This document shows, in pieces, positions 1 to 42,947 of a DNA stretch of 42,947 nt. The notes beneath the pieces were generated by a model. It did no database searches. It was not told the origin of the DNA and saw only the letters and a list, made by a program, of their open reading frames with translations. The position numbers and the translations under genes are program-made. How positions within the stretch are numbered: position 1 is the stretch's first letter; each line of letters starts with the position of its first letter. Origin of the DNA: a virus; IMG/VR virus record IMGVR_UViG_3300045988_166496, positions 1 to 42,947 of that record; one strand, 5' to 3'.

Positions 1-119
1 AGCAAAAATCATCCCAAAGTACTTCTCCTTCTTTTTCATTTCCTATTTTAAAAGGATAACATGTAAACTTAATCGTTAATTCTCCAATTAATCCATCTTC
101 TTTAAAAGAATGTTCACTC
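1..119. repeat. Left copy of the 119-bp contig-end overlap, identical to 42829..42947. This is circular closure with a unit length of 42,828 bp.
   Basis: Base-by-base identity of 1..119 and 42829..42947. It lies inside an ORF that continues in frame across the junction. Confidence 0.9.
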
Positions 120-442
120 GCTTGAGCTAAGAAATAATAGCCTCTTATAGCATCATCTCTTAAAATATCCTTTTCTGAACCTTTTAACCAATTTACTATC
201 GCTATCTTTAAATAATTCATTTTTTCTTTGGAATAGTCCATTATATCAAATACATATGTTATAACTCTCTCCCCATATGGTACATCCCCATAAAGGGCGG
301 TAAAATCATACTCACCTTGCATAAATGGAACACTATCTTTTACATAGTTAACAGTTGGTATACCAATTTCTTTAGATTTTATAGAAATTCCAAAATCTTT
401 ATATGAATGTTTATCTTTAAATAAAATTCCATATCCTATCAT
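1..442 (-). CDS. Distal tail protein (Dit, Sipho_tail-like), N-terminal part. The gene continues in frame at 42828..42572 in the circle (699 nt, 232 aa in total).
   Basis: ATG at 442 overlaps the TMP stop (ATGA). My translation is MIGYGILFKDKHSYKDFGISIKSKEIGIPTVNYVKDSVPFMQGEYDF... It runs off position 1 and sits immediately after the tape-measure gene. Confidence 0.75.
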   Translation of the reverse strand, partial: MIGYGILFKDKHSYKDFGISIKSKEIGIPTVNYVKDSVPFMQGEYDFTALYGDVPYGERVITYVFDIMDYSKEKMNYLKIAIVNWLKGSEKDILRDDAIRGYYFLAQASEHSFKEDGLIGELTIKFTCYPFKIGNEKEGEVLWDDFC

Positions 443-3239
443 ATATTTACACCTCTATTAGATAAGTTTACCCTTTCTCCTTGGATTAACTCTAAGAATG
501 GTGCTGCTACTTGTGCTAAAACTTGGCCATTTGGCATAACTAAATCTATTTTAACTTGCTCAGGCATTTTTATTTGTTCATTTTGTTTTTCAGATATATT
601 AATGCCATTACTTCCTATTGATATATTTCTCATTAATTCTGTTCCATTATTTATAGTATCTTTTATTTTTCCTAAAAGATTTATAGAAGATCCTACTGGT
701 ATATCTGCATTTTCATCTATACCTACGCCTATTCCTTCTACGATTCCCTTACCTATAATGTCCCTCATTACCTTTGAAGGTGAATTAATTTTAAATGAAC
801 TTTGGAATCCTTTTACAACTCCATTTGCAAATGAAGAAATTTTATTTTGTAACCAACCTCCTGCGCCAGTTATTCCACTCCATATTCCTTTAACAATATC
901 TCTTCCTATGTTGGCCATTTTACTTGGAATAGATTTAAGGCCGTTAACAAGTTTATTTTTAAAATCATCTGCAGCCTTTTTACCTCTTTGTGAAAATTGT
1001 GTTGCAAAATTAATAGCTTTTTGTATTGTATTATTAAGCCATGTCCACACTCTGTTCGGTAAAGTCTTTATAAAATTTATAACATACTTTACAAAATTTG
1101 AACCTGTTTGTTTAGCTTTACTAAGCATCTGTGTTCCCCATGTAGTAACTCTAGTATATGTATTTGTAAGCCACGTCCATACTCGACTTGGTAAATTTCT
1201 GATAAAATTTATAAAATTCTTCACAAAGTTAATACCTGTTTGCTTAGCTTTATTAAGCATCTGTATTCCCCATGTAGTAACTCTAGTATATGTATTTGTA
1301 AGCCATGTCCATACTCGGCCTGGCAACTGACTAAACCAATTCCCTATTGATTCTATCCAAAGTGGTACATTTGTAGCAAAATAATTCCATGTATTTACTA
1401 TCCAACTTGCTATCGTTCCAAGTGCTACTCCTAATGCATATCCTATTTTGGCAGGTAATTGATTAAACCAATTACCAATACTACTTATAAGATTTATTCC
1501 CCATTGTATAAAAGAATTATATGTATTAGTACACCAATTCAGTATACCTTGTAATACTTCTGATAATTTATCTAATATTACTTGACCTATTCCTAAAAAT
1601 ATTTCTTTTATGACATTCCATAAATCTGTAAGTATTTGTGTAGCATTATCTTTTAAATGTGTGAATAATCCTTTAATTCCTTCAAAGGCGCCTTGCCAAT
1701 CACCTGTTAAAAGACTAATCATTATAGATATTGAATCACTTATATAGTCTACTATTAAACCAAACGAATCTTCTATAATTGCATATAAATCTATAAATGC
1801 ATCTCCAAAATAGCCATTTATGCTGTATCCCCATTCAATCAATGGTTCAAGTAAGTTTCCTAAATCATTTGCAAAAATGTCCTTTAAAGCATTTGTACCA
1901 TCTAATAGCAATTGCCTAATACTTACTATTATGTTTTTAAAATCACCTTTTAACTTTTCACCTAATTTTTTAGCATCTTGAGATAACTTATCAAAATTAC
2001 CCGAAAATAAATCTTCAAGTAATGTTTTTACGCCACTTATTAAATCACTAAAAAAAGTTTTAAATGAACCAAAAATATTCATCAATGAATTAAACGCTGT
2101 TTGTACACTTATTGGAGCTTTTACTATTACATTAAGTATATTATCCCATAAATTAATGAAGAAGTTTCTAAATGCTTCACAATTATTCCAAAGATAAATT
2201 ACTGCTGCAACTATAGCTACAATAATCGCTATAATTGGGTGCGCTGCTATTAATCCAAATAGACCACTAATTGCGCCTTTAATACTTCCAATAATACCTG
2301 TTATTCTAGCAAAATTCAGTCCCTTCAATCTTATATAGAGTCCTATTATATTGGATAAACCTGTTGCTATAGCTCCTATTAATATAAGTAAAGGTCCTAT
2401 TGCTGCTATAACCACTCCTATAATAGCTATAGTTGTCTTTGTTCCACTACTAAGTCCATTAAATTTTTCTACTAATACTTGTACTACTGATACAATTTTC
2501 TTTATGGCAGGCAATAAAGCTTCACCTATACTTATCGCTGCACCTTCAAGTGCACTTTTTAATGATGTTATTTGACCATTTAAATTATCTTGCATTGTAG
2601 CAGCTACATCATTTAAAACTCCATCGCAGTCACCAAGTTCTGCTGATAAGCTATCCCACTCTTCTGATGCACCAGATAATAATGCATTTAATGTATCTAA
2701 TTGTGTTTTACCACCAATCATAGCCAGGTATGTATCTCTTTGTTCATTTGTACATGTAGATAACTTTTGATTTAATTCATCAAATACAACTTTCAAGCCT
2801 TTAAATTTACCATCACTATCATATGCACTTATTCCTAACTTTTTCATAGCCACACCAGCTTGACCTGCTCCTGATGTTAAGTTGACCATTATTGAGTTGA
2901 GTGCATTACCAGCTTCACTACCTTTTTTACCTCTATTAGCTAAAACCCCTAAAGCAGTTGCACTTTCTTGTGTGCTTACTTTTAGGTTTTTCATAGTTCC
3001 ACCGCATGCTATATAAGCTTCTAACATAGCATCAGCTGTTGTATTACTTTTTCTTTGTGCTTGTGCACAAATATCTAAATAACTTCCTAAGTCTTTTACT
3101 TTTATTCCTAATGCCGACATACTGTCAGTAACGAGGTCTGATGTTCTGGCCAAATCGGTACCTGCTGCCTCACTTAATCTTAATATCGGTTCAATTCCTC
3201 CGAGCATTTGCGAAGTATCCCATCCGGCGAGAGCCATGT
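439..3239 (-). CDS. Tail tape measure protein, exon 2 (the spliced product with 3617..4259 is 1147 aa)
   Basis: ORF track 439..3258. It has the core MALAGWDTSQMLGGIEPILRLSEAAGTDLARTSDLVTDSMSALG typical of TP901-type TMPs, a long hydrophobic middle and W-rich C-terminal repeats. The 5' boundary is set by the splice model. Confidence 0.85.
1020..1325 (-). repeat. About 2.3 tandem copies of a 132-bp (44-aa) unit inside the tape-measure gene
   Basis: The anchor 'aagcc' recurs at 1036, 1168 and 1300, an exact 132-nt period. The peptide LP(G/S/N)RVWTWLTNTYTRVTTWG(I/T)QML(N/S)KAKQTG.NFVK..INFI is repeated. Confidence 0.85.
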
Positions 3240-3616
3240 CGAATGTTATTAACGTCAAGTTCTTTATCTTGACCTCTGGAGGTTTCCCTCATTTGAAATT
3301 ATCTCATCAACTTGTTAATTCAAGTCCAGTCTAGGGTACGCTTTTATCACATGTATTCATTTCTCAGAATACATGGCTTACTGATAGGGGACACTCATGG
3401 GGAAATTATATTCTATATAGTATCTCAACTAAATAGTTTCATTCCCAACTCGTTACGATGCCTATAACATTTTAATATTATAGGTTATCTCGGCACCAGG
3501 ACACTACACCCTCTTCCGATATTGCCCCCTCATATACCATAACCTACCTGTAAGCTTTCGTTATGGTCGCCACCAACTTTATTCCCAAGTGTATTAACAG
3601 AATAAAGTTCTTTTTT
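3240..3616 (-). ncRNA. ORF-less intervening sequence in the tape-measure gene, a candidate group I self-splicing intron (about 377 nt, junctions uncertain by a few nt)
   Basis: Its removal joins ...KESADALS-Y-MALAGWDT... in frame. It starts after a U and ends with a G. It is GC-richer than the flanks. Stems seen on the plus strand: 3575-3583/3601-3609, 3536-3543/3560-3567, 3350-3358/3367-3375, and a GAGG-GAAA-CCUC tetraloop hairpin at 3279-3290. Confidence 0.6.
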
Positions 3617-4259
3617 AGCTTAATGCATCTGCACTCTCTTTCGCACTTTTAGATGTACTTGCTCCCATTTCCTTTGCCTTTTGTTCTAAAGCTTTTAAAT
3701 CATCTCCTGTTGCTCCACTTATTGCTTCTACATTACTCATAGATGATTCAAAATCTGCAGCAGTTTTTACACTTACTGCGCCTACTCCAGTTATTGCGGC
3801 TGTTACTGGCAGTAATGCTTGTCCTGCATTTGTACATTTACTTCCAAAATCGGCTAAGTTTTCTTTAGCTGAAATTAAGCTTGCATCTACAGTTGTTCCA
3901 AAATTTCTAGCTTCTCTTTCTAAACTTTCTAGCCTTTGCTCTGTTGCTGCTATTTCTCTTTGAAAATCTCTATATTGTTGTTCTGTAATCTCTCCTCGCT
4001 CAAATTGTGCTTGAACTTGTTGTTGTGCATTTTTTAGTGTGTCTAATTTTTCTTTTGTCCTTTGTATAGATTGTGAGAGAAGATCTTGCTTCTGTTTTAT
4101 TAAAGTTACGTTTGAAGGGTCGTATTTTAAAAGTGTATTTACACCTTTTAATTCTTTTTGCAAACTTCTAGTTTGTGTATCTACATCCTTTAATGCATTA
4201 CCTAATTTGGTAGTGTCTCCACCTATTTCAATAGTAATACCTTTTAATGCTCTTCCCAT
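3617..4259 (-). CDS. Tail tape measure protein, exon 1 (N-terminal coiled-coil part)
   Basis: ORF track 3615..4259. The sequence begins MGRALKGITIEIGGDTTKLGNALKDVDTQTRSLQKELK... The in-frame stop is supplied by the first intron nucleotides. RBS is GGGAGGAG. Confidence 0.8.
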
Positions 4260-4869
4260 TATTCTCCTCCCTTCTTATATTTTTTTCTTAACTTATCACG
4301 TTCCGGCTTAGTTTGTTCAAGTCTATAAGCATTTTCTAAATACTCTCTTCCTTCTTTTGTCTTTTTACATGTACCGATAAATATATCTCTTCTCAAGATC
4401 AAATAATCTACAATATCAAGTTCTAAAACTTCATATATACTTAAATTTGTATTTATAGCAATTTCTCTTAACCAAAACGTATTATCTTCATAATTAAATC
4501 CCGCATCATCTTCATCTGACGGATAATACGGGAGCTTTAGTTTTTTTCATCTACTATATTACTCACAAACTCCATATAGGCCTCAAAGAATTGTATGATA
4601 TCTTCAAAATCTAATAATTCCTCAACTTGAGCTTGTGTAATTTTTTTACCATTTTTATTTCTATTCAATATATCTGTACATGCTGAATACAAATCATTCA
4701 TAGCTTCTTTATTTTCCTGTGTATCTTCTTTTATTAACTCTTCCATATTCAGTAATTTATCTAATATTTTTTTAGTTGGTGTCATTAAAAATAATTTAGT
4801 TTGATTTTCATCAGCTAATGTAACAGTTATTGTTTTTTTTCTTGTATTATTAAAATTAAATTGACTCAT
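4259..4869 (-). CDS. Tail assembly chaperone, -1 frameshift fusion (gpGT-like, about 203 aa)
   Basis: An open -1 frame without a start codon runs from 4540 to the stop at 4259-4261 (LKLPYYPSDEDDAGFNYEDN...KKYKKGGE*). It is reached through the A_AAA_AAC heptamer. Confidence 0.65.
4537..4869 (-). CDS. Tail assembly chaperone (gpG-like, short form)
   Basis: A 110-aa acidic protein between the major tail and tape-measure genes. RBS is AGGAGG. It ends in a slippery run. Confidence 0.75.
   Translation of the reverse strand: MSQFNFNNTRKKTITVTLADENQTKLFLMTPTKKILDKLLNMEELIKEDTQENKEAMNDLYSACTDILNRNKNGKKITQAQVEELLDFEDIIQFFEAYMEFVSNIVDEKN
4540..4546 (-). promoter_or_regulatory. Slippery heptamer A_AAA_AAC for a programmed -1 ribosomal frameshift
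   Basis: Minus strand reads GAT GAA AAA AAC TAA. It fits the X_XXY_YYZ pattern in the zero frame, directly before the gpG stop. Confidence 0.6.
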
Positions 4870-4880
4870 TTTTGCCTCCT

Positions 4881-4923
4881 AAAAAAAATAGAGCTTGCTT
4901 TAGTTAACTTTAGCAAACTCTAT
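4881..4923 (-). terminator. Hairpin plus U-run between the major tail gene and the chaperone gene (attenuating terminator)
   Basis: atagag(c/t)ttgct...agcaaactctat imperfect inverted repeat at 4888-4923, followed on the minus strand by a T8 run. Confidence 0.5.
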
Positions 4924-4931
4924 TTTTATTT

Positions 4932-5507
4932 TTATTGTTTTCCTTCTTCTTGTGTTTGTTGCCCTTCTTGTGTTTTGTCTATTTCTTCAATATACTGAAT
5001 TAATGTTCCTTCTTTATCATGTGGTTTTGCCTTAAACTCTGCATCAATTACTGTTTCTTTATCTTTTGCAAAAGCAAGTGAAAATCCAGATTGATTATTT
5101 CCTACAATCATCACATATATATCGCCATCTTCAGCATCTTCATGTTTAAAGCATATTACATATGATTTTTTATCTTGATTTCCTACTCCACCAATTTTTA
5201 CAGTTCGTTTACCATCTGCTTCTGTAACTCTACCTGTTGCACATAGCTTTTTCAATACATTTCCGTTAAATGTTAACACTCCTGTTTTTAGTGTTACTTC
5301 TTCCTCTGTCAATATAGTTTTTGTTACATACCCTAAATCATCTTTAGCTTCATAAAAAGTTGGTTTGTATTCTAATGTTGCTCCACCTTGAATATATCCT
5401 AATCTATTTTCTTCTACACATAAAGCATCTATATCTGGTATAGTATCTGTAAATTCTTTTGTAAAAACTTTACCACTACCTAACACAATTCTTTCCTTAC
5501 CAGCCAT
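4932..5507 (-). CDS. Major tail protein
   Basis: A 191-aa ORF directly upstream of the chaperone/TMP genes. The call rests on position and size, and the C-terminus is acidic. Confidence 0.7.
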   Translation of the reverse strand: MAGKERIVLGSGKVFTKEFTDTIPDIDALCVEENRLGYIQGGATLEYKPTFYEAKDDLGYVTKTILTEEEVTLKTGVLTFNGNVLKKLCATGRVTEADGKRTVKIGGVGNQDKKSYVICFKHEDAEDGDIYVMIVGNNQSGFSLAFAKDKETVIDAEFKAKPHDKEGTLIQYIEEIDKTQEGQQTQEEGKQ

Positions 5508-5511
5508 TACT

Positions 5512-5844
5512 TTAATCCTCCTTAATTGTTTTGACTTTCTCTTTATACTTAAAACTAAATATAGTTAAATAAATTTGTTCCCCTTCTATAAAAGTCCTAT
5601 CTTCTTTTTGGTATTCCATACCAATATTTCTTAAATTTTTTTCTATAATATTTTCATTTTTTTGTATAGATTCTATTTTTTCTCCATAAAGTTCAACTGT
5701 TACCTCATGATCACACAAAAATATTTTTAAATCAGCACCACCAAAGTTTTTTTCATCTTTATAAATAATATAATCAGATGGTGCTTTTTTAAATTTGGTT
5801 TCTTTATATGGTATATCTAGTCCATTAAAAACTTTATTTAGCAT
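5512..5844 (-). CDS. Tail completion / tail terminator-like protein (position-based call)
   Basis: A 110-aa ORF between the HK97 gp10-like gene and the major tail gene. Confidence 0.55.
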   Translation of the reverse strand: MLNKVFNGLDIPYKETKFKKAPSDYIIYKDEKNFGGADLKIFLCDHEVTVELYGEKIESIQKNENIIEKNLRNIGMEYQKEDRTFIEGEQIYLTIFSFKYKEKVKTIKED

Positions 5845-6229
5845 TTCTTATTACTCCTTCAATACCTCTTGTATATTGAGCTTCTATTACACTTAAATTA
5901 GATGCTATAAATCCAAATCCTGGAACAAATCCTCCATTTTTTGTTCTATGTCCTTTTTCTAACAGATGCGATAACCTATAGTCAGGGTCTTTTACATACC
6001 ATTCCATTATAAAACTTGTATTTGTATTTTCAGATACTCTAGATGTTATTTGGTCCTTATAATGTTTATGCCTTTTTCCTACTGGTGCACTTTCTGAGGT
6101 ATTTTGTACAAAATCCTTCATAGCTTTTTTAACTTCTGATTTTATACCTTTTATAATAAGGCTATTATAATTTTCCAATTGACCTTTTATAGCACTGTTT
6201 AACTCTTCTGCTCTTATAGTAGTACTCAT
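5834..6229 (-). CDS. HK97 gp10-like head-tail joining protein
   Basis: A 131-aa ORF with a ...LLEKGHRTKNGGFVPG... motif and matching synteny. Confidence 0.6.
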   Translation of the reverse strand: MSTTIRAEELNSAIKGQLENYNSLIIKGIKSEVKKAMKDFVQNTSESAPVGKRHKHYKDQITSRVSENTNTSFIMEWYVKDPDYRLSHLLEKGHRTKNGGFVPGFGFIASNLSVIEAQYTRGIEGVIRNAK

Positions 6230-6531
6230 TAATAACTTTCTCCTATTAATTTAATAGTTCTATGCTTTAGCATATAATCATCATATTCTGTTATGTTATA
6301 TCTCTGATTATTATATACAATCCTATAATATTGAGTATTAAAGGCTATTTCACTTAAAGGTTTACAATATCTTATATCAAAAGTTAATATTTGCTTGGAT
6401 CTATCGGCACCAGCACTTATATTTTCAGAATAATTATAAGTGTTAATTCTAGCATGAAGTGATATATATTTACTCCAGGTATCATCATTATCATTTAATT
6501 TTTCTATTGTAATAGGTTTGTCAAATACCAT
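6229..6531 (-). CDS. Head closure / head-tail adaptor protein
   Basis: Start moved to ATG 6531 (MVFDKPITIEKLND) because AAGGAG lies 8 nt upstream. Synteny places it after the connector. Confidence 0.6.
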   Translation of the reverse strand: MVFDKPITIEKLNDNDDTWSKYISLHARINTYNYSENISAGADRSKQILTFDIRYCKPLSEIAFNTQYYRIVYNNQRYNITEYDDYMLKHRTIKLIGESY

Positions 6532-6532
6532 T

Positions 6533-6814
6533 TTAATTTCTCCTTGCTTCCATTTGCAGCTGTAATGCAAAATCATTAACTAATCGTCTTATATTATAAC
6601 TAACTTTATCATGTAAATCATGATTGTCATAAAGATCCGAAATCACAACAAGGGCTAATTCTTTAGCCCTTGCATCTTCTCTGTCAAAACTTTTACCTAT
6701 TGCACCTTTTAAAAAACTCTCTGCTACTTTTATAAGATTGTTTAATCTTCTATTTACCATATCATCGTCATAATCGATACCTAAATAGTCTTTTACTTCT
6801 TGTAACTCAAGCAT
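6533..6814 (-). CDS. gp6-like head-tail connector protein
   Basis: MLELQEVKDYLGIDYDDDMVNRRLNNLIKVAESFLKGAIG is the typical Phage_connect_1 N-terminus. Confidence 0.7.
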   Translation of the reverse strand: MLELQEVKDYLGIDYDDDMVNRRLNNLIKVAESFLKGAIGKSFDREDARAKELALVVISDLYDNHDLHDKVSYNIRRLVNDFALQLQMEARRN

Positions 6815-6827
6815 TTTTAACTCCTAA

Positions 6828-8102
6828 TTAATCATTAATTAATATATATCCGTTAACAAAAGCTTTTTCATCTTTTACTTTTACATCTTCTCTTTCTATT
6901 GCTCTAAATATAGTTAAATCTTCTTCGTATGCATTTAAATCTCCGATTTGTGCCACATCTGATACTTTTATATTCATTTTCTTTCTATCAAAGTATATTA
7001 TACCTTCCCTTAAATCTCCGCAAATAAAAGGAACTTTTAATCCTTTTGCTTCGTAATAATTTGCAATATTTTCTGTAGATGCTGATGAAACTTCTTTATA
7101 AGTACCATCGCTTTCTTTTGTATAATAAGTTTTTTTACTTGTTACTGATGTATCTGATGTTTTTTCGTAATTTACTTTACTTTGCATATCTTCATTAGGA
7201 TATACTTTTACTGGAATTATATTTGTTCCTGCACATAATTTTGCTTGCATAGGATTTGCTGGATCTGGTTGCAATAAATATTTTCCATCAGCATCTTTTA
7301 ATGTATCTAGATATTGTAATCCATCATCATTAGTAACAAGTGTTGATGTTGGTTTAAATGCTTGTCCTAAAGTTACATTAAATGCTTTTTTAATATCATC
7401 AAGTCCCTCTAATTTAACCTCTTCTTTAGCTGCTATTACTGCTAATATTAATTGATTAGCTGTTACTCTTGATTCATCTCCTATCCATGTAACTATTACA
7501 TCTGTAATATTTTGGTCTGAATCCTCTAACAGTTCATTCGTAACAGGAAAATACCCTGCAAATTTTTCTATTTCATAATTAAGTCTTGTAAATTGTGGTG
7601 TTGCTTTTTTACCTATTTTAGAACCTTCACCAACTTTTTTGAAACCAGTTTGTTGCGCTCTACTTTTGAATGTTCTAGAACCTTTATTTGTGCTTACAGG
7701 TTCTACTGTTACCAATTCTAAAAGAGATGCCTTTGATTCTCTATATGTATTTATTTTTGTTTGTATATCTTCTGGAACTGTATATCCTCCGTCAGCATTA
7801 CTTCCTTCACTCATATCTTTAACCCTAAAGCCATTTCTTGCTGCTTCTGCAAACTGTTTTACTGCATCTTTTTCTTCATTTTGTTGTTGTTGTTTCTCTA
7901 TTTCTTCTGCATCTGGAGTATTAGCTTCTTTAGTTTGTTCAAATATTCTTTTTTCTAATTCAAACTCTTTTTTTATTTCTTCTGCTTCATCCATTAATTT
8001 TGATGCTTTTTCAAGATCCTTATTTTCACCTTCCATATAACTTTTAGCTAATTCAATTTTTTCATCAAATTTTGCTAATAATTCTCTCATTCTTTTATTC
8101 AT
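6828..8102 (-). CDS. Major capsid protein, HK97 family
   Basis: A 424-aa ORF with an N-terminal coiled-coil delta-like region, then ...NADGGYTVPEDIQTKI... It follows the portal and protease genes. Confidence 0.85.
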   Translation of the reverse strand: MNKRMRELLAKFDEKIELAKSYMEGENKDLEKASKLMDEAEEIKKEFELEKRIFEQTKEANTPDAEEIEKQQQQNEEKDAVKQFAEAARNGFRVKDMSEGSNADGGYTVPEDIQTKINTYRESKASLLELVTVEPVSTNKGSRTFKSRAQQTGFKKVGEGSKIGKKATPQFTRLNYEIEKFAGYFPVTNELLEDSDQNITDVIVTWIGDESRVTANQLILAVIAAKEEVKLEGLDDIKKAFNVTLGQAFKPTSTLVTNDDGLQYLDTLKDADGKYLLQPDPANPMQAKLCAGTNIIPVKVYPNEDMQSKVNYEKTSDTSVTSKKTYYTKESDGTYKEVSSASTENIANYYEAKGLKVPFICGDLREGIIYFDRKKMNIKVSDVAQIGDLNAYEEDLTIFRAIEREDVKVKDEKAFVNGYILIND

Positions 8103-8901
8103 TTATTTCATCTCCTTTGTTTGTATTTAAAAATAAAAAAGAATCTGCCATTTTTACTTTTAAAAATAAATCAGATTCCTTTGTTTTATCCTCATTTGAA
8201 TTTTTATTATCTATATGTGCTTGCTTTGTTGTCCCAGTATCTATATTCTCGATTGCACCATAGTTTTTCGTTGTTCCTGCTCTTGGTTGTGCTGGAACTG
8301 CAACTAAAGATAGTTCATAAGCTTCTTTTGCTCCATCTAGTGTAAAATAACATCTTTTTTTACCATCTTTTGTATCATATTCTCTTCCTGGCCAATGTGG
8401 GCAATATGTTTTTGCATTATCTGTTCCACAAATACTGCAATATGCATGTTTTGTTTTACACCCTGTTGATACCTCTTTTTTTATGCCAGCCTTTATTTCT
8501 GCTATTAATTCCTCATTTTTAGGAGTTTTTAGCATATATTGCTTGGTTATTAACTTTGTAAATGGTTCATTTGCTCCAGTCATTTTGCTTTCTGTTACTA
8601 ATTCTGTATCAAATATTCTAGCAACTTGATTATCTGCACTTCTTCTATGATCCTTTATTACAGTTTTTCCTACATATAACTTTTGTAAGTCTTTAAGTGC
8701 ATTTAAATTAAATGGTTCATTGTTTCTATCATCTAATTCATTATCTCCAACTATAGTTTTAAAAACAAATATATCTTCAGCTGTTACTGGTTCTAATGTA
8801 AATTTATTTATTTTTTTTAAATCTTCATCAGTAACGTTACATGATTCAACACTTGCTGATTTATAAATTACACCTTCATCTACTATTTTATTGTCATTCA
8901 T
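8095..8901 (-). CDS. Prohead protease candidate
   Basis: Start set at ATG 8901 (MNDNKIV), with AGGAGGTGA upstream. It lies between the portal and capsid genes and has a ...IKDHRRSADNQVARIFD... motif. Confidence 0.55.
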   Translation of the reverse strand: MNDNKIVDEGVIYKSASVESCNVTDEDLKKINKFTLEPVTAEDIFVFKTIVGDNELDDRNNEPFNLNALKDLQKLYVGKTVIKDHRRSADNQVARIFDTELVTESKMTGANEPFTKLITKQYMLKTPKNEELIAEIKAGIKKEVSTGCKTKHAYCSICGTDNAKTYCPHWPGREYDTKDGKKRCYFTLDGAKEAYELSLVAVPAQPRAGTTKNYGAIENIDTGTTKQAHIDNKNSNEDKTKESDLFLKVKMADSFLFLNTNKGDEINE

Positions 8902-8902
8902 C

Positions 8903-10150
8903 TTATTCACCTCCTGTTTCATTTTGATATTGTATGCCAGCTAAATTAACTGGTATTGCAGCACCATTTCCTAATAATTTATCTCCACCTTCTTTAGCTT
9001 CTAAATCTAAAAATGCTCTTGCTTCATTAGGTGTATAAATAAAATTACTAACTGCGGTACTAAGAGAATCTATTTGAGTTTTTAAATCTGCTCTTAAAAT
9101 TACTGATACATTAAATTTAAAATATAATCCACTTTCTATTTCTTCTGGTGTTAGTAGTTTATAAGTTACCTCTTCCTCATATTGCTTTAATATATATAAT
9201 AGTGTATCAACATAAAAACTTAATTGCTGTGCTTCCGCTGATGCATAACTAGATTTTGTATAATCCCCTATTTGTGATGGTTTTATTCCAAATGCTGATG
9301 CAATTTGTAATGCACTATATTGCTTTAACTCAAGAAATTGATTATCTGTAAACTTTACATTTAATGGTGTTAATGTTGCTCCAAGTGGCACAGGAATTAA
9401 ATTTTTTATCCCTGCTTTTTCTAATTTTCCCGTTGCATAATCTTCTATACCAGCTAAAAAGGTTTTTACATTTTCATCTGATAAACTTCCTGTATATTGA
9501 ACTACTGCTTTTGCTGTAAATCCATTCTCATAAAGTTTATTTTGTAAAGATTGTGCTTTTACATTACCTTGTATTGTATTTTTTAGCTGACTTCTAACAG
9601 GTATTCCTTTTACTCCATCTAGTGTATTACTTGTTTTAAAATGTAATATTTCTTCACTTGAAAATTTATAAAATTTCTTTCCAGCCGAATATAAATAATA
9701 TATATCAGGTATTTCGCCTAATATAAGTGCATCATCATACCATACTTGCATTTTAGAATCATCTAGAGGCCATAATTGTGTATTTTTACCATATCCATCA
9801 ATTAATGCATATGCATTTCCATTGTGATTTCGGTTAAACTCTATTGTTCCCCAAAATATAGTTCCATTCATAAATTTATTAGGTCTATCTTTTACAATAT
9901 TATAAAGTGGGTGATCTCTCGCTGCTACAACTCCATTTTTATCATTTTTTCTATATAATTTTAATGGTAGCTTCCCAATACTTTCGGTTAAGGTCCTCAT
10001 ACATGCGTAATACGTTGCTTCGCTTAAATCTCTTTCATTTTTAGCATCAATCCCTAAAAAATCTAATAATTGTTGTAAATTTCTATCTGTATAGACACCT
10101 TTCCCAATAAAAGCATTATATGCATTTTTTATTCTAGATGTAAATTTCAT
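8903..10150 (-). CDS. Portal protein (HK97-family type)
   Basis: A 415-aa ORF following the large terminase. RBS is GGGGGTGAG. Confidence 0.85.
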   Translation of the reverse strand: MKFTSRIKNAYNAFIGKGVYTDRNLQQLLDFLGIDAKNERDLSEATYYACMRTLTESIGKLPLKLYRKNDKNGVVAARDHPLYNIVKDRPNKFMNGTIFWGTIEFNRNHNGNAYALIDGYGKNTQLWPLDDSKMQVWYDDALILGEIPDIYYLYSAGKKFYKFSSEEILHFKTSNTLDGVKGIPVRSQLKNTIQGNVKAQSLQNKLYENGFTAKAVVQYTGSLSDENVKTFLAGIEDYATGKLEKAGIKNLIPVPLGATLTPLNVKFTDNQFLELKQYSALQIASAFGIKPSQIGDYTKSSYASAEAQQLSFYVDTLLYILKQYEEEVTYKLLTPEEIESGLYFKFNVSVILRADLKTQIDSLSTAVSNFIYTPNEARAFLDLEAKEGGDKLLGNGAAIPVNLAGIQYQNETGGE

Positions 10151-10165
10151 TTTATCTCACCCCCT

Positions 10166-11917
10166 TTATTTTTTATTCCAACCCATTTTCTCTAAATATT
10201 TATCTAATTCAGACTTAACATCAACATGTTCTTTGTTTTTTCTGTTCTTAATTATAGCTGTATGTGCATCTATCATAGAATCCACTGGATCAATTCTTTT
10301 AAATTTTGCATGTGGTTCTTTATCCACCTTTTTTTCTCCAAATGAATTTTTAACAATCTTCGCATTTATAACACTCCATGTTAATAATTCATTTCTTTTG
10401 TCATATTTTACTTTTTTAGATTTTATAGAAAGTTGCATATCCTCAGTCGCATCATGTAAAAATTTTGCTGATTGAGTTACTATTAATACATCACAACCAA
10501 ACTCCTCTAAATCAGCTAAAACTCCATCTGCATTATGATTGTCTATTCCTATACACTTGTATGTTAATTCGTATTTTTCTTGTAAATCTTTTAAATGTTT
10601 TATTATGAATTTATAATCGTTCTTATAATCCATAATTCCACCAGTTACAGTTATTAATCCTTTTTGCTCCCATAAATCATATGGTGCTATATCTGTTTCA
10701 ATATGCTCTTCTAAACGCCCTCGTGGCATAAATGAGTGAGAATAAATATAATATTCTTCTTCATTATCTATAATATCTTCAAATTCAAGGCATAAGGTTG
10801 TTAAGTCTCCACCAGATGATAAATCTAACCCTACAAAACAACTCTTTCCCCTATAATCTTCTAGTGTTAAGTCTGTTTCACATGCTTTCCAATAATCAGG
10901 ATTTATAAATAAATCATCTGTATTTTGCACCCACATATTTAAACACTTGGTTAAGAAGTCTCTTAAATCACTTCCACCCATATCCTTTGCAGTCTGTGCA
11001 TCTATTTCCAGTTGTTCTATTCCTTCTTGTCTTGAACATAAAAAAGGATTTGCTTTTATCCAATTTTTTTTATCCCAAATGTCGTCATCTTCATCTAAAC
11101 AGTATATGTCCACAAAAAAATCCTCTGCAGTTGCTAAACCTTTGAGGATTTTCACACAATAATCATCCATTTCTTTGCAAAATGAATTTAACTTATCTCC
11201 ACGTGTAGTTATCATTGATACTAATGTTTCTGGTAGTGCACGTGTACCATTATATATAGCTTTATAAATTTTATTATCTTTATGTTGATGTATTTCATCT
11301 ATAGAACTAAATATACTTCTAAATCCATCATCTAGGCCAGCTTCTCTAGATAATGCTTCTATAGTACAATTAGTATTTAATGCTGTTATTAAAGATTTAT
11401 AATCTTGGACTTTGAATATTTCGGCCAAATCCTCATCTACATTAATGAATTTTGACATCTCTTCCCAAGCTAACCTTGATTGTCTTTTTTTTGTTGCTAC
11501 TGTAAATAATTTCCCATAATTATAACCACTAAAAGCTGAAACATATGTCCCCATTATCCCATTTTCAAAAGTTTTTCCATTTTGTCTAGCAACGCTTTTA
11601 TATCTACGTCTAAACCTTCTTTTATTATTTTTTGTCTTATACCATCCAAATGTAGTACCTAAATCAAATGCCTGCTCTTCTATAAGCTTAACAGGTTTGG
11701 GTTCTTCTCCTTCAGCAATTGTCAACGTTTCTGCATAAGAAATAATTCTATTTGCTTTTTCAGCATCATAATAATAAGGAAATTCTTCTGTATTTTGTTT
11801 TTTTAAATCATTTAAATGTCTTTGGCACGCCAATTTATGTAGTTTCCCAGCTACTACCTTTCCGCTAACAACTCTGTTAGCATGTTCTGTTGCTCTATCC
11901 CAAATAACTGCATCCAT
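10166..11917 (-). CDS. terL: Terminase large subunit
   Basis: A 583-aa ORF with a Walker A-like VARQNGKT. Size and synteny fit Terminase_1-type proteins. Confidence 0.9.
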   Translation of the reverse strand: MDAVIWDRATEHANRVVSGKVVAGKLHKLACQRHLNDLKKQNTEEFPYYYDAEKANRIISYAETLTIAEGEEPKPVKLIEEQAFDLGTTFGWYKTKNNKRRFRRRYKSVARQNGKTFENGIMGTYVSAFSGYNYGKLFTVATKKRQSRLAWEEMSKFINVDEDLAEIFKVQDYKSLITALNTNCTIEALSREAGLDDGFRSIFSSIDEIHQHKDNKIYKAIYNGTRALPETLVSMITTRGDKLNSFCKEMDDYCVKILKGLATAEDFFVDIYCLDEDDDIWDKKNWIKANPFLCSRQEGIEQLEIDAQTAKDMGGSDLRDFLTKCLNMWVQNTDDLFINPDYWKACETDLTLEDYRGKSCFVGLDLSSGGDLTTLCLEFEDIIDNEEEYYIYSHSFMPRGRLEEHIETDIAPYDLWEQKGLITVTGGIMDYKNDYKFIIKHLKDLQEKYELTYKCIGIDNHNADGVLADLEEFGCDVLIVTQSAKFLHDATEDMQLSIKSKKVKYDKRNELLTWSVINAKIVKNSFGEKKVDKEPHAKFKRIDPVDSMIDAHTAIIKNRKNKEHVDVKSELDKYLEKMGWNKK

Positions 11918-11920
11918 TAT

Positions 11921-12427
11921 CTACCCTGAATTAAATTTATCAAATTTATTTTTCTTTGGTTCTGGTGCTTTTGGAACTACTAAACGGCATCTACTTGTTA
12001 TAGTTAATCCTAGATCACTCGCTGCCATTCTGCATTGTTTAAAATATCTATCTTGTATTTTTGACACCTCATCTAACTTTTCAACTGCTTCAGCTAATTT
12101 CTTTTCATTTTTTATATCTATTTCTTGTAAACTGTTCAAATCATTTTCTTGTAACTTTCTACTTAAAGAAATATATATATCTAAAGCTATTATATATCTA
12201 GCTAATGCATCACAATCTAAATTAGACATAATATCTAACTCAATCAATTCTTTTGCTATTTTTTTAAATTTTGTTTTTTGTGATCTATTTAAATAAGATG
12301 GTGGTTTAATATTATCTTTTGCAGCTTTTACTTCTGATTCTCTTCTTTCCTCAATAACCTTTTTTGTAAGATGATGTGATTTTCCCTTTGCCAAAATCAA
12401 ATCAACTGGTTCTTTATTTCTTGCCAT
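11921..12427 (-). CDS. terS: Terminase small subunit, P27 family-like
   Basis: A 168-aa ORF beginning MARNKEPVDLILAKGKSHHLTKKVIEERR..., directly upstream of terL. RBS is AAGGAGGTGG. Confidence 0.8.
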   Translation of the reverse strand: MARNKEPVDLILAKGKSHHLTKKVIEERRESEVKAAKDNIKPPSYLNRSQKTKFKKIAKELIELDIMSNLDCDALARYIIALDIYISLSRKLQENDLNSLQEIDIKNEKKLAEAVEKLDEVSKIQDRYFKQCRMAASDLGLTITSRCRLVVPKAPEPKKNKFDKFNSG

Positions 12428-12600
12428 TATTAACCACCTCCTTGAACTTTAAAATATCTACTCCTATGGAATTTAAAAACGGAGTTTTTTCTATAAAGAC
12501 CTCCCCTTGTATCGTTATCCCCTAACTCATTTTGTAGAATTTTAACCACCCCCTGGGTCATTGATTTTAGAGTAACTTTATGCATTTTTATTGTGATTTT
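12428..12600 (-). other. Candidate cos region (GC-richer non-coding gap between the HNH and terS genes)
   Basis: The gap holds G/C-rich tracts (gacccagggggtgg, gagttaggggataacgatacaaggggagg on the minus strand). HNH with a P27-type terS and HK97-type head genes is the known cos-packaging arrangement. Confidence 0.35.
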
Positions 12601-12999
12601 TTACCTCTTTTTATCTTTTTTCTTTATAAATTTACCATGTTTTTTATTATGACAACGTACACATAAACACTCTAAATTATTATAATCAAGTCGTCTTTCC
12701 CAGCCTTCATCGGTCTGTATTGGTACTATATGATGTACTTCTGTGGCTATAGCACCACACTCTTCACATCTATATTGTTTATCTTGTGTGTACTTCATGG
12801 ATAACATTCTCCATTGCGAACTATTATAGAATCTAATATATTTGGGATCTCGTTTCTTATTGTAATTCTTTTGAGCCTTTTTATTAGCTTCCTCTTTTCT
12901 TTTCTCTCGTTGTTTATTAATTGCACTCTGACAATCATTACAATACACCAATGGATATGGTATAAACTTTCCACACTTCTTACAAACCTTTGTTAACAT
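12601..12999 (-). CDS. HNH endonuclease (terminase-associated)
   Basis: CEECGAIATEVHHIVPIQTDEGWERRLDYNNLECLCVRCHNKKH, plus an N-terminal CxxC..CxxC. The ATG at 12999 is preferred over the TTG at 13005. Confidence 0.85.
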   Translation of the reverse strand: MLTKVCKKCGKFIPYPLVYCNDCQSAINKQREKRKEEANKKAQKNYNKKRDPKYIRFYNSSQWRMLSMKYTQDKQYRCEECGAIATEVHHIVPIQTDEGWERRLDYNNLECLCVRCHNKKHGKFIKKKDKKR

Positions 13000-13216
13000 T
13001 ATCAACTAACTCCCTTTTAAAGATATATTCTTTTATTTTATAATCCATAAACTGTATATCTTCTGGTGTTACTAAATACATTTTACCTCTATCATCTTCT
13101 ACTAATCCTTTTGTCGTTCCATCTCTTTCAATAATCCATTTATGAAATAGTGCTTTTTCTTTTCGTATTAAACATGGTCTTAACTCTACTTCGATACTTA
13201 TTACACTGTTTGCCAT
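12980..13216 (-). CDS. Hypothetical protein (78 aa)
   Basis: ORF in the operon orientation. No motif recognised. Confidence 0.5.
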   Translation of the reverse strand: MANSVISIEVELRPCLIRKEKALFHKWIIERDGTTKGLVEDDRGKMYLVTPEDIQFMDYKIKEYIFKRELVDNVNKGL

Positions 13217-13231
13217 TATAATCCCTCCAAT

Positions 13232-13267
13232 AAAAAAAGAACCTTAGTTAATATTACTAAAGGTTCT
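13232..13267 (-). terminator. Intrinsic terminator-like hairpin
   Basis: agaaccttagt / actaaaggttct stem, with a T7 run on the minus strand. Confidence 0.5.
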
Positions 13268-13276
13268 TTAACTTAA

Positions 13277-13576
13277 TTATAAATACTTTGCATATTCTTC
13301 TTTTGTAAGTTTATATTTTTTATTACATTCCTTACATGTAATAATCCCTCCACCTTTTATAATTCCTATAATACCAAGAAGTACAAATACACATGTTAGA
13401 ATTATAAATATAGGTAAACATATCCAACCTATAATAGGAATCCAAATCGAAGCGCAAATACCTAAGAAGCATATAATAGCACTTGCAAACTTCGATGATG
13501 CAGTTGAAGTTATACTTGCTTTTTTACCACACGAAGGACATTTTACTGTATTTGAGTTACTTTTAATTTCTTTCAT
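13277..13576 (-). CDS. Small membrane protein flanked by zinc-ribbon CxxC pairs
   Basis: MKEIKSNSNTVKCPSCGKK...two hydrophobic helices...CKECNKK. Start at ATG 13576 after AGAGGTGA. Confidence 0.6.
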   Translation of the reverse strand: MKEIKSNSNTVKCPSCGKKASITSTASSKFASAIICFLGICASIWIPIIGWICLPIFIILTCVFVLLGIIGIIKGGGIITCKECNKKYKLTKEEYAKYL

Positions 13577-13628
13577 ATATATCACCTCTTATTTCAATTA
13601 TATATGAATAAGAACTATTAGCCAATAT

Positions 13629-13928
13629 TTATTTCAATTCTAACAATAAGCTTCTTAAGTTTTCTTTATATCCTTCATCTTTAACTATCCTAATTAGGCT
13701 TTCTATTTCCCAATCTTTCGGTGTGTTAGGTAGCTTTTTACGTACTGCTAAATCTATTAATGACTTAGCTTTACAGAATGTTCTTATATGTGTATGACCA
13801 TCTCTAAACTTCTTTTTAGTATTATGAATTATATATCCCTTTTTTACTTTATATATTGTAAATTCCTTCCTTTGATATATCTTCTTAGCACCTTCACTTT
13901 TATCGAAGTTTGGTTTTTCACGCATCAT
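13629..13928 (-). CDS. Hypothetical protein (99 aa), first gene after the late leader; start uncertain
   Basis: ORF track. The RBS is weak. The frame stays open for 38 sense codons upstream without an ATG, GTG or TTG. Confidence 0.5.
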   Translation of the reverse strand: MMREKPNFDKSEGAKKIYQRKEFTIYKVKKGYIIHNTKKKFRDGHTHIRTFCKAKSLIDLAVRKKLPNTPKDWEIESLIRIVKDEGYKENLRSLLLELK

Positions 13929-14032
13929 TTCTTCTAGTTTCCAGTAACGTTCTGGAACTTCTATCGTAGCTGTAATAACCTCATTAATATCTTTATAAAC
14001 TTTCCCACCTTTTTCAACTCCTTTAATAAAAT

Positions 14033-14066
14033 AAAAAAGGACTACTTAAATTAAGTAATCCTTTTT
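14033..14066 (-). terminator. Strong intrinsic terminator between the sigma-like activator gene and the late genes
   Basis: aggactactta-aat-taagtaatcct hairpin at 14038-14062, with a T-run on the minus strand. A second hairpin, gtgtca/tgacac at 14068-14084, precedes it. Confidence 0.7.
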
Positions 14067-14189
14067 CGTGTCATTTTCTGACACCTATCAAATCAGTGGT
14101 ATTTTAAATGTTTTTTATTATTTATATAGTAACACAAGTTATGTACACTTTGTGTCTAATATTTGTCTAAATTTAATACATTTTTTGTA

Positions 14190-14624
14190 CTAAATAACTT
14201 TTTTTATTTTTTCTATAGCTTCTACTCTTATTTTCTTGCAATTTGAAGTAGAATTTTCAAGCTTATCAGATATTTCTATCCAAGTTTTATCCTTAAAATA
14301 TCTTAACTCTATAATCTCTTTTTCTAATCTATTTAATACTTCTAAAGCATTATCTATTATTTTTACTTCTTTTACAGCCTTTGATTTTTCTCCTAATAAT
14401 CTATCATATTCTTCATCATGATAAAGTAACCATTGTTCTATCGGTGATGAATTAGTTGGACTTGTCATTACTCTATCATAGCTTATTCCTTCTTTTATGT
14501 ATCCACCTCTTATATATTTATCTTCTATAGCTTCTAGTTCTATTGTTTTATTCTTGATAATAGCTTTATTATATGTATATTCATATAGCTTACGTTCTGC
14601 TTTTATATATGCACTATCTCTCAT
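14190..14624 (-). CDS. Late-gene transcriptional activator, sigma-70 region-4-like (ArpU/RinA-type)
   Basis: A 144-aa ORF with the C-terminal sequence LEKEIIELRYFKDKTWIEISDKLENSTSNCKKIRVEAIEKI. It is the last gene before the late operon. Confidence 0.65.
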   Translation of the reverse strand: MRDSAYIKAERKLYEYTYNKAIIKNKTIELEAIEDKYIRGGYIKEGISYDRVMTSPTNSSPIEQWLLYHDEEYDRLLGEKSKAVKEVKIIDNALEVLNRLEKEIIELRYFKDKTWIEISDKLENSTSNCKKIRVEAIEKIKKVI

Positions 14625-14648
14625 AACATCCCCCTAGACTTAATATTT

Positions 14649-14813
14649 TTATTCTTCTTCCTGTTCTTGCGCTTCCTCCTCAAATGCTAAAGGCCCTTCA
14701 CCAAATAGTTGATAACAAGCTTCTTCATTTGGAAACATAAATTCACATCTACAACCTGTTTCTGAACATTGATAACCTTCATCTTCATCGAATTTTGAAA
14801 ATCTACATCCCAT
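14649..14813 (-). CDS. Small Cys-rich acidic protein (54 aa, not in the ORF track)
   Basis: GGAGG RBS, and its ATG overlaps the upstream stop (TAATG). Sequence is MGCRFSKFDEDEGYQCSETGCRCEFMFPNEEACYQLFGEGPLAFEEEAQEQEEE. Confidence 0.5.
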   Translation of the reverse strand: MGCRFSKFDEDEGYQCSETGCRCEFMFPNEEACYQLFGEGPLAFEEEAQEQEEE

Positions 14814-15439
14814 TATTTTACCTCCAATAATTCTTGATCCTCATATATATTTCCAATTACATGATTGGCATCGGTTTCACTCCATAAATTTTTAGCTACC
14901 TTCTTTTTATCGTTTACTACACACCAGCAACCCTCTATCATTTTTACAATGCCTATAAACTTTGTATCTTCTAACCATTGCTCCATAAATTCTTTTTTGA
15001 CTATATCTCCTTCATATATTTCTTTACCTTCATAGTCCTTTATATTTGTATATTGCATCAATACATAATTGTCATTTTGTATCACATTTTTAAAACTTTC
15101 TTCTGGACACTCTTCATTTCCAACAAAAATTCCATAATCATAAGTATCTTGAGCATTATAATACATCTTACCTATTTCTTTATCCCATGCTCTAAATTTA
15201 ATTATTCTAGAAAAATTAATATTTGTTGCTTGTCTTCTCCATAAAAGCTTTTTATTTTTATCAAAAACTTTTATAATATCAAATCCTGTATTTCCATCAA
15301 CGTCTGTTAAGTCCTCTTTATATGCACCATATTTTATTATTTCTAGTCCTTCTGTTACAAAATGCCCCTCAACGAATCTCATTTCACTTCCTGTTTTCAC
15401 TTGTAAATACATTCCTGTTTTTAAATCTGATTTATTCAT
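14813..15439 (-). CDS. YopX-family protein
   Basis: IKFRAWDKEIGKMYY... is the typical YopX core. RBS is AGGAGGAG. Confidence 0.7.
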   Translation of the reverse strand: MNKSDLKTGMYLQVKTGSEMRFVEGHFVTEGLEIIKYGAYKEDLTDVDGNTGFDIIKVFDKNKKLLWRRQATNINFSRIIKFRAWDKEIGKMYYNAQDTYDYGIFVGNEECPEESFKNVIQNDNYVLMQYTNIKDYEGKEIYEGDIVKKEFMEQWLEDTKFIGIVKMIEGCWCVVNDKKKVAKNLWSETDANHVIGNIYEDQELLEVK

Positions 15440-15569
15440 AATACTCCTCCTTATTACTTTTCTCTATATCTGCCATTGCACATTCAATAGCTTCTATTGG
15501 AGTTATTTTTTCATAGGTTTCCATATATATTTTTGCTAACTCTACTATTTCATCTATTTTACTTAACAT
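15432..15569 (-). CDS. Small hypothetical protein (45 aa, not in the ORF track)
   Basis: AAGGGGGGA RBS 6 nt before ATG 15569. Its stop overlaps the next start. Confidence 0.4.
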   Translation of the reverse strand: MLSKIDEIVELAKIYMETYEKITPIEAIECAMADIEKSNKEEYYE

Positions 15570-15582
15570 ATAAATCCCCCCT

Positions 15583-15900
15583 TTACAAATTTACTAAAAC
15601 TGTATATACCTTGCTTGCTCCTCTACCTTTTTTACAAAATGTATATCCTTCTTGCTCTTGTATATATTCTGCTACTTCTGTTTTCTTTGGTAGCATACTG
15701 TAATATCTAATATAAGCTTCATTTATATCTTGATAATTAACATGTATATTATTTTCTACTAAGTAGTTATAGAACATTTCTATACTCTCAAAATCATCTG
15801 TTTTTGCTACTATATTTTTTATATTTCCTTTTTTATCTCGAAATGTTCTAATTTTGTGATTATCAAGAATTGAAGCATCAAAAGGGTATATCATCATCAT
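15583..15900 (-). CDS. Hypothetical protein (105 aa)
   Basis: ORF in the operon. No motif recognised. Confidence 0.5.
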   Translation of the reverse strand: MMMIYPFDASILDNHKIRTFRDKKGNIKNIVAKTDDFESIEMFYNYLVENNIHVNYQDINEAYIRYYSMLPKKTEVAEYIQEQEGYTFCKKGRGASKVYTVLVNL

Positions 15901-16306
15901 CTATTGCTTGAAATCCGTTTGGATCTAATCCTTGTGTAGGTTCAAAATTTGAATTTTCATCTAAGTTACTTGGATTATTATCATTTTTTACATAATCTAA
16001 AGCTTGTACACTTCTTGTATTCACTTTAGTAAATGTTCTATTTTCTCCTGCTTGAGTTTGATATCTATCTACTCTTAAGCTTCCTTGGATTGCTATTAAT
16101 CTACCTTTTGTTATATAATTTGCACAAAATTCAGCTGCTTTCCCTACAACTTCTATAGGTATGAAGTCTACTTCTCTAGTTCCATCTTTTTTAGTATAAT
16201 CTCTATTTATTGCTAACGTAAATGTTGCAACTGCAGTTCCTGTCCCTGGTATATATCTTAGTTCTGGATCCTTTGTTAATCTCCCCACTAATACCACACT
16301 ATTCAT
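15878..16306 (-). CDS. ssb: Single-stranded DNA-binding protein
   Basis: MNSVVLVGRLTKDPELRYIPGTGTAVATFTLAINRDY OB-fold and an acidic tail ending DDDIPF. The ATG at 16306 follows GGGGGAA. Confidence 0.9.
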   Translation of the reverse strand: MNSVVLVGRLTKDPELRYIPGTGTAVATFTLAINRDYTKKDGTREVDFIPIEVVGKAAEFCANYITKGRLIAIQGSLRVDRYQTQAGENRTFTKVNTRSVQALDYVKNDNNPSNLDENSNFEPTQGLDPNGFQAIDDDDIPF

Positions 16307-16638
16307 ATTTGTTTCCCCCATCTATTCCATTCTTTTTTAAAATCTTCTTTTTTCTTTATAAATGTTTTATCTCCTTTACTACTAATATCTACACATCCAA
16401 TCATTTTTACATCTATAGATAATATACAGTACCCTTTTTCTAATCCATAATTTCCACCATGTAGTATATATGTAATTTCACAAACAACTGCTGAACCTGT
16501 ATATTCTCTATCCCATTCCTTTAAAATTAAAACGTCTCCTATTTGATAGTCTCTGTCGTATTTTCTTATTTCAAATTTTTTTCTACCTTCTATTACTGCT
16601 AAAAAATATTCAGGTAATATTTTTAATTCATGTATCAT
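16303..16638 (-). CDS. ASCH/PUA-like (DUF3850-type) protein
   Basis: MIHELKILPEYFLAVIEGRKKFEIRKYDRDYQIGDVLILKEWD. Confidence 0.6.
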   Translation of the reverse strand: MIHELKILPEYFLAVIEGRKKFEIRKYDRDYQIGDVLILKEWDREYTGSAVVCEITYILHGGNYGLEKGYCILSIDVKMIGCVDISSKGDKTFIKKKEDFKKEWNRWGKQI

Positions 16639-16649
16639 TATTTCACCTC

Positions 16650-16838
16650 CTAAACCTTTTCACAAATACAATTTTTAGGTGCTTTTAATATCCAATCATT
16701 CATAATTTTTTCTGCTTCGTCTTTGCTTTCTACTTTTATTTTTTGTACTCGTTTATCTTTTATCTCGTCCCATATCCATACTTCTTTATATTTTTCTATA
16801 TATAATATAGTGCTATAAGCAGTATATTTATATTTCAT
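16650..16838 (-). CDS. Hypothetical protein (62 aa)
   Basis: ORF in the operon. Confidence 0.45.
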   Translation of the reverse strand: MKYKYTAYSTILYIEKYKEVWIWDEIKDKRVQKIKVESKDEAEKIMNDWILKAPKNCICEKV

Positions 16839-17256
16839 TTTTAAATTTCCACCCCCTTCTTCTCAGCTTCTCTATATGTCTTTCTAAGCCTTCTGTCATA
16901 TAATCCATAACTCCTAACCTATCAATAATGTTTACAACTACTTGTATTACATCATAGCTTTCCTCTATCACATTATCTATCAGTTCAAATTCATTTGTTT
17001 TATATTTAATTACAGCACCTAATAATTCTTCTGTTTCTTCTTTTAATTTTTCTAGTTCAATTTCGAATCCTATTTCTGATGTATCTAAAATAGGAAAATA
17101 AAATCCATGTTTTCCATTCTTAGATACACAATCTTTACACCAATGTATCCCTTCCTTTTCTATTTTATTGGTCTCATTATCAAATACTTTTATTCGCTTA
17201 ATTTCATCTTTTCTCTCTATTTCTTTTCCACAACAATCACATACATATTTAATCAT
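16828..17256 (-). CDS. MazG-like nucleotide pyrophosphohydrolase candidate with an N-terminal zinc ribbon
   Basis: CDCCGKE..WCKDC, then ELEKLKEETEELLGAV...EESYDVIQVVVNIIDRLGV (an EExxE...ExxD pattern). Confidence 0.45.
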   Translation of the reverse strand: MIKYVCDCCGKEIERKDEIKRIKVFDNETNKIEKEGIHWCKDCVSKNGKHGFYFPILDTSEIGFEIELEKLKEETEELLGAVIKYKTNEFELIDNVIEESYDVIQVVVNIIDRLGVMDYMTEGLERHIEKLRRRGWKFKNEI

Positions 17257-18034
17257 TTATATCCCCCTCTTTTCTTGCTTTTTCTAGATTTCCACTTCCA
17301 TATATTGTATATACTTTCGTTCTTAGAGATTTTACTGTTCTATTAGGTATAAAACTTTGAATTGTTTTATAATCATAGCCTTTTTTTATTAATTTTTTTA
17401 GTATATTCATCTCTTCTTGGGTCCATCTTTGCGTATTTTTAATATTTTTTATCACTGGTCTGGTTTTTATGTTTAATCGATGCAATCTATTTCTTATAGA
17501 ATCTTCACTTCTTTGCATTTTTTTTGCTACTTCTGTACAGTTATACTTATATTGACTAAGTAAAAATATTAACCTTTCATCTTCACTTTTAGTCCATAAT
17601 CTCCTTCTATAAGGTCTATTTATTATATCTTTCTGTCTTTTAACTTCTACCCACTCTGGCTCTTTTCCCAATATGTATCGCTCTAATCTTGAAAAATCTA
17701 AAATTTCTTGGTTTTTTTCTGCCCATTTCCAAAATTCATCTATTCTTACTGCTTTAAAATTGCTATTATTGACTTTTTTATTTATTGTTGGTATTTCTCT
17801 ATCTACCCATACCTTTACTGCTTGGCCACATACAGGATATCCTACTACTTTCATCAATTGATTAAGTGTTATATAATCCCCACTTTCTAAAAAAGCTCCT
17901 AGTTTTAACTTATCTCTTTTTGATAATACTGATCCTTCACTTCGATTTAAAGTTTTTGCTATTGTTTTTACACTTATTGTTCCCCAGTTATCTTTTAAAT
18001 AAGTTGTTTCCTCTTGAGTCCAAACTCTACGCAT
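17249..18034 (-). CDS. DNA-binding protein with three SANT/Myb-like repeats
   Basis: RVWTQEETTYLKDNW..., RRLWTKSEDERLIFLL... and QRWTQEEMNILKKLI... are spaced about 80-100 aa apart. Confidence 0.6.
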   Translation of the reverse strand: MRRVWTQEETTYLKDNWGTISVKTIAKTLNRSEGSVLSKRDKLKLGAFLESGDYITLNQLMKVVGYPVCGQAVKVWVDREIPTINKKVNNSNFKAVRIDEFWKWAEKNQEILDFSRLERYILGKEPEWVEVKRQKDIINRPYRRRLWTKSEDERLIFLLSQYKYNCTEVAKKMQRSEDSIRNRLHRLNIKTRPVIKNIKNTQRWTQEEMNILKKLIKKGYDYKTIQSFIPNRTVKSLRTKVYTIYGSGNLEKARKEGDIND

Positions 18035-18051
18035 ATATTCATCCTCCCTTC

Positions 18052-18630
18052 TTAATCGATATCTAATAAGTACAATATTGCAGCTTCTTTACAGTCATGT
18101 TTTTTTATTTTCTTTTCACCTTTTTTATTGCATATACTCAAATATCCATCATTATTTTCTATATAAAACAATCCTCGTGGATATCCAGTATTAATCATGC
18201 CAATAAAATCGCCTGGTCTAATTTGTTTTAACTTTATCTTTTTTTCACTCACAATATAATTATTTATTATTTTGTAGTTTTCTATTTTTGTTAACTTACA
18301 TCTAGATATATTTAATTTTTCGGATGCTACCTTTTTACTTTCAAATTCATATTTTTTATTAAGATCCATATCATATACATAAGTTTTTTTATTATGTGAA
18401 TTATTTTTATTTTTCTTAAATATTGTTTCTAATTCTGTTTTTCCCCCTGATGCTCTAAGTTCTTTTATTTCCTTTATTCTTTTTTTAGCTTCTTGTTTAT
18501 CTTGTAAGGTAGTAAAGTTTGGAATATCTTTACCACCTTCTAAAATTGTGTATGCAAGTGCTAAATAGTTATCATATAAAGGCTCTTTTTCCTCATAATA
18601 CCAACTCATAAAATCACTCCCATTACTCAT
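18052..18630 (-). CDS. Hypothetical protein (192 aa)
   Basis: ORF in the operon. A NUMOD-like segment (KVASEKLNISRCKLTKIE) is possible. Confidence 0.5.
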   Translation of the reverse strand: MSNGSDFMSWYYEEKEPLYDNYLALAYTILEGGKDIPNFTTLQDKQEAKKRIKEIKELRASGGKTELETIFKKNKNNSHNKKTYVYDMDLNKKYEFESKKVASEKLNISRCKLTKIENYKIINNYIVSEKKIKLKQIRPGDFIGMINTGYPRGLFYIENNDGYLSICNKKGEKKIKKHDCKEAAILYLLDID

Positions 18631-19249
18631 CGTATCTGTTAGCTATTTTCTTTTGTTTTCTCTTACTAATTTTCTTTTTAGTCCCAATCTTTTTATTTAT
18701 CTCATGTGTTTTCTTATTAAATTGCAAATTTTTATAAAAGTCTTTTGTACTTTGAGATTGTTTTAAGTTATCAATATCTTCTTCTGTTTCAAATGCAAAA
18801 GGACAGTTAGGTTGACTTTCTAATCCTGGTACTAAGCTTTCTAAGAAGATATTGTATATATCACATTTATCACATGGCATCTTACAGTTATTACATCTAA
18901 ATGTGATTGTTTCTGTTACAAGAGTTTTTATATCGTCGTCTGACATCTTTATACTGTTATATTCGTCAAATGTTCTTTTTTCTAAAGCTTTTGCTCCCTC
19001 TACTGACATTATTTTTACTTCAAAGTTTTTAGCATGTTTTACTAATTTATCTTTTTCATGCTCTGGCATTCTACTTACAATACTTACTAATGCATTATTA
19101 GTCATAGTTATACTTGTTTTTAGCTTTCTTTTTTCTTCTGATGTTAAATTATTTTTCCAAAGGTCCATAATGTTATCAAGATACATTGTTGTTGTCATTG
19201 CTAATAGCCAATTATCTCTTTCCTTTCTACTTAAATAATTTTTAGTCAT
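18623..19249 (-). CDS. Hypothetical protein with a Cys cluster (208 aa)
   Basis: FRCNNCKMPCDKCDIYNIF and a basic C-terminus. It lies directly downstream of parB. Confidence 0.5.
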   Translation of the reverse strand: MTKNYLSRKERDNWLLAMTTTMYLDNIMDLWKNNLTSEEKRKLKTSITMTNNALVSIVSRMPEHEKDKLVKHAKNFEVKIMSVEGAKALEKRTFDEYNSIKMSDDDIKTLVTETITFRCNNCKMPCDKCDIYNIFLESLVPGLESQPNCPFAFETEEDIDNLKQSQSTKDFYKNLQFNKKTHEINKKIGTKKKISKRKQKKIANRYDE

Positions 19250-19261
19250 TTAAAACACCCC

Positions 19262-20281
19262 CTAGCCTGGAAATTCAGATTCTAACATATTTTCTATTTC
19301 TAACCATATTCTTATTTGTTTTTTACATAATCTGTCTGTTACTTCTTCTGTATTATAAAAAATACATTTACCTTTACTTCCAATCGGACAAATTTTACAT
19401 TGTCGATTTATCATTCTAAACATGAATTCTGACATATATATCGTGTCAAATGTTTTAATTTTATCTAAATTACTTATTTTTTTATTTTCCACTTCTATGT
19501 TTTCTAATGCTTCCTCAACATCTATTTGACCTTTTATATTTTCATTTTTAAATTCTTTTTTAAAGTCTTTAATATTTTGTACTTTTAGATCACCTATGTT
19601 GTCCTTTGTTTTCTCATATATTTCTTGTTGCTTTTCCTTGTCTATCCCAGCAATTTCGTTTGCAGTTGCAAAATTTATATTTCCTTCGTCTAATTCTTTT
19701 CTAAAGTCATTATGTAAATTATTATTTATATTTTCCATCTGGGCTACCTTTGTTTTACTGACACCTAGTATAGATGCAACTACATCCCTTAATCTTCCTT
19801 TACTTAGGTCATATCCTTTTAACTGTTTACCTTCTTGTTTCATCTTTTGAAGATTTGTTTTTAACTTAGCTTCTTCCTGTAGCATTTCATTAACTGTTTT
19901 CACTCTACTACTATTAGCAATTATAATTTCTATTTCTTCTTCCTCTTCTGATGCTTCTTTTTTAATTTGACAAGTTACATATTCATACTCTTTATGTCCC
20001 TTTTCATACAGGCTCTTTAAAGCTTCTAGTCTACGTTCCCCAGATATTAATTTATATTCTTTACCTTCTTTTGGTTCATAAACTACTACCAAGTTGGACA
20101 TAAGTCCAACAAGGAGTATACTATTTGCTAATTCTTCTATATCAATGATTTGATAGAAATTTTTATCATTTCTATAAATGTTAAATATACTAATATCTTT
20201 TGTTCTAAAATTCGCTGAAGGCTTATCTTCTACTACATTTTTACTATTATTATTCAAACTATCTAAAATATTAAATGCCAT
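19262..20281 (-). CDS. parB: ParB-like partition / nuclease-domain protein
   Basis: ...YKLISGERRLEALKSL... ParB N-terminal box. Its start abuts the parA stop. Confidence 0.75.
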   Translation of the reverse strand: MAFNILDSLNNNSKNVVEDKPSANFRTKDISIFNIYRNDKNFYQIIDIEELANSILLVGLMSNLVVVYEPKEGKEYKLISGERRLEALKSLYEKGHKEYEYVTCQIKKEASEEEEEIEIIIANSSRVKTVNEMLQEEAKLKTNLQKMKQEGKQLKGYDLSKGRLRDVVASILGVSKTKVAQMENINNNLHNDFRKELDEGNINFATANEIAGIDKEKQQEIYEKTKDNIGDLKVQNIKDFKKEFKNENIKGQIDVEEALENIEVENKKISNLDKIKTFDTIYMSEFMFRMINRQCKICPIGSKGKCIFYNTEEVTDRLCKKQIRIWLEIENMLESEFPG

Positions 20282-21097
20282 TTATAAAACCTCCAATATT
20301 TCATCAGTTAAACTTTTATATTGCTTTGTAACTTTACTATTTTTACTTATATTTGGTAATGGTAAAAATGCTGCTGTTGATTTTTCTACAATTACACTTC
20401 TACTAATTATAGAGTCGAACATATCATGTTCATTTTTAAAAAACTCTTCTATCTGTTCAGTAGGTTTATTCTTTTGTTTCATTGTAAAAAGTCCTTTTAC
20501 TTTTATATGTGAATTAAATCCCTCTAAATTTTTAATTTGTACTTTTAAATCATTAATTGCATCAGCTTCAAATCCACCTAATTTTATTGGTGCTATAAGA
20601 AGATCTGTCGCTATTAATATATTTAATACAGTCATATCTAACACTAAACCGCAATCACATATCACATAGTCGTAATCATGTAAAAACTCAGATTCCGTTA
20701 TTTTTTTTAATACATTTTTCATTAATAAAACTTGTCCTGACTTTTCTGATATTGCTATCTTAATATTTGTATTCATAAGATATCCATTTGAAGGTATTAT
20801 ATCTAATCTACCTTCTGCATCATCTTTTTTAACTTTGTTATATACATTGTCTTTATGTATGCATCTCTTTATAACCTCTTCATTTATGTTATTGCTTAAT
20901 TGTGCTTCTAATAAGCCAGATATACTGTCAGATTCTCCTGTATCTATTACATGATATAATTTAGATGCATTCCCTTGTTGGTCCCCATCTACAAGTAATA
21001 CATTATATCCTTTATCTGCTAATATCCATGCAATACTCGTAGCTGTTATTGTTTTTCCTATTCCACCTTTTTCATTCATCACTGAAATTACTTTCAT
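20282..21097 (-). CDS. parA: ParA/Soj-family partition ATPase
   Basis: MKVISVMNEKGGIGKTITATSIAWILADKGYNVLLVDGDQQGNAS is a deviant Walker A. The ATG at 21097 lies 8 nt after AGGAGG. Confidence 0.9.
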   Translation of the reverse strand: MKVISVMNEKGGIGKTITATSIAWILADKGYNVLLVDGDQQGNASKLYHVIDTGESDSISGLLEAQLSNNINEEVIKRCIHKDNVYNKVKKDDAEGRLDIIPSNGYLMNTNIKIAISEKSGQVLLMKNVLKKITESEFLHDYDYVICDCGLVLDMTVLNILIATDLLIAPIKLGGFEADAINDLKVQIKNLEGFNSHIKVKGLFTMKQKNKPTEQIEEFFKNEHDMFDSIISRSVIVEKSTAAFLPLPNISKNSKVTKQYKSLTDEILEVL

Positions 21098-21114
21098 ATG
21101 CATATCCTCCTGTT

Positions 21115-21600
21115 TTATTCTGTGTCAATTTCTGACACCATTTTAAAATCTACTTTTCCAGTAGTTCCATCCTCTTGCAAGTATCTATGCGCCTTTAAAA
21201 ATTTCTCATAATCACTACTCATGTAAGCAGCTATTAAATTTATAGCTTCATCTGCACCATAACAAACAGTAGCTATATATTTTTGATGACTTAACTTCTT
21301 AATCCATTCTATTTGCTCTTTTGATACTTTACTTTGTTTATCTTTTTTTAATTCGATATATAGTCCGTGCATCCCCATTTTAGGAACTGCCACACATATA
21401 TCTGGAACACCTTTTTTAAGTCCAGCCTTAACTAAGTTACTTCCTGTTTTTCGATTTCTATTACCTTCATTAGGAACATGATAAATTAATGAGTAATCCT
21501 TATCATAAGCCTCCATTGATTTACACCACTGCATAACTCTTATTTGTTCGGTTAATTCGCTCTTAGGCGCTAAATATTGCGTTTTTCTATATTTAGACAT
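21115..21600 (-). CDS. VRR-NUC domain nuclease
   Basis: ...GVPDICVAVPKMGMHGLYIELKKDK... is a PD-(D/E)xK signature. The ATG at 21600 lies 6 nt after AAGGAG. Confidence 0.7.
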   Translation of the reverse strand: MSKYRKTQYLAPKSELTEQIRVMQWCKSMEAYDKDYSLIYHVPNEGNRNRKTGSNLVKAGLKKGVPDICVAVPKMGMHGLYIELKKDKQSKVSKEQIEWIKKLSHQKYIATVCYGADEAINLIAAYMSSDYEKFLKAHRYLQEDGTTGKVDFKMVSEIDTE

Positions 21601-21629
21601 AATCTTCTCCTTTTCTATTGATTTATTTT

Positions 21630-22370
21630 TCAATTTTTACTCTTTATCAGTGTATAAGTAAAAAATTTATATCCTGTTTCATAATGAAATCCATTGTATA
21701 TGCTATCTTTTTGTAGGTAATATTCATTTCTATATTTTTTAGGAATAGATACTTTTTCTTTAAAGAAATCATGTTTATTTATTATTTTTTTGATTATAAG
21801 AGGTTTCTTTAAATTTCTACTTGAACTCCAAGCTTTACCACTTAACTTTTTAGCTTCTTGTTTATGTTCTTTTGTGAATTTCAACAAATAAGCAGCTAGA
21901 TCTTTATATTGTCCCGTATTATCAAGCATGTGTATATTTACTCTCCCTTTTTTCCAAATAGAAGTTAATATACCAGGATCTATTTTATTAATCACCATAT
22001 GGAAATGTAATGCTCCTTTTTTTCCTCTTTCTGCTACATATATATATTTCAAATCAATATCATTCTTTTTACATACTCCTCTTAAACTTTTAAGGAATTG
22101 TCTCATATCATTTTTCATATCTTCAATAGTTGCTGGTCTTTCTTCTTTTTTATAATTAAGTACAACATGATAGTCATTTTCTTTAAAGTTAGTATTTATT
22201 AATCTTGTTAACTTCTTTTCTTGTCTTTTATAATTTATTCTCTCTTGAGCTTCTTTTGTATTCTCTATTGATTTACTTCTAATTGCATTTTTACATTTAT
22301 ACCTGTGAGAATAATATTTACTTATCTCGATTGTCTTACCAGCAATTACAGTTTCATGTATATATGGCAT
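21630..22370 (-). CDS. HUH-superfamily rolling-circle replication initiator-like protein
   Basis: Motif 1-like YHVVLNYK, an HUH motif in GALHFHMVIN, and a Y-x-x-K in AAYLLKFTKE. RBS is TAGGGGGA. Confidence 0.6.
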   Translation of the reverse strand: MPYIHETVIAGKTIEISKYYSHRYKCKNAIRSKSIENTKEAQERINYKRQEKKLTRLINTNFKENDYHVVLNYKKEERPATIEDMKNDMRQFLKSLRGVCKKNDIDLKYIYVAERGKKGALHFHMVINKIDPGILTSIWKKGRVNIHMLDNTGQYKDLAAYLLKFTKEHKQEAKKLSGKAWSSSRNLKKPLIIKKIINKHDFFKEKVSIPKKYRNEYYLQKDSIYNGFHYETGYKFFTYTLIKSKN

Positions 22371-22534
22371 TTTCTATTCCCCCTATTACAATTAATTAAT
22401 GAATAATTAATTTAGTAATGTCTAATAATAAAAAGAATAATATTTATTATTTTTTATTAATTAAAATATATATTAGGTTCTTAAGTTAATACTATTATCA
22501 AGCTTTCAAGCACCGACCAGTGCATTGGTATATC

Positions 22535-22563
22535 TTGATTATGTAGTTTTAAAATGTTATAAT
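22535..22563 (+). promoter_or_regulatory. Near-consensus sigma-A promoter on the plus strand (TTGATT-17-TGtTATAAT)
   Basis: -35 at 22535-22540, extended -10 at 22555-22563, spacer 17 nt. Confidence 0.55.
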
Positions 22564-22569
22564 TTTTAT

Positions 22570-22645
22570 ATACTTATAGTTGCAGCTATAAGTTACATAT
22601 GGCATTTTTTAACCAGATAATAAAAAATACCTGGTTAATTTTTTT
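22570..22645 (+). ncRNA. Candidate small RNA 1 (about 75 nt), antisense to the rep leader
   Basis: It lies downstream of the promoter above. Hairpin cttatag/ctataag at 22573-22592, then ttaaccag/ctggttaa at 22609-22638 followed by T7. Confidence 0.35.
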
Positions 22646-22654
22646 GCCATTTTT

Positions 22655-22793
22655 TGATATAATGTTTTTATTTGTTATCAACAGAAGTTATTAACAAATT
22701 ATGTATAACTTCTGTGCTTGTTTTTATCTAAGTTGTAATTTTACTTTCTTTCTATCTTTTTTATTGCGAAGTGAAATTACAACTTCTTTTTTA
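22655..22793 (+). ncRNA. Candidate small RNA 2 (about 125 nt) with its extended -10 promoter (TGATATAAT at 22655-22663)
   Basis: An 11-bp perfect stem at 22681-22691/22705-22715 followed by a T-run, and a 12-bp perfect stem at 22730-22741/22774-22785 followed by a T6 run. Both U-runs fit only the plus strand. Confidence 0.35.
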
Positions 22794-22876
22794 TCTGTTA
22801 TAATAACTATTTGGTTATCACTTATTTGTTTTACTTTCATCTTTTATCTTTTTCCCTTCCTTTTACTACTCGCAAA

Positions 22877-23359
22877 TTATTGTTGAATATAATTTTTACA
22901 ATAATCTAACCATACTAATACATCAATTTCATTGTCACTAGCTTCTCCTGCTTCGGCAACTTTATAGTTTTTATTGATTTCTTCTATGATTTCAGCCTTA
23001 TATCTTATAAATTCACTTTCAGATATAACCCCTTTTACATCCAATGGATCTACTATATAGTTTCCGTTTTTTGATTCTTCACAAACTATATCAACTATAT
23101 AATCTGATACTTTTTTTATATCTGGTTTAGATTCATCAGTTGTTATAACTTTATTGATTCTAATCCATGAACAAAAACCTTTCTTTCCAGCACCTTCGCA
23201 ATCATGCCCATCAATAAATCTATCAAACTCTATACCTAAAACTGCTCCTACAAGGCTGTCATATTGATATGTTATAATTCTTCCTATATCACCATATCTA
23301 ATATTTTTATTTGATACATTTTTTAGATTTATAACTTTAACTTGATCTCCTATATTCAT
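22877..23359 (-). CDS. Hypothetical protein (160 aa)
   Basis: ORF in the early operon. Confidence 0.5.
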   Translation of the reverse strand: MNIGDQVKVINLKNVSNKNIRYGDIGRIITYQYDSLVGAVLGIEFDRFIDGHDCEGAGKKGFCSWIRINKVITTDESKPDIKKVSDYIVDIVCEESKNGNYIVDPLDVKGVISESEFIRYKAEIIEEINKNYKVAEAGEASDNEIDVLVWLDYCKNYIQQ

Positions 23360-23362
23360 TTT

Positions 23363-23632
23363 TTACACCTCTCTACACCAATAAGGTCTTACAAATATTA
23401 CATTTGGATATGCTCCTTTAGCACCTGTAATTAATTCAGCGCCTTTACTATGTCTTACCTTTACTTTTTTCTTATCCATTTTTTTATACATGTCTATTTT
23501 GTGATATCGTTTTGCTGTGCAATAGTCTTGATATGCTTCATAAGAAAAAACATACTCTTTTCCTTTTTCGAAATTACGAACATAATCTTTATTTTTTATG
23601 TACTTTTTTAGGTTTATTTGAACAACTTCCAT
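23363..23632 (-). CDS. Hypothetical protein (89 aa)
   Basis: ATG 23632 (MEVVQINLKK) lies 4 nt after GGAGGG. Confidence 0.5.
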   Translation of the reverse strand: MEVVQINLKKYIKNKDYVRNFEKGKEYVFSYEAYQDYCTAKRYHKIDMYKKMDKKKVKVRHSKGAELITGAKGAYPNVIFVRPYWCREV

Positions 23633-24083
23633 TTGACCCTCCATATCTAATTTTTTTATAATCTCTTTCAGTTATATAAAAATGAACTGAGTCATTATTT
23701 TCTATTAGATATATTGTGTTAGATCTTCCAGGACTCTTTACTACTTTTAAATATTTATTTTTATGTTCTATTTTGATTGTTGTTAATATTCCTGTTTTTT
23801 CTTTTATATACTTTTTATCTTTGTTTAGAATTTTTACTTTAACTGGTGTTCCATTAGGCATTGTTTTTAATACATCTGCCCATATTCTAATTTCAGCTTC
23901 CTTTTTTGTGTTTTGATTAGTCTTATTTTGATTAGTCTCTTGATTAGCATTCTTTTCTTCTTTTCTTGTTTCTAAAGCAAAAACCAATTGTTCTTTATTC
24001 ATTTTGCTTCTTCCTTTGATACAAAATTCTTTTGCTTTCTGTCTTAATTCTTTAAATGTCAAATTCTCTAGGTATTTCATCAT
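23589..24083 (-). CDS. Protein with a Rho-N/SAP-like N-terminal domain
   Basis: LTFKELRQKAKEFCIKGRSKMNKEQLVFAL. RBS is AGGGGGAA. Confidence 0.55.
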   Translation of the reverse strand: MMKYLENLTFKELRQKAKEFCIKGRSKMNKEQLVFALETRKEEKNANQETNQNKTNQNTKKEAEIRIWADVLKTMPNGTPVKVKILNKDKKYIKEKTGILTTIKIEHKNKYLKVVKSPGRSNTIYLIENNDSVHFYITERDYKKIRYGGSNGSCSNKPKKVHKK

Positions 24084-24498
24084 TATTTCCCCCTTGATTA
24101 TTTAACTTTTGTTTTAATAAATTTAATTCAAACTTTGCACGACAGAGATTAAATTTACAATTTTTTACTCTATCTACACTAAATTGTTTTTCTTCCTCTT
24201 TTTTTAATTTTTTTTCACATTCTTCTACTTTTTTTAATGCTATTTTTATTTTTTTGTTCAATTCTTCATTTGTAATATGTTCTACCTGTTCTTGAAATGC
24301 CTTATAATAGTTTAATGTTGGTAATATATCCCTAAATGTTTCAAATTTTACATCTGTATTTATATATGTATGTAATTTTTCCTGTTTCTTAGTTGGTTTA
24401 CTATTAATCTCCTTCTTGAGTTGTTCTGTAGTATATATCCCTATTTCATTCAGATATCTCCACATATCCCCAAATCTTTTAGATTCCTTTGTCCCCAT
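24052..24498 (-). CDS. Hypothetical coiled-coil early protein (148 aa)
   Basis: ORF with a GAGGGGGA RBS. Confidence 0.5.
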   Translation of the reverse strand: MGTKESKRFGDMWRYLNEIGIYTTEQLKKEINSKPTKKQEKLHTYINTDVKFETFRDILPTLNYYKAFQEQVEHITNEELNKKIKIALKKVEECEKKLKKEEEKQFSVDRVKNCKFNLCRAKFELNLLKQKLNNQGGNNDEIPREFDI

Positions 24499-24526
24499 AT
24501 AAAAGTCCCCCTCTATAAGGCGAGAA

Positions 24527-24691
24527 TTAATTCGCCTTATTTTTTTTGTTTGACTCTTCTTTTTCTTTTATTTCAAAAAGTAGGTCTTGCTTACCTGCCA
24601 TATAACCTGCAATAAAAGATTTTTCATTTTCTGATAAATTTACAAATTTTTCAGCTATATTTGTTATTAATTCACGCTTTTTATTCTTCAT
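24527..24691 (-). CDS. First early gene, a small protein (54 aa, not in the ORF track)
   Basis: AGAGGTGAG RBS. Sequence is MKNKKRELITNIAEKFVNLSENEKSFIAGYMAGKQDLLFEIKEKEESNKKNKAN. It lies immediately downstream of the divergent promoter. Confidence 0.5.
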   Translation of the reverse strand: MKNKKRELITNIAEKFVNLSENEKSFIAGYMAGKQDLLFEIKEKEESNKKNKAN

Positions 24692-24707
24692 TTTCTCACC
24701 TCTTTCG

Positions 24708-24808
24708 TTTGGGTTACCCTTATTTATCTATAATTATATATGGGTTATCCATTTTTTTCAACCTTTTTTTGTTTTTTTGTTGATTTTTTTTTGGGTTACC
24801 CTTATTAT
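24708..24808. promoter_or_regulatory. Lysis-lysogeny switch: divergent promoters with three GGGT-T-ACCC operators
   Basis: TTGGGTTACCCTTATT occurs at 24709-24724 and 24791-24806, with a degenerate GGGTTATCC at 24742-24750. The minus-strand promoter is TTGAAA (24756-24761) -17- TATAAT (24733-24738). The plus-strand promoter is TTGATT (24780-24785) -17- TATTAT (24803-24808). Two operators sit in the promoter spacers. Confidence 0.6.
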
Positions 24809-24828
24809 GGTAATAGGAGGTGTTTATT

Positions 24829-25206
24829 TTGAATATGGGAGAAAGAATTAGAAAGCTTAGAAAACACTTGAAACTGTCTCAGGCTGAGTTTGGCCAACAA
24901 ATAGGATTAAAGCCTGCAAGTATAAGTGATTTGGAAACAGGTAGAACTTCAATAACTGAAAGAAATATTAAATTAATTTGTAATCAATTTAATGTGGATT
25001 ATATTTGGCTTACATCTGGTAATGGAGATATGTTTATTCAAGATGATAATGAAGATTATCAAATGCTTATAGATAATATAATGTGTGGTGAAAATGAATT
25101 TCATAAAAATCTTTTTAAAACTTTTGCAAAGTTAGATGAAAATGAATTGAAAACTCTTGAAAAGATAATAGATAAATTTTTAGAAATAAAATCATCCGAT
25201 AATTAA
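24829..25206 (+). CDS. CI-like XRE-family repressor
   Basis: GERIRKLRKHLKLSQAEFGQQIGLKPASISDLETGRTSITERNIKLICNQFNV is a helix-turn-helix. The start is ambiguous: TTG 24829 lies 8 nt after AGGAGG, and ATG 24835 is the alternative. Confidence 0.8.
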   Translation: MNMGERIRKLRKHLKLSQAEFGQQIGLKPASISDLETGRTSITERNIKLICNQFNVDYIWLTSGNGDMFIQDDNEDYQMLIDNIMCGENEFHKNLFKTFAKLDENELKTLEKIIDKFLEIKSSDN

Positions 25207-25207
25207 A

Positions 25208-25238
25208 ATAATCCAGCTTAGCTGGATTATTTTTTTTT
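25208..25238 (+). terminator. Intrinsic terminator of the repressor gene
   Basis: ataatccagc-tta-gctggattat followed by a T9 run. Confidence 0.8.
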
Positions 25239-25340
25239 ATATAAATACAATGTTAATTTATAAATTCTCTTTAATTTATTACTGTCTTTTATGTTTTTTA
25301 ACATTCTTACAATAGCTTCTATATATTTATCATCGTTCAC
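25227..25340 (-). CDS. Small ORF (37 aa) convergent with the repressor gene; speculative
   Basis: AGGGGGGA RBS 7 nt before GTG 25340. Sequence is (M)NDDKYIEAIVRMLKNIKDSNKLKRIYKLTLYLYKKK. Confidence 0.3.
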   Translation of the reverse strand: MNDDKYIEAIVRMLKNIKDSNKLKRIYKLTLYLYKKK

Positions 25341-25722
25341 AGTTTAATCCCCCCTTTATCGAACGGATGTTTTTTAATTAACACTATTATAATCTAATTA
25401 TTTACATTTTTCAATCAAAGACATTCTGTTTTAATTTTTATTTTAATAAGTTTTCATCAACAAAAGACATTTTTACCTATTTTACCTTTTTATAAGTCTT
25501 TTTATAAAATTTATGCACTTTTTACGACAATGTATTATTATTTCTTGTATTTACCTTTCACATTATATTTTACAAAATTTTTTTTATTTCTTATCTATTT
25601 TAAAACTCATTTTAAAAAAATAAATAAAATAATTCCTAATTTAAATTTTTTTGTTGAAATTTTAAATTTTTATGTTTATTATCTTACTAAATGTACAAAC
25701 TATTATTAAGAGGTGATTAATT

Positions 25723-25920
25723 TTGATAAATATAGAAAAAGAAATAAAAAAAATTTTAATAGATGAAAATTTAAATGTTTCTAAATTGGCAAACTTACTT
25801 AATACAAGTAGTCAAAATTTAACTGCTAAACTAAAAAGAAATAATCTGAAATTAAATGATATACAAGAAATTGCAAATGCATTAGGGTATCATGTTGAAA
25901 TATCATTCAAAAAAAATTAA
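25723..25920 (+). CDS. Small XRE-type HTH protein upstream of the serine recombinase (regulator or directionality-factor candidate)
   Basis: LNVSKLANLLNTSSQNLTAKLKRNNLKLNDIQEIANALGY. The TTG start lies 6 nt after AGAGGTGA. Confidence 0.6.
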   Translation: MINIEKEIKKILIDENLNVSKLANLLNTSSQNLTAKLKRNNLKLNDIQEIANALGYHVEISFKKN

Positions 25921-25936
25921 TTAGGAGGATTTTCTT

Positions 25937-27589
25937 ATGAAAATAGCAATTTACTGTAGAGTTTCAACTCATCATCAAATAGATAAAGAATCTTTACCTT
26001 TCCAAGAACAGGATTTAAAAAATTATTGTAAATGTGTATTAGGTAGTAATAATTATGTTGTTTTTAAAGATCCTGGGTATTCTGGGAAAAATACAGAACG
26101 ACCAGATTTTAAAAATATGTTTGAAAGAATAAGAAAAAATGAATTTACTCATTTACTTGTATGGAAAATAGATAGAATTTCTAGAAATTTATTAGATTTT
26201 TGTAGCATGTATAACGAGTTAAAACAATACAATTGCACATTTATATCTAAAAATGAGCAATTTGACACTTCTTCTGCAATGGGTGAAGCAATGCTAAAGA
26301 TAATTCTTGTTTTTGCAGAACTCGAAAGAAACTTAACATCTGAAAGAGTATCTGCTATTATGATTAATCGTGCTCAAGAAGGTCGTTGGAATGGTGCTAA
26401 TGTTCCTCTAGGGTATTATTGGGATGATTCTTCTGCTTTTCCATTAATAGATAATGCAGAATCAGAAATAATAAAGTCTATTTATAATATATATGAAAAA
26501 GAACAATCTGCTAATAGAGTTCTTAATTATTTAGTGGAAAATAATATTAAAACTAAACGTGGAGGTAATTGGACTACTAAAACCATCTGTGATGTTATAA
26601 GAAATCCTTTTTATATGGGAACATATAGATATAATTATCGTGAATCTGCAAGAGGTAAATTAAAAGATTCCAGTGAATGGATTATAAAAGAAAATAATCA
26701 TCAGGCCATAATTTCTAAAAAGCAATGGCAAAAATGTAATGATATTATGGATGAAAATGCTCGAACTAATCACAGTAAAAATAGAAGATATAATCAAATT
26801 CATATTTTTAGAGGATTATTAAGATGTAATGTATGTGGTGGTAATATGTATGGTGCTAAAGATAGACCTAGAAAAGATGGATTTCGTCCATCAAGATATC
26901 GCTGTTCTAATTCTCATAAAGAAACTTGTAATACTAAAATAGTTACAGATGTAACTTTAGGTCCATTTGTTATTAATTATTTAATTAATTTTATAAATCT
27001 TATAAATAATAGTAAACAAATAAATAGTATAGATGACATTAAATCTTTTTTATTAAATGGTACTGATTTTAAAGATATTGATTTAACTGAAGATACTTTA
27101 TTTAATATATATGTGTCTTTAAACATAAATAATAAGCTTATACCTTTACCAGATACAGAAAGTAAAGATATGAAAGTAAATAGTGAAGAAATAAAACTAA
27201 CTAGAGAAATAAATAAATTTAAAAAAGCCTTAGAAAGATTAGATGATCTATATTATTTTGATGAAAAGGGTATTAGTGAAAAAGATTATTTAATAAAGAA
27301 AAAAGATTTTGAAAATAAATTAAATGATGCTAATAATAAATTAAAATCTATATCTGAAAATGAGCCTACAAATTTTTACGATTTTGATTTTTTAAGTTCA
27401 GCTTCTGAATTTTTATTACAAAATAATATAAAAAAACATATAGACTTTAAGATGTTTTACATGACTATAGATAATGAAAAAATATATAATTTTGTAAAAT
27501 CATTAGTTAAAGAAATTTTTATAAATGAAGATGGTTCTATATATTCTATAACCTTTAAAAATGGTTTAGTACATTATTTTATTTACTAA
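25937..27589 (+). CDS. Large serine recombinase (integrase type)
   Basis: MKIAIYCRVSTHHQ resolvase catalytic N-terminus, a recombinase domain, a CNVCGG..C..C zinc ribbon and a long coiled-coil C-terminus. 550 aa. Confidence 0.9.
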   Translation: MKIAIYCRVSTHHQIDKESLPFQEQDLKNYCKCVLGSNNYVVFKDPGYSGKNTERPDFKNMFERIRKNEFTHLLVWKIDRISRNLLDFCSMYNELKQYNCTFISKNEQFDTSSAMGEAMLKIILVFAELERNLTSERVSAIMINRAQEGRWNGANVPLGYYWDDSSAFPLIDNAESEIIKSIYNIYEKEQSANRVLNYLVENNIKTKRGGNWTTKTICDVIRNPFYMGTYRYNYRESARGKLKDSSEWIIKENNHQAIISKKQWQKCNDIMDENARTNHSKNRRYNQIHIFRGLLRCNVCGGNMYGAKDRPRKDGFRPSRYRCSNSHKETCNTKIVTDVTLGPFVINYLINFINLINNSKQINSIDDIKSFLLNGTDFKDIDLTEDTLFNIYVSLNINNKLIPLPDTESKDMKVNSEEIKLTREINKFKKALERLDDLYYFDEKGISEKDYLIKKKDFENKLNDANNKLKSISENEPTNFYDFDFLSSASEFLLQNNIKKHIDFKMFYMTIDNEKIYNFVKSLVKEIFINEDGSIYSITFKNGLVHYFIY

Positions 27590-27597
27590 ATATAAAT

Positions 27598-27637
27598 AAG
27601 ACCGCCTAAATCTATTGATATTAGCGGTCTTTTATTT
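27598..27637. terminator. Bidirectional terminator hairpin
   Basis: aagaccgc / gcggtctt stem at 27598-27631, with T-rich runs on both strands. Confidence 0.65.
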
Positions 27638-27802
27638 CATGTGTAGGTTGTTCATTTGACATCCAAATGTAACACAATGCACGCGTGGTTTTCTTCCTCT
27701 TTCTCTTTCGAAATGATAAGTATATTCTCTCATTTTATCTATATATCTTTCCTGTTCTCTTATTTTTTCCATAGGAACAGTTACTTGTTTTCTTTTTGAC
27801 AT
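27632..27802 (-). CDS. 56-aa ORF ending in a MiaB-like N-terminal motif (host-gene 5'-end mimic; not in the ORF track)
   Basis: AAGGAG RBS and an extended -10 (TGATATAAT, plus-strand 27837-27845). Sequence is MSKRKQVTVPMEKIREQERYIDKMREYTYHFERERGRKPRVHCVTFGCQMNNLHMK. Confidence 0.5.
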   Translation of the reverse strand: MSKRKQVTVPMEKIREQERYIDKMREYTYHFERERGRKPRVHCVTFGCQMNNLHMK

Positions 27803-27884
27803 TTATTATATCTCCTTTCAAATTAATGCAAAATTTATTATATCATAAATATTGAAAAATATATAAAAAAATATACATTATTAT

Positions 27885-27925
27885 AAAAAATAAAGAAGTA
27901 CATTAAAAATTATTTGTACTTCTTT
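27885..27925 (-). terminator. Terminator of the FtsK-like / replication-relaxation operon
   Basis: 11-bp perfect stem aaagaagtaca / tgtacttcttt, followed by a T-run on the minus strand. Confidence 0.75.
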
Positions 27926-27956
27926 ATATCTACTATTATAATATTATTAGATAGTT

Positions 27957-29030
27957 TTATTGCTTCTTGGCCTTATTACTATCTGAAGCATTTACTGTTG
28001 CAGCAGTAGATGCTTCTTTTTTTATCTTAAAACATTGAATTTCTCTTACACTATTTCCTGTAAAAATCTTACCATGCCCTTTACCTTTTAAATTTATTAA
28101 AGCTTCATAATCTCCACTCAATACTTTAGATGCTTCTTTTGTATTTACTTTCAAGCATATCTTTGTATTTATATTCGCCTTTAGCTTGCCCGGCAAAACC
28201 TCTCTATATGGTGTTTGTGTAGTTAATATAATATTTATTTTTGCTGCTCTTCCTTTCGCTAATAATTCTCCTAACATCTTATAAATTGCCTTATCTTCTT
28301 TTGGATCAAACGATGCTAATTCTTCAATAACTAAAAAAATATGTTTAAATTTTAAGTTTTCATTTTTATTTAAGCTTAAATATCTTTTATTCATTTCATT
28401 TATTAACTTCTCTAATACTTCCTCTATTCCGTCTTTACCCTGACCATAATATTTAGCTTTATCTTTATATTTAAATAAATCAACCATTTTTGTGTCCTGA
28501 AGATATAATTCTACATTTTTTCTTTTAATTAAATTATTTATAATAACATCTAGGCATACACTCTTTCCACTTCCAGTAGCTCCACCAATTAGTAGATGGC
28601 ACTGCGTAGGTGAATCAAATTTCCAATAAACTATTTTATTTGTATTTAGATCTATAGCTACAGGAACACCTTTTTTATTATCAAAATTATATTTTTCATA
28701 ATCGTATACTAAAATTGGATTAAAAATACTTATCTCTATCATATTATTTTTATTTTCTATCCTTAAAGATACTTCCTTTATTTTTAAAAAAGCAGCTATT
28801 TCCGATTTATATTTTTTAAAGTCTTTTATACTTAATCCTATTGGTATCGTAAAATAAAATACTTCATTTTCAACTTTATTTTGTAATACTGGATATTCTT
28901 TACTTCTATTACACAAATCTAATTCATGCCAAAGTTTATCCCAGTCATATTTTTTCTTTAATAGTATATTTTCTATTGCTTTAGTAGCATCAAAAATGCT
29001 ATCAATTAATAATTTAATCAATAAAATCAC
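27957..29030 (-). CDS. FtsK/SpoIIIE-family DNA translocase-like ATPase (TcpA/TraB-type)
   Basis: Walker A is LLIGGATGSGKS and Walker B is HIFLVIEELA. 357 aa. Confidence 0.8.
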   Translation of the reverse strand: MILLIKLLIDSIFDATKAIENILLKKKYDWDKLWHELDLCNRSKEYPVLQNKVENEVFYFTIPIGLSIKDFKKYKSEIAAFLKIKEVSLRIENKNNMIEISIFNPILVYDYEKYNFDNKKGVPVAIDLNTNKIVYWKFDSPTQCHLLIGGATGSGKSVCLDVIINNLIKRKNVELYLQDTKMVDLFKYKDKAKYYGQGKDGIEEVLEKLINEMNKRYLSLNKNENLKFKHIFLVIEELASFDPKEDKAIYKMLGELLAKGRAAKINIILTTQTPYREVLPGKLKANINTKICLKVNTKEASKVLSGDYEALINLKGKGHGKIFTGNSVREIQCFKIKKEASTAATVNASDSNKAKKQ

Positions 29031-29595
29031 CTACTTTCTCTAGGTTTAAATTATCATATACCACTTTTATATCATTTAGTTTTTTATTTAAATTTTGATT
29101 GTTAACCACATAAAGCACCGGCATAACCTGCCAATTAGTATTTTCTATTACAACTTCTCTGAAATTATGGTATTTACTTAGGCAGTCATTCGGTGATATT
29201 TGTACCTCTAAAATTATTCTTTTTACTCTTCCATTCTTTTTAATTTTTATCAAAGCATCAGGTATTATATTTCCAATTTTACAAGATCTTTCAAATTCAA
29301 TTATCTCATAGCCTTCTTGTATAAACTTTACAATAACATCAGTTACAATCAAGTCATGCTTTACTATTTTCTTTCCTGGCTTTCTATCCATATAGTACAC
29401 ATATGCATTTCTTCTTTTATTTTTATCAAGATTATAAGTATCTCGTCTTATATAATCTGCATCGGATAAATATTTCAAACGTCTCATTGCTACATTTTGG
29501 TGAACATCTTTAAAAAACATTTGTTGGACCTGTTCACGTGTGCATACTCTTACTAATGATACAAATTCTAAAACTTTCATATCTCTATCTTCCAT
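29014..29595 (-). CDS. Replication-relaxation family protein
   Basis: MEDRDMKVLEFVSLVRVCTREQVQQMFFKDVHQNVAMRRLKYLSDADYIRRD is a winged-helix N-terminus typical of Replic_Relax. RBS is AGGGGGAA. Confidence 0.65.
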   Translation of the reverse strand: MEDRDMKVLEFVSLVRVCTREQVQQMFFKDVHQNVAMRRLKYLSDADYIRRDTYNLDKNKRRNAYVYYMDRKPGKKIVKHDLIVTDVIVKFIQEGYEIIEFERSCKIGNIIPDALIKIKKNGRVKRIILEVQISPNDCLSKYHNFREVVIENTNWQVMPVLYVVNNQNLNKKLNDIKVVYDNLNLEKVGDFID

Positions 29596-29901
29596 ATTTA
29601 TTCCCCCTAAATTAATTTATAGTAAAGTATATGCTCCAATGCTTTAAATATGTTAATAAATATTTGATTTATTATGTTTCATATATTTAGTGAAGTATTT
29701 AAATCAACTTTTTCAAGCTTCACACATCATTTTATAGTTATTTCAATAGCTACTACTTGTACAAAGTTACAGTTTAAATATAAGGATAAAAATAAAATAC
29801 TTTAATATTATTTTTATATTATAAATATGTTTCTTGATTTCTATAATATAGTAAGCTTACGTGTATTTACACGTTGTTAAAAAGGCGGAAATGAGGAAAA
29901 T

Positions 29902-30909
29902 ATGCATGTAGTAAAAGAAAACAATAAATCGTATAATGAACAATTCATAATGAAAGCTTCTAAAGAAATTTCTGAACAATTTAACTTTAACATCATTCAA
30001 CAAAGGGCTTTGGTCGACACTCTATATCGTTGTACAAATAACTTAGAAATTATAAGATTAACTCAAGAAACTGGAGATTTTTTAAGTTATTTAGATATCT
30101 ATGTAAATGCAATCAAATTAGAAGGGCAATCAGAAGATACAATTAAGAATAAAAAATATATGTTACTTGAATTAAACAGATATTTATCTAAAAAAATAGA
30201 AGATATTACACTTTCTGATTTAAAGATGTATATTCTTCATAAGCAAGCTGATTGTGCTGCTAATTCTCTGAATGGGATAATTGTATGTATTAAAACATTT
30301 TTCAATTATTTATATGAAGATGATTATATCGACAATAATCCAGCAAGAAAGTTAAAAAAAATCAAAGAAGAAACTCGATTAAGAAAATCTTTAAGTGAAA
30401 TTACTTTTGAAGAAATAAGATCTTGTTGTAATAATATTCGTGATAAAGCTTTAATAGAGTTTACATATGCATCTGGTTTAAGAGTTTCAGAAATATCAAA
30501 ATTAAATATTTCTGATTTAGATTTTTCAAGTAATGAATTTTCAGTTATTGGAAAAGGTAAAAAAGAAAGAGTTGTAATTTTTTCAAATATCTCTAAGTTT
30601 TATCTTCAAAAATATCTTGATAGTAGAACTGATGATAATCCAGCTCTATTTGTATCATTAAAAAGACCTTATAACCGATTAGGTAAAAGAGGTATAGAAA
30701 AAATATTTGAAAGGATTAAAAAAAGATTAGGTTTAGAAGAATTTTATCCTCATTTACTAAGACATACCATGGCCACTCGTCTTGCTGAGACTGCAGATAT
30801 TACTACTGTTCAAGCCTTGTTAGGTCATAAGAATGTCAACACTACTCTTATTTATGCAGAAAAGAATAATGACAAAGTAGCTTTTCAATATAAAAATTCT
30901 AGACTTTAA
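29902..30909 (+). CDS. XerC/D-like tyrosine recombinase
   Basis: ASGLRVSE (R), HLLRHT (HxxR) and LGHKNVNTTLIYAE (H..Y). A SAM-like N-terminal domain precedes them. Confidence 0.9.
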   Translation: MHVVKENNKSYNEQFIMKASKEISEQFNFNIIQQRALVDTLYRCTNNLEIIRLTQETGDFLSYLDIYVNAIKLEGQSEDTIKNKKYMLLELNRYLSKKIEDITLSDLKMYILHKQADCAANSLNGIIVCIKTFFNYLYEDDYIDNNPARKLKKIKEETRLRKSLSEITFEEIRSCCNNIRDKALIEFTYASGLRVSEISKLNISDLDFSSNEFSVIGKGKKERVVIFSNISKFYLQKYLDSRTDDNPALFVSLKRPYNRLGKRGIEKIFERIKKRLGLEEFYPHLLRHTMATRLAETADITTVQALLGHKNVNTTLIYAEKNNDKVAFQYKNSRL

Positions 30910-30938
30910 TATTTTTTTTAATTTAAATTTATTTTATT

Positions 30939-30982
30939 TAAGTATCTTTTAATTATTTTTAATTTTAAGATACTTATTTTTT
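30939..30982 (+). terminator. Terminator of the tyrosine recombinase gene
   Basis: taagtatctt / aagatactta 10-bp stem followed by a T6 run. Confidence 0.65.
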
Positions 30983-31292
30983 ATTTTTAAAAAATTAAAT
31001 TAATTTTATTTAATTTATATTTTAGGTAAATAAGATTTTATTTATTTTTTTTAATTTTAATTAAATATTTTTTGTTTAATCTTATTTGAAGTTTATTTTT
31101 ATTTTATTTAAATATTTTAAAATAATATAAAATATTTAATATTTAATTTAGTTTTTTTTAGTTTAAATTTATCTAAAAAAAATAATTAAAACTTGAATTT
31201 ATTTTATTTAATTTATATTAAATTAAAATAGCTTAACTTTGTTTAATTAAAATTAAATTAACTTTGTTTAAATTAAATTTGACTAAAATAAA
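30983..31292. repeat. Extremely AT-rich non-coding island with dispersed direct repeats (iteron- or att-like)
   Basis: ATTTTATTTAA occurs at 31004, 31101 and 31201 within this interval, with flanking copies at 30931 and 31351. The longer repeat attttatttaatttatat occurs twice (31004, 31201), taactttgtttaa twice (31243, 31259), and tttaatcttattt once here (31076) and once just outside (31331). It lies between two convergent terminators. Confidence 0.7.
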
Positions 31293-31328
31293 TAAAAAAA
31301 AGTTAGAAAAAATTAAATTTCCTAACTT
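31293..31328 (-). terminator. Terminator closing the lysis operon
   Basis: aagttag / ctaactt stem followed by a T8 run on the minus strand. Confidence 0.6.
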
Positions 31329-31357
31329 TTATTTAATCTTATTTTTTTATATTTTAT

Positions 31358-31447
31358 TTAAATAAACATATTTAATAAAAACATACTTACAGCGCCTATT
31401 CCAATATAAGTTAATCTTCCTATTACTTCTAATAGATTTTTTCTCAT
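31358..31447 (-). CDS. 29-aa hydrophobic peptide downstream of the endolysin (not in the ORF track)
   Basis: AAAGGAGG RBS 7 nt before the ATG. Sequence is MRKNLLEVIGRLTYIGIGAVSMFLLNMFI. Confidence 0.45.
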   Translation of the reverse strand: MRKNLLEVIGRLTYIGIGAVSMFLLNMFI

Positions 31448-31545
31448 GACAATACCTCCTTTATTGGGAGTATCGACTTCTCCTGGAATATTTATACATC
31501 ATTTCTTTTTTTATTGGTCGCTATTGGTCGCTATCGTACTATTCT

Positions 31546-32355
31546 TTAAACAGCTTCTATATATTTACTTGAAGTATTTATATATCCAAAATCCCCTTCA
31601 ACCCAAATTGATGCCCAACCATCTTTCACATAACCTAATATAAATTCTTGTCCTTTTTCCATAACAAATTTTTTAGCTGCTAATGTTCCATCTGTATCTG
31701 GGCGATTAGATCTTACATTTAAAGTATTTGATATAACTTTATACTTTTTATTGTAATCTCCATTTTTTAGCTGTTTATATTCTATACTTGAATTTGTTTT
31801 TTCTGTAAGTTTTCTTTTAAACCAAGTCCAGCTATAACCATATTTAGAGGCTCTTAACCACGAAGGGCAATCTTTTCTAGTCCAATCATAATGTGCTTTA
31901 GGTACTAATTTATTATTATATTCTAACAATACTTTATATAAAGCTATAGCGTTTAAATATGCTTGATATTGTTTTGCTTTATCAGTATACATACATATTT
32001 CTATACTTATAGATGTATTATTTCCACTTGTGCATCCTTGTGCATATGCCTTCCAATGAAATGGGCAGTTTTGTATTATTTTATTGTAACCAACTGTAAC
32101 ATGCCAACTTGCTAATCTATAATTACTTTTAGAAGTTCCAGCATATTTATCATTATTTGCATTTTCTAAAGCTAAATGCATTCTAGGTGCATCAACATTT
32201 ATACAATCAGTTTGATGAAATGTTACTGATGTAGCATTTATTTTTGTCCCTGGAATACAACTCCCTTTGCCTAACAGTTCATTACTTACTACAATTGCAT
32301 TTCCTATTTTAATACCATTTACTAATACATTATTTTTTATTTTACTCATCCTCAT
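31546..32355 (-). CDS. Endolysin: N-acetylmuramoyl-L-alanine amidase (Amidase_2/PGRP type) with a C-terminal SH3-like domain
   Basis: ...SVTFHQTD...WHVTVGYN...SISIEICMY...AHYDWTRKDCPSWL. The C-terminal sequence is YKVISNTLNVRSNRPD...GWASIWVEGDFGYIN. Confidence 0.85.
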   Translation of the reverse strand: MRMSKIKNNVLVNGIKIGNAIVVSNELLGKGSCIPGTKINATSVTFHQTDCINVDAPRMHLALENANNDKYAGTSKSNYRLASWHVTVGYNKIIQNCPFHWKAYAQGCTSGNNTSISIEICMYTDKAKQYQAYLNAIALYKVLLEYNNKLVPKAHYDWTRKDCPSWLRASKYGYSWTWFKRKLTEKTNSSIEYKQLKNGDYNKKYKVISNTLNVRSNRPDTDGTLAAKKFVMEKGQEFILGYVKDGWASIWVEGDFGYINTSSKYIEAV

Positions 32356-32752
32356 TACCTTCTTTCTTTAATTGGATTAGTGCTTTTTTTATAGGATCTG
32401 GTACATTTATTCCTATTTCGCAGCAATTTTCTAGTATACTTATTCCTTCATTTGCTATATAAAAATAACAAACTAAGGTTCTAAACATCCATGCTCCTGA
32501 ATTTAATATTCTATCTAATGCTACTCCTACTATAAGTACTATAAATATAACTGCTTTTCTAGCTATTCCATGTAAACCTACATTAGAAGATACAGTTTTA
32601 TTTACAAATGCTTTTATTAAACCTGCTATATAATCTAGTACTATAAAAAGTACTAATACACTTAAAGCTATATCCCATGCTCCAAATAGCCATGTAAAAA
32701 ACGTTCCTATAACAGATGCCACTATACTTATTTTCTCACTATAAATATTCAT
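32342..32752 (-). CDS. Holin (phage_holin_4 / TcdE-like family)
   Basis: 136 aa with 3-4 TM segments. WDIALSVLVLFIVLDYIAGLIKAF is typical. It lies directly upstream of and overlapping the endolysin gene. Confidence 0.8.
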   Translation of the reverse strand: MNIYSEKISIVASVIGTFFTWLFGAWDIALSVLVLFIVLDYIAGLIKAFVNKTVSSNVGLHGIARKAVIFIVLIVGVALDRILNSGAWMFRTLVCYFYIANEGISILENCCEIGINVPDPIKKALIQLKKEGNEDE

Positions 32753-32776
32753 CCTTCCCTCCTTGTAATTGATATT

Positions 32777-32803
32777 AAAAAAGGACTGTACCGCTACAGT
32801 CCT
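32777..32803 (-). terminator. Terminator after the membrane-protein moron
   Basis: aggactgta-ccgc-tacagtcct followed by a T6 run on the minus strand. Confidence 0.75.
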
Positions 32804-32849
32804 TTTAAAAATAGATTTAAGATTTAAGATTTATAAATTATATTTTATT

Positions 32850-33425
32850 TTACATTGTTATCACCTTCTTTAAATTTTCTTTTTTATATACACGTAGATA
32901 AAAAATGTTATCTACGGCTATACCTATAAACATAAATATAAAACCTATATTTGTTGGTAATGTTATTTTCCAGCTAAATGCAAATCCTATTATACTTGTA
33001 AGGTAACAATAATAATTTGTTTTATTATCAAATTTTTCTCTTTCTTCACCTTTATATCTAAGTGCTTTTAATCTTGTCCCTCCACAAATCACATTTCTTG
33101 TAATAAGAGCATTTAATATCGCATCTCCTACATAATACATTCCTGCTGTTGCAATTCCTGTTAAATATGCCCCTGTTAATAATCCATAGACTATTCCCTC
33201 TAGCACTAACATTGTACCAAAAGTTTTATATAAGTATTTGCTACGATCTAACCATATTCTAGTAATTAGCATAGCTATTATGCAATTTACTAAACTTGCA
33301 AAACTCATAATATTAGAGTTAATATCTTGCATTGTTATAGTATGAACCACTGGATAAGCCATGCTATAAAATAAATTACTTACAGCTCCTGCTATTAATA
33401 GTTCATCTACATTTCTATGTTTCAT
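32850..33425 (-). CDS. Polytopic membrane protein (191 aa, about 5-6 TM segments), a moron
   Basis: ATG 33425 (MKHRNVDELL) lies after AAGGAG. It has its own upstream and downstream terminators and no recognisable family. Confidence 0.65.
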   Translation of the reverse strand: MKHRNVDELLIAGAVSNLFYSMAYPVVHTITMQDINSNIMSFASLVNCIIAMLITRIWLDRSKYLYKTFGTMLVLEGIVYGLLTGAYLTGIATAGMYYVGDAILNALITRNVICGGTRLKALRYKGEEREKFDNKTNYYCYLTSIIGFAFSWKITLPTNIGFIFMFIGIAVDNIFYLRVYKKENLKKVITM

Positions 33426-33442
33426 TTTGCATCTCCTTAAAT

Positions 33443-33473
33443 AAAAAAGAGCAGTTAAATATTTAGCTGCTCT
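33443..33473 (-). terminator. Terminator after the 25-aa peptide gene
   Basis: agagcag / ctgctct stem followed by a T6 run on the minus strand. Confidence 0.6.
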
Positions 33474-33483
33474 ATGATCTTGT

Positions 33484-33561
33484 TTAATTTGTACCAAATA
33501 TTATCAATATTGAAAATATAATTGTCGTACATATCATCAGAGTTTTATAAAAGTCAAACAT
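33484..33561 (-). CDS. 25-aa hydrophobic peptide (not in the ORF track)
   Basis: GGAGG RBS 5 nt before the ATG. Sequence is MFDFYKTLMICTTIIFSILIIFGTN. Its own terminator follows. Confidence 0.4.
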   Translation of the reverse strand: MFDFYKTLMICTTIIFSILIIFGTN

Positions 33562-33710
33562 ATTTACCTCCTATTTTAATTCGTAATATTTTTATTTGAT
33601 TTCTCGTATCCATTTACCCCTCTATACAAGTATTTACAAGTGTTTAGAGGGGTATACACATCTTTACACACATTATTGCGAACTAAATTTCATATTTTCT
33701 TCGTGATTTT

Positions 33711-34097
33711 TTATTTTTCGTATGTTCCTAATACATTTCTTTCTATTCTGTCTTCAACTCTACGATTAAGATACATTAAAGCTAATTCTATATGTTCTAA
33801 TGCTTTTTCATTGTATTCACTGGCGAATGGTCCAGCTTGAAAAGCTTTCATTCTATCTCTCACTATCTCTAGTAAATCTGTATCTATTACTCCATGTTGT
33901 GAGTTCTTATCTTTTCTTGGTCCACGTTGTAAAAATATATCAGCTACAACACCTATAATATTACTTCCATCACACCAACAAGTTTCACCTTCTTCGCAAA
34001 TTATATATCTATGATTTGCCCCTCCTGGACCTATTTCATCTACTGCGTAAACATCGTTTAATTTTTCTCTTTTTTGTATTGTATTTAATTTTCTCAT
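33711..34097 (-). CDS. Small phage accessory protein, a candidate Acb2/Tad1-hairpin-like cyclic-nucleotide sponge (alternative reading: toxin of an RHH-controlled pair)
   Basis: ATG 34097 (MRKLNTIQ) lies after AAGGAG. The C-terminal half is [66 protein letters not shown]. Confidence 0.4.
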
Positions 34098-34112
34098 TAT
34101 TTTTTTCTCCTT

Positions 34113-34141
34113 AAATAAAATAGACACCTATTCAGTGTCTA
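34113..34141 (-). promoter_or_regulatory. Hairpin plus U-run overlapping the RHH stop codon (intra-cassette attenuator candidate)
   Basis: tagacac / gtgtcta stem at 34121-34141, followed on the minus strand by TTTTATTT. Confidence 0.4.

Positions 34142-42947: not shown

Follow-up and report, generated by a model that had tools for sequence, protein, structure and literature searches.

Group I introns in phage tape-measure protein (TMP) genes have been described since 2008, when IA1 and IA2 introns were reported at three TMP-gene sites in prophages of the Bacillus cereus group, namely TMP-IVS1, TMP-IVS2 (IA2) and TMP-IVS3a/b (IA1) (PMC2504315). Several of these introns have no complete homing-endonuclease gene, and they are optional among related phages and can occupy more than one site per gene (PMC2504315). 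More generally, P7.1/P7.2 and an extended P9 domain (P9.0, P9.1) are features of subgroup IA, specifically of IA2 (PMC4227781, PMC3984707), and numerous group I introns of bacteria and phages are known to have an in-frame stop right after the 5' exon (PMC3984707). Two further systems are linked to the present locus by sequence: AR9/PBS1 gyrA (KU878088), whose CDS is joined from three pieces, and the TMP gene of phiCD211/phiCDIF1296T (C. difficile), in which ~580 nt of non-coding sequence separate two CDS and which, in LN681537 (phiCD211), has a misc_RNA Intron_gpI annotated between the two TMP pieces. With such introns on record since 2008, the locus described here would be an ordinary case, and one further example of a known pattern in which introns occupy the best-conserved motif of a structural gene that is essential.

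The window is the whole 42,947-nt stretch analyzed (IMG/VR record IMGVR_UViG_3300045988_166496, positions 1 to 42,947); its ends overlap by 119 nt, so that the contig closes on itself and has the appearance of a complete genome. Positions 3240..3616 on the minus strand very probably constitute an IA-type group I intron, carrying no endonuclease gene, that would be spliced from the TP901-family TMP gene of a ~42.8-kb temperate siphovirus-like gut-metagenome phage. What was observed or computed comprises the exact in-frame restoration of the gene, the secondary structure and covariation of the insert, its homology to a large family of introns, and the optional presence of the intron among related TMP genes.

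An earlier note on this DNA, drawn up by reading the sequence, had proposed that two minus-strand ORFs are parts of one TMP gene, interrupted by a candidate group I intron whose removal would join the exons at 3617|3239. Both ORFs were recovered with the ends and coordinates given there: ORF 3615..4259 (-) terminates in ...KSAKESADALS*, and ORF 439..3258 (-) begins at a TTG start with the N-terminal sequence MTLITFDMALAGWDTSQMLGG. Deletion of 3240..3616 (-) (377 nt) produced the single 3444-nt ORF that had been claimed, encoding 1147 aa with one terminal stop and reading ...ADALS-Y-MALAGWDT... at the junction. Exon 1 (3617..4259 (-)) thus supplies 214 codons and the first base of a Tyr codon, and exon 2 (439..3239 (-)) supplies the last two bases of that codon, 932 codons and the stop, giving a junction codon U|AC in the predicted spliced mRNA and ligated exons that read GCAGATGCATTAAGCT|ACATGGCTCTCGCCGGATGGGA. 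Without splicing, the reading frame of exon 1 ends at a UAA that spans the 5' splice site (AGC U|AA). The 2.8 kb of exon 2 are free of internal stops and the frame is kept exactly across the junction; upstream, the ATG of exon 1 overlaps the stop of a 47-aa ORF (4259..4402).

Protein-family profiles were divided in the same way by the insert. TIGR01760 (tape_meas_TP901) matched with its positions 1-62 at the C-terminus of ORF 3615..4259 and with positions 65-347 at the N-terminus of ORF 439..3258, and matched the spliced product continuously over positions 1-328 with 224.3 bits (curated cut-off, 28.8 bits), which places the spliced TMP in the TP901 family. Likewise, the PF10145 match covered positions 24-201 with 129 bits in ORF 439..3258 and extended to positions 1-201 with 150.4 bits once the exons were joined. 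In the separate ORF, the TIGR01760 match from position 65 and the PF10145 match from position 24 both start at the very beginning of exon 2.

A search with the junction region returned hundreds of TP901-type TMPs. All of the aligned uninterrupted homologues (27/27, 46-63% identity) passed the junction without a gap and had Tyr at the junction codon, and among 46 related TMP loci in IMG/VR most were continuous across the insertion site. The empty site was found exactly at the nucleotide level in intron-less IMG/VR TMP genes, for example GCAGATGCTCTTAGCT|ACATGGCATTAGCTGGTTGGGA in L198. As most related TMP loci have the empty site, the intron is optional and its removal must be exact. Conversely, an intron ~80% identical to that of the window occupies the same TMP site in three IMG/VR contigs (L020, L003 and L087), and the intron of the window recurs without a single base change in contigs of five samples; ERZ27229848, SRR31518515 and SRR25645338 are among the samples carrying this phage. 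GenBank phages gave no match to 20 kb of the window by megablast, nor did representative genomes to an exact 47-mer from the intron.

These alignments bear directly on the reading in which the window encodes two true, separate tail proteins of 214 aa and 939 aa, with a structured non-coding spacer between them that is never removed. Gene callers do annotate two TMP genes in every contig returned with this intron, and ORF 3615..4259 has a stop codon of its own. Such an arrangement is nevertheless highly improbable, given that a single profile, TIGR01760, is cut at 62/65, that the aligned homologues and most of the related loci just described run through the site as one protein, with Tyr at the junction in the homologues, and that the supposed spacer matches an intron family found in many unrelated genes (see below). 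The earlier note had named related phages with two separate proteins meeting at these points as a refuting case; one continuous TMP was found there instead.

The insert is therefore treated below as an intron, with intron position p corresponding to window coordinate 3617-p. As had been noted earlier, on the minus strand it follows a U (3617) and its last base is a G (3240), and it contains no ORF in the sense orientation: there are 9-14 stops per sense frame, and no open stretch exceeds 28 codons. All sense frames were checked and no homing-endonuclease ORF was found, so that the insert lacks this attribute of a mobile intron; the only ORF of at least 40 aa within it is antisense (3312..3467, 51 aa). 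The earlier description of the insert as GC-richer than its flanks held only barely (36.9% against 35.0% in exon 1 and 32.0% in exon 2); the insert is, however, richer than the genome average (28.0% for the whole window). Its computed fold (-108 kcal/mol) was better than that of all 100 dinucleotide shuffles (-85.3 +/- 5.1 kcal/mol; z = -4.45). An A stands both at the start of the intron and at the start of exon 2, which leaves the junction ambiguous by 1 nt. The boundaries 3617|3616 and 3240|3239 are singled out by the group I rule (a U before the intron, a G at its end), by the U·G wobble of P1 and by P9.0.

The helices expected of a group I intron were located along the insert, including the P1/IGS and P7 pairings that had escaped detection by eye. 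P1 and its extension span 3569..3619 (-), with pairs given by the minimum free energy fold and a layout as in both AR9 gyrA introns. P1 itself is formed by exon bases G3619-C3618-U3617 and A1 (3616) with U45-G46-G47-C48 (3572..3569), and the wobble U3617·G46 (U(-1)·G46) marks the 5' splice site; exonic pairs number just three, and P10 has two pairs. The P1 extension comprises 9 bp between intron positions 8-16 (3609..3601) and 34-42 (3583..3575), in which a C-G pair is replaced by U-A in L087. P2 is a hairpin at 3536..3567 (-) (intron 50-57 / 74-81) whose 16-nt loop is almost invariant in the four same-site introns, with changes on both sides of the stem at four positions when the window, L020 and L087 were compared. 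An alternative guide, the L2 loop AGCUUA, is complementary to exon UAAGCU; it was rejected, since U·G at the splice site would be replaced by U-A and since the AR9 guide lies directly 3' of the P1 extension.

The core is enclosed by P3 (intron 87-93 / 225-231, within 3386..3530 (-)), which contains a G-C pair that is A-U in L020 and which encompasses P4 (98-101 / 124-127), P5 (105-109 / 115-119), P6 (128-130 / 158-160), P6a (133-139 / 150-156), the 5' strand of P7 and P7.1/P7.2. That P7 strand (3448..3453 (-)) consists of A164, bulged C165, G166, A167, G168 and U169, and P7 is formed by A164-U284, G166-C283, A167·C282, G168-C281 and U169-A280; G166-C283, which lies beside the bulged nucleotide, is the candidate guanosine-binding pair. 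P7.1 (171-175 / 213-217) and P7.2 (181-188 / 197-204), the former enclosing the latter, fall between P7 and P3' at 3400..3446 (-). The P8 hairpin (242-250 / 259-267) occupies 3350..3375 (-) and shows A-U in the window and U-A in close relatives, the wider family being poorly aligned there. It is followed at 3333..3349 (-) by J8/7 (268-279, UGAUAAAAGCGU) and the 3' strand of P7 (A280-U284), for which the family consensus is AAAAU-GUAYGCU, or in some members AUAUAGUCU, resembling the classical S element.

The extended P9 domain (3241..3331 (-)) comprises P9.0 (G286-A287 / U375-C376), a 2-bp helix directly before the omega-G; P9 (288-290 / 339-341); P9a (292-296 / 303-307); a small optional hairpin (312-315 / 319-322); P9b (327-338), in which GAGG and CCUC flank a GAAA loop; and P9.1 (344-349 / 358-363). 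The final intron base, position 377 (3240 (-)), is the omega-G, and AR9 introns end in G at the equivalent place. The five stems picked out in the earlier note all exist and correspond to the P1 extension, P2, P8, P9b and P9.1. Two other candidate pairings for P7 were abandoned. That of the conserved CCA-N-GAGU just before P3' with the S-like element was dropped because GUAACGC(A/G)UA covaries perfectly with UA(U/C)GCU, and a CUGG/CCAG pairing proved to be P9.

Two mismatches distinguish this copy. A167·C282 in P7 adjoins the candidate guanosine-binding pair and is replaced by A-U in close relatives and C-G in the rest of the family, and U185·U200 lies in P7.2 at a position where close relatives are properly paired. 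With the window mismatched and its close relatives paired, A167·C282 is apparently the sole P7 non-pair among the 42 sequences aligned below; it is no assembly error, since the intron sequence is identical in the contigs of five samples. P7 of this copy is accordingly not all-canonical; full canonical pairing of P7 does not define the class, but the departure bears on activity.

Covariation was assessed at two depths. Among the four same-site introns, compensatory changes were seen in the P1 extension, P2, P3, P6a, P7.1, P7.2, P8 and P9a. In a 42-sequence family alignment, 83.1% of cells were paired, against 33-42% in slid controls in which the 3' partners were moved by one to three columns, and the covariation score was 0.447, against at most 0.106 in the same controls; neither value was reached in any of 500 shuffles. 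Changes on both sides were found in 6 of the 7 pairs of P3 (76% of cells paired), in 9/10 pairs of P6/P6a and in 3/5 pairs of P7 (99.5% of cells paired). Every pair of P7.1 showed both-side changes (97.6% paired), 84% of cells were paired in P7.2, and P9a (99.5%) and P9.1 (99.6%) carried many double changes. Across the P7 bulge, A-U changes to G-C within the family (GUAACG...GCU vs GUAGAG...GCC), as expected for a guanosine-binding site. The group I features found in the insert thus include the U·G in P1, the terminal omega-G, a P3/P7 pseudoknot core supported by covariation and a G-C pair beside the bulged nucleotide of P7, together with removal that restores the gene exactly. P9.0 covaries across the family and, followed by G, was present in 89 of 119 distinct relatives (25 +/- 4 in shuffles), which fixes the 3' splice site.

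The family to which the intron belongs is large and interrupts many unrelated genes. Exact copies of the 20-mer at intron positions 324-343, AATGAGGGAAACCTCCAGAG, occur in no fewer than 119 stretches of IMG/VR and, among representative genomes, in 47 stretches that nearly all belong to Clostridia; as the invariant family 20-mer, AAUGAGGGAAACCUCCAGAG, it has exact matches in more than 160 contigs, of phage and Clostridia, whose relatives of the intron support the helices above by covariation, and by means of it the analysis delimits an easily recognised intron family. A covariance model (R1) was built from 31 relatives over the region from P4' to P3'; the training set had been assembled through the 3' motif alone and contained neither the window nor its close relatives. 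Applied to the window, R1 gave a single significant match at 3385-3501 (-) (73.2 bits, E = 1.2e-15). The next matches (26509-26663, E ~1.3-1.6) lie within an intact serine-recombinase ORF and were regarded as noise.

Rfam searches behaved differently from R1. No group I match (RF00028) was obtained for the whole window at the gathering threshold or around the insert at E <= 10, and group II models were unmatched in the same searches; the lone match, manA-II on the opposite strand (19.9 bits, E = 0.68), was noise. The lack of any covariance-model match, named in the earlier note as a refuting case, thus does not apply, the match coming from the family-specific model rather than from Rfam. In control searches, the T4 td intron scored 40.3 bits, under its 50-bit threshold, and T4 nrdB, the two AR9 gyrA introns and the annotated phiCD211 intron were all unmatched at E <= 1. 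Since the same library misses the nrdB, AR9 and phiCD211 introns, its negative result carries little weight here: RF00028 is insensitive to this subgroup and misses the whole intron family. The main value of the present case lies in annotation: gene callers split the TMP in every carrying contig while Rfam is silent, and for these reasons split tail genes of metagenomic phages of Clostridia are likely mis-annotated in the same manner. The structure, supported as it is by covariation, could be a starting point for a model that detects IA-type phage introns with greater sensitivity.

Comparison with the AR9 gyrA introns, whose junctions are fixed by GyrA conservation (…IIG|EYHPHG…, …DAHG|NFGS…), placed them in the same family: R1 scored 81-87 bits against the two, and by BLAST the 3' half of the insert matched the gyrA introns of AR9/PBS1. 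The AR9 3' domain, AAAUGAGGGAAACCUCCAGAG-hairpin-GUUAAUAAC, is nearly identical to that of the window, with compensatory changes in P9.1. P1 is laid out in the AR9 introns as it is here, with a U·G wobble at the 5' splice site, and the two introns terminate in G; their P1 pairs exon GGU with guide GCC, where exon GCU pairs with guide GGC in the window, so that the middle pair covaries. They differ in host gene (gyrA), in a shorter P2 and in a different P5. In phiCD211, BLAST matched the middle of the insert to the sequence interrupting the TMP gene; the first part of that sequence is homologous to the P3-P7.2-P3' core described here (69% identity; R1 88.5 bits). The phiCD211 insert is longer, has no conserved 20-mer 3' domain and lies elsewhere in a much larger TMP; as its annotated Intron_gpI segment is downstream of the homologous part, it may be composite.

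The IA2 introns of T4 td, T4 nrdB and Twort orf142 share with the window P1-P9, P7.1/P7.2, an extended P9 and an in-frame stop just past the 5' exon (PMC3984707, PMC4227781). Those of T4 td and nrdB contain endonuclease ORFs, unlike the window intron, and P7.2 is here nested in P7.1 as one bipartite stem, in contrast to characterised IA2 phage introns. R1 had no match in the T4 introns or in the first 50 kb of Twort, so that membership in group I rests on architecture rather than on detected homology to bench-proven ribozymes. With P7.1/P7.2 between P7 and P3', and P9.0, P9, P9a, P9b and P9.1 all present, these hallmarks point to subgroup IA (IA1 or IA2) as the probable assignment. The Bacillus TMP introns likewise belong to subgroup IA, are of the self-splicing type and lie in conserved parts of the TMP (PMC2504315). 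Compared by description, the present case differs from them in that the phage is a low-GC gut phage and the relatives of the intron are almost entirely from Clostridia; there was no B. cereus-group record among the 47 genome matches to the 20-mer.

Other kinds of element were weighed for 3240..3616: group II introns, IStrons, miniature transposons or remnants of an IS, and signals for translational bypass as in T4 gene 60. A compact, highly structured insert would also fit a miniature transposon or a bypass element. Nothing specific speaks for any of these, and the reading is exceedingly improbable. The insert, at 377 nt, is far under group II intron size and unmatched by group II models; its junctions show no target-site duplication and no terminal inverted repeats; and it contains no IS component and no ORF. 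The T4 gene 60 bypass hop is 50 nt, which a 377-nt gap far exceeds. What covaries is a set of group I helices, with a pseudoknot of P3 and P7, a U·G pair and a G at the 3' end.

Accepting a group I origin, it was also considered whether splicing has been lost or is very poor, in which case the window would hold a TMP pseudogene in a defective prophage, or a phage that manages with two fragments. This is distinctly unlikely, although the A167·C282 non-pair by the P7 guanosine-binding pair, apparently alone there among 42 sequences, the U·U mismatch in P7.2 and the lack of a homing endonuclease for intron upkeep would all agree with it. The remaining helices are all intact, neither exon is interrupted by a stop and the frame is exact across the junction, and the intron is unchanged across contigs of five samples. 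The contig, moreover, looks complete from its 119-nt overlap, and intact exons in a contig that closes into a circle argue for a viable phage. Direct reading of the sequence before the TTG and the ATG of exon 2 showed no Shine-Dalgarno-like sequence, which makes translation of the TMP in two pieces unlikely. An A·C pair can, furthermore, form a wobble shaped much like G·U. It is conceivable, though unlikely, that A167·C282 makes splicing weak or conditional (on pH or Mg2+, if the A·C wobble is protonated, or on an assisting protein) and that the intron is a regulatory switch for tail assembly, throttling or timing full-length TMP, with a separate 214-aa coiled-coil N-terminal fragment made from UAA-stopped unspliced RNA.

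For the preferred reading, a functional group I intron, the following path is proposed from the anatomy of the intron and established group I chemistry, catalysis and splicing in vivo being predicted on that basis. A single pre-mRNA would be transcribed from the TMP gene, and the UAA across the 5' splice site would halt ribosomes on exon 1, leaving the intron free to fold. P1 would arise when the guide U45-G46-G47-C48 pairs with exon GCU and A1, the wobble U3617·G46 defining where cleavage occurs, and an exogenous guanosine held at G166-C283 of P7 would attack after U3617. P9.0 (G286-A287/U375-C376) and a weak 2-bp P10, formed by exon-2 A-C with G44-U45, would then bring G377 into the same site, and the 3'-OH of U3617 would attack after G3240, joining ...AGC U to AC AUG.... 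Translation of the ligated mRNA would yield the 1147-aa TMP with its conserved ...ADALS-Y-MALAGWD... motif. The predicted exon-exon junction reads are GCAUUAAGCU|ACAUGGCUCUC and GCAGAUGCAUUAAGCU|ACAUGGCUCUCGCC, and the predicted full-length TMP would include the peptide ...ESADALSYMALAGWDTSQMLGGIEPILR.

Introns of the same family as the 377-nt intron predicted at 3240..3616 (-) occupy other sites in related tape-measure protein (TMP) genes, namely those of L221 / L029 (IMGVR_UViG_3300045988_115336), L212 (…114409) and L220 (…137887). The L029 intron ends eight codons upstream of the TMP intron site of the window (…|SQCADALSYMALAGWD), and the L212 intron and an L220 intron lie ~37 codons deeper into the TMP domain than the window site. 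In both of these phages the intron core is ~1 kb away from the TMP break, and the intron may for that reason carry an ORF. Two introns are present within the single TMP gene of L220.

A gap of ~580 nt (L002 2484-3067; LN681537 28598-29181) also separates the CDS annotated as 'Minor tail protein' from that annotated as 'Tail tape measure protein' in Clostridium phage phiCD211. Positions L002 2532-2655 match the P4'-P3' core of the window intron's family at 88.5 bits, and a GenBank Intron_gpI feature with its own R/S-like elements is located at L002 2777-3042; this annotated match was not reproduced in the Rfam search. Unlike the window intron, the phiCD211 gap is without the 3' domain marked by the conserved 20-mer. 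The gap thus looks composite, and its arrangement could be chimeric or twin.

Many family members (e.g., L013 and L056; alignment A2 columns ~58-105) carry in P5 the core motif of the 11-nt receptor for GAAA tetraloops, CUAAG...UAUG, whose presence would fit docking of the invariant P9b GAAA loop. In the window and its close relatives, as in the AR9 introns, P5 is instead short and plain (AGGGU/GUCCU or similar).

Sensitivity of Rfam RF00028 was assessed using two introns of phage T4 (L127; nrdB, 12956-14720; td, 18236-20113). The td intron scored 40.3 bits, below the gathering threshold of 50 bits, and no RF00028 match at E <= 1 was returned for the nrdB intron; many IA-type phage introns will therefore go unnoticed when annotation relies on Rfam defaults. 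Weak second and third matches of the intron-family model in the window, both inside the serine recombinase ORF at 25937-27589 (+), were rejected as noise.

The window probably represents a complete phage genome of ~42.8 kb: bases 1-119 are identical to bases 42829-42947, the characteristic mark of a circular contig assembled at k=119. ENA contig ERZ27229848:k119_258972, equal in length to the window, matches it, and the same genes are present on a 42,883-bp contig of another sample. Given its large serine recombinase (550 aa; domains Resolvase, Recombinase and Zn_ribbon_recom), the phage is probably temperate.

The region separating the putative major tail gene from the TMP gene contains two ORFs (4259-4869, -), one of 110 aa (4537..4869) and a short one of 47 aa (4259..4402); by coordinates the stop of the 47-aa ORF overlaps the TMP start codon. 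No Pfam domain passed the curated threshold in either ORF; together they look like a pair of tail assembly chaperones linked by a programmed frameshift. A long antisense ORF (602..1330, +), unlikely to be a real gene, overlaps a tandem repeat at 1023-1317 (unit 132 nt, or 44 aa; 2.2 copies; 85% identity) within the TMP's C-terminal half (...RVWTWLTNTYTRVTTWG...). Repeats of this kind are common in tape-measure proteins.

Follow-up and report, generated by a model that had tools for sequence, protein, structure and literature searches.

The window, a viral contig of 42,947 nt, carries next to its probable attachment site a two-gene operon that encodes a Replic_Relax protein and an FtsK/SpoIIIE-family ATPase. 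This pair is a core cassette of its phage lineage with a fixed position at the very end of the prophage, directly ahead of the host junction, and it forms a self-contained unit that we regard as the equivalent in Clostridia of the "DNA translocation operon" known from Bacillus phages. The initial annotation had grouped the pair with a neighboring tyrosine recombinase gene as one mobilisable-element module nested in the phage. The three open reading frames are located as it described, at 27957–29030 (minus strand, FtsK-like), 29014–29595 (minus strand, Replic_Relax) and 29902–30909 (plus strand, recombinase), between a large serine recombinase gene (25937–27589, plus strand) and the amidase and holin genes (31546–32752, minus strand). 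However, the three genes do not form one module, because 13 of 32 related contigs lack the recombinase but keep the pair.

The contig is circular, with a 119-bp terminal overlap, and the phage encodes an HUH Rep and ParA/ParB, which agrees with its earlier description as a phage-plasmid. That description does not accommodate the serine integrase, the attP in a miaB 5′ fragment and the relatives found integrated in chromosomes. We classify the phage as an integrating temperate siphovirus of Peptostreptococcaceae, of the Intestinibacter/Romboutsia type; the remainder of the window comprises standard siphovirus genes together with regulation and replication genes. On the attP side of the cassette, a 56-aa ORF (27632–27802, minus strand; phrog_38798, 5e-11), with a promoter-like site at 27832–27805, supplies a replacement 5′ end for the host miaB gene. 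Over its first 60 nt, 54 positions agree with the beginning of a gene for a 482-aa MiaB (L089, 2105–3553; TIGR01574, 546 bits vs. a cutoff of 355), and both share the codons for TFGCQMN. The 20-mer encoding these residues, ACATTTGGATGTCAAATGAA (27651–27670, minus strand), also occurs exactly in miaB-type genes, and the phage/host similarity stops directly after it. It is the probable attP core of the large serine integrase, where crossover would take place.

Within the pair the Replic_Relax gene comes first and overlaps the start of the FtsK-like gene by 17 nt; the FtsK-like gene is translationally coupled to Replic_Relax upstream in a two-gene operon (27880–29825). The proposal that the pair has its own terminator was borne out by a hairpin downstream of the FtsK-like gene (27880–27927, minus strand) with a 13-bp stem, a 12-nt loop and a U-run (−18 kcal/mol, z = −2.74). 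A second hairpin with a T-run lies inside the 3′ end of the FtsK-like gene (27953–28020, plus strand; 14-bp stem at 27985–28016, then T7). It gives a near-threshold match to RF00262 (sar RNA; 42.4 bits vs. a gathering score of 43, E 1.5e-7), occurs in the relative L055 and not in L003 or L007, and is probably a plus-strand terminator. The region upstream of the pair (29596–29825, minus strand) was analysed by motif alignment of 14 relatives, which fall into two allelic types of the pair. This region is only 54% identical between the types vs. 67–73% for the coding DNA, and only motifs common to both types stand out: GTTTAAATA at 29772–29780, an 8-bp palindrome TTGTACAA within 29756–29764, and an inverted repeat GTGAAG/CTTCAC (29690–29695 and 29718–29723). 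A search of the same region for an unusual single-strand fold yielded none. On these motifs, the region is a candidate operator or cis-site of the pair.

The Replic_Relax protein (193 aa) was correctly identified in the initial annotation: PF13814 scores 32.5 bits vs. a gathering score of 25.3, with an alignment that covers residues 9–70 only, whereas phrog_9996 spans the full length (1.6e-18), and all homologues bear the precomputed Pfam tag PF13814. The protein consists of a MarR-like winged HTH (wHTH, approximately residues 1–75) and a PD-(D/E)xK nuclease-fold domain (~79–165), the latter modeled by AF2 with pLDDT values of 74–90 across residues 80–170. The Foldseek neighbors of this model are XisH, FokI, NucS/EndoMS, Bax1, restriction enzymes and MarR, nearly all of them PD-(D/E)xK nucleases, with a MarR-type wHTH for the N-terminus (best E 6.5e-4, TM 0.36–0.48). 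Proteins of Bacillus phages G and JL match the model at ~1e-10, and the structure-matched phage relaxase-like proteins are longer, ~275 aa. The conserved residues are D113 and E130-V131-Q132, of which D113, E130 and V131 are invariant from the Clostridia through the Bacillus members. The third catalytic position of the nuclease motif is Q, H or D among members, not K, and the EVQ found here in place of ExK means that cleavage activity is not assured. PF13814 has been placed in the PD-(D/E)xK superfamily (PMC3424549), and proteins of this Pfam family are typed by CONJscan as MOB_C relaxases (PMC5357655). The domain layout, with a confidently modeled C-terminal domain, supports assignment of Replic_Relax as a wHTH and PD-(D/E)xK nuclease-fold protein of the Pfam family of MOB_C relaxases.

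The FtsK-like ATPase (357 aa; phrog_1358, 1.7e-48) was likewise named correctly, with a PF01580 score of 52.3 bits vs. a cutoff of 24, a Walker A motif GATGSGKS and a Walker B motif IFLVIEE. It is a soluble protein that comprises the alpha/beta motor only. In the PDB it matches FtsK (2ius, 2e-12; 2e-12 to 9e-17 for FtsK motors), and residues 32–318, nearly its whole length, align with a solved "DNA translocase coupling protein" (6o1w-z, E 2e-10). The structure database gives only this molecule name for 6o1w-z, which we take to be TcpA. No credible transmembrane (TM) segment was found in the ATPase, where the maximal Kyte-Doolittle score over 19 residues is only 1.68 and falls on the charged, amphipathic N-terminus; a Pfam search for the gamma domain (Ftsk_gamma, PF09397), present in cellular homologues, gave no match. 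The protein therefore lacks the N-terminal membrane domain and the C-terminal KOPS/SRS-reading, XerD-activating gamma domain of bona fide FtsK/SpoIIIE. It also lacks the TM anchor and the linkage to mating-pore genes of TcpA-like coupling proteins, as no type IV secretion system (T4SS) genes occur in either the window or the related loci. NCBIfam returned weak TraB/TraD matches (plasmid_TraB 3e-7, 29 bits vs. a cutoff of 800), and PADLOC returned weak matches to mad8 (1.3e-21), SspH (2.5e-18) and HerA. The homology link of the pair to mobilisation machinery nonetheless holds, as PF13814 is the MOB_C family (PMC5357655) and the ATPase aligns with the coupling protein 6o1w-z.

The pair was compared across 32 related contigs of Intestinibacter/Romboutsia phages and prophages. 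All 32 carry it in the order Replic_Relax then FtsK, as the final operon ahead of attP or the host junction, and none lacking it was found among them; the 12 Rep-anchored loci in which the region is visible contain it as well. It directly precedes host DNA in L003, L004, L008 and L009, and elsewhere is followed by one of three integrase types. Relatives that keep the pair at this site thus carry three integrases, along with several lysis and tail modules, and in relatives at 40–50% identity it is still positioned at the end of the prophage, behind variable cargo. The cargo next to the pair is of defence type, with TIR, SMC/AAA_15, methyltransferase and GIY-YIG genes. For the pair, this is the conservation as core genes that the initial annotation had named as evidence against its reading, seen in all related contigs that show the region. 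Its two allelic types are 58/69% identical, and both occur with identical Rep/ParAB (L027) and with identical integrase/cI (L015). Between the types, divergence is greater in the wHTH domain (~50% identity) and in the N-domain of the ATPase (56%), whereas the catalytic domains keep 62% and 72% identity.

The tyrosine recombinase (335 aa; PF00589, 7.6e-37) was recognized as such in the earlier reading, and its best NCBIfam matches are XerA (200.2 bits vs. a cutoff of 220), XerC (180 vs. 335) and XerD (161 vs. 330), all below cutoff. It has SAM-like N-domains and all catalytic residues (R..K..HxxR..H..Y) but lacks an arm-binding domain, and matches the XerC-like structure 4a8e (3e-33); no dif-like 11-6-11 site was found for it. 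We rejected it as the phage integrase, since the large serine recombinase integrates, into miaB. In one of the 13 contigs without the recombinase gene, the loss is an imprecise deletion that left a 3′ remnant. Compared with L003, the recombinase reaches 99% identity but the pair only 59%/66%, and hence the two have different histories. Just upstream of the recombinase RBS lies a perfect 16-bp palindrome, ACGTGTA-TT-TACACGT, with a chance expectation of 0.04 per window; the initial annotation had its sequence exactly and its position off by one base (29859–29874 rather than 29860–29875). A variant occurs in L019, and the palindrome is absent from L003 despite the 99% identical recombinase. Downstream, the AT-rich repeat island described earlier was confirmed at 30910–31340 (GC ~ 0.18–0.21, degenerate 10–50-nt repeats). 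It is common to the L003 lineage only, colinear with L003, and other recombinase-bearing relatives have only ~ 200 bp in its place. We regard 29826–31340 as an optional recombinase cassette linked to the lysis module, whose enzyme probably serves in multimer resolution or in an auxiliary role.

The boundary between the two units is visible in blastn alignments. Positions 27500–29825 are 97–98% identical to L055/L056/L058, and positions 29804–32802 are 90% identical to L003, which places a joint at 29804–29825; the small ORFs and the HTH_26 gene found at this position in relatives are missing here. On these alignments, the stretch between the divergent genes represents a recent recombination joint, the window itself is recombinant, and the two units are independent of each other rather than parts of a nested mobile element.

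Pairs of the same kind are known from Bacillus phages. The "DNA translocation operon" was described in 0305phi8-36 (orf200/orf201), SPO1 (gp27.3/27.4), GBSV1, BV1 and gamma/Cherry/Fah/Wbeta as a MobC-like relaxase and a coupling ATPase, whose deletion had no effect on plaque growth, and recombinase genes adjoin it in temperate phages (Pathria et al. 2012, PMC3357382). HHpred ties the phage homologues to CloDF13 MobC (PMC3357382), and in phage Fah the operon belongs to the delayed-early class (PMC4113786). FtsK and "replication-relaxation" pairs are annotated in PfEFR-4, phiCM3, BtCS33 and DLc1, and the same pair was found in PfEFR-4, in DLc1 and in Clostridium and Thermoanaerobacterium plasmids, including pMU3262, where SpoIIIAC/AD-like and Spo0E-like genes flank it. 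All 17 homologue-bearing plasmids were typed non-mobilizable by MOB-suite. The present cassette resembles the Bacillus operon in architecture, neighborhood and structural matches to Bacillus phage proteins: a protein with an HTH and a MobC/PD-(D/E)xK-type domain is encoded in overlap with a TM-less FtsK/AAA_10-type ATPase, and in temperate phages lysis genes and genes for site-specific recombinases lie close by. However, sequence identity is only ~ 20–30%, Replic_Relax comes first in the present phage, opposite to the order in PfEFR-4, DLc1 and the plasmids, the hosts are gut Peptostreptococcaceae, and the cassette is confined to the attP end of the prophage and exists as two allelic types that can be exchanged. 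In the present searches, phage and plasmid matches to Replic_Relax came from endospore formers only (Bacillus, Geobacillus, Cytobacillus, Clostridium, Paraclostridium, Thermoanaerobacterium, Intestinibacter and Romboutsia), aside from two records that bear the labels Staphylococcus and Stenotrophomonas and are nearly identical to Bacillus phages; this correlation stems from few tblastn queries and depends on database composition.

Other known systems resemble the two units in part. The MOB_C relaxase and coupling protein of CloDF13 (MobC/MobB) share the PF13814 family, the architecture of an HTH with a restriction-endonuclease-like domain and the adjacent ATPase of the FtsK/T4CP superfamily. 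They differ in that the phage Replic_Relax is short (193 aa) and has EVQ vs. ExK, and in that the window contains no T4SS genes; plasmids with its closest homologues are typed non-mobilizable. TraX of pAD1 represents another MOB_C relaxase system of mobilisable or conjugative plasmids. Streptomyces TraB is a single FtsK-like pump that acts on a short cis-site, clt, close to its own gene, a layout that the phage ATPase and its candidate cis-site would share. TraB reads clt via its own C-terminal wHTH and needs mycelial contact, whereas the phage wHTH resides on a separate nuclease-fold protein and the TraB score is 29 bits vs. 800. TcpA of Clostridium perfringens pCW3 has an FtsK-like motor of similar size in a clostridial background, but it has TM domains at its N-terminus and acts as part of the Tcp T4SS (PMC7434980); the phage ATPase lacks a TM segment, and no Tcp genes lie near it. 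The recombinase, for its part, shares with XerC/XerD-dif and FtsK, XerA, XerS and Cre/lox the arm-less, Xer-type two-domain build and full catalytic set, and like Xer systems it is carried by a replicon with Rep and ParAB. It differs in scoring below every curated Xer cutoff, in an extra N-terminal region of ~ 60 aa, in being optional in the lineage and in the failure to identify a dif-like 11-6-11 site.

We somewhat favor a reading in which the core cassette is a relaxase-like protein with a DNA pump and the recombinase is optional. The wHTH domain would bind a recognition site in the phage genome itself, most probably inside the cassette; at this site the nuclease-fold domain would nick or hold the DNA, and the partner FtsK/TcpA-like hexameric ATPase would be loaded and would pump DNA directionally. 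The purpose, the least certain part, may be to move or disentangle non-packaged phage genomes across a closing septum, into a daughter cell or forespore, in endospore-forming hosts. The endospore-former range of the matches and the sporulation-like genes beside the pair on pMU3262 point toward a septal or forespore purpose, whereas an integrated prophage needs no help entering the spore. An ATPase with neither membrane anchor nor gamma domain is awkward for septal pumping and for T4SS docking alike, and the region upstream of the pair, with its candidate cis-site, is less conserved than the genes.

The main alternative purpose, which we consider unlikely, though the most probable of the rivals, is virion-independent transfer through a resident conjugation pore. 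Replic_Relax would then serve as the MOB_C-type relaxase, acting on an oriT inside the cassette, and the ATPase as the coupling protein that feeds phage or prophage-adjacent DNA into the T4SS of a resident ICE or plasmid. The CONJscan typing of PF13814 (PMC5357655), the HHpred link to CloDF13 MobC (PMC3357382), the end-to-end alignment with 6o1w-z and the weak TraB/TraD matches fit such a route, as do the self-contained cassette and a DNA-binding domain that diverges between allelic types. T4CPs without a TM domain exist (PMC7434980), which also speaks for this route. However, the ATPase has no TM segment, mating-pore genes are absent from the window, 17 of 17 homologue-bearing plasmids are non-mobilizable by MOB-suite, and Replic_Relax is much shorter than the structure-matched relaxase-like proteins (193 vs. 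~ 275 aa). Moreover, the strictly lytic Bacillus phages (DLc1, SPO1-like, 0305phi8-36) keep the pair, where mating transfer makes little sense, and the searches run here did not find it in phages of non-sporulating Firmicutes rich in conjugative elements. A defence or exclusion function, in which a nuclease-fold effector and an FtsK/HerA-like ATPase expressed from the prophage end attack incoming phage or plasmid DNA, seems improbable to us. The weak PADLOC matches of the ATPase and the defence-type cargo nearby leave room for it; the pair also lies between lysis genes and attP, where moron and defence genes classically reside, has a promoter region and a terminator of its own, and occurs as two diverged allelic types. 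Yet Replic_Relax has no PADLOC match, and the pair is invariant while true cargo varies, thus behaving as a conserved hotspot flank and not as cargo. It is also conserved in lytic phages and plasmids, and is delayed-early during lytic growth of Fah (PMC4113786).

Two further explanations tie the recombinase to the pair. Segregation in the style of FtsK-Xer, where the recombinase would resolve replicon multimers, with the AT-rich island or the palindrome providing the site, and a Replic_Relax-targeted motor would activate or direct it, like FtsK/XerCD at dif, is doubtful, if rather less so than defence. It draws on the proximity of an Xer-like recombinase to an FtsK-family motor, on a phage that has Rep and ParA/ParB and assembles as a circle, on the recombinase genes beside the operon in temperate phages (PMC3357382) and on Bacillus phage papers that link Xer recombinases, Replic_Relax and partition genes to plasmid prophages (PMC7685451, PMC9658697). 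Against this, 13 of 32 contigs and more distant relatives have the pair but not the recombinase, and each unit recombines separately from the other. The ATPase has no XerD-contacting gamma domain (no PF09397 match), neither the palindrome nor the AT-rich island is conserved together with the recombinase, and there is no co-variation of the pair type with Rep/ParAB. The hitch-hiking integrative mobilisable element of the initial annotation is the least probable, and is largely refuted. Its gene content fits superficially (tyrosine recombinase, MOB_C-family protein and FtsK-like ATPase), and a weak AT-rich direct repeat flanks the recombinase gene (29786–29831 and 30890–30935, 76% identical). 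However, no direct repeats were found to bracket the whole block, no relative among the 32 contigs offers an empty site that lacks 27.6–31.3 kb precisely, and the block has the same composition as the rest of the phage. The position of the pair is fixed across three integrase types, the recombinase is lost or exchanged independently of it with discordant identities to L003, and the intergenic region is a recombination joint with a palindrome that is not conserved.

The reading that we prefer remains that of a relaxase-like/pump cassette beside an optional recombinase. This kind of pair has already been described in Bacillus phages, and is found here in phages of gut Clostridia.

The analyzed sequence represents the complete genome of a temperate siphovirus with a GC content of ~ 28%. 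The assembly is circular, and an exact terminal overlap of 119 bp gives a true genome length of 42,828 bp. The TerS/TerL, portal, capsid, tape measure and tail genes are encoded on the minus strand. The early region comprises a HUH rolling-circle-type Rep (PF23343), a VRR-NUC nuclease, ParA, ParB and SSB, and the lysogeny module comprises a cI-like repressor and a 550-aa large serine recombinase (25937–27589, plus strand), the integrase. The initial annotation had described a three-gene mobilisable-element module nested in the phage. All three genes were found at the coordinates assigned to them, and their domain identities exceed the curated Pfam thresholds: an FtsK/SpoIIIE-family ATPase (27957–29030, minus strand), a Replic_Relax protein (29014–29595, minus strand), whose stop codon overlaps the ATPase start by 17 nt, and, divergent from this pair, a Xer-like tyrosine recombinase (29902–30909, plus strand). 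The proposed terminator 3' of the ATPase gene and the AT-rich island are real as well. A megablast search of the 24.5–33.5 kb region against phages yielded no match, and Rfam and tRNA scans returned nothing that reached the gathering threshold.

Several features lie outside these genes. Two ORFs (439–3258 and 3615–4259, both minus strand), each matching tape-measure protein families, together make up a split tape-measure gene. The gap between them (3259–3614, ~ 355 nt) contains stop codons in every frame, is locally GC-richer (0.37–0.38) and has no Rfam intron match; the split could stem from an intron or insertion that went unrecognised, from a frameshift or from an error in the assembly. Directly 3' of the endolysin stop codon, a 10-bp tandem repeat, TATTGGTCGC, occurs 2.3 times (31512–31534), and in the related contig L014 it occurs four times as the reverse complement at the equivalent place (~ 6300–6340). 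Because it is kept behind differing amidase types, it may be a protein-binding array. A hydrophobic 29-aa peptide, MRKNLLEVIGRLTYIGIGAVSMFLLNMFI, is encoded downstream of the amidase (31343–31432, minus strand) and has a homologous small ORF in L014. Upstream of the holin, a 215-aa multi-pass membrane protein (32850–33497, minus strand) has no match in Pfam, PHROG or PADLOC.

A first AlphaFold model of Replic_Relax, computed from 17 close sequences, was unusable (pLDDT 41). Extension of the alignment by the Bacillus clade yielded a second model with a usable C-terminal domain, in which residues 80–170 have pLDDT values of 74–90. Foldseek comparison of this domain with the PDB returned almost exclusively PD-(D/E)xK nucleases, including XisH, FokI, NucS/EndoMS, Bax1, AF1548, the tRNA-splicing endonuclease and several restriction enzymes, and the N-terminus matched MarR-type winged helix-turn-helix (wHTH) proteins. 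The scores are modest (best E value 6.5e-4, TM 0.36–0.48), and the class of matches is consistent. A sequence search of the PDB gave no match even at an E value of 10, and the top matches among viral models, at ~ 1e-10, were Bacillus phage G gp146 and a phage JL protein. Asp113 and Glu130-Val131 are invariant in the window, Bacillus phages, and Clostridium and Thermoanaerobacterium plasmids, and the canonical lysine position is occupied by Gln, His or Asp in the homologues. The fold and conserved residues agree with the assignment of PF13814 to the PD-(D/E)xK superfamily (PMC3424549) and with the classification of this family as MOB_C relaxases (PMC5357655).

The ATPase qualifies as a genuine FtsK-family motor and carries Walker A and B motifs. 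Its residues 32–318 align with a solved "DNA translocase coupling protein" (6o1w-z). The homology of the pair to mobilisation proteins, pointed out in the initial annotation, holds. The ATPase has no credible transmembrane segment and no γ domain. The best structural neighbor of the Replic_Relax nuclease domain in the PDB is XisH, and the best NCBIfam match of the adjacent serine integrase is XisF. XisH is an excision-controlling factor of the fdxN element and XisF is the recombinase that it assists. The correspondence is probably a coincidence of the minimal PD-(D/E)xK fold, although the pair always abuts attP.

Thirty-two related contigs, from Intestinibacter and Romboutsia phages and prophages, were gathered via the Replic_Relax protein, via the ATPase and, independently, via the Rep protein. 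The order Replic_Relax followed by FtsK was found in all 32, without exception directly ahead of attP or the host junction, and the pair is present in each of the 12 Rep-anchored loci where the region is visible; no relative without the pair was found among the 32. It adjoins three unrelated integrases, namely the serine integrase with the miaB fragment, a second serine integrase and an arm-binding tyrosine integrase, and lies behind at least three different lysis cassettes and several tail modules. The pair occurs in two allelic types. The integrase, miaB fragment and cI of contig L015 are 98.9, 100 and 99% identical to those of the window, and L015 carries the other pair type and no recombinase; L027 has Rep, ParA and ParB proteins 100% identical to those of the window, yet also the other pair type. 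The pair is thus a self-contained inherited cassette whose type varies independently of Rep/ParAB and the integrase, and a fixed-position core cassette rather than a parasite of the phage. Searches of genome contigs with the ATPase alone and with an alignment returned only a 29%-identical Bacteroidales match. In two more distant relatives a variable cargo hotspot lies between the lysis genes and the pair, which forms its conserved flank (L064, 1300–8100; L062, 4800–8230); the cargo includes TIR-domain, SMC/AAA_15 ATPase, DNA methyltransferase, GIY-YIG and DNA ligase genes.

The tyrosine recombinase has a different history. Thirteen of the 32 contigs have no detectable copy, and the 3' end of the gene is retained in L009, an imprecise deletion derivative of an L008-like prophage. 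Between the window and L003 the recombinase is 99% identical and the adjoining lysis genes 93–99%, whereas Replic_Relax and the ATPase are only 59% and 66% identical. The window itself is a recombinant: positions 27500–29825 are 97–98% identical to L055, L056 and L058, positions 29804–32802 are 90% identical to L003, and the two matches overlap by 22 bp. In relatives, small ORFs and an HTH_26 regulator gene lie between the two units; they are absent from this position in the window. Directly upstream of the serine integrase, the window encodes a 65-aa HTH_26 protein (25723–25920, plus strand), 49% identical to the HTH_26 gene product preceding Replic_Relax in relatives; the copy beside Replic_Relax is lost. 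The recombinase possesses the full catalytic set, and its resemblance to XerA, XerC and XerD stays under every curated cutoff. Similar arm-less recombinases lie beside tail and lysis genes in Terrisporobacter phage TPELB_ph1 and Bacillus phage PfEFR-4; both phages additionally encode another integrase or transposase. The 16-bp palindrome of the divergent region is genuine, located at 29859–29874, one base from its annotated position. As a recombination site or operator it was rejected because it is not a conserved feature and is absent from L003, despite the 99% identical recombinase.

No repeats bracket the three-gene block, the direct repeats considered as att sites of a nested element are AT-rich matches of only 70–80%, and no relative is missing exactly the 27.6–31.3 kb segment. 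The base composition of the block is the same as that of the rest of the phage. Together with the fixed position of the pair beside three integrase types and the discordant identities, this shows two independent units, neither a parasite of the phage, in place of a single module or hitch-hiking element; the recombinase forms an optional cassette associated with the lysis genes.

A 56-aa ORF (27632–27802, minus strand), located between the genes for the ATPase and the serine integrase, provides a substitute 5' end for the host miaB gene and carries its own promoter-like site. An exact-match metagenome scan with this fragment gave no matches, and the host gene was subsequently recovered by a motif scan. 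The first 60 nt of the fragment match the start of a 482-aa gene on a 29%-GC metagenome contig at 54 of 60 positions; its product reaches 546 bits against the MiaB equivalog model, which has a cutoff of 355. Comparison of the 56-aa fragment with the PDB and Pfam was uninformative. The similarity between phage and host miaB stops directly after the common TFGCQMN codons, which places the predicted attP core at ~ 27651–27670. Most likely, the serine integrase inserts into the TFGCQMN-coding motif and the replacement 5' end restores miaB. Judging from attP, the prophage would carry the integrase at one end and, at the opposite end, the miaB fragment with the ATPase gene. This is seen directly in relatives: in four chromosomal contigs (L003, L004, L008 and L009) the prophage ends with the ATPase gene and host genes follow, and likewise in L062 and L064, relatives at only 40–50% identity. 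In L054, a close relative, an ISL3-family transposase and a 297-aa ORF (11932–14149) are inserted between the FtsK-like gene and the integrase.

The upstream regions of the two pair types share a TTGTACAA palindrome and a GTGAAG/CTTCAC inverted repeat. A strongly conserved cis-element was rejected, as only these short motifs are shared and overall identity is below that of coding DNA; the upstream region has no special single-strand fold. At the other end, positions 27953–28020 (plus strand) give a near-threshold Rfam match to the P22 sar antisense RNA (42.4 bits versus 43, E value 1.5e-7 to 2e-6), a hairpin with a 14-bp stem and a T-run, antisense to the 3' end of the FtsK-like gene. The match recurs in L055 (38.7 bits); L003 and L007 lack it. 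An exact 14-nt repeat, TAGATGCTTCTTTT, occurs at 28007 and 28127. The wHTH and the ATPase N-domain are ~ 50% and 56% identical between pair types, compared with 62% and 72% for the respective catalytic parts; the putative specificity parts thus diverge faster.

The pair belongs to an already described, functionally unsolved kind. Annotated pairs occur in many Bacillus phages, temperate (PfEFR-4, phiCM3, BtCS33 and GBSV1) as well as strictly lytic (phi29-like DLc1 and SPO1-like myoviruses), in Clostridium perfringens and C. botulinum plasmids or phage-plasmids, and in a Thermoanaerobacterium megaplasmid. Pathria et al. (2012) described a phage "DNA translocation operon" of a MobC-like relaxase and a coupling ATPase devoid of transmembrane segments, found no other relaxase family in phages, observed that recombinase genes adjoin the operon in temperate carriers, and reported that its deletion from 0305phi8-36 left plaque growth unaffected (PMC3357382). 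The ATPase of phage Fah falls in the delayed-early class (PMC4113786). Elsewhere in the literature the genes have been assigned to the replication or segregation of plasmid prophages, with no experiments behind the assignment. The window pair differs from the known operon in host clade and in gene order, which elsewhere is usually FtsK followed by Replic_Relax, and its lineage differs in the strict attP-end placement and the two exchangeable allelic types.

The pair combines a DNA-binding domain that looks sequence-specific and is joined to a nuclease fold with a translationally coupled ATPase of the hexameric dsDNA-pump type. The Replic_Relax adaptor would bind, and perhaps nick, a site within the cassette itself, candidates being the upstream palindrome and inverted repeat or the hairpin and 14-nt repeats at the 3' end of the ATPase gene, and would then load the pump onto phage DNA. 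Tentatively, its purpose may be passing or clearing non-packaged phage genomes across division or sporulation septa. This purpose is suggested by the restriction of the pair, in the searches run here, to elements of endospore-forming genera, its retention by lytic phages, its dispensability in plaque assays, and its position in pMU3262 between SpoIIIAC/AD-like and Spo0E-like genes.

Conjugative mobilisation is the purpose most directly suggested by homology; it is nonetheless doubtful, as it fits poorly with the lytic carriers, with an ATPase that has no membrane anchor, and with searches in which the pair was not found in phages of non-sporulating Firmicutes that are rich in conjugation. Less likely is a resolution system of the FtsK-Xer type, as the recombinase is independent of the pair and the ATPase has no γ domain. 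A defence role is also less likely; the pair flanks the cargo hotspot, and PADLOC gave weak matches for the ATPase only and none for Replic_Relax. In a broader proposal, itself improbable, temperate and lytic phages of endospore-forming Firmicutes would carry a dedicated, sequence-addressed pump, made of a relaxase-fold adaptor and an FtsK-like motor, that transfers naked phage DNA from one compartment or cell to another with no virion involved, namely into the forespore, as a heritable spore-carrier state, or into a neighboring cell via a borrowed conjugation pore. The prophage-end cassette, pointing into the host junction, could even mobilise adjacent host DNA.

The Replic_Relax/FtsK pair is among the most widespread functionally unsolved gene pairs of Bacillus and Clostridia phages and phage-plasmids, variously annotated as "replication initiation", "segregation" or "relaxase/coupling protein". 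The window adds a large, well-sampled gut-Clostridia lineage, whose comparison argues cleanly for a core role of the pair in the phage and against a parasite of the phage. Because the pair is pinned to the attP end, exists in two exchangeable types and flanks a hotspot of variable defence-type cargo, its specificity determinants and cis-site are experimentally tractable. If the pair moves phage DNA without virions, the boundary between transduction and conjugation would be blurred; otherwise, it counts as a routine accessory module. Modules of this type are commonplace among Firmicute phages, and the present lineage is well suited to the study of their function.
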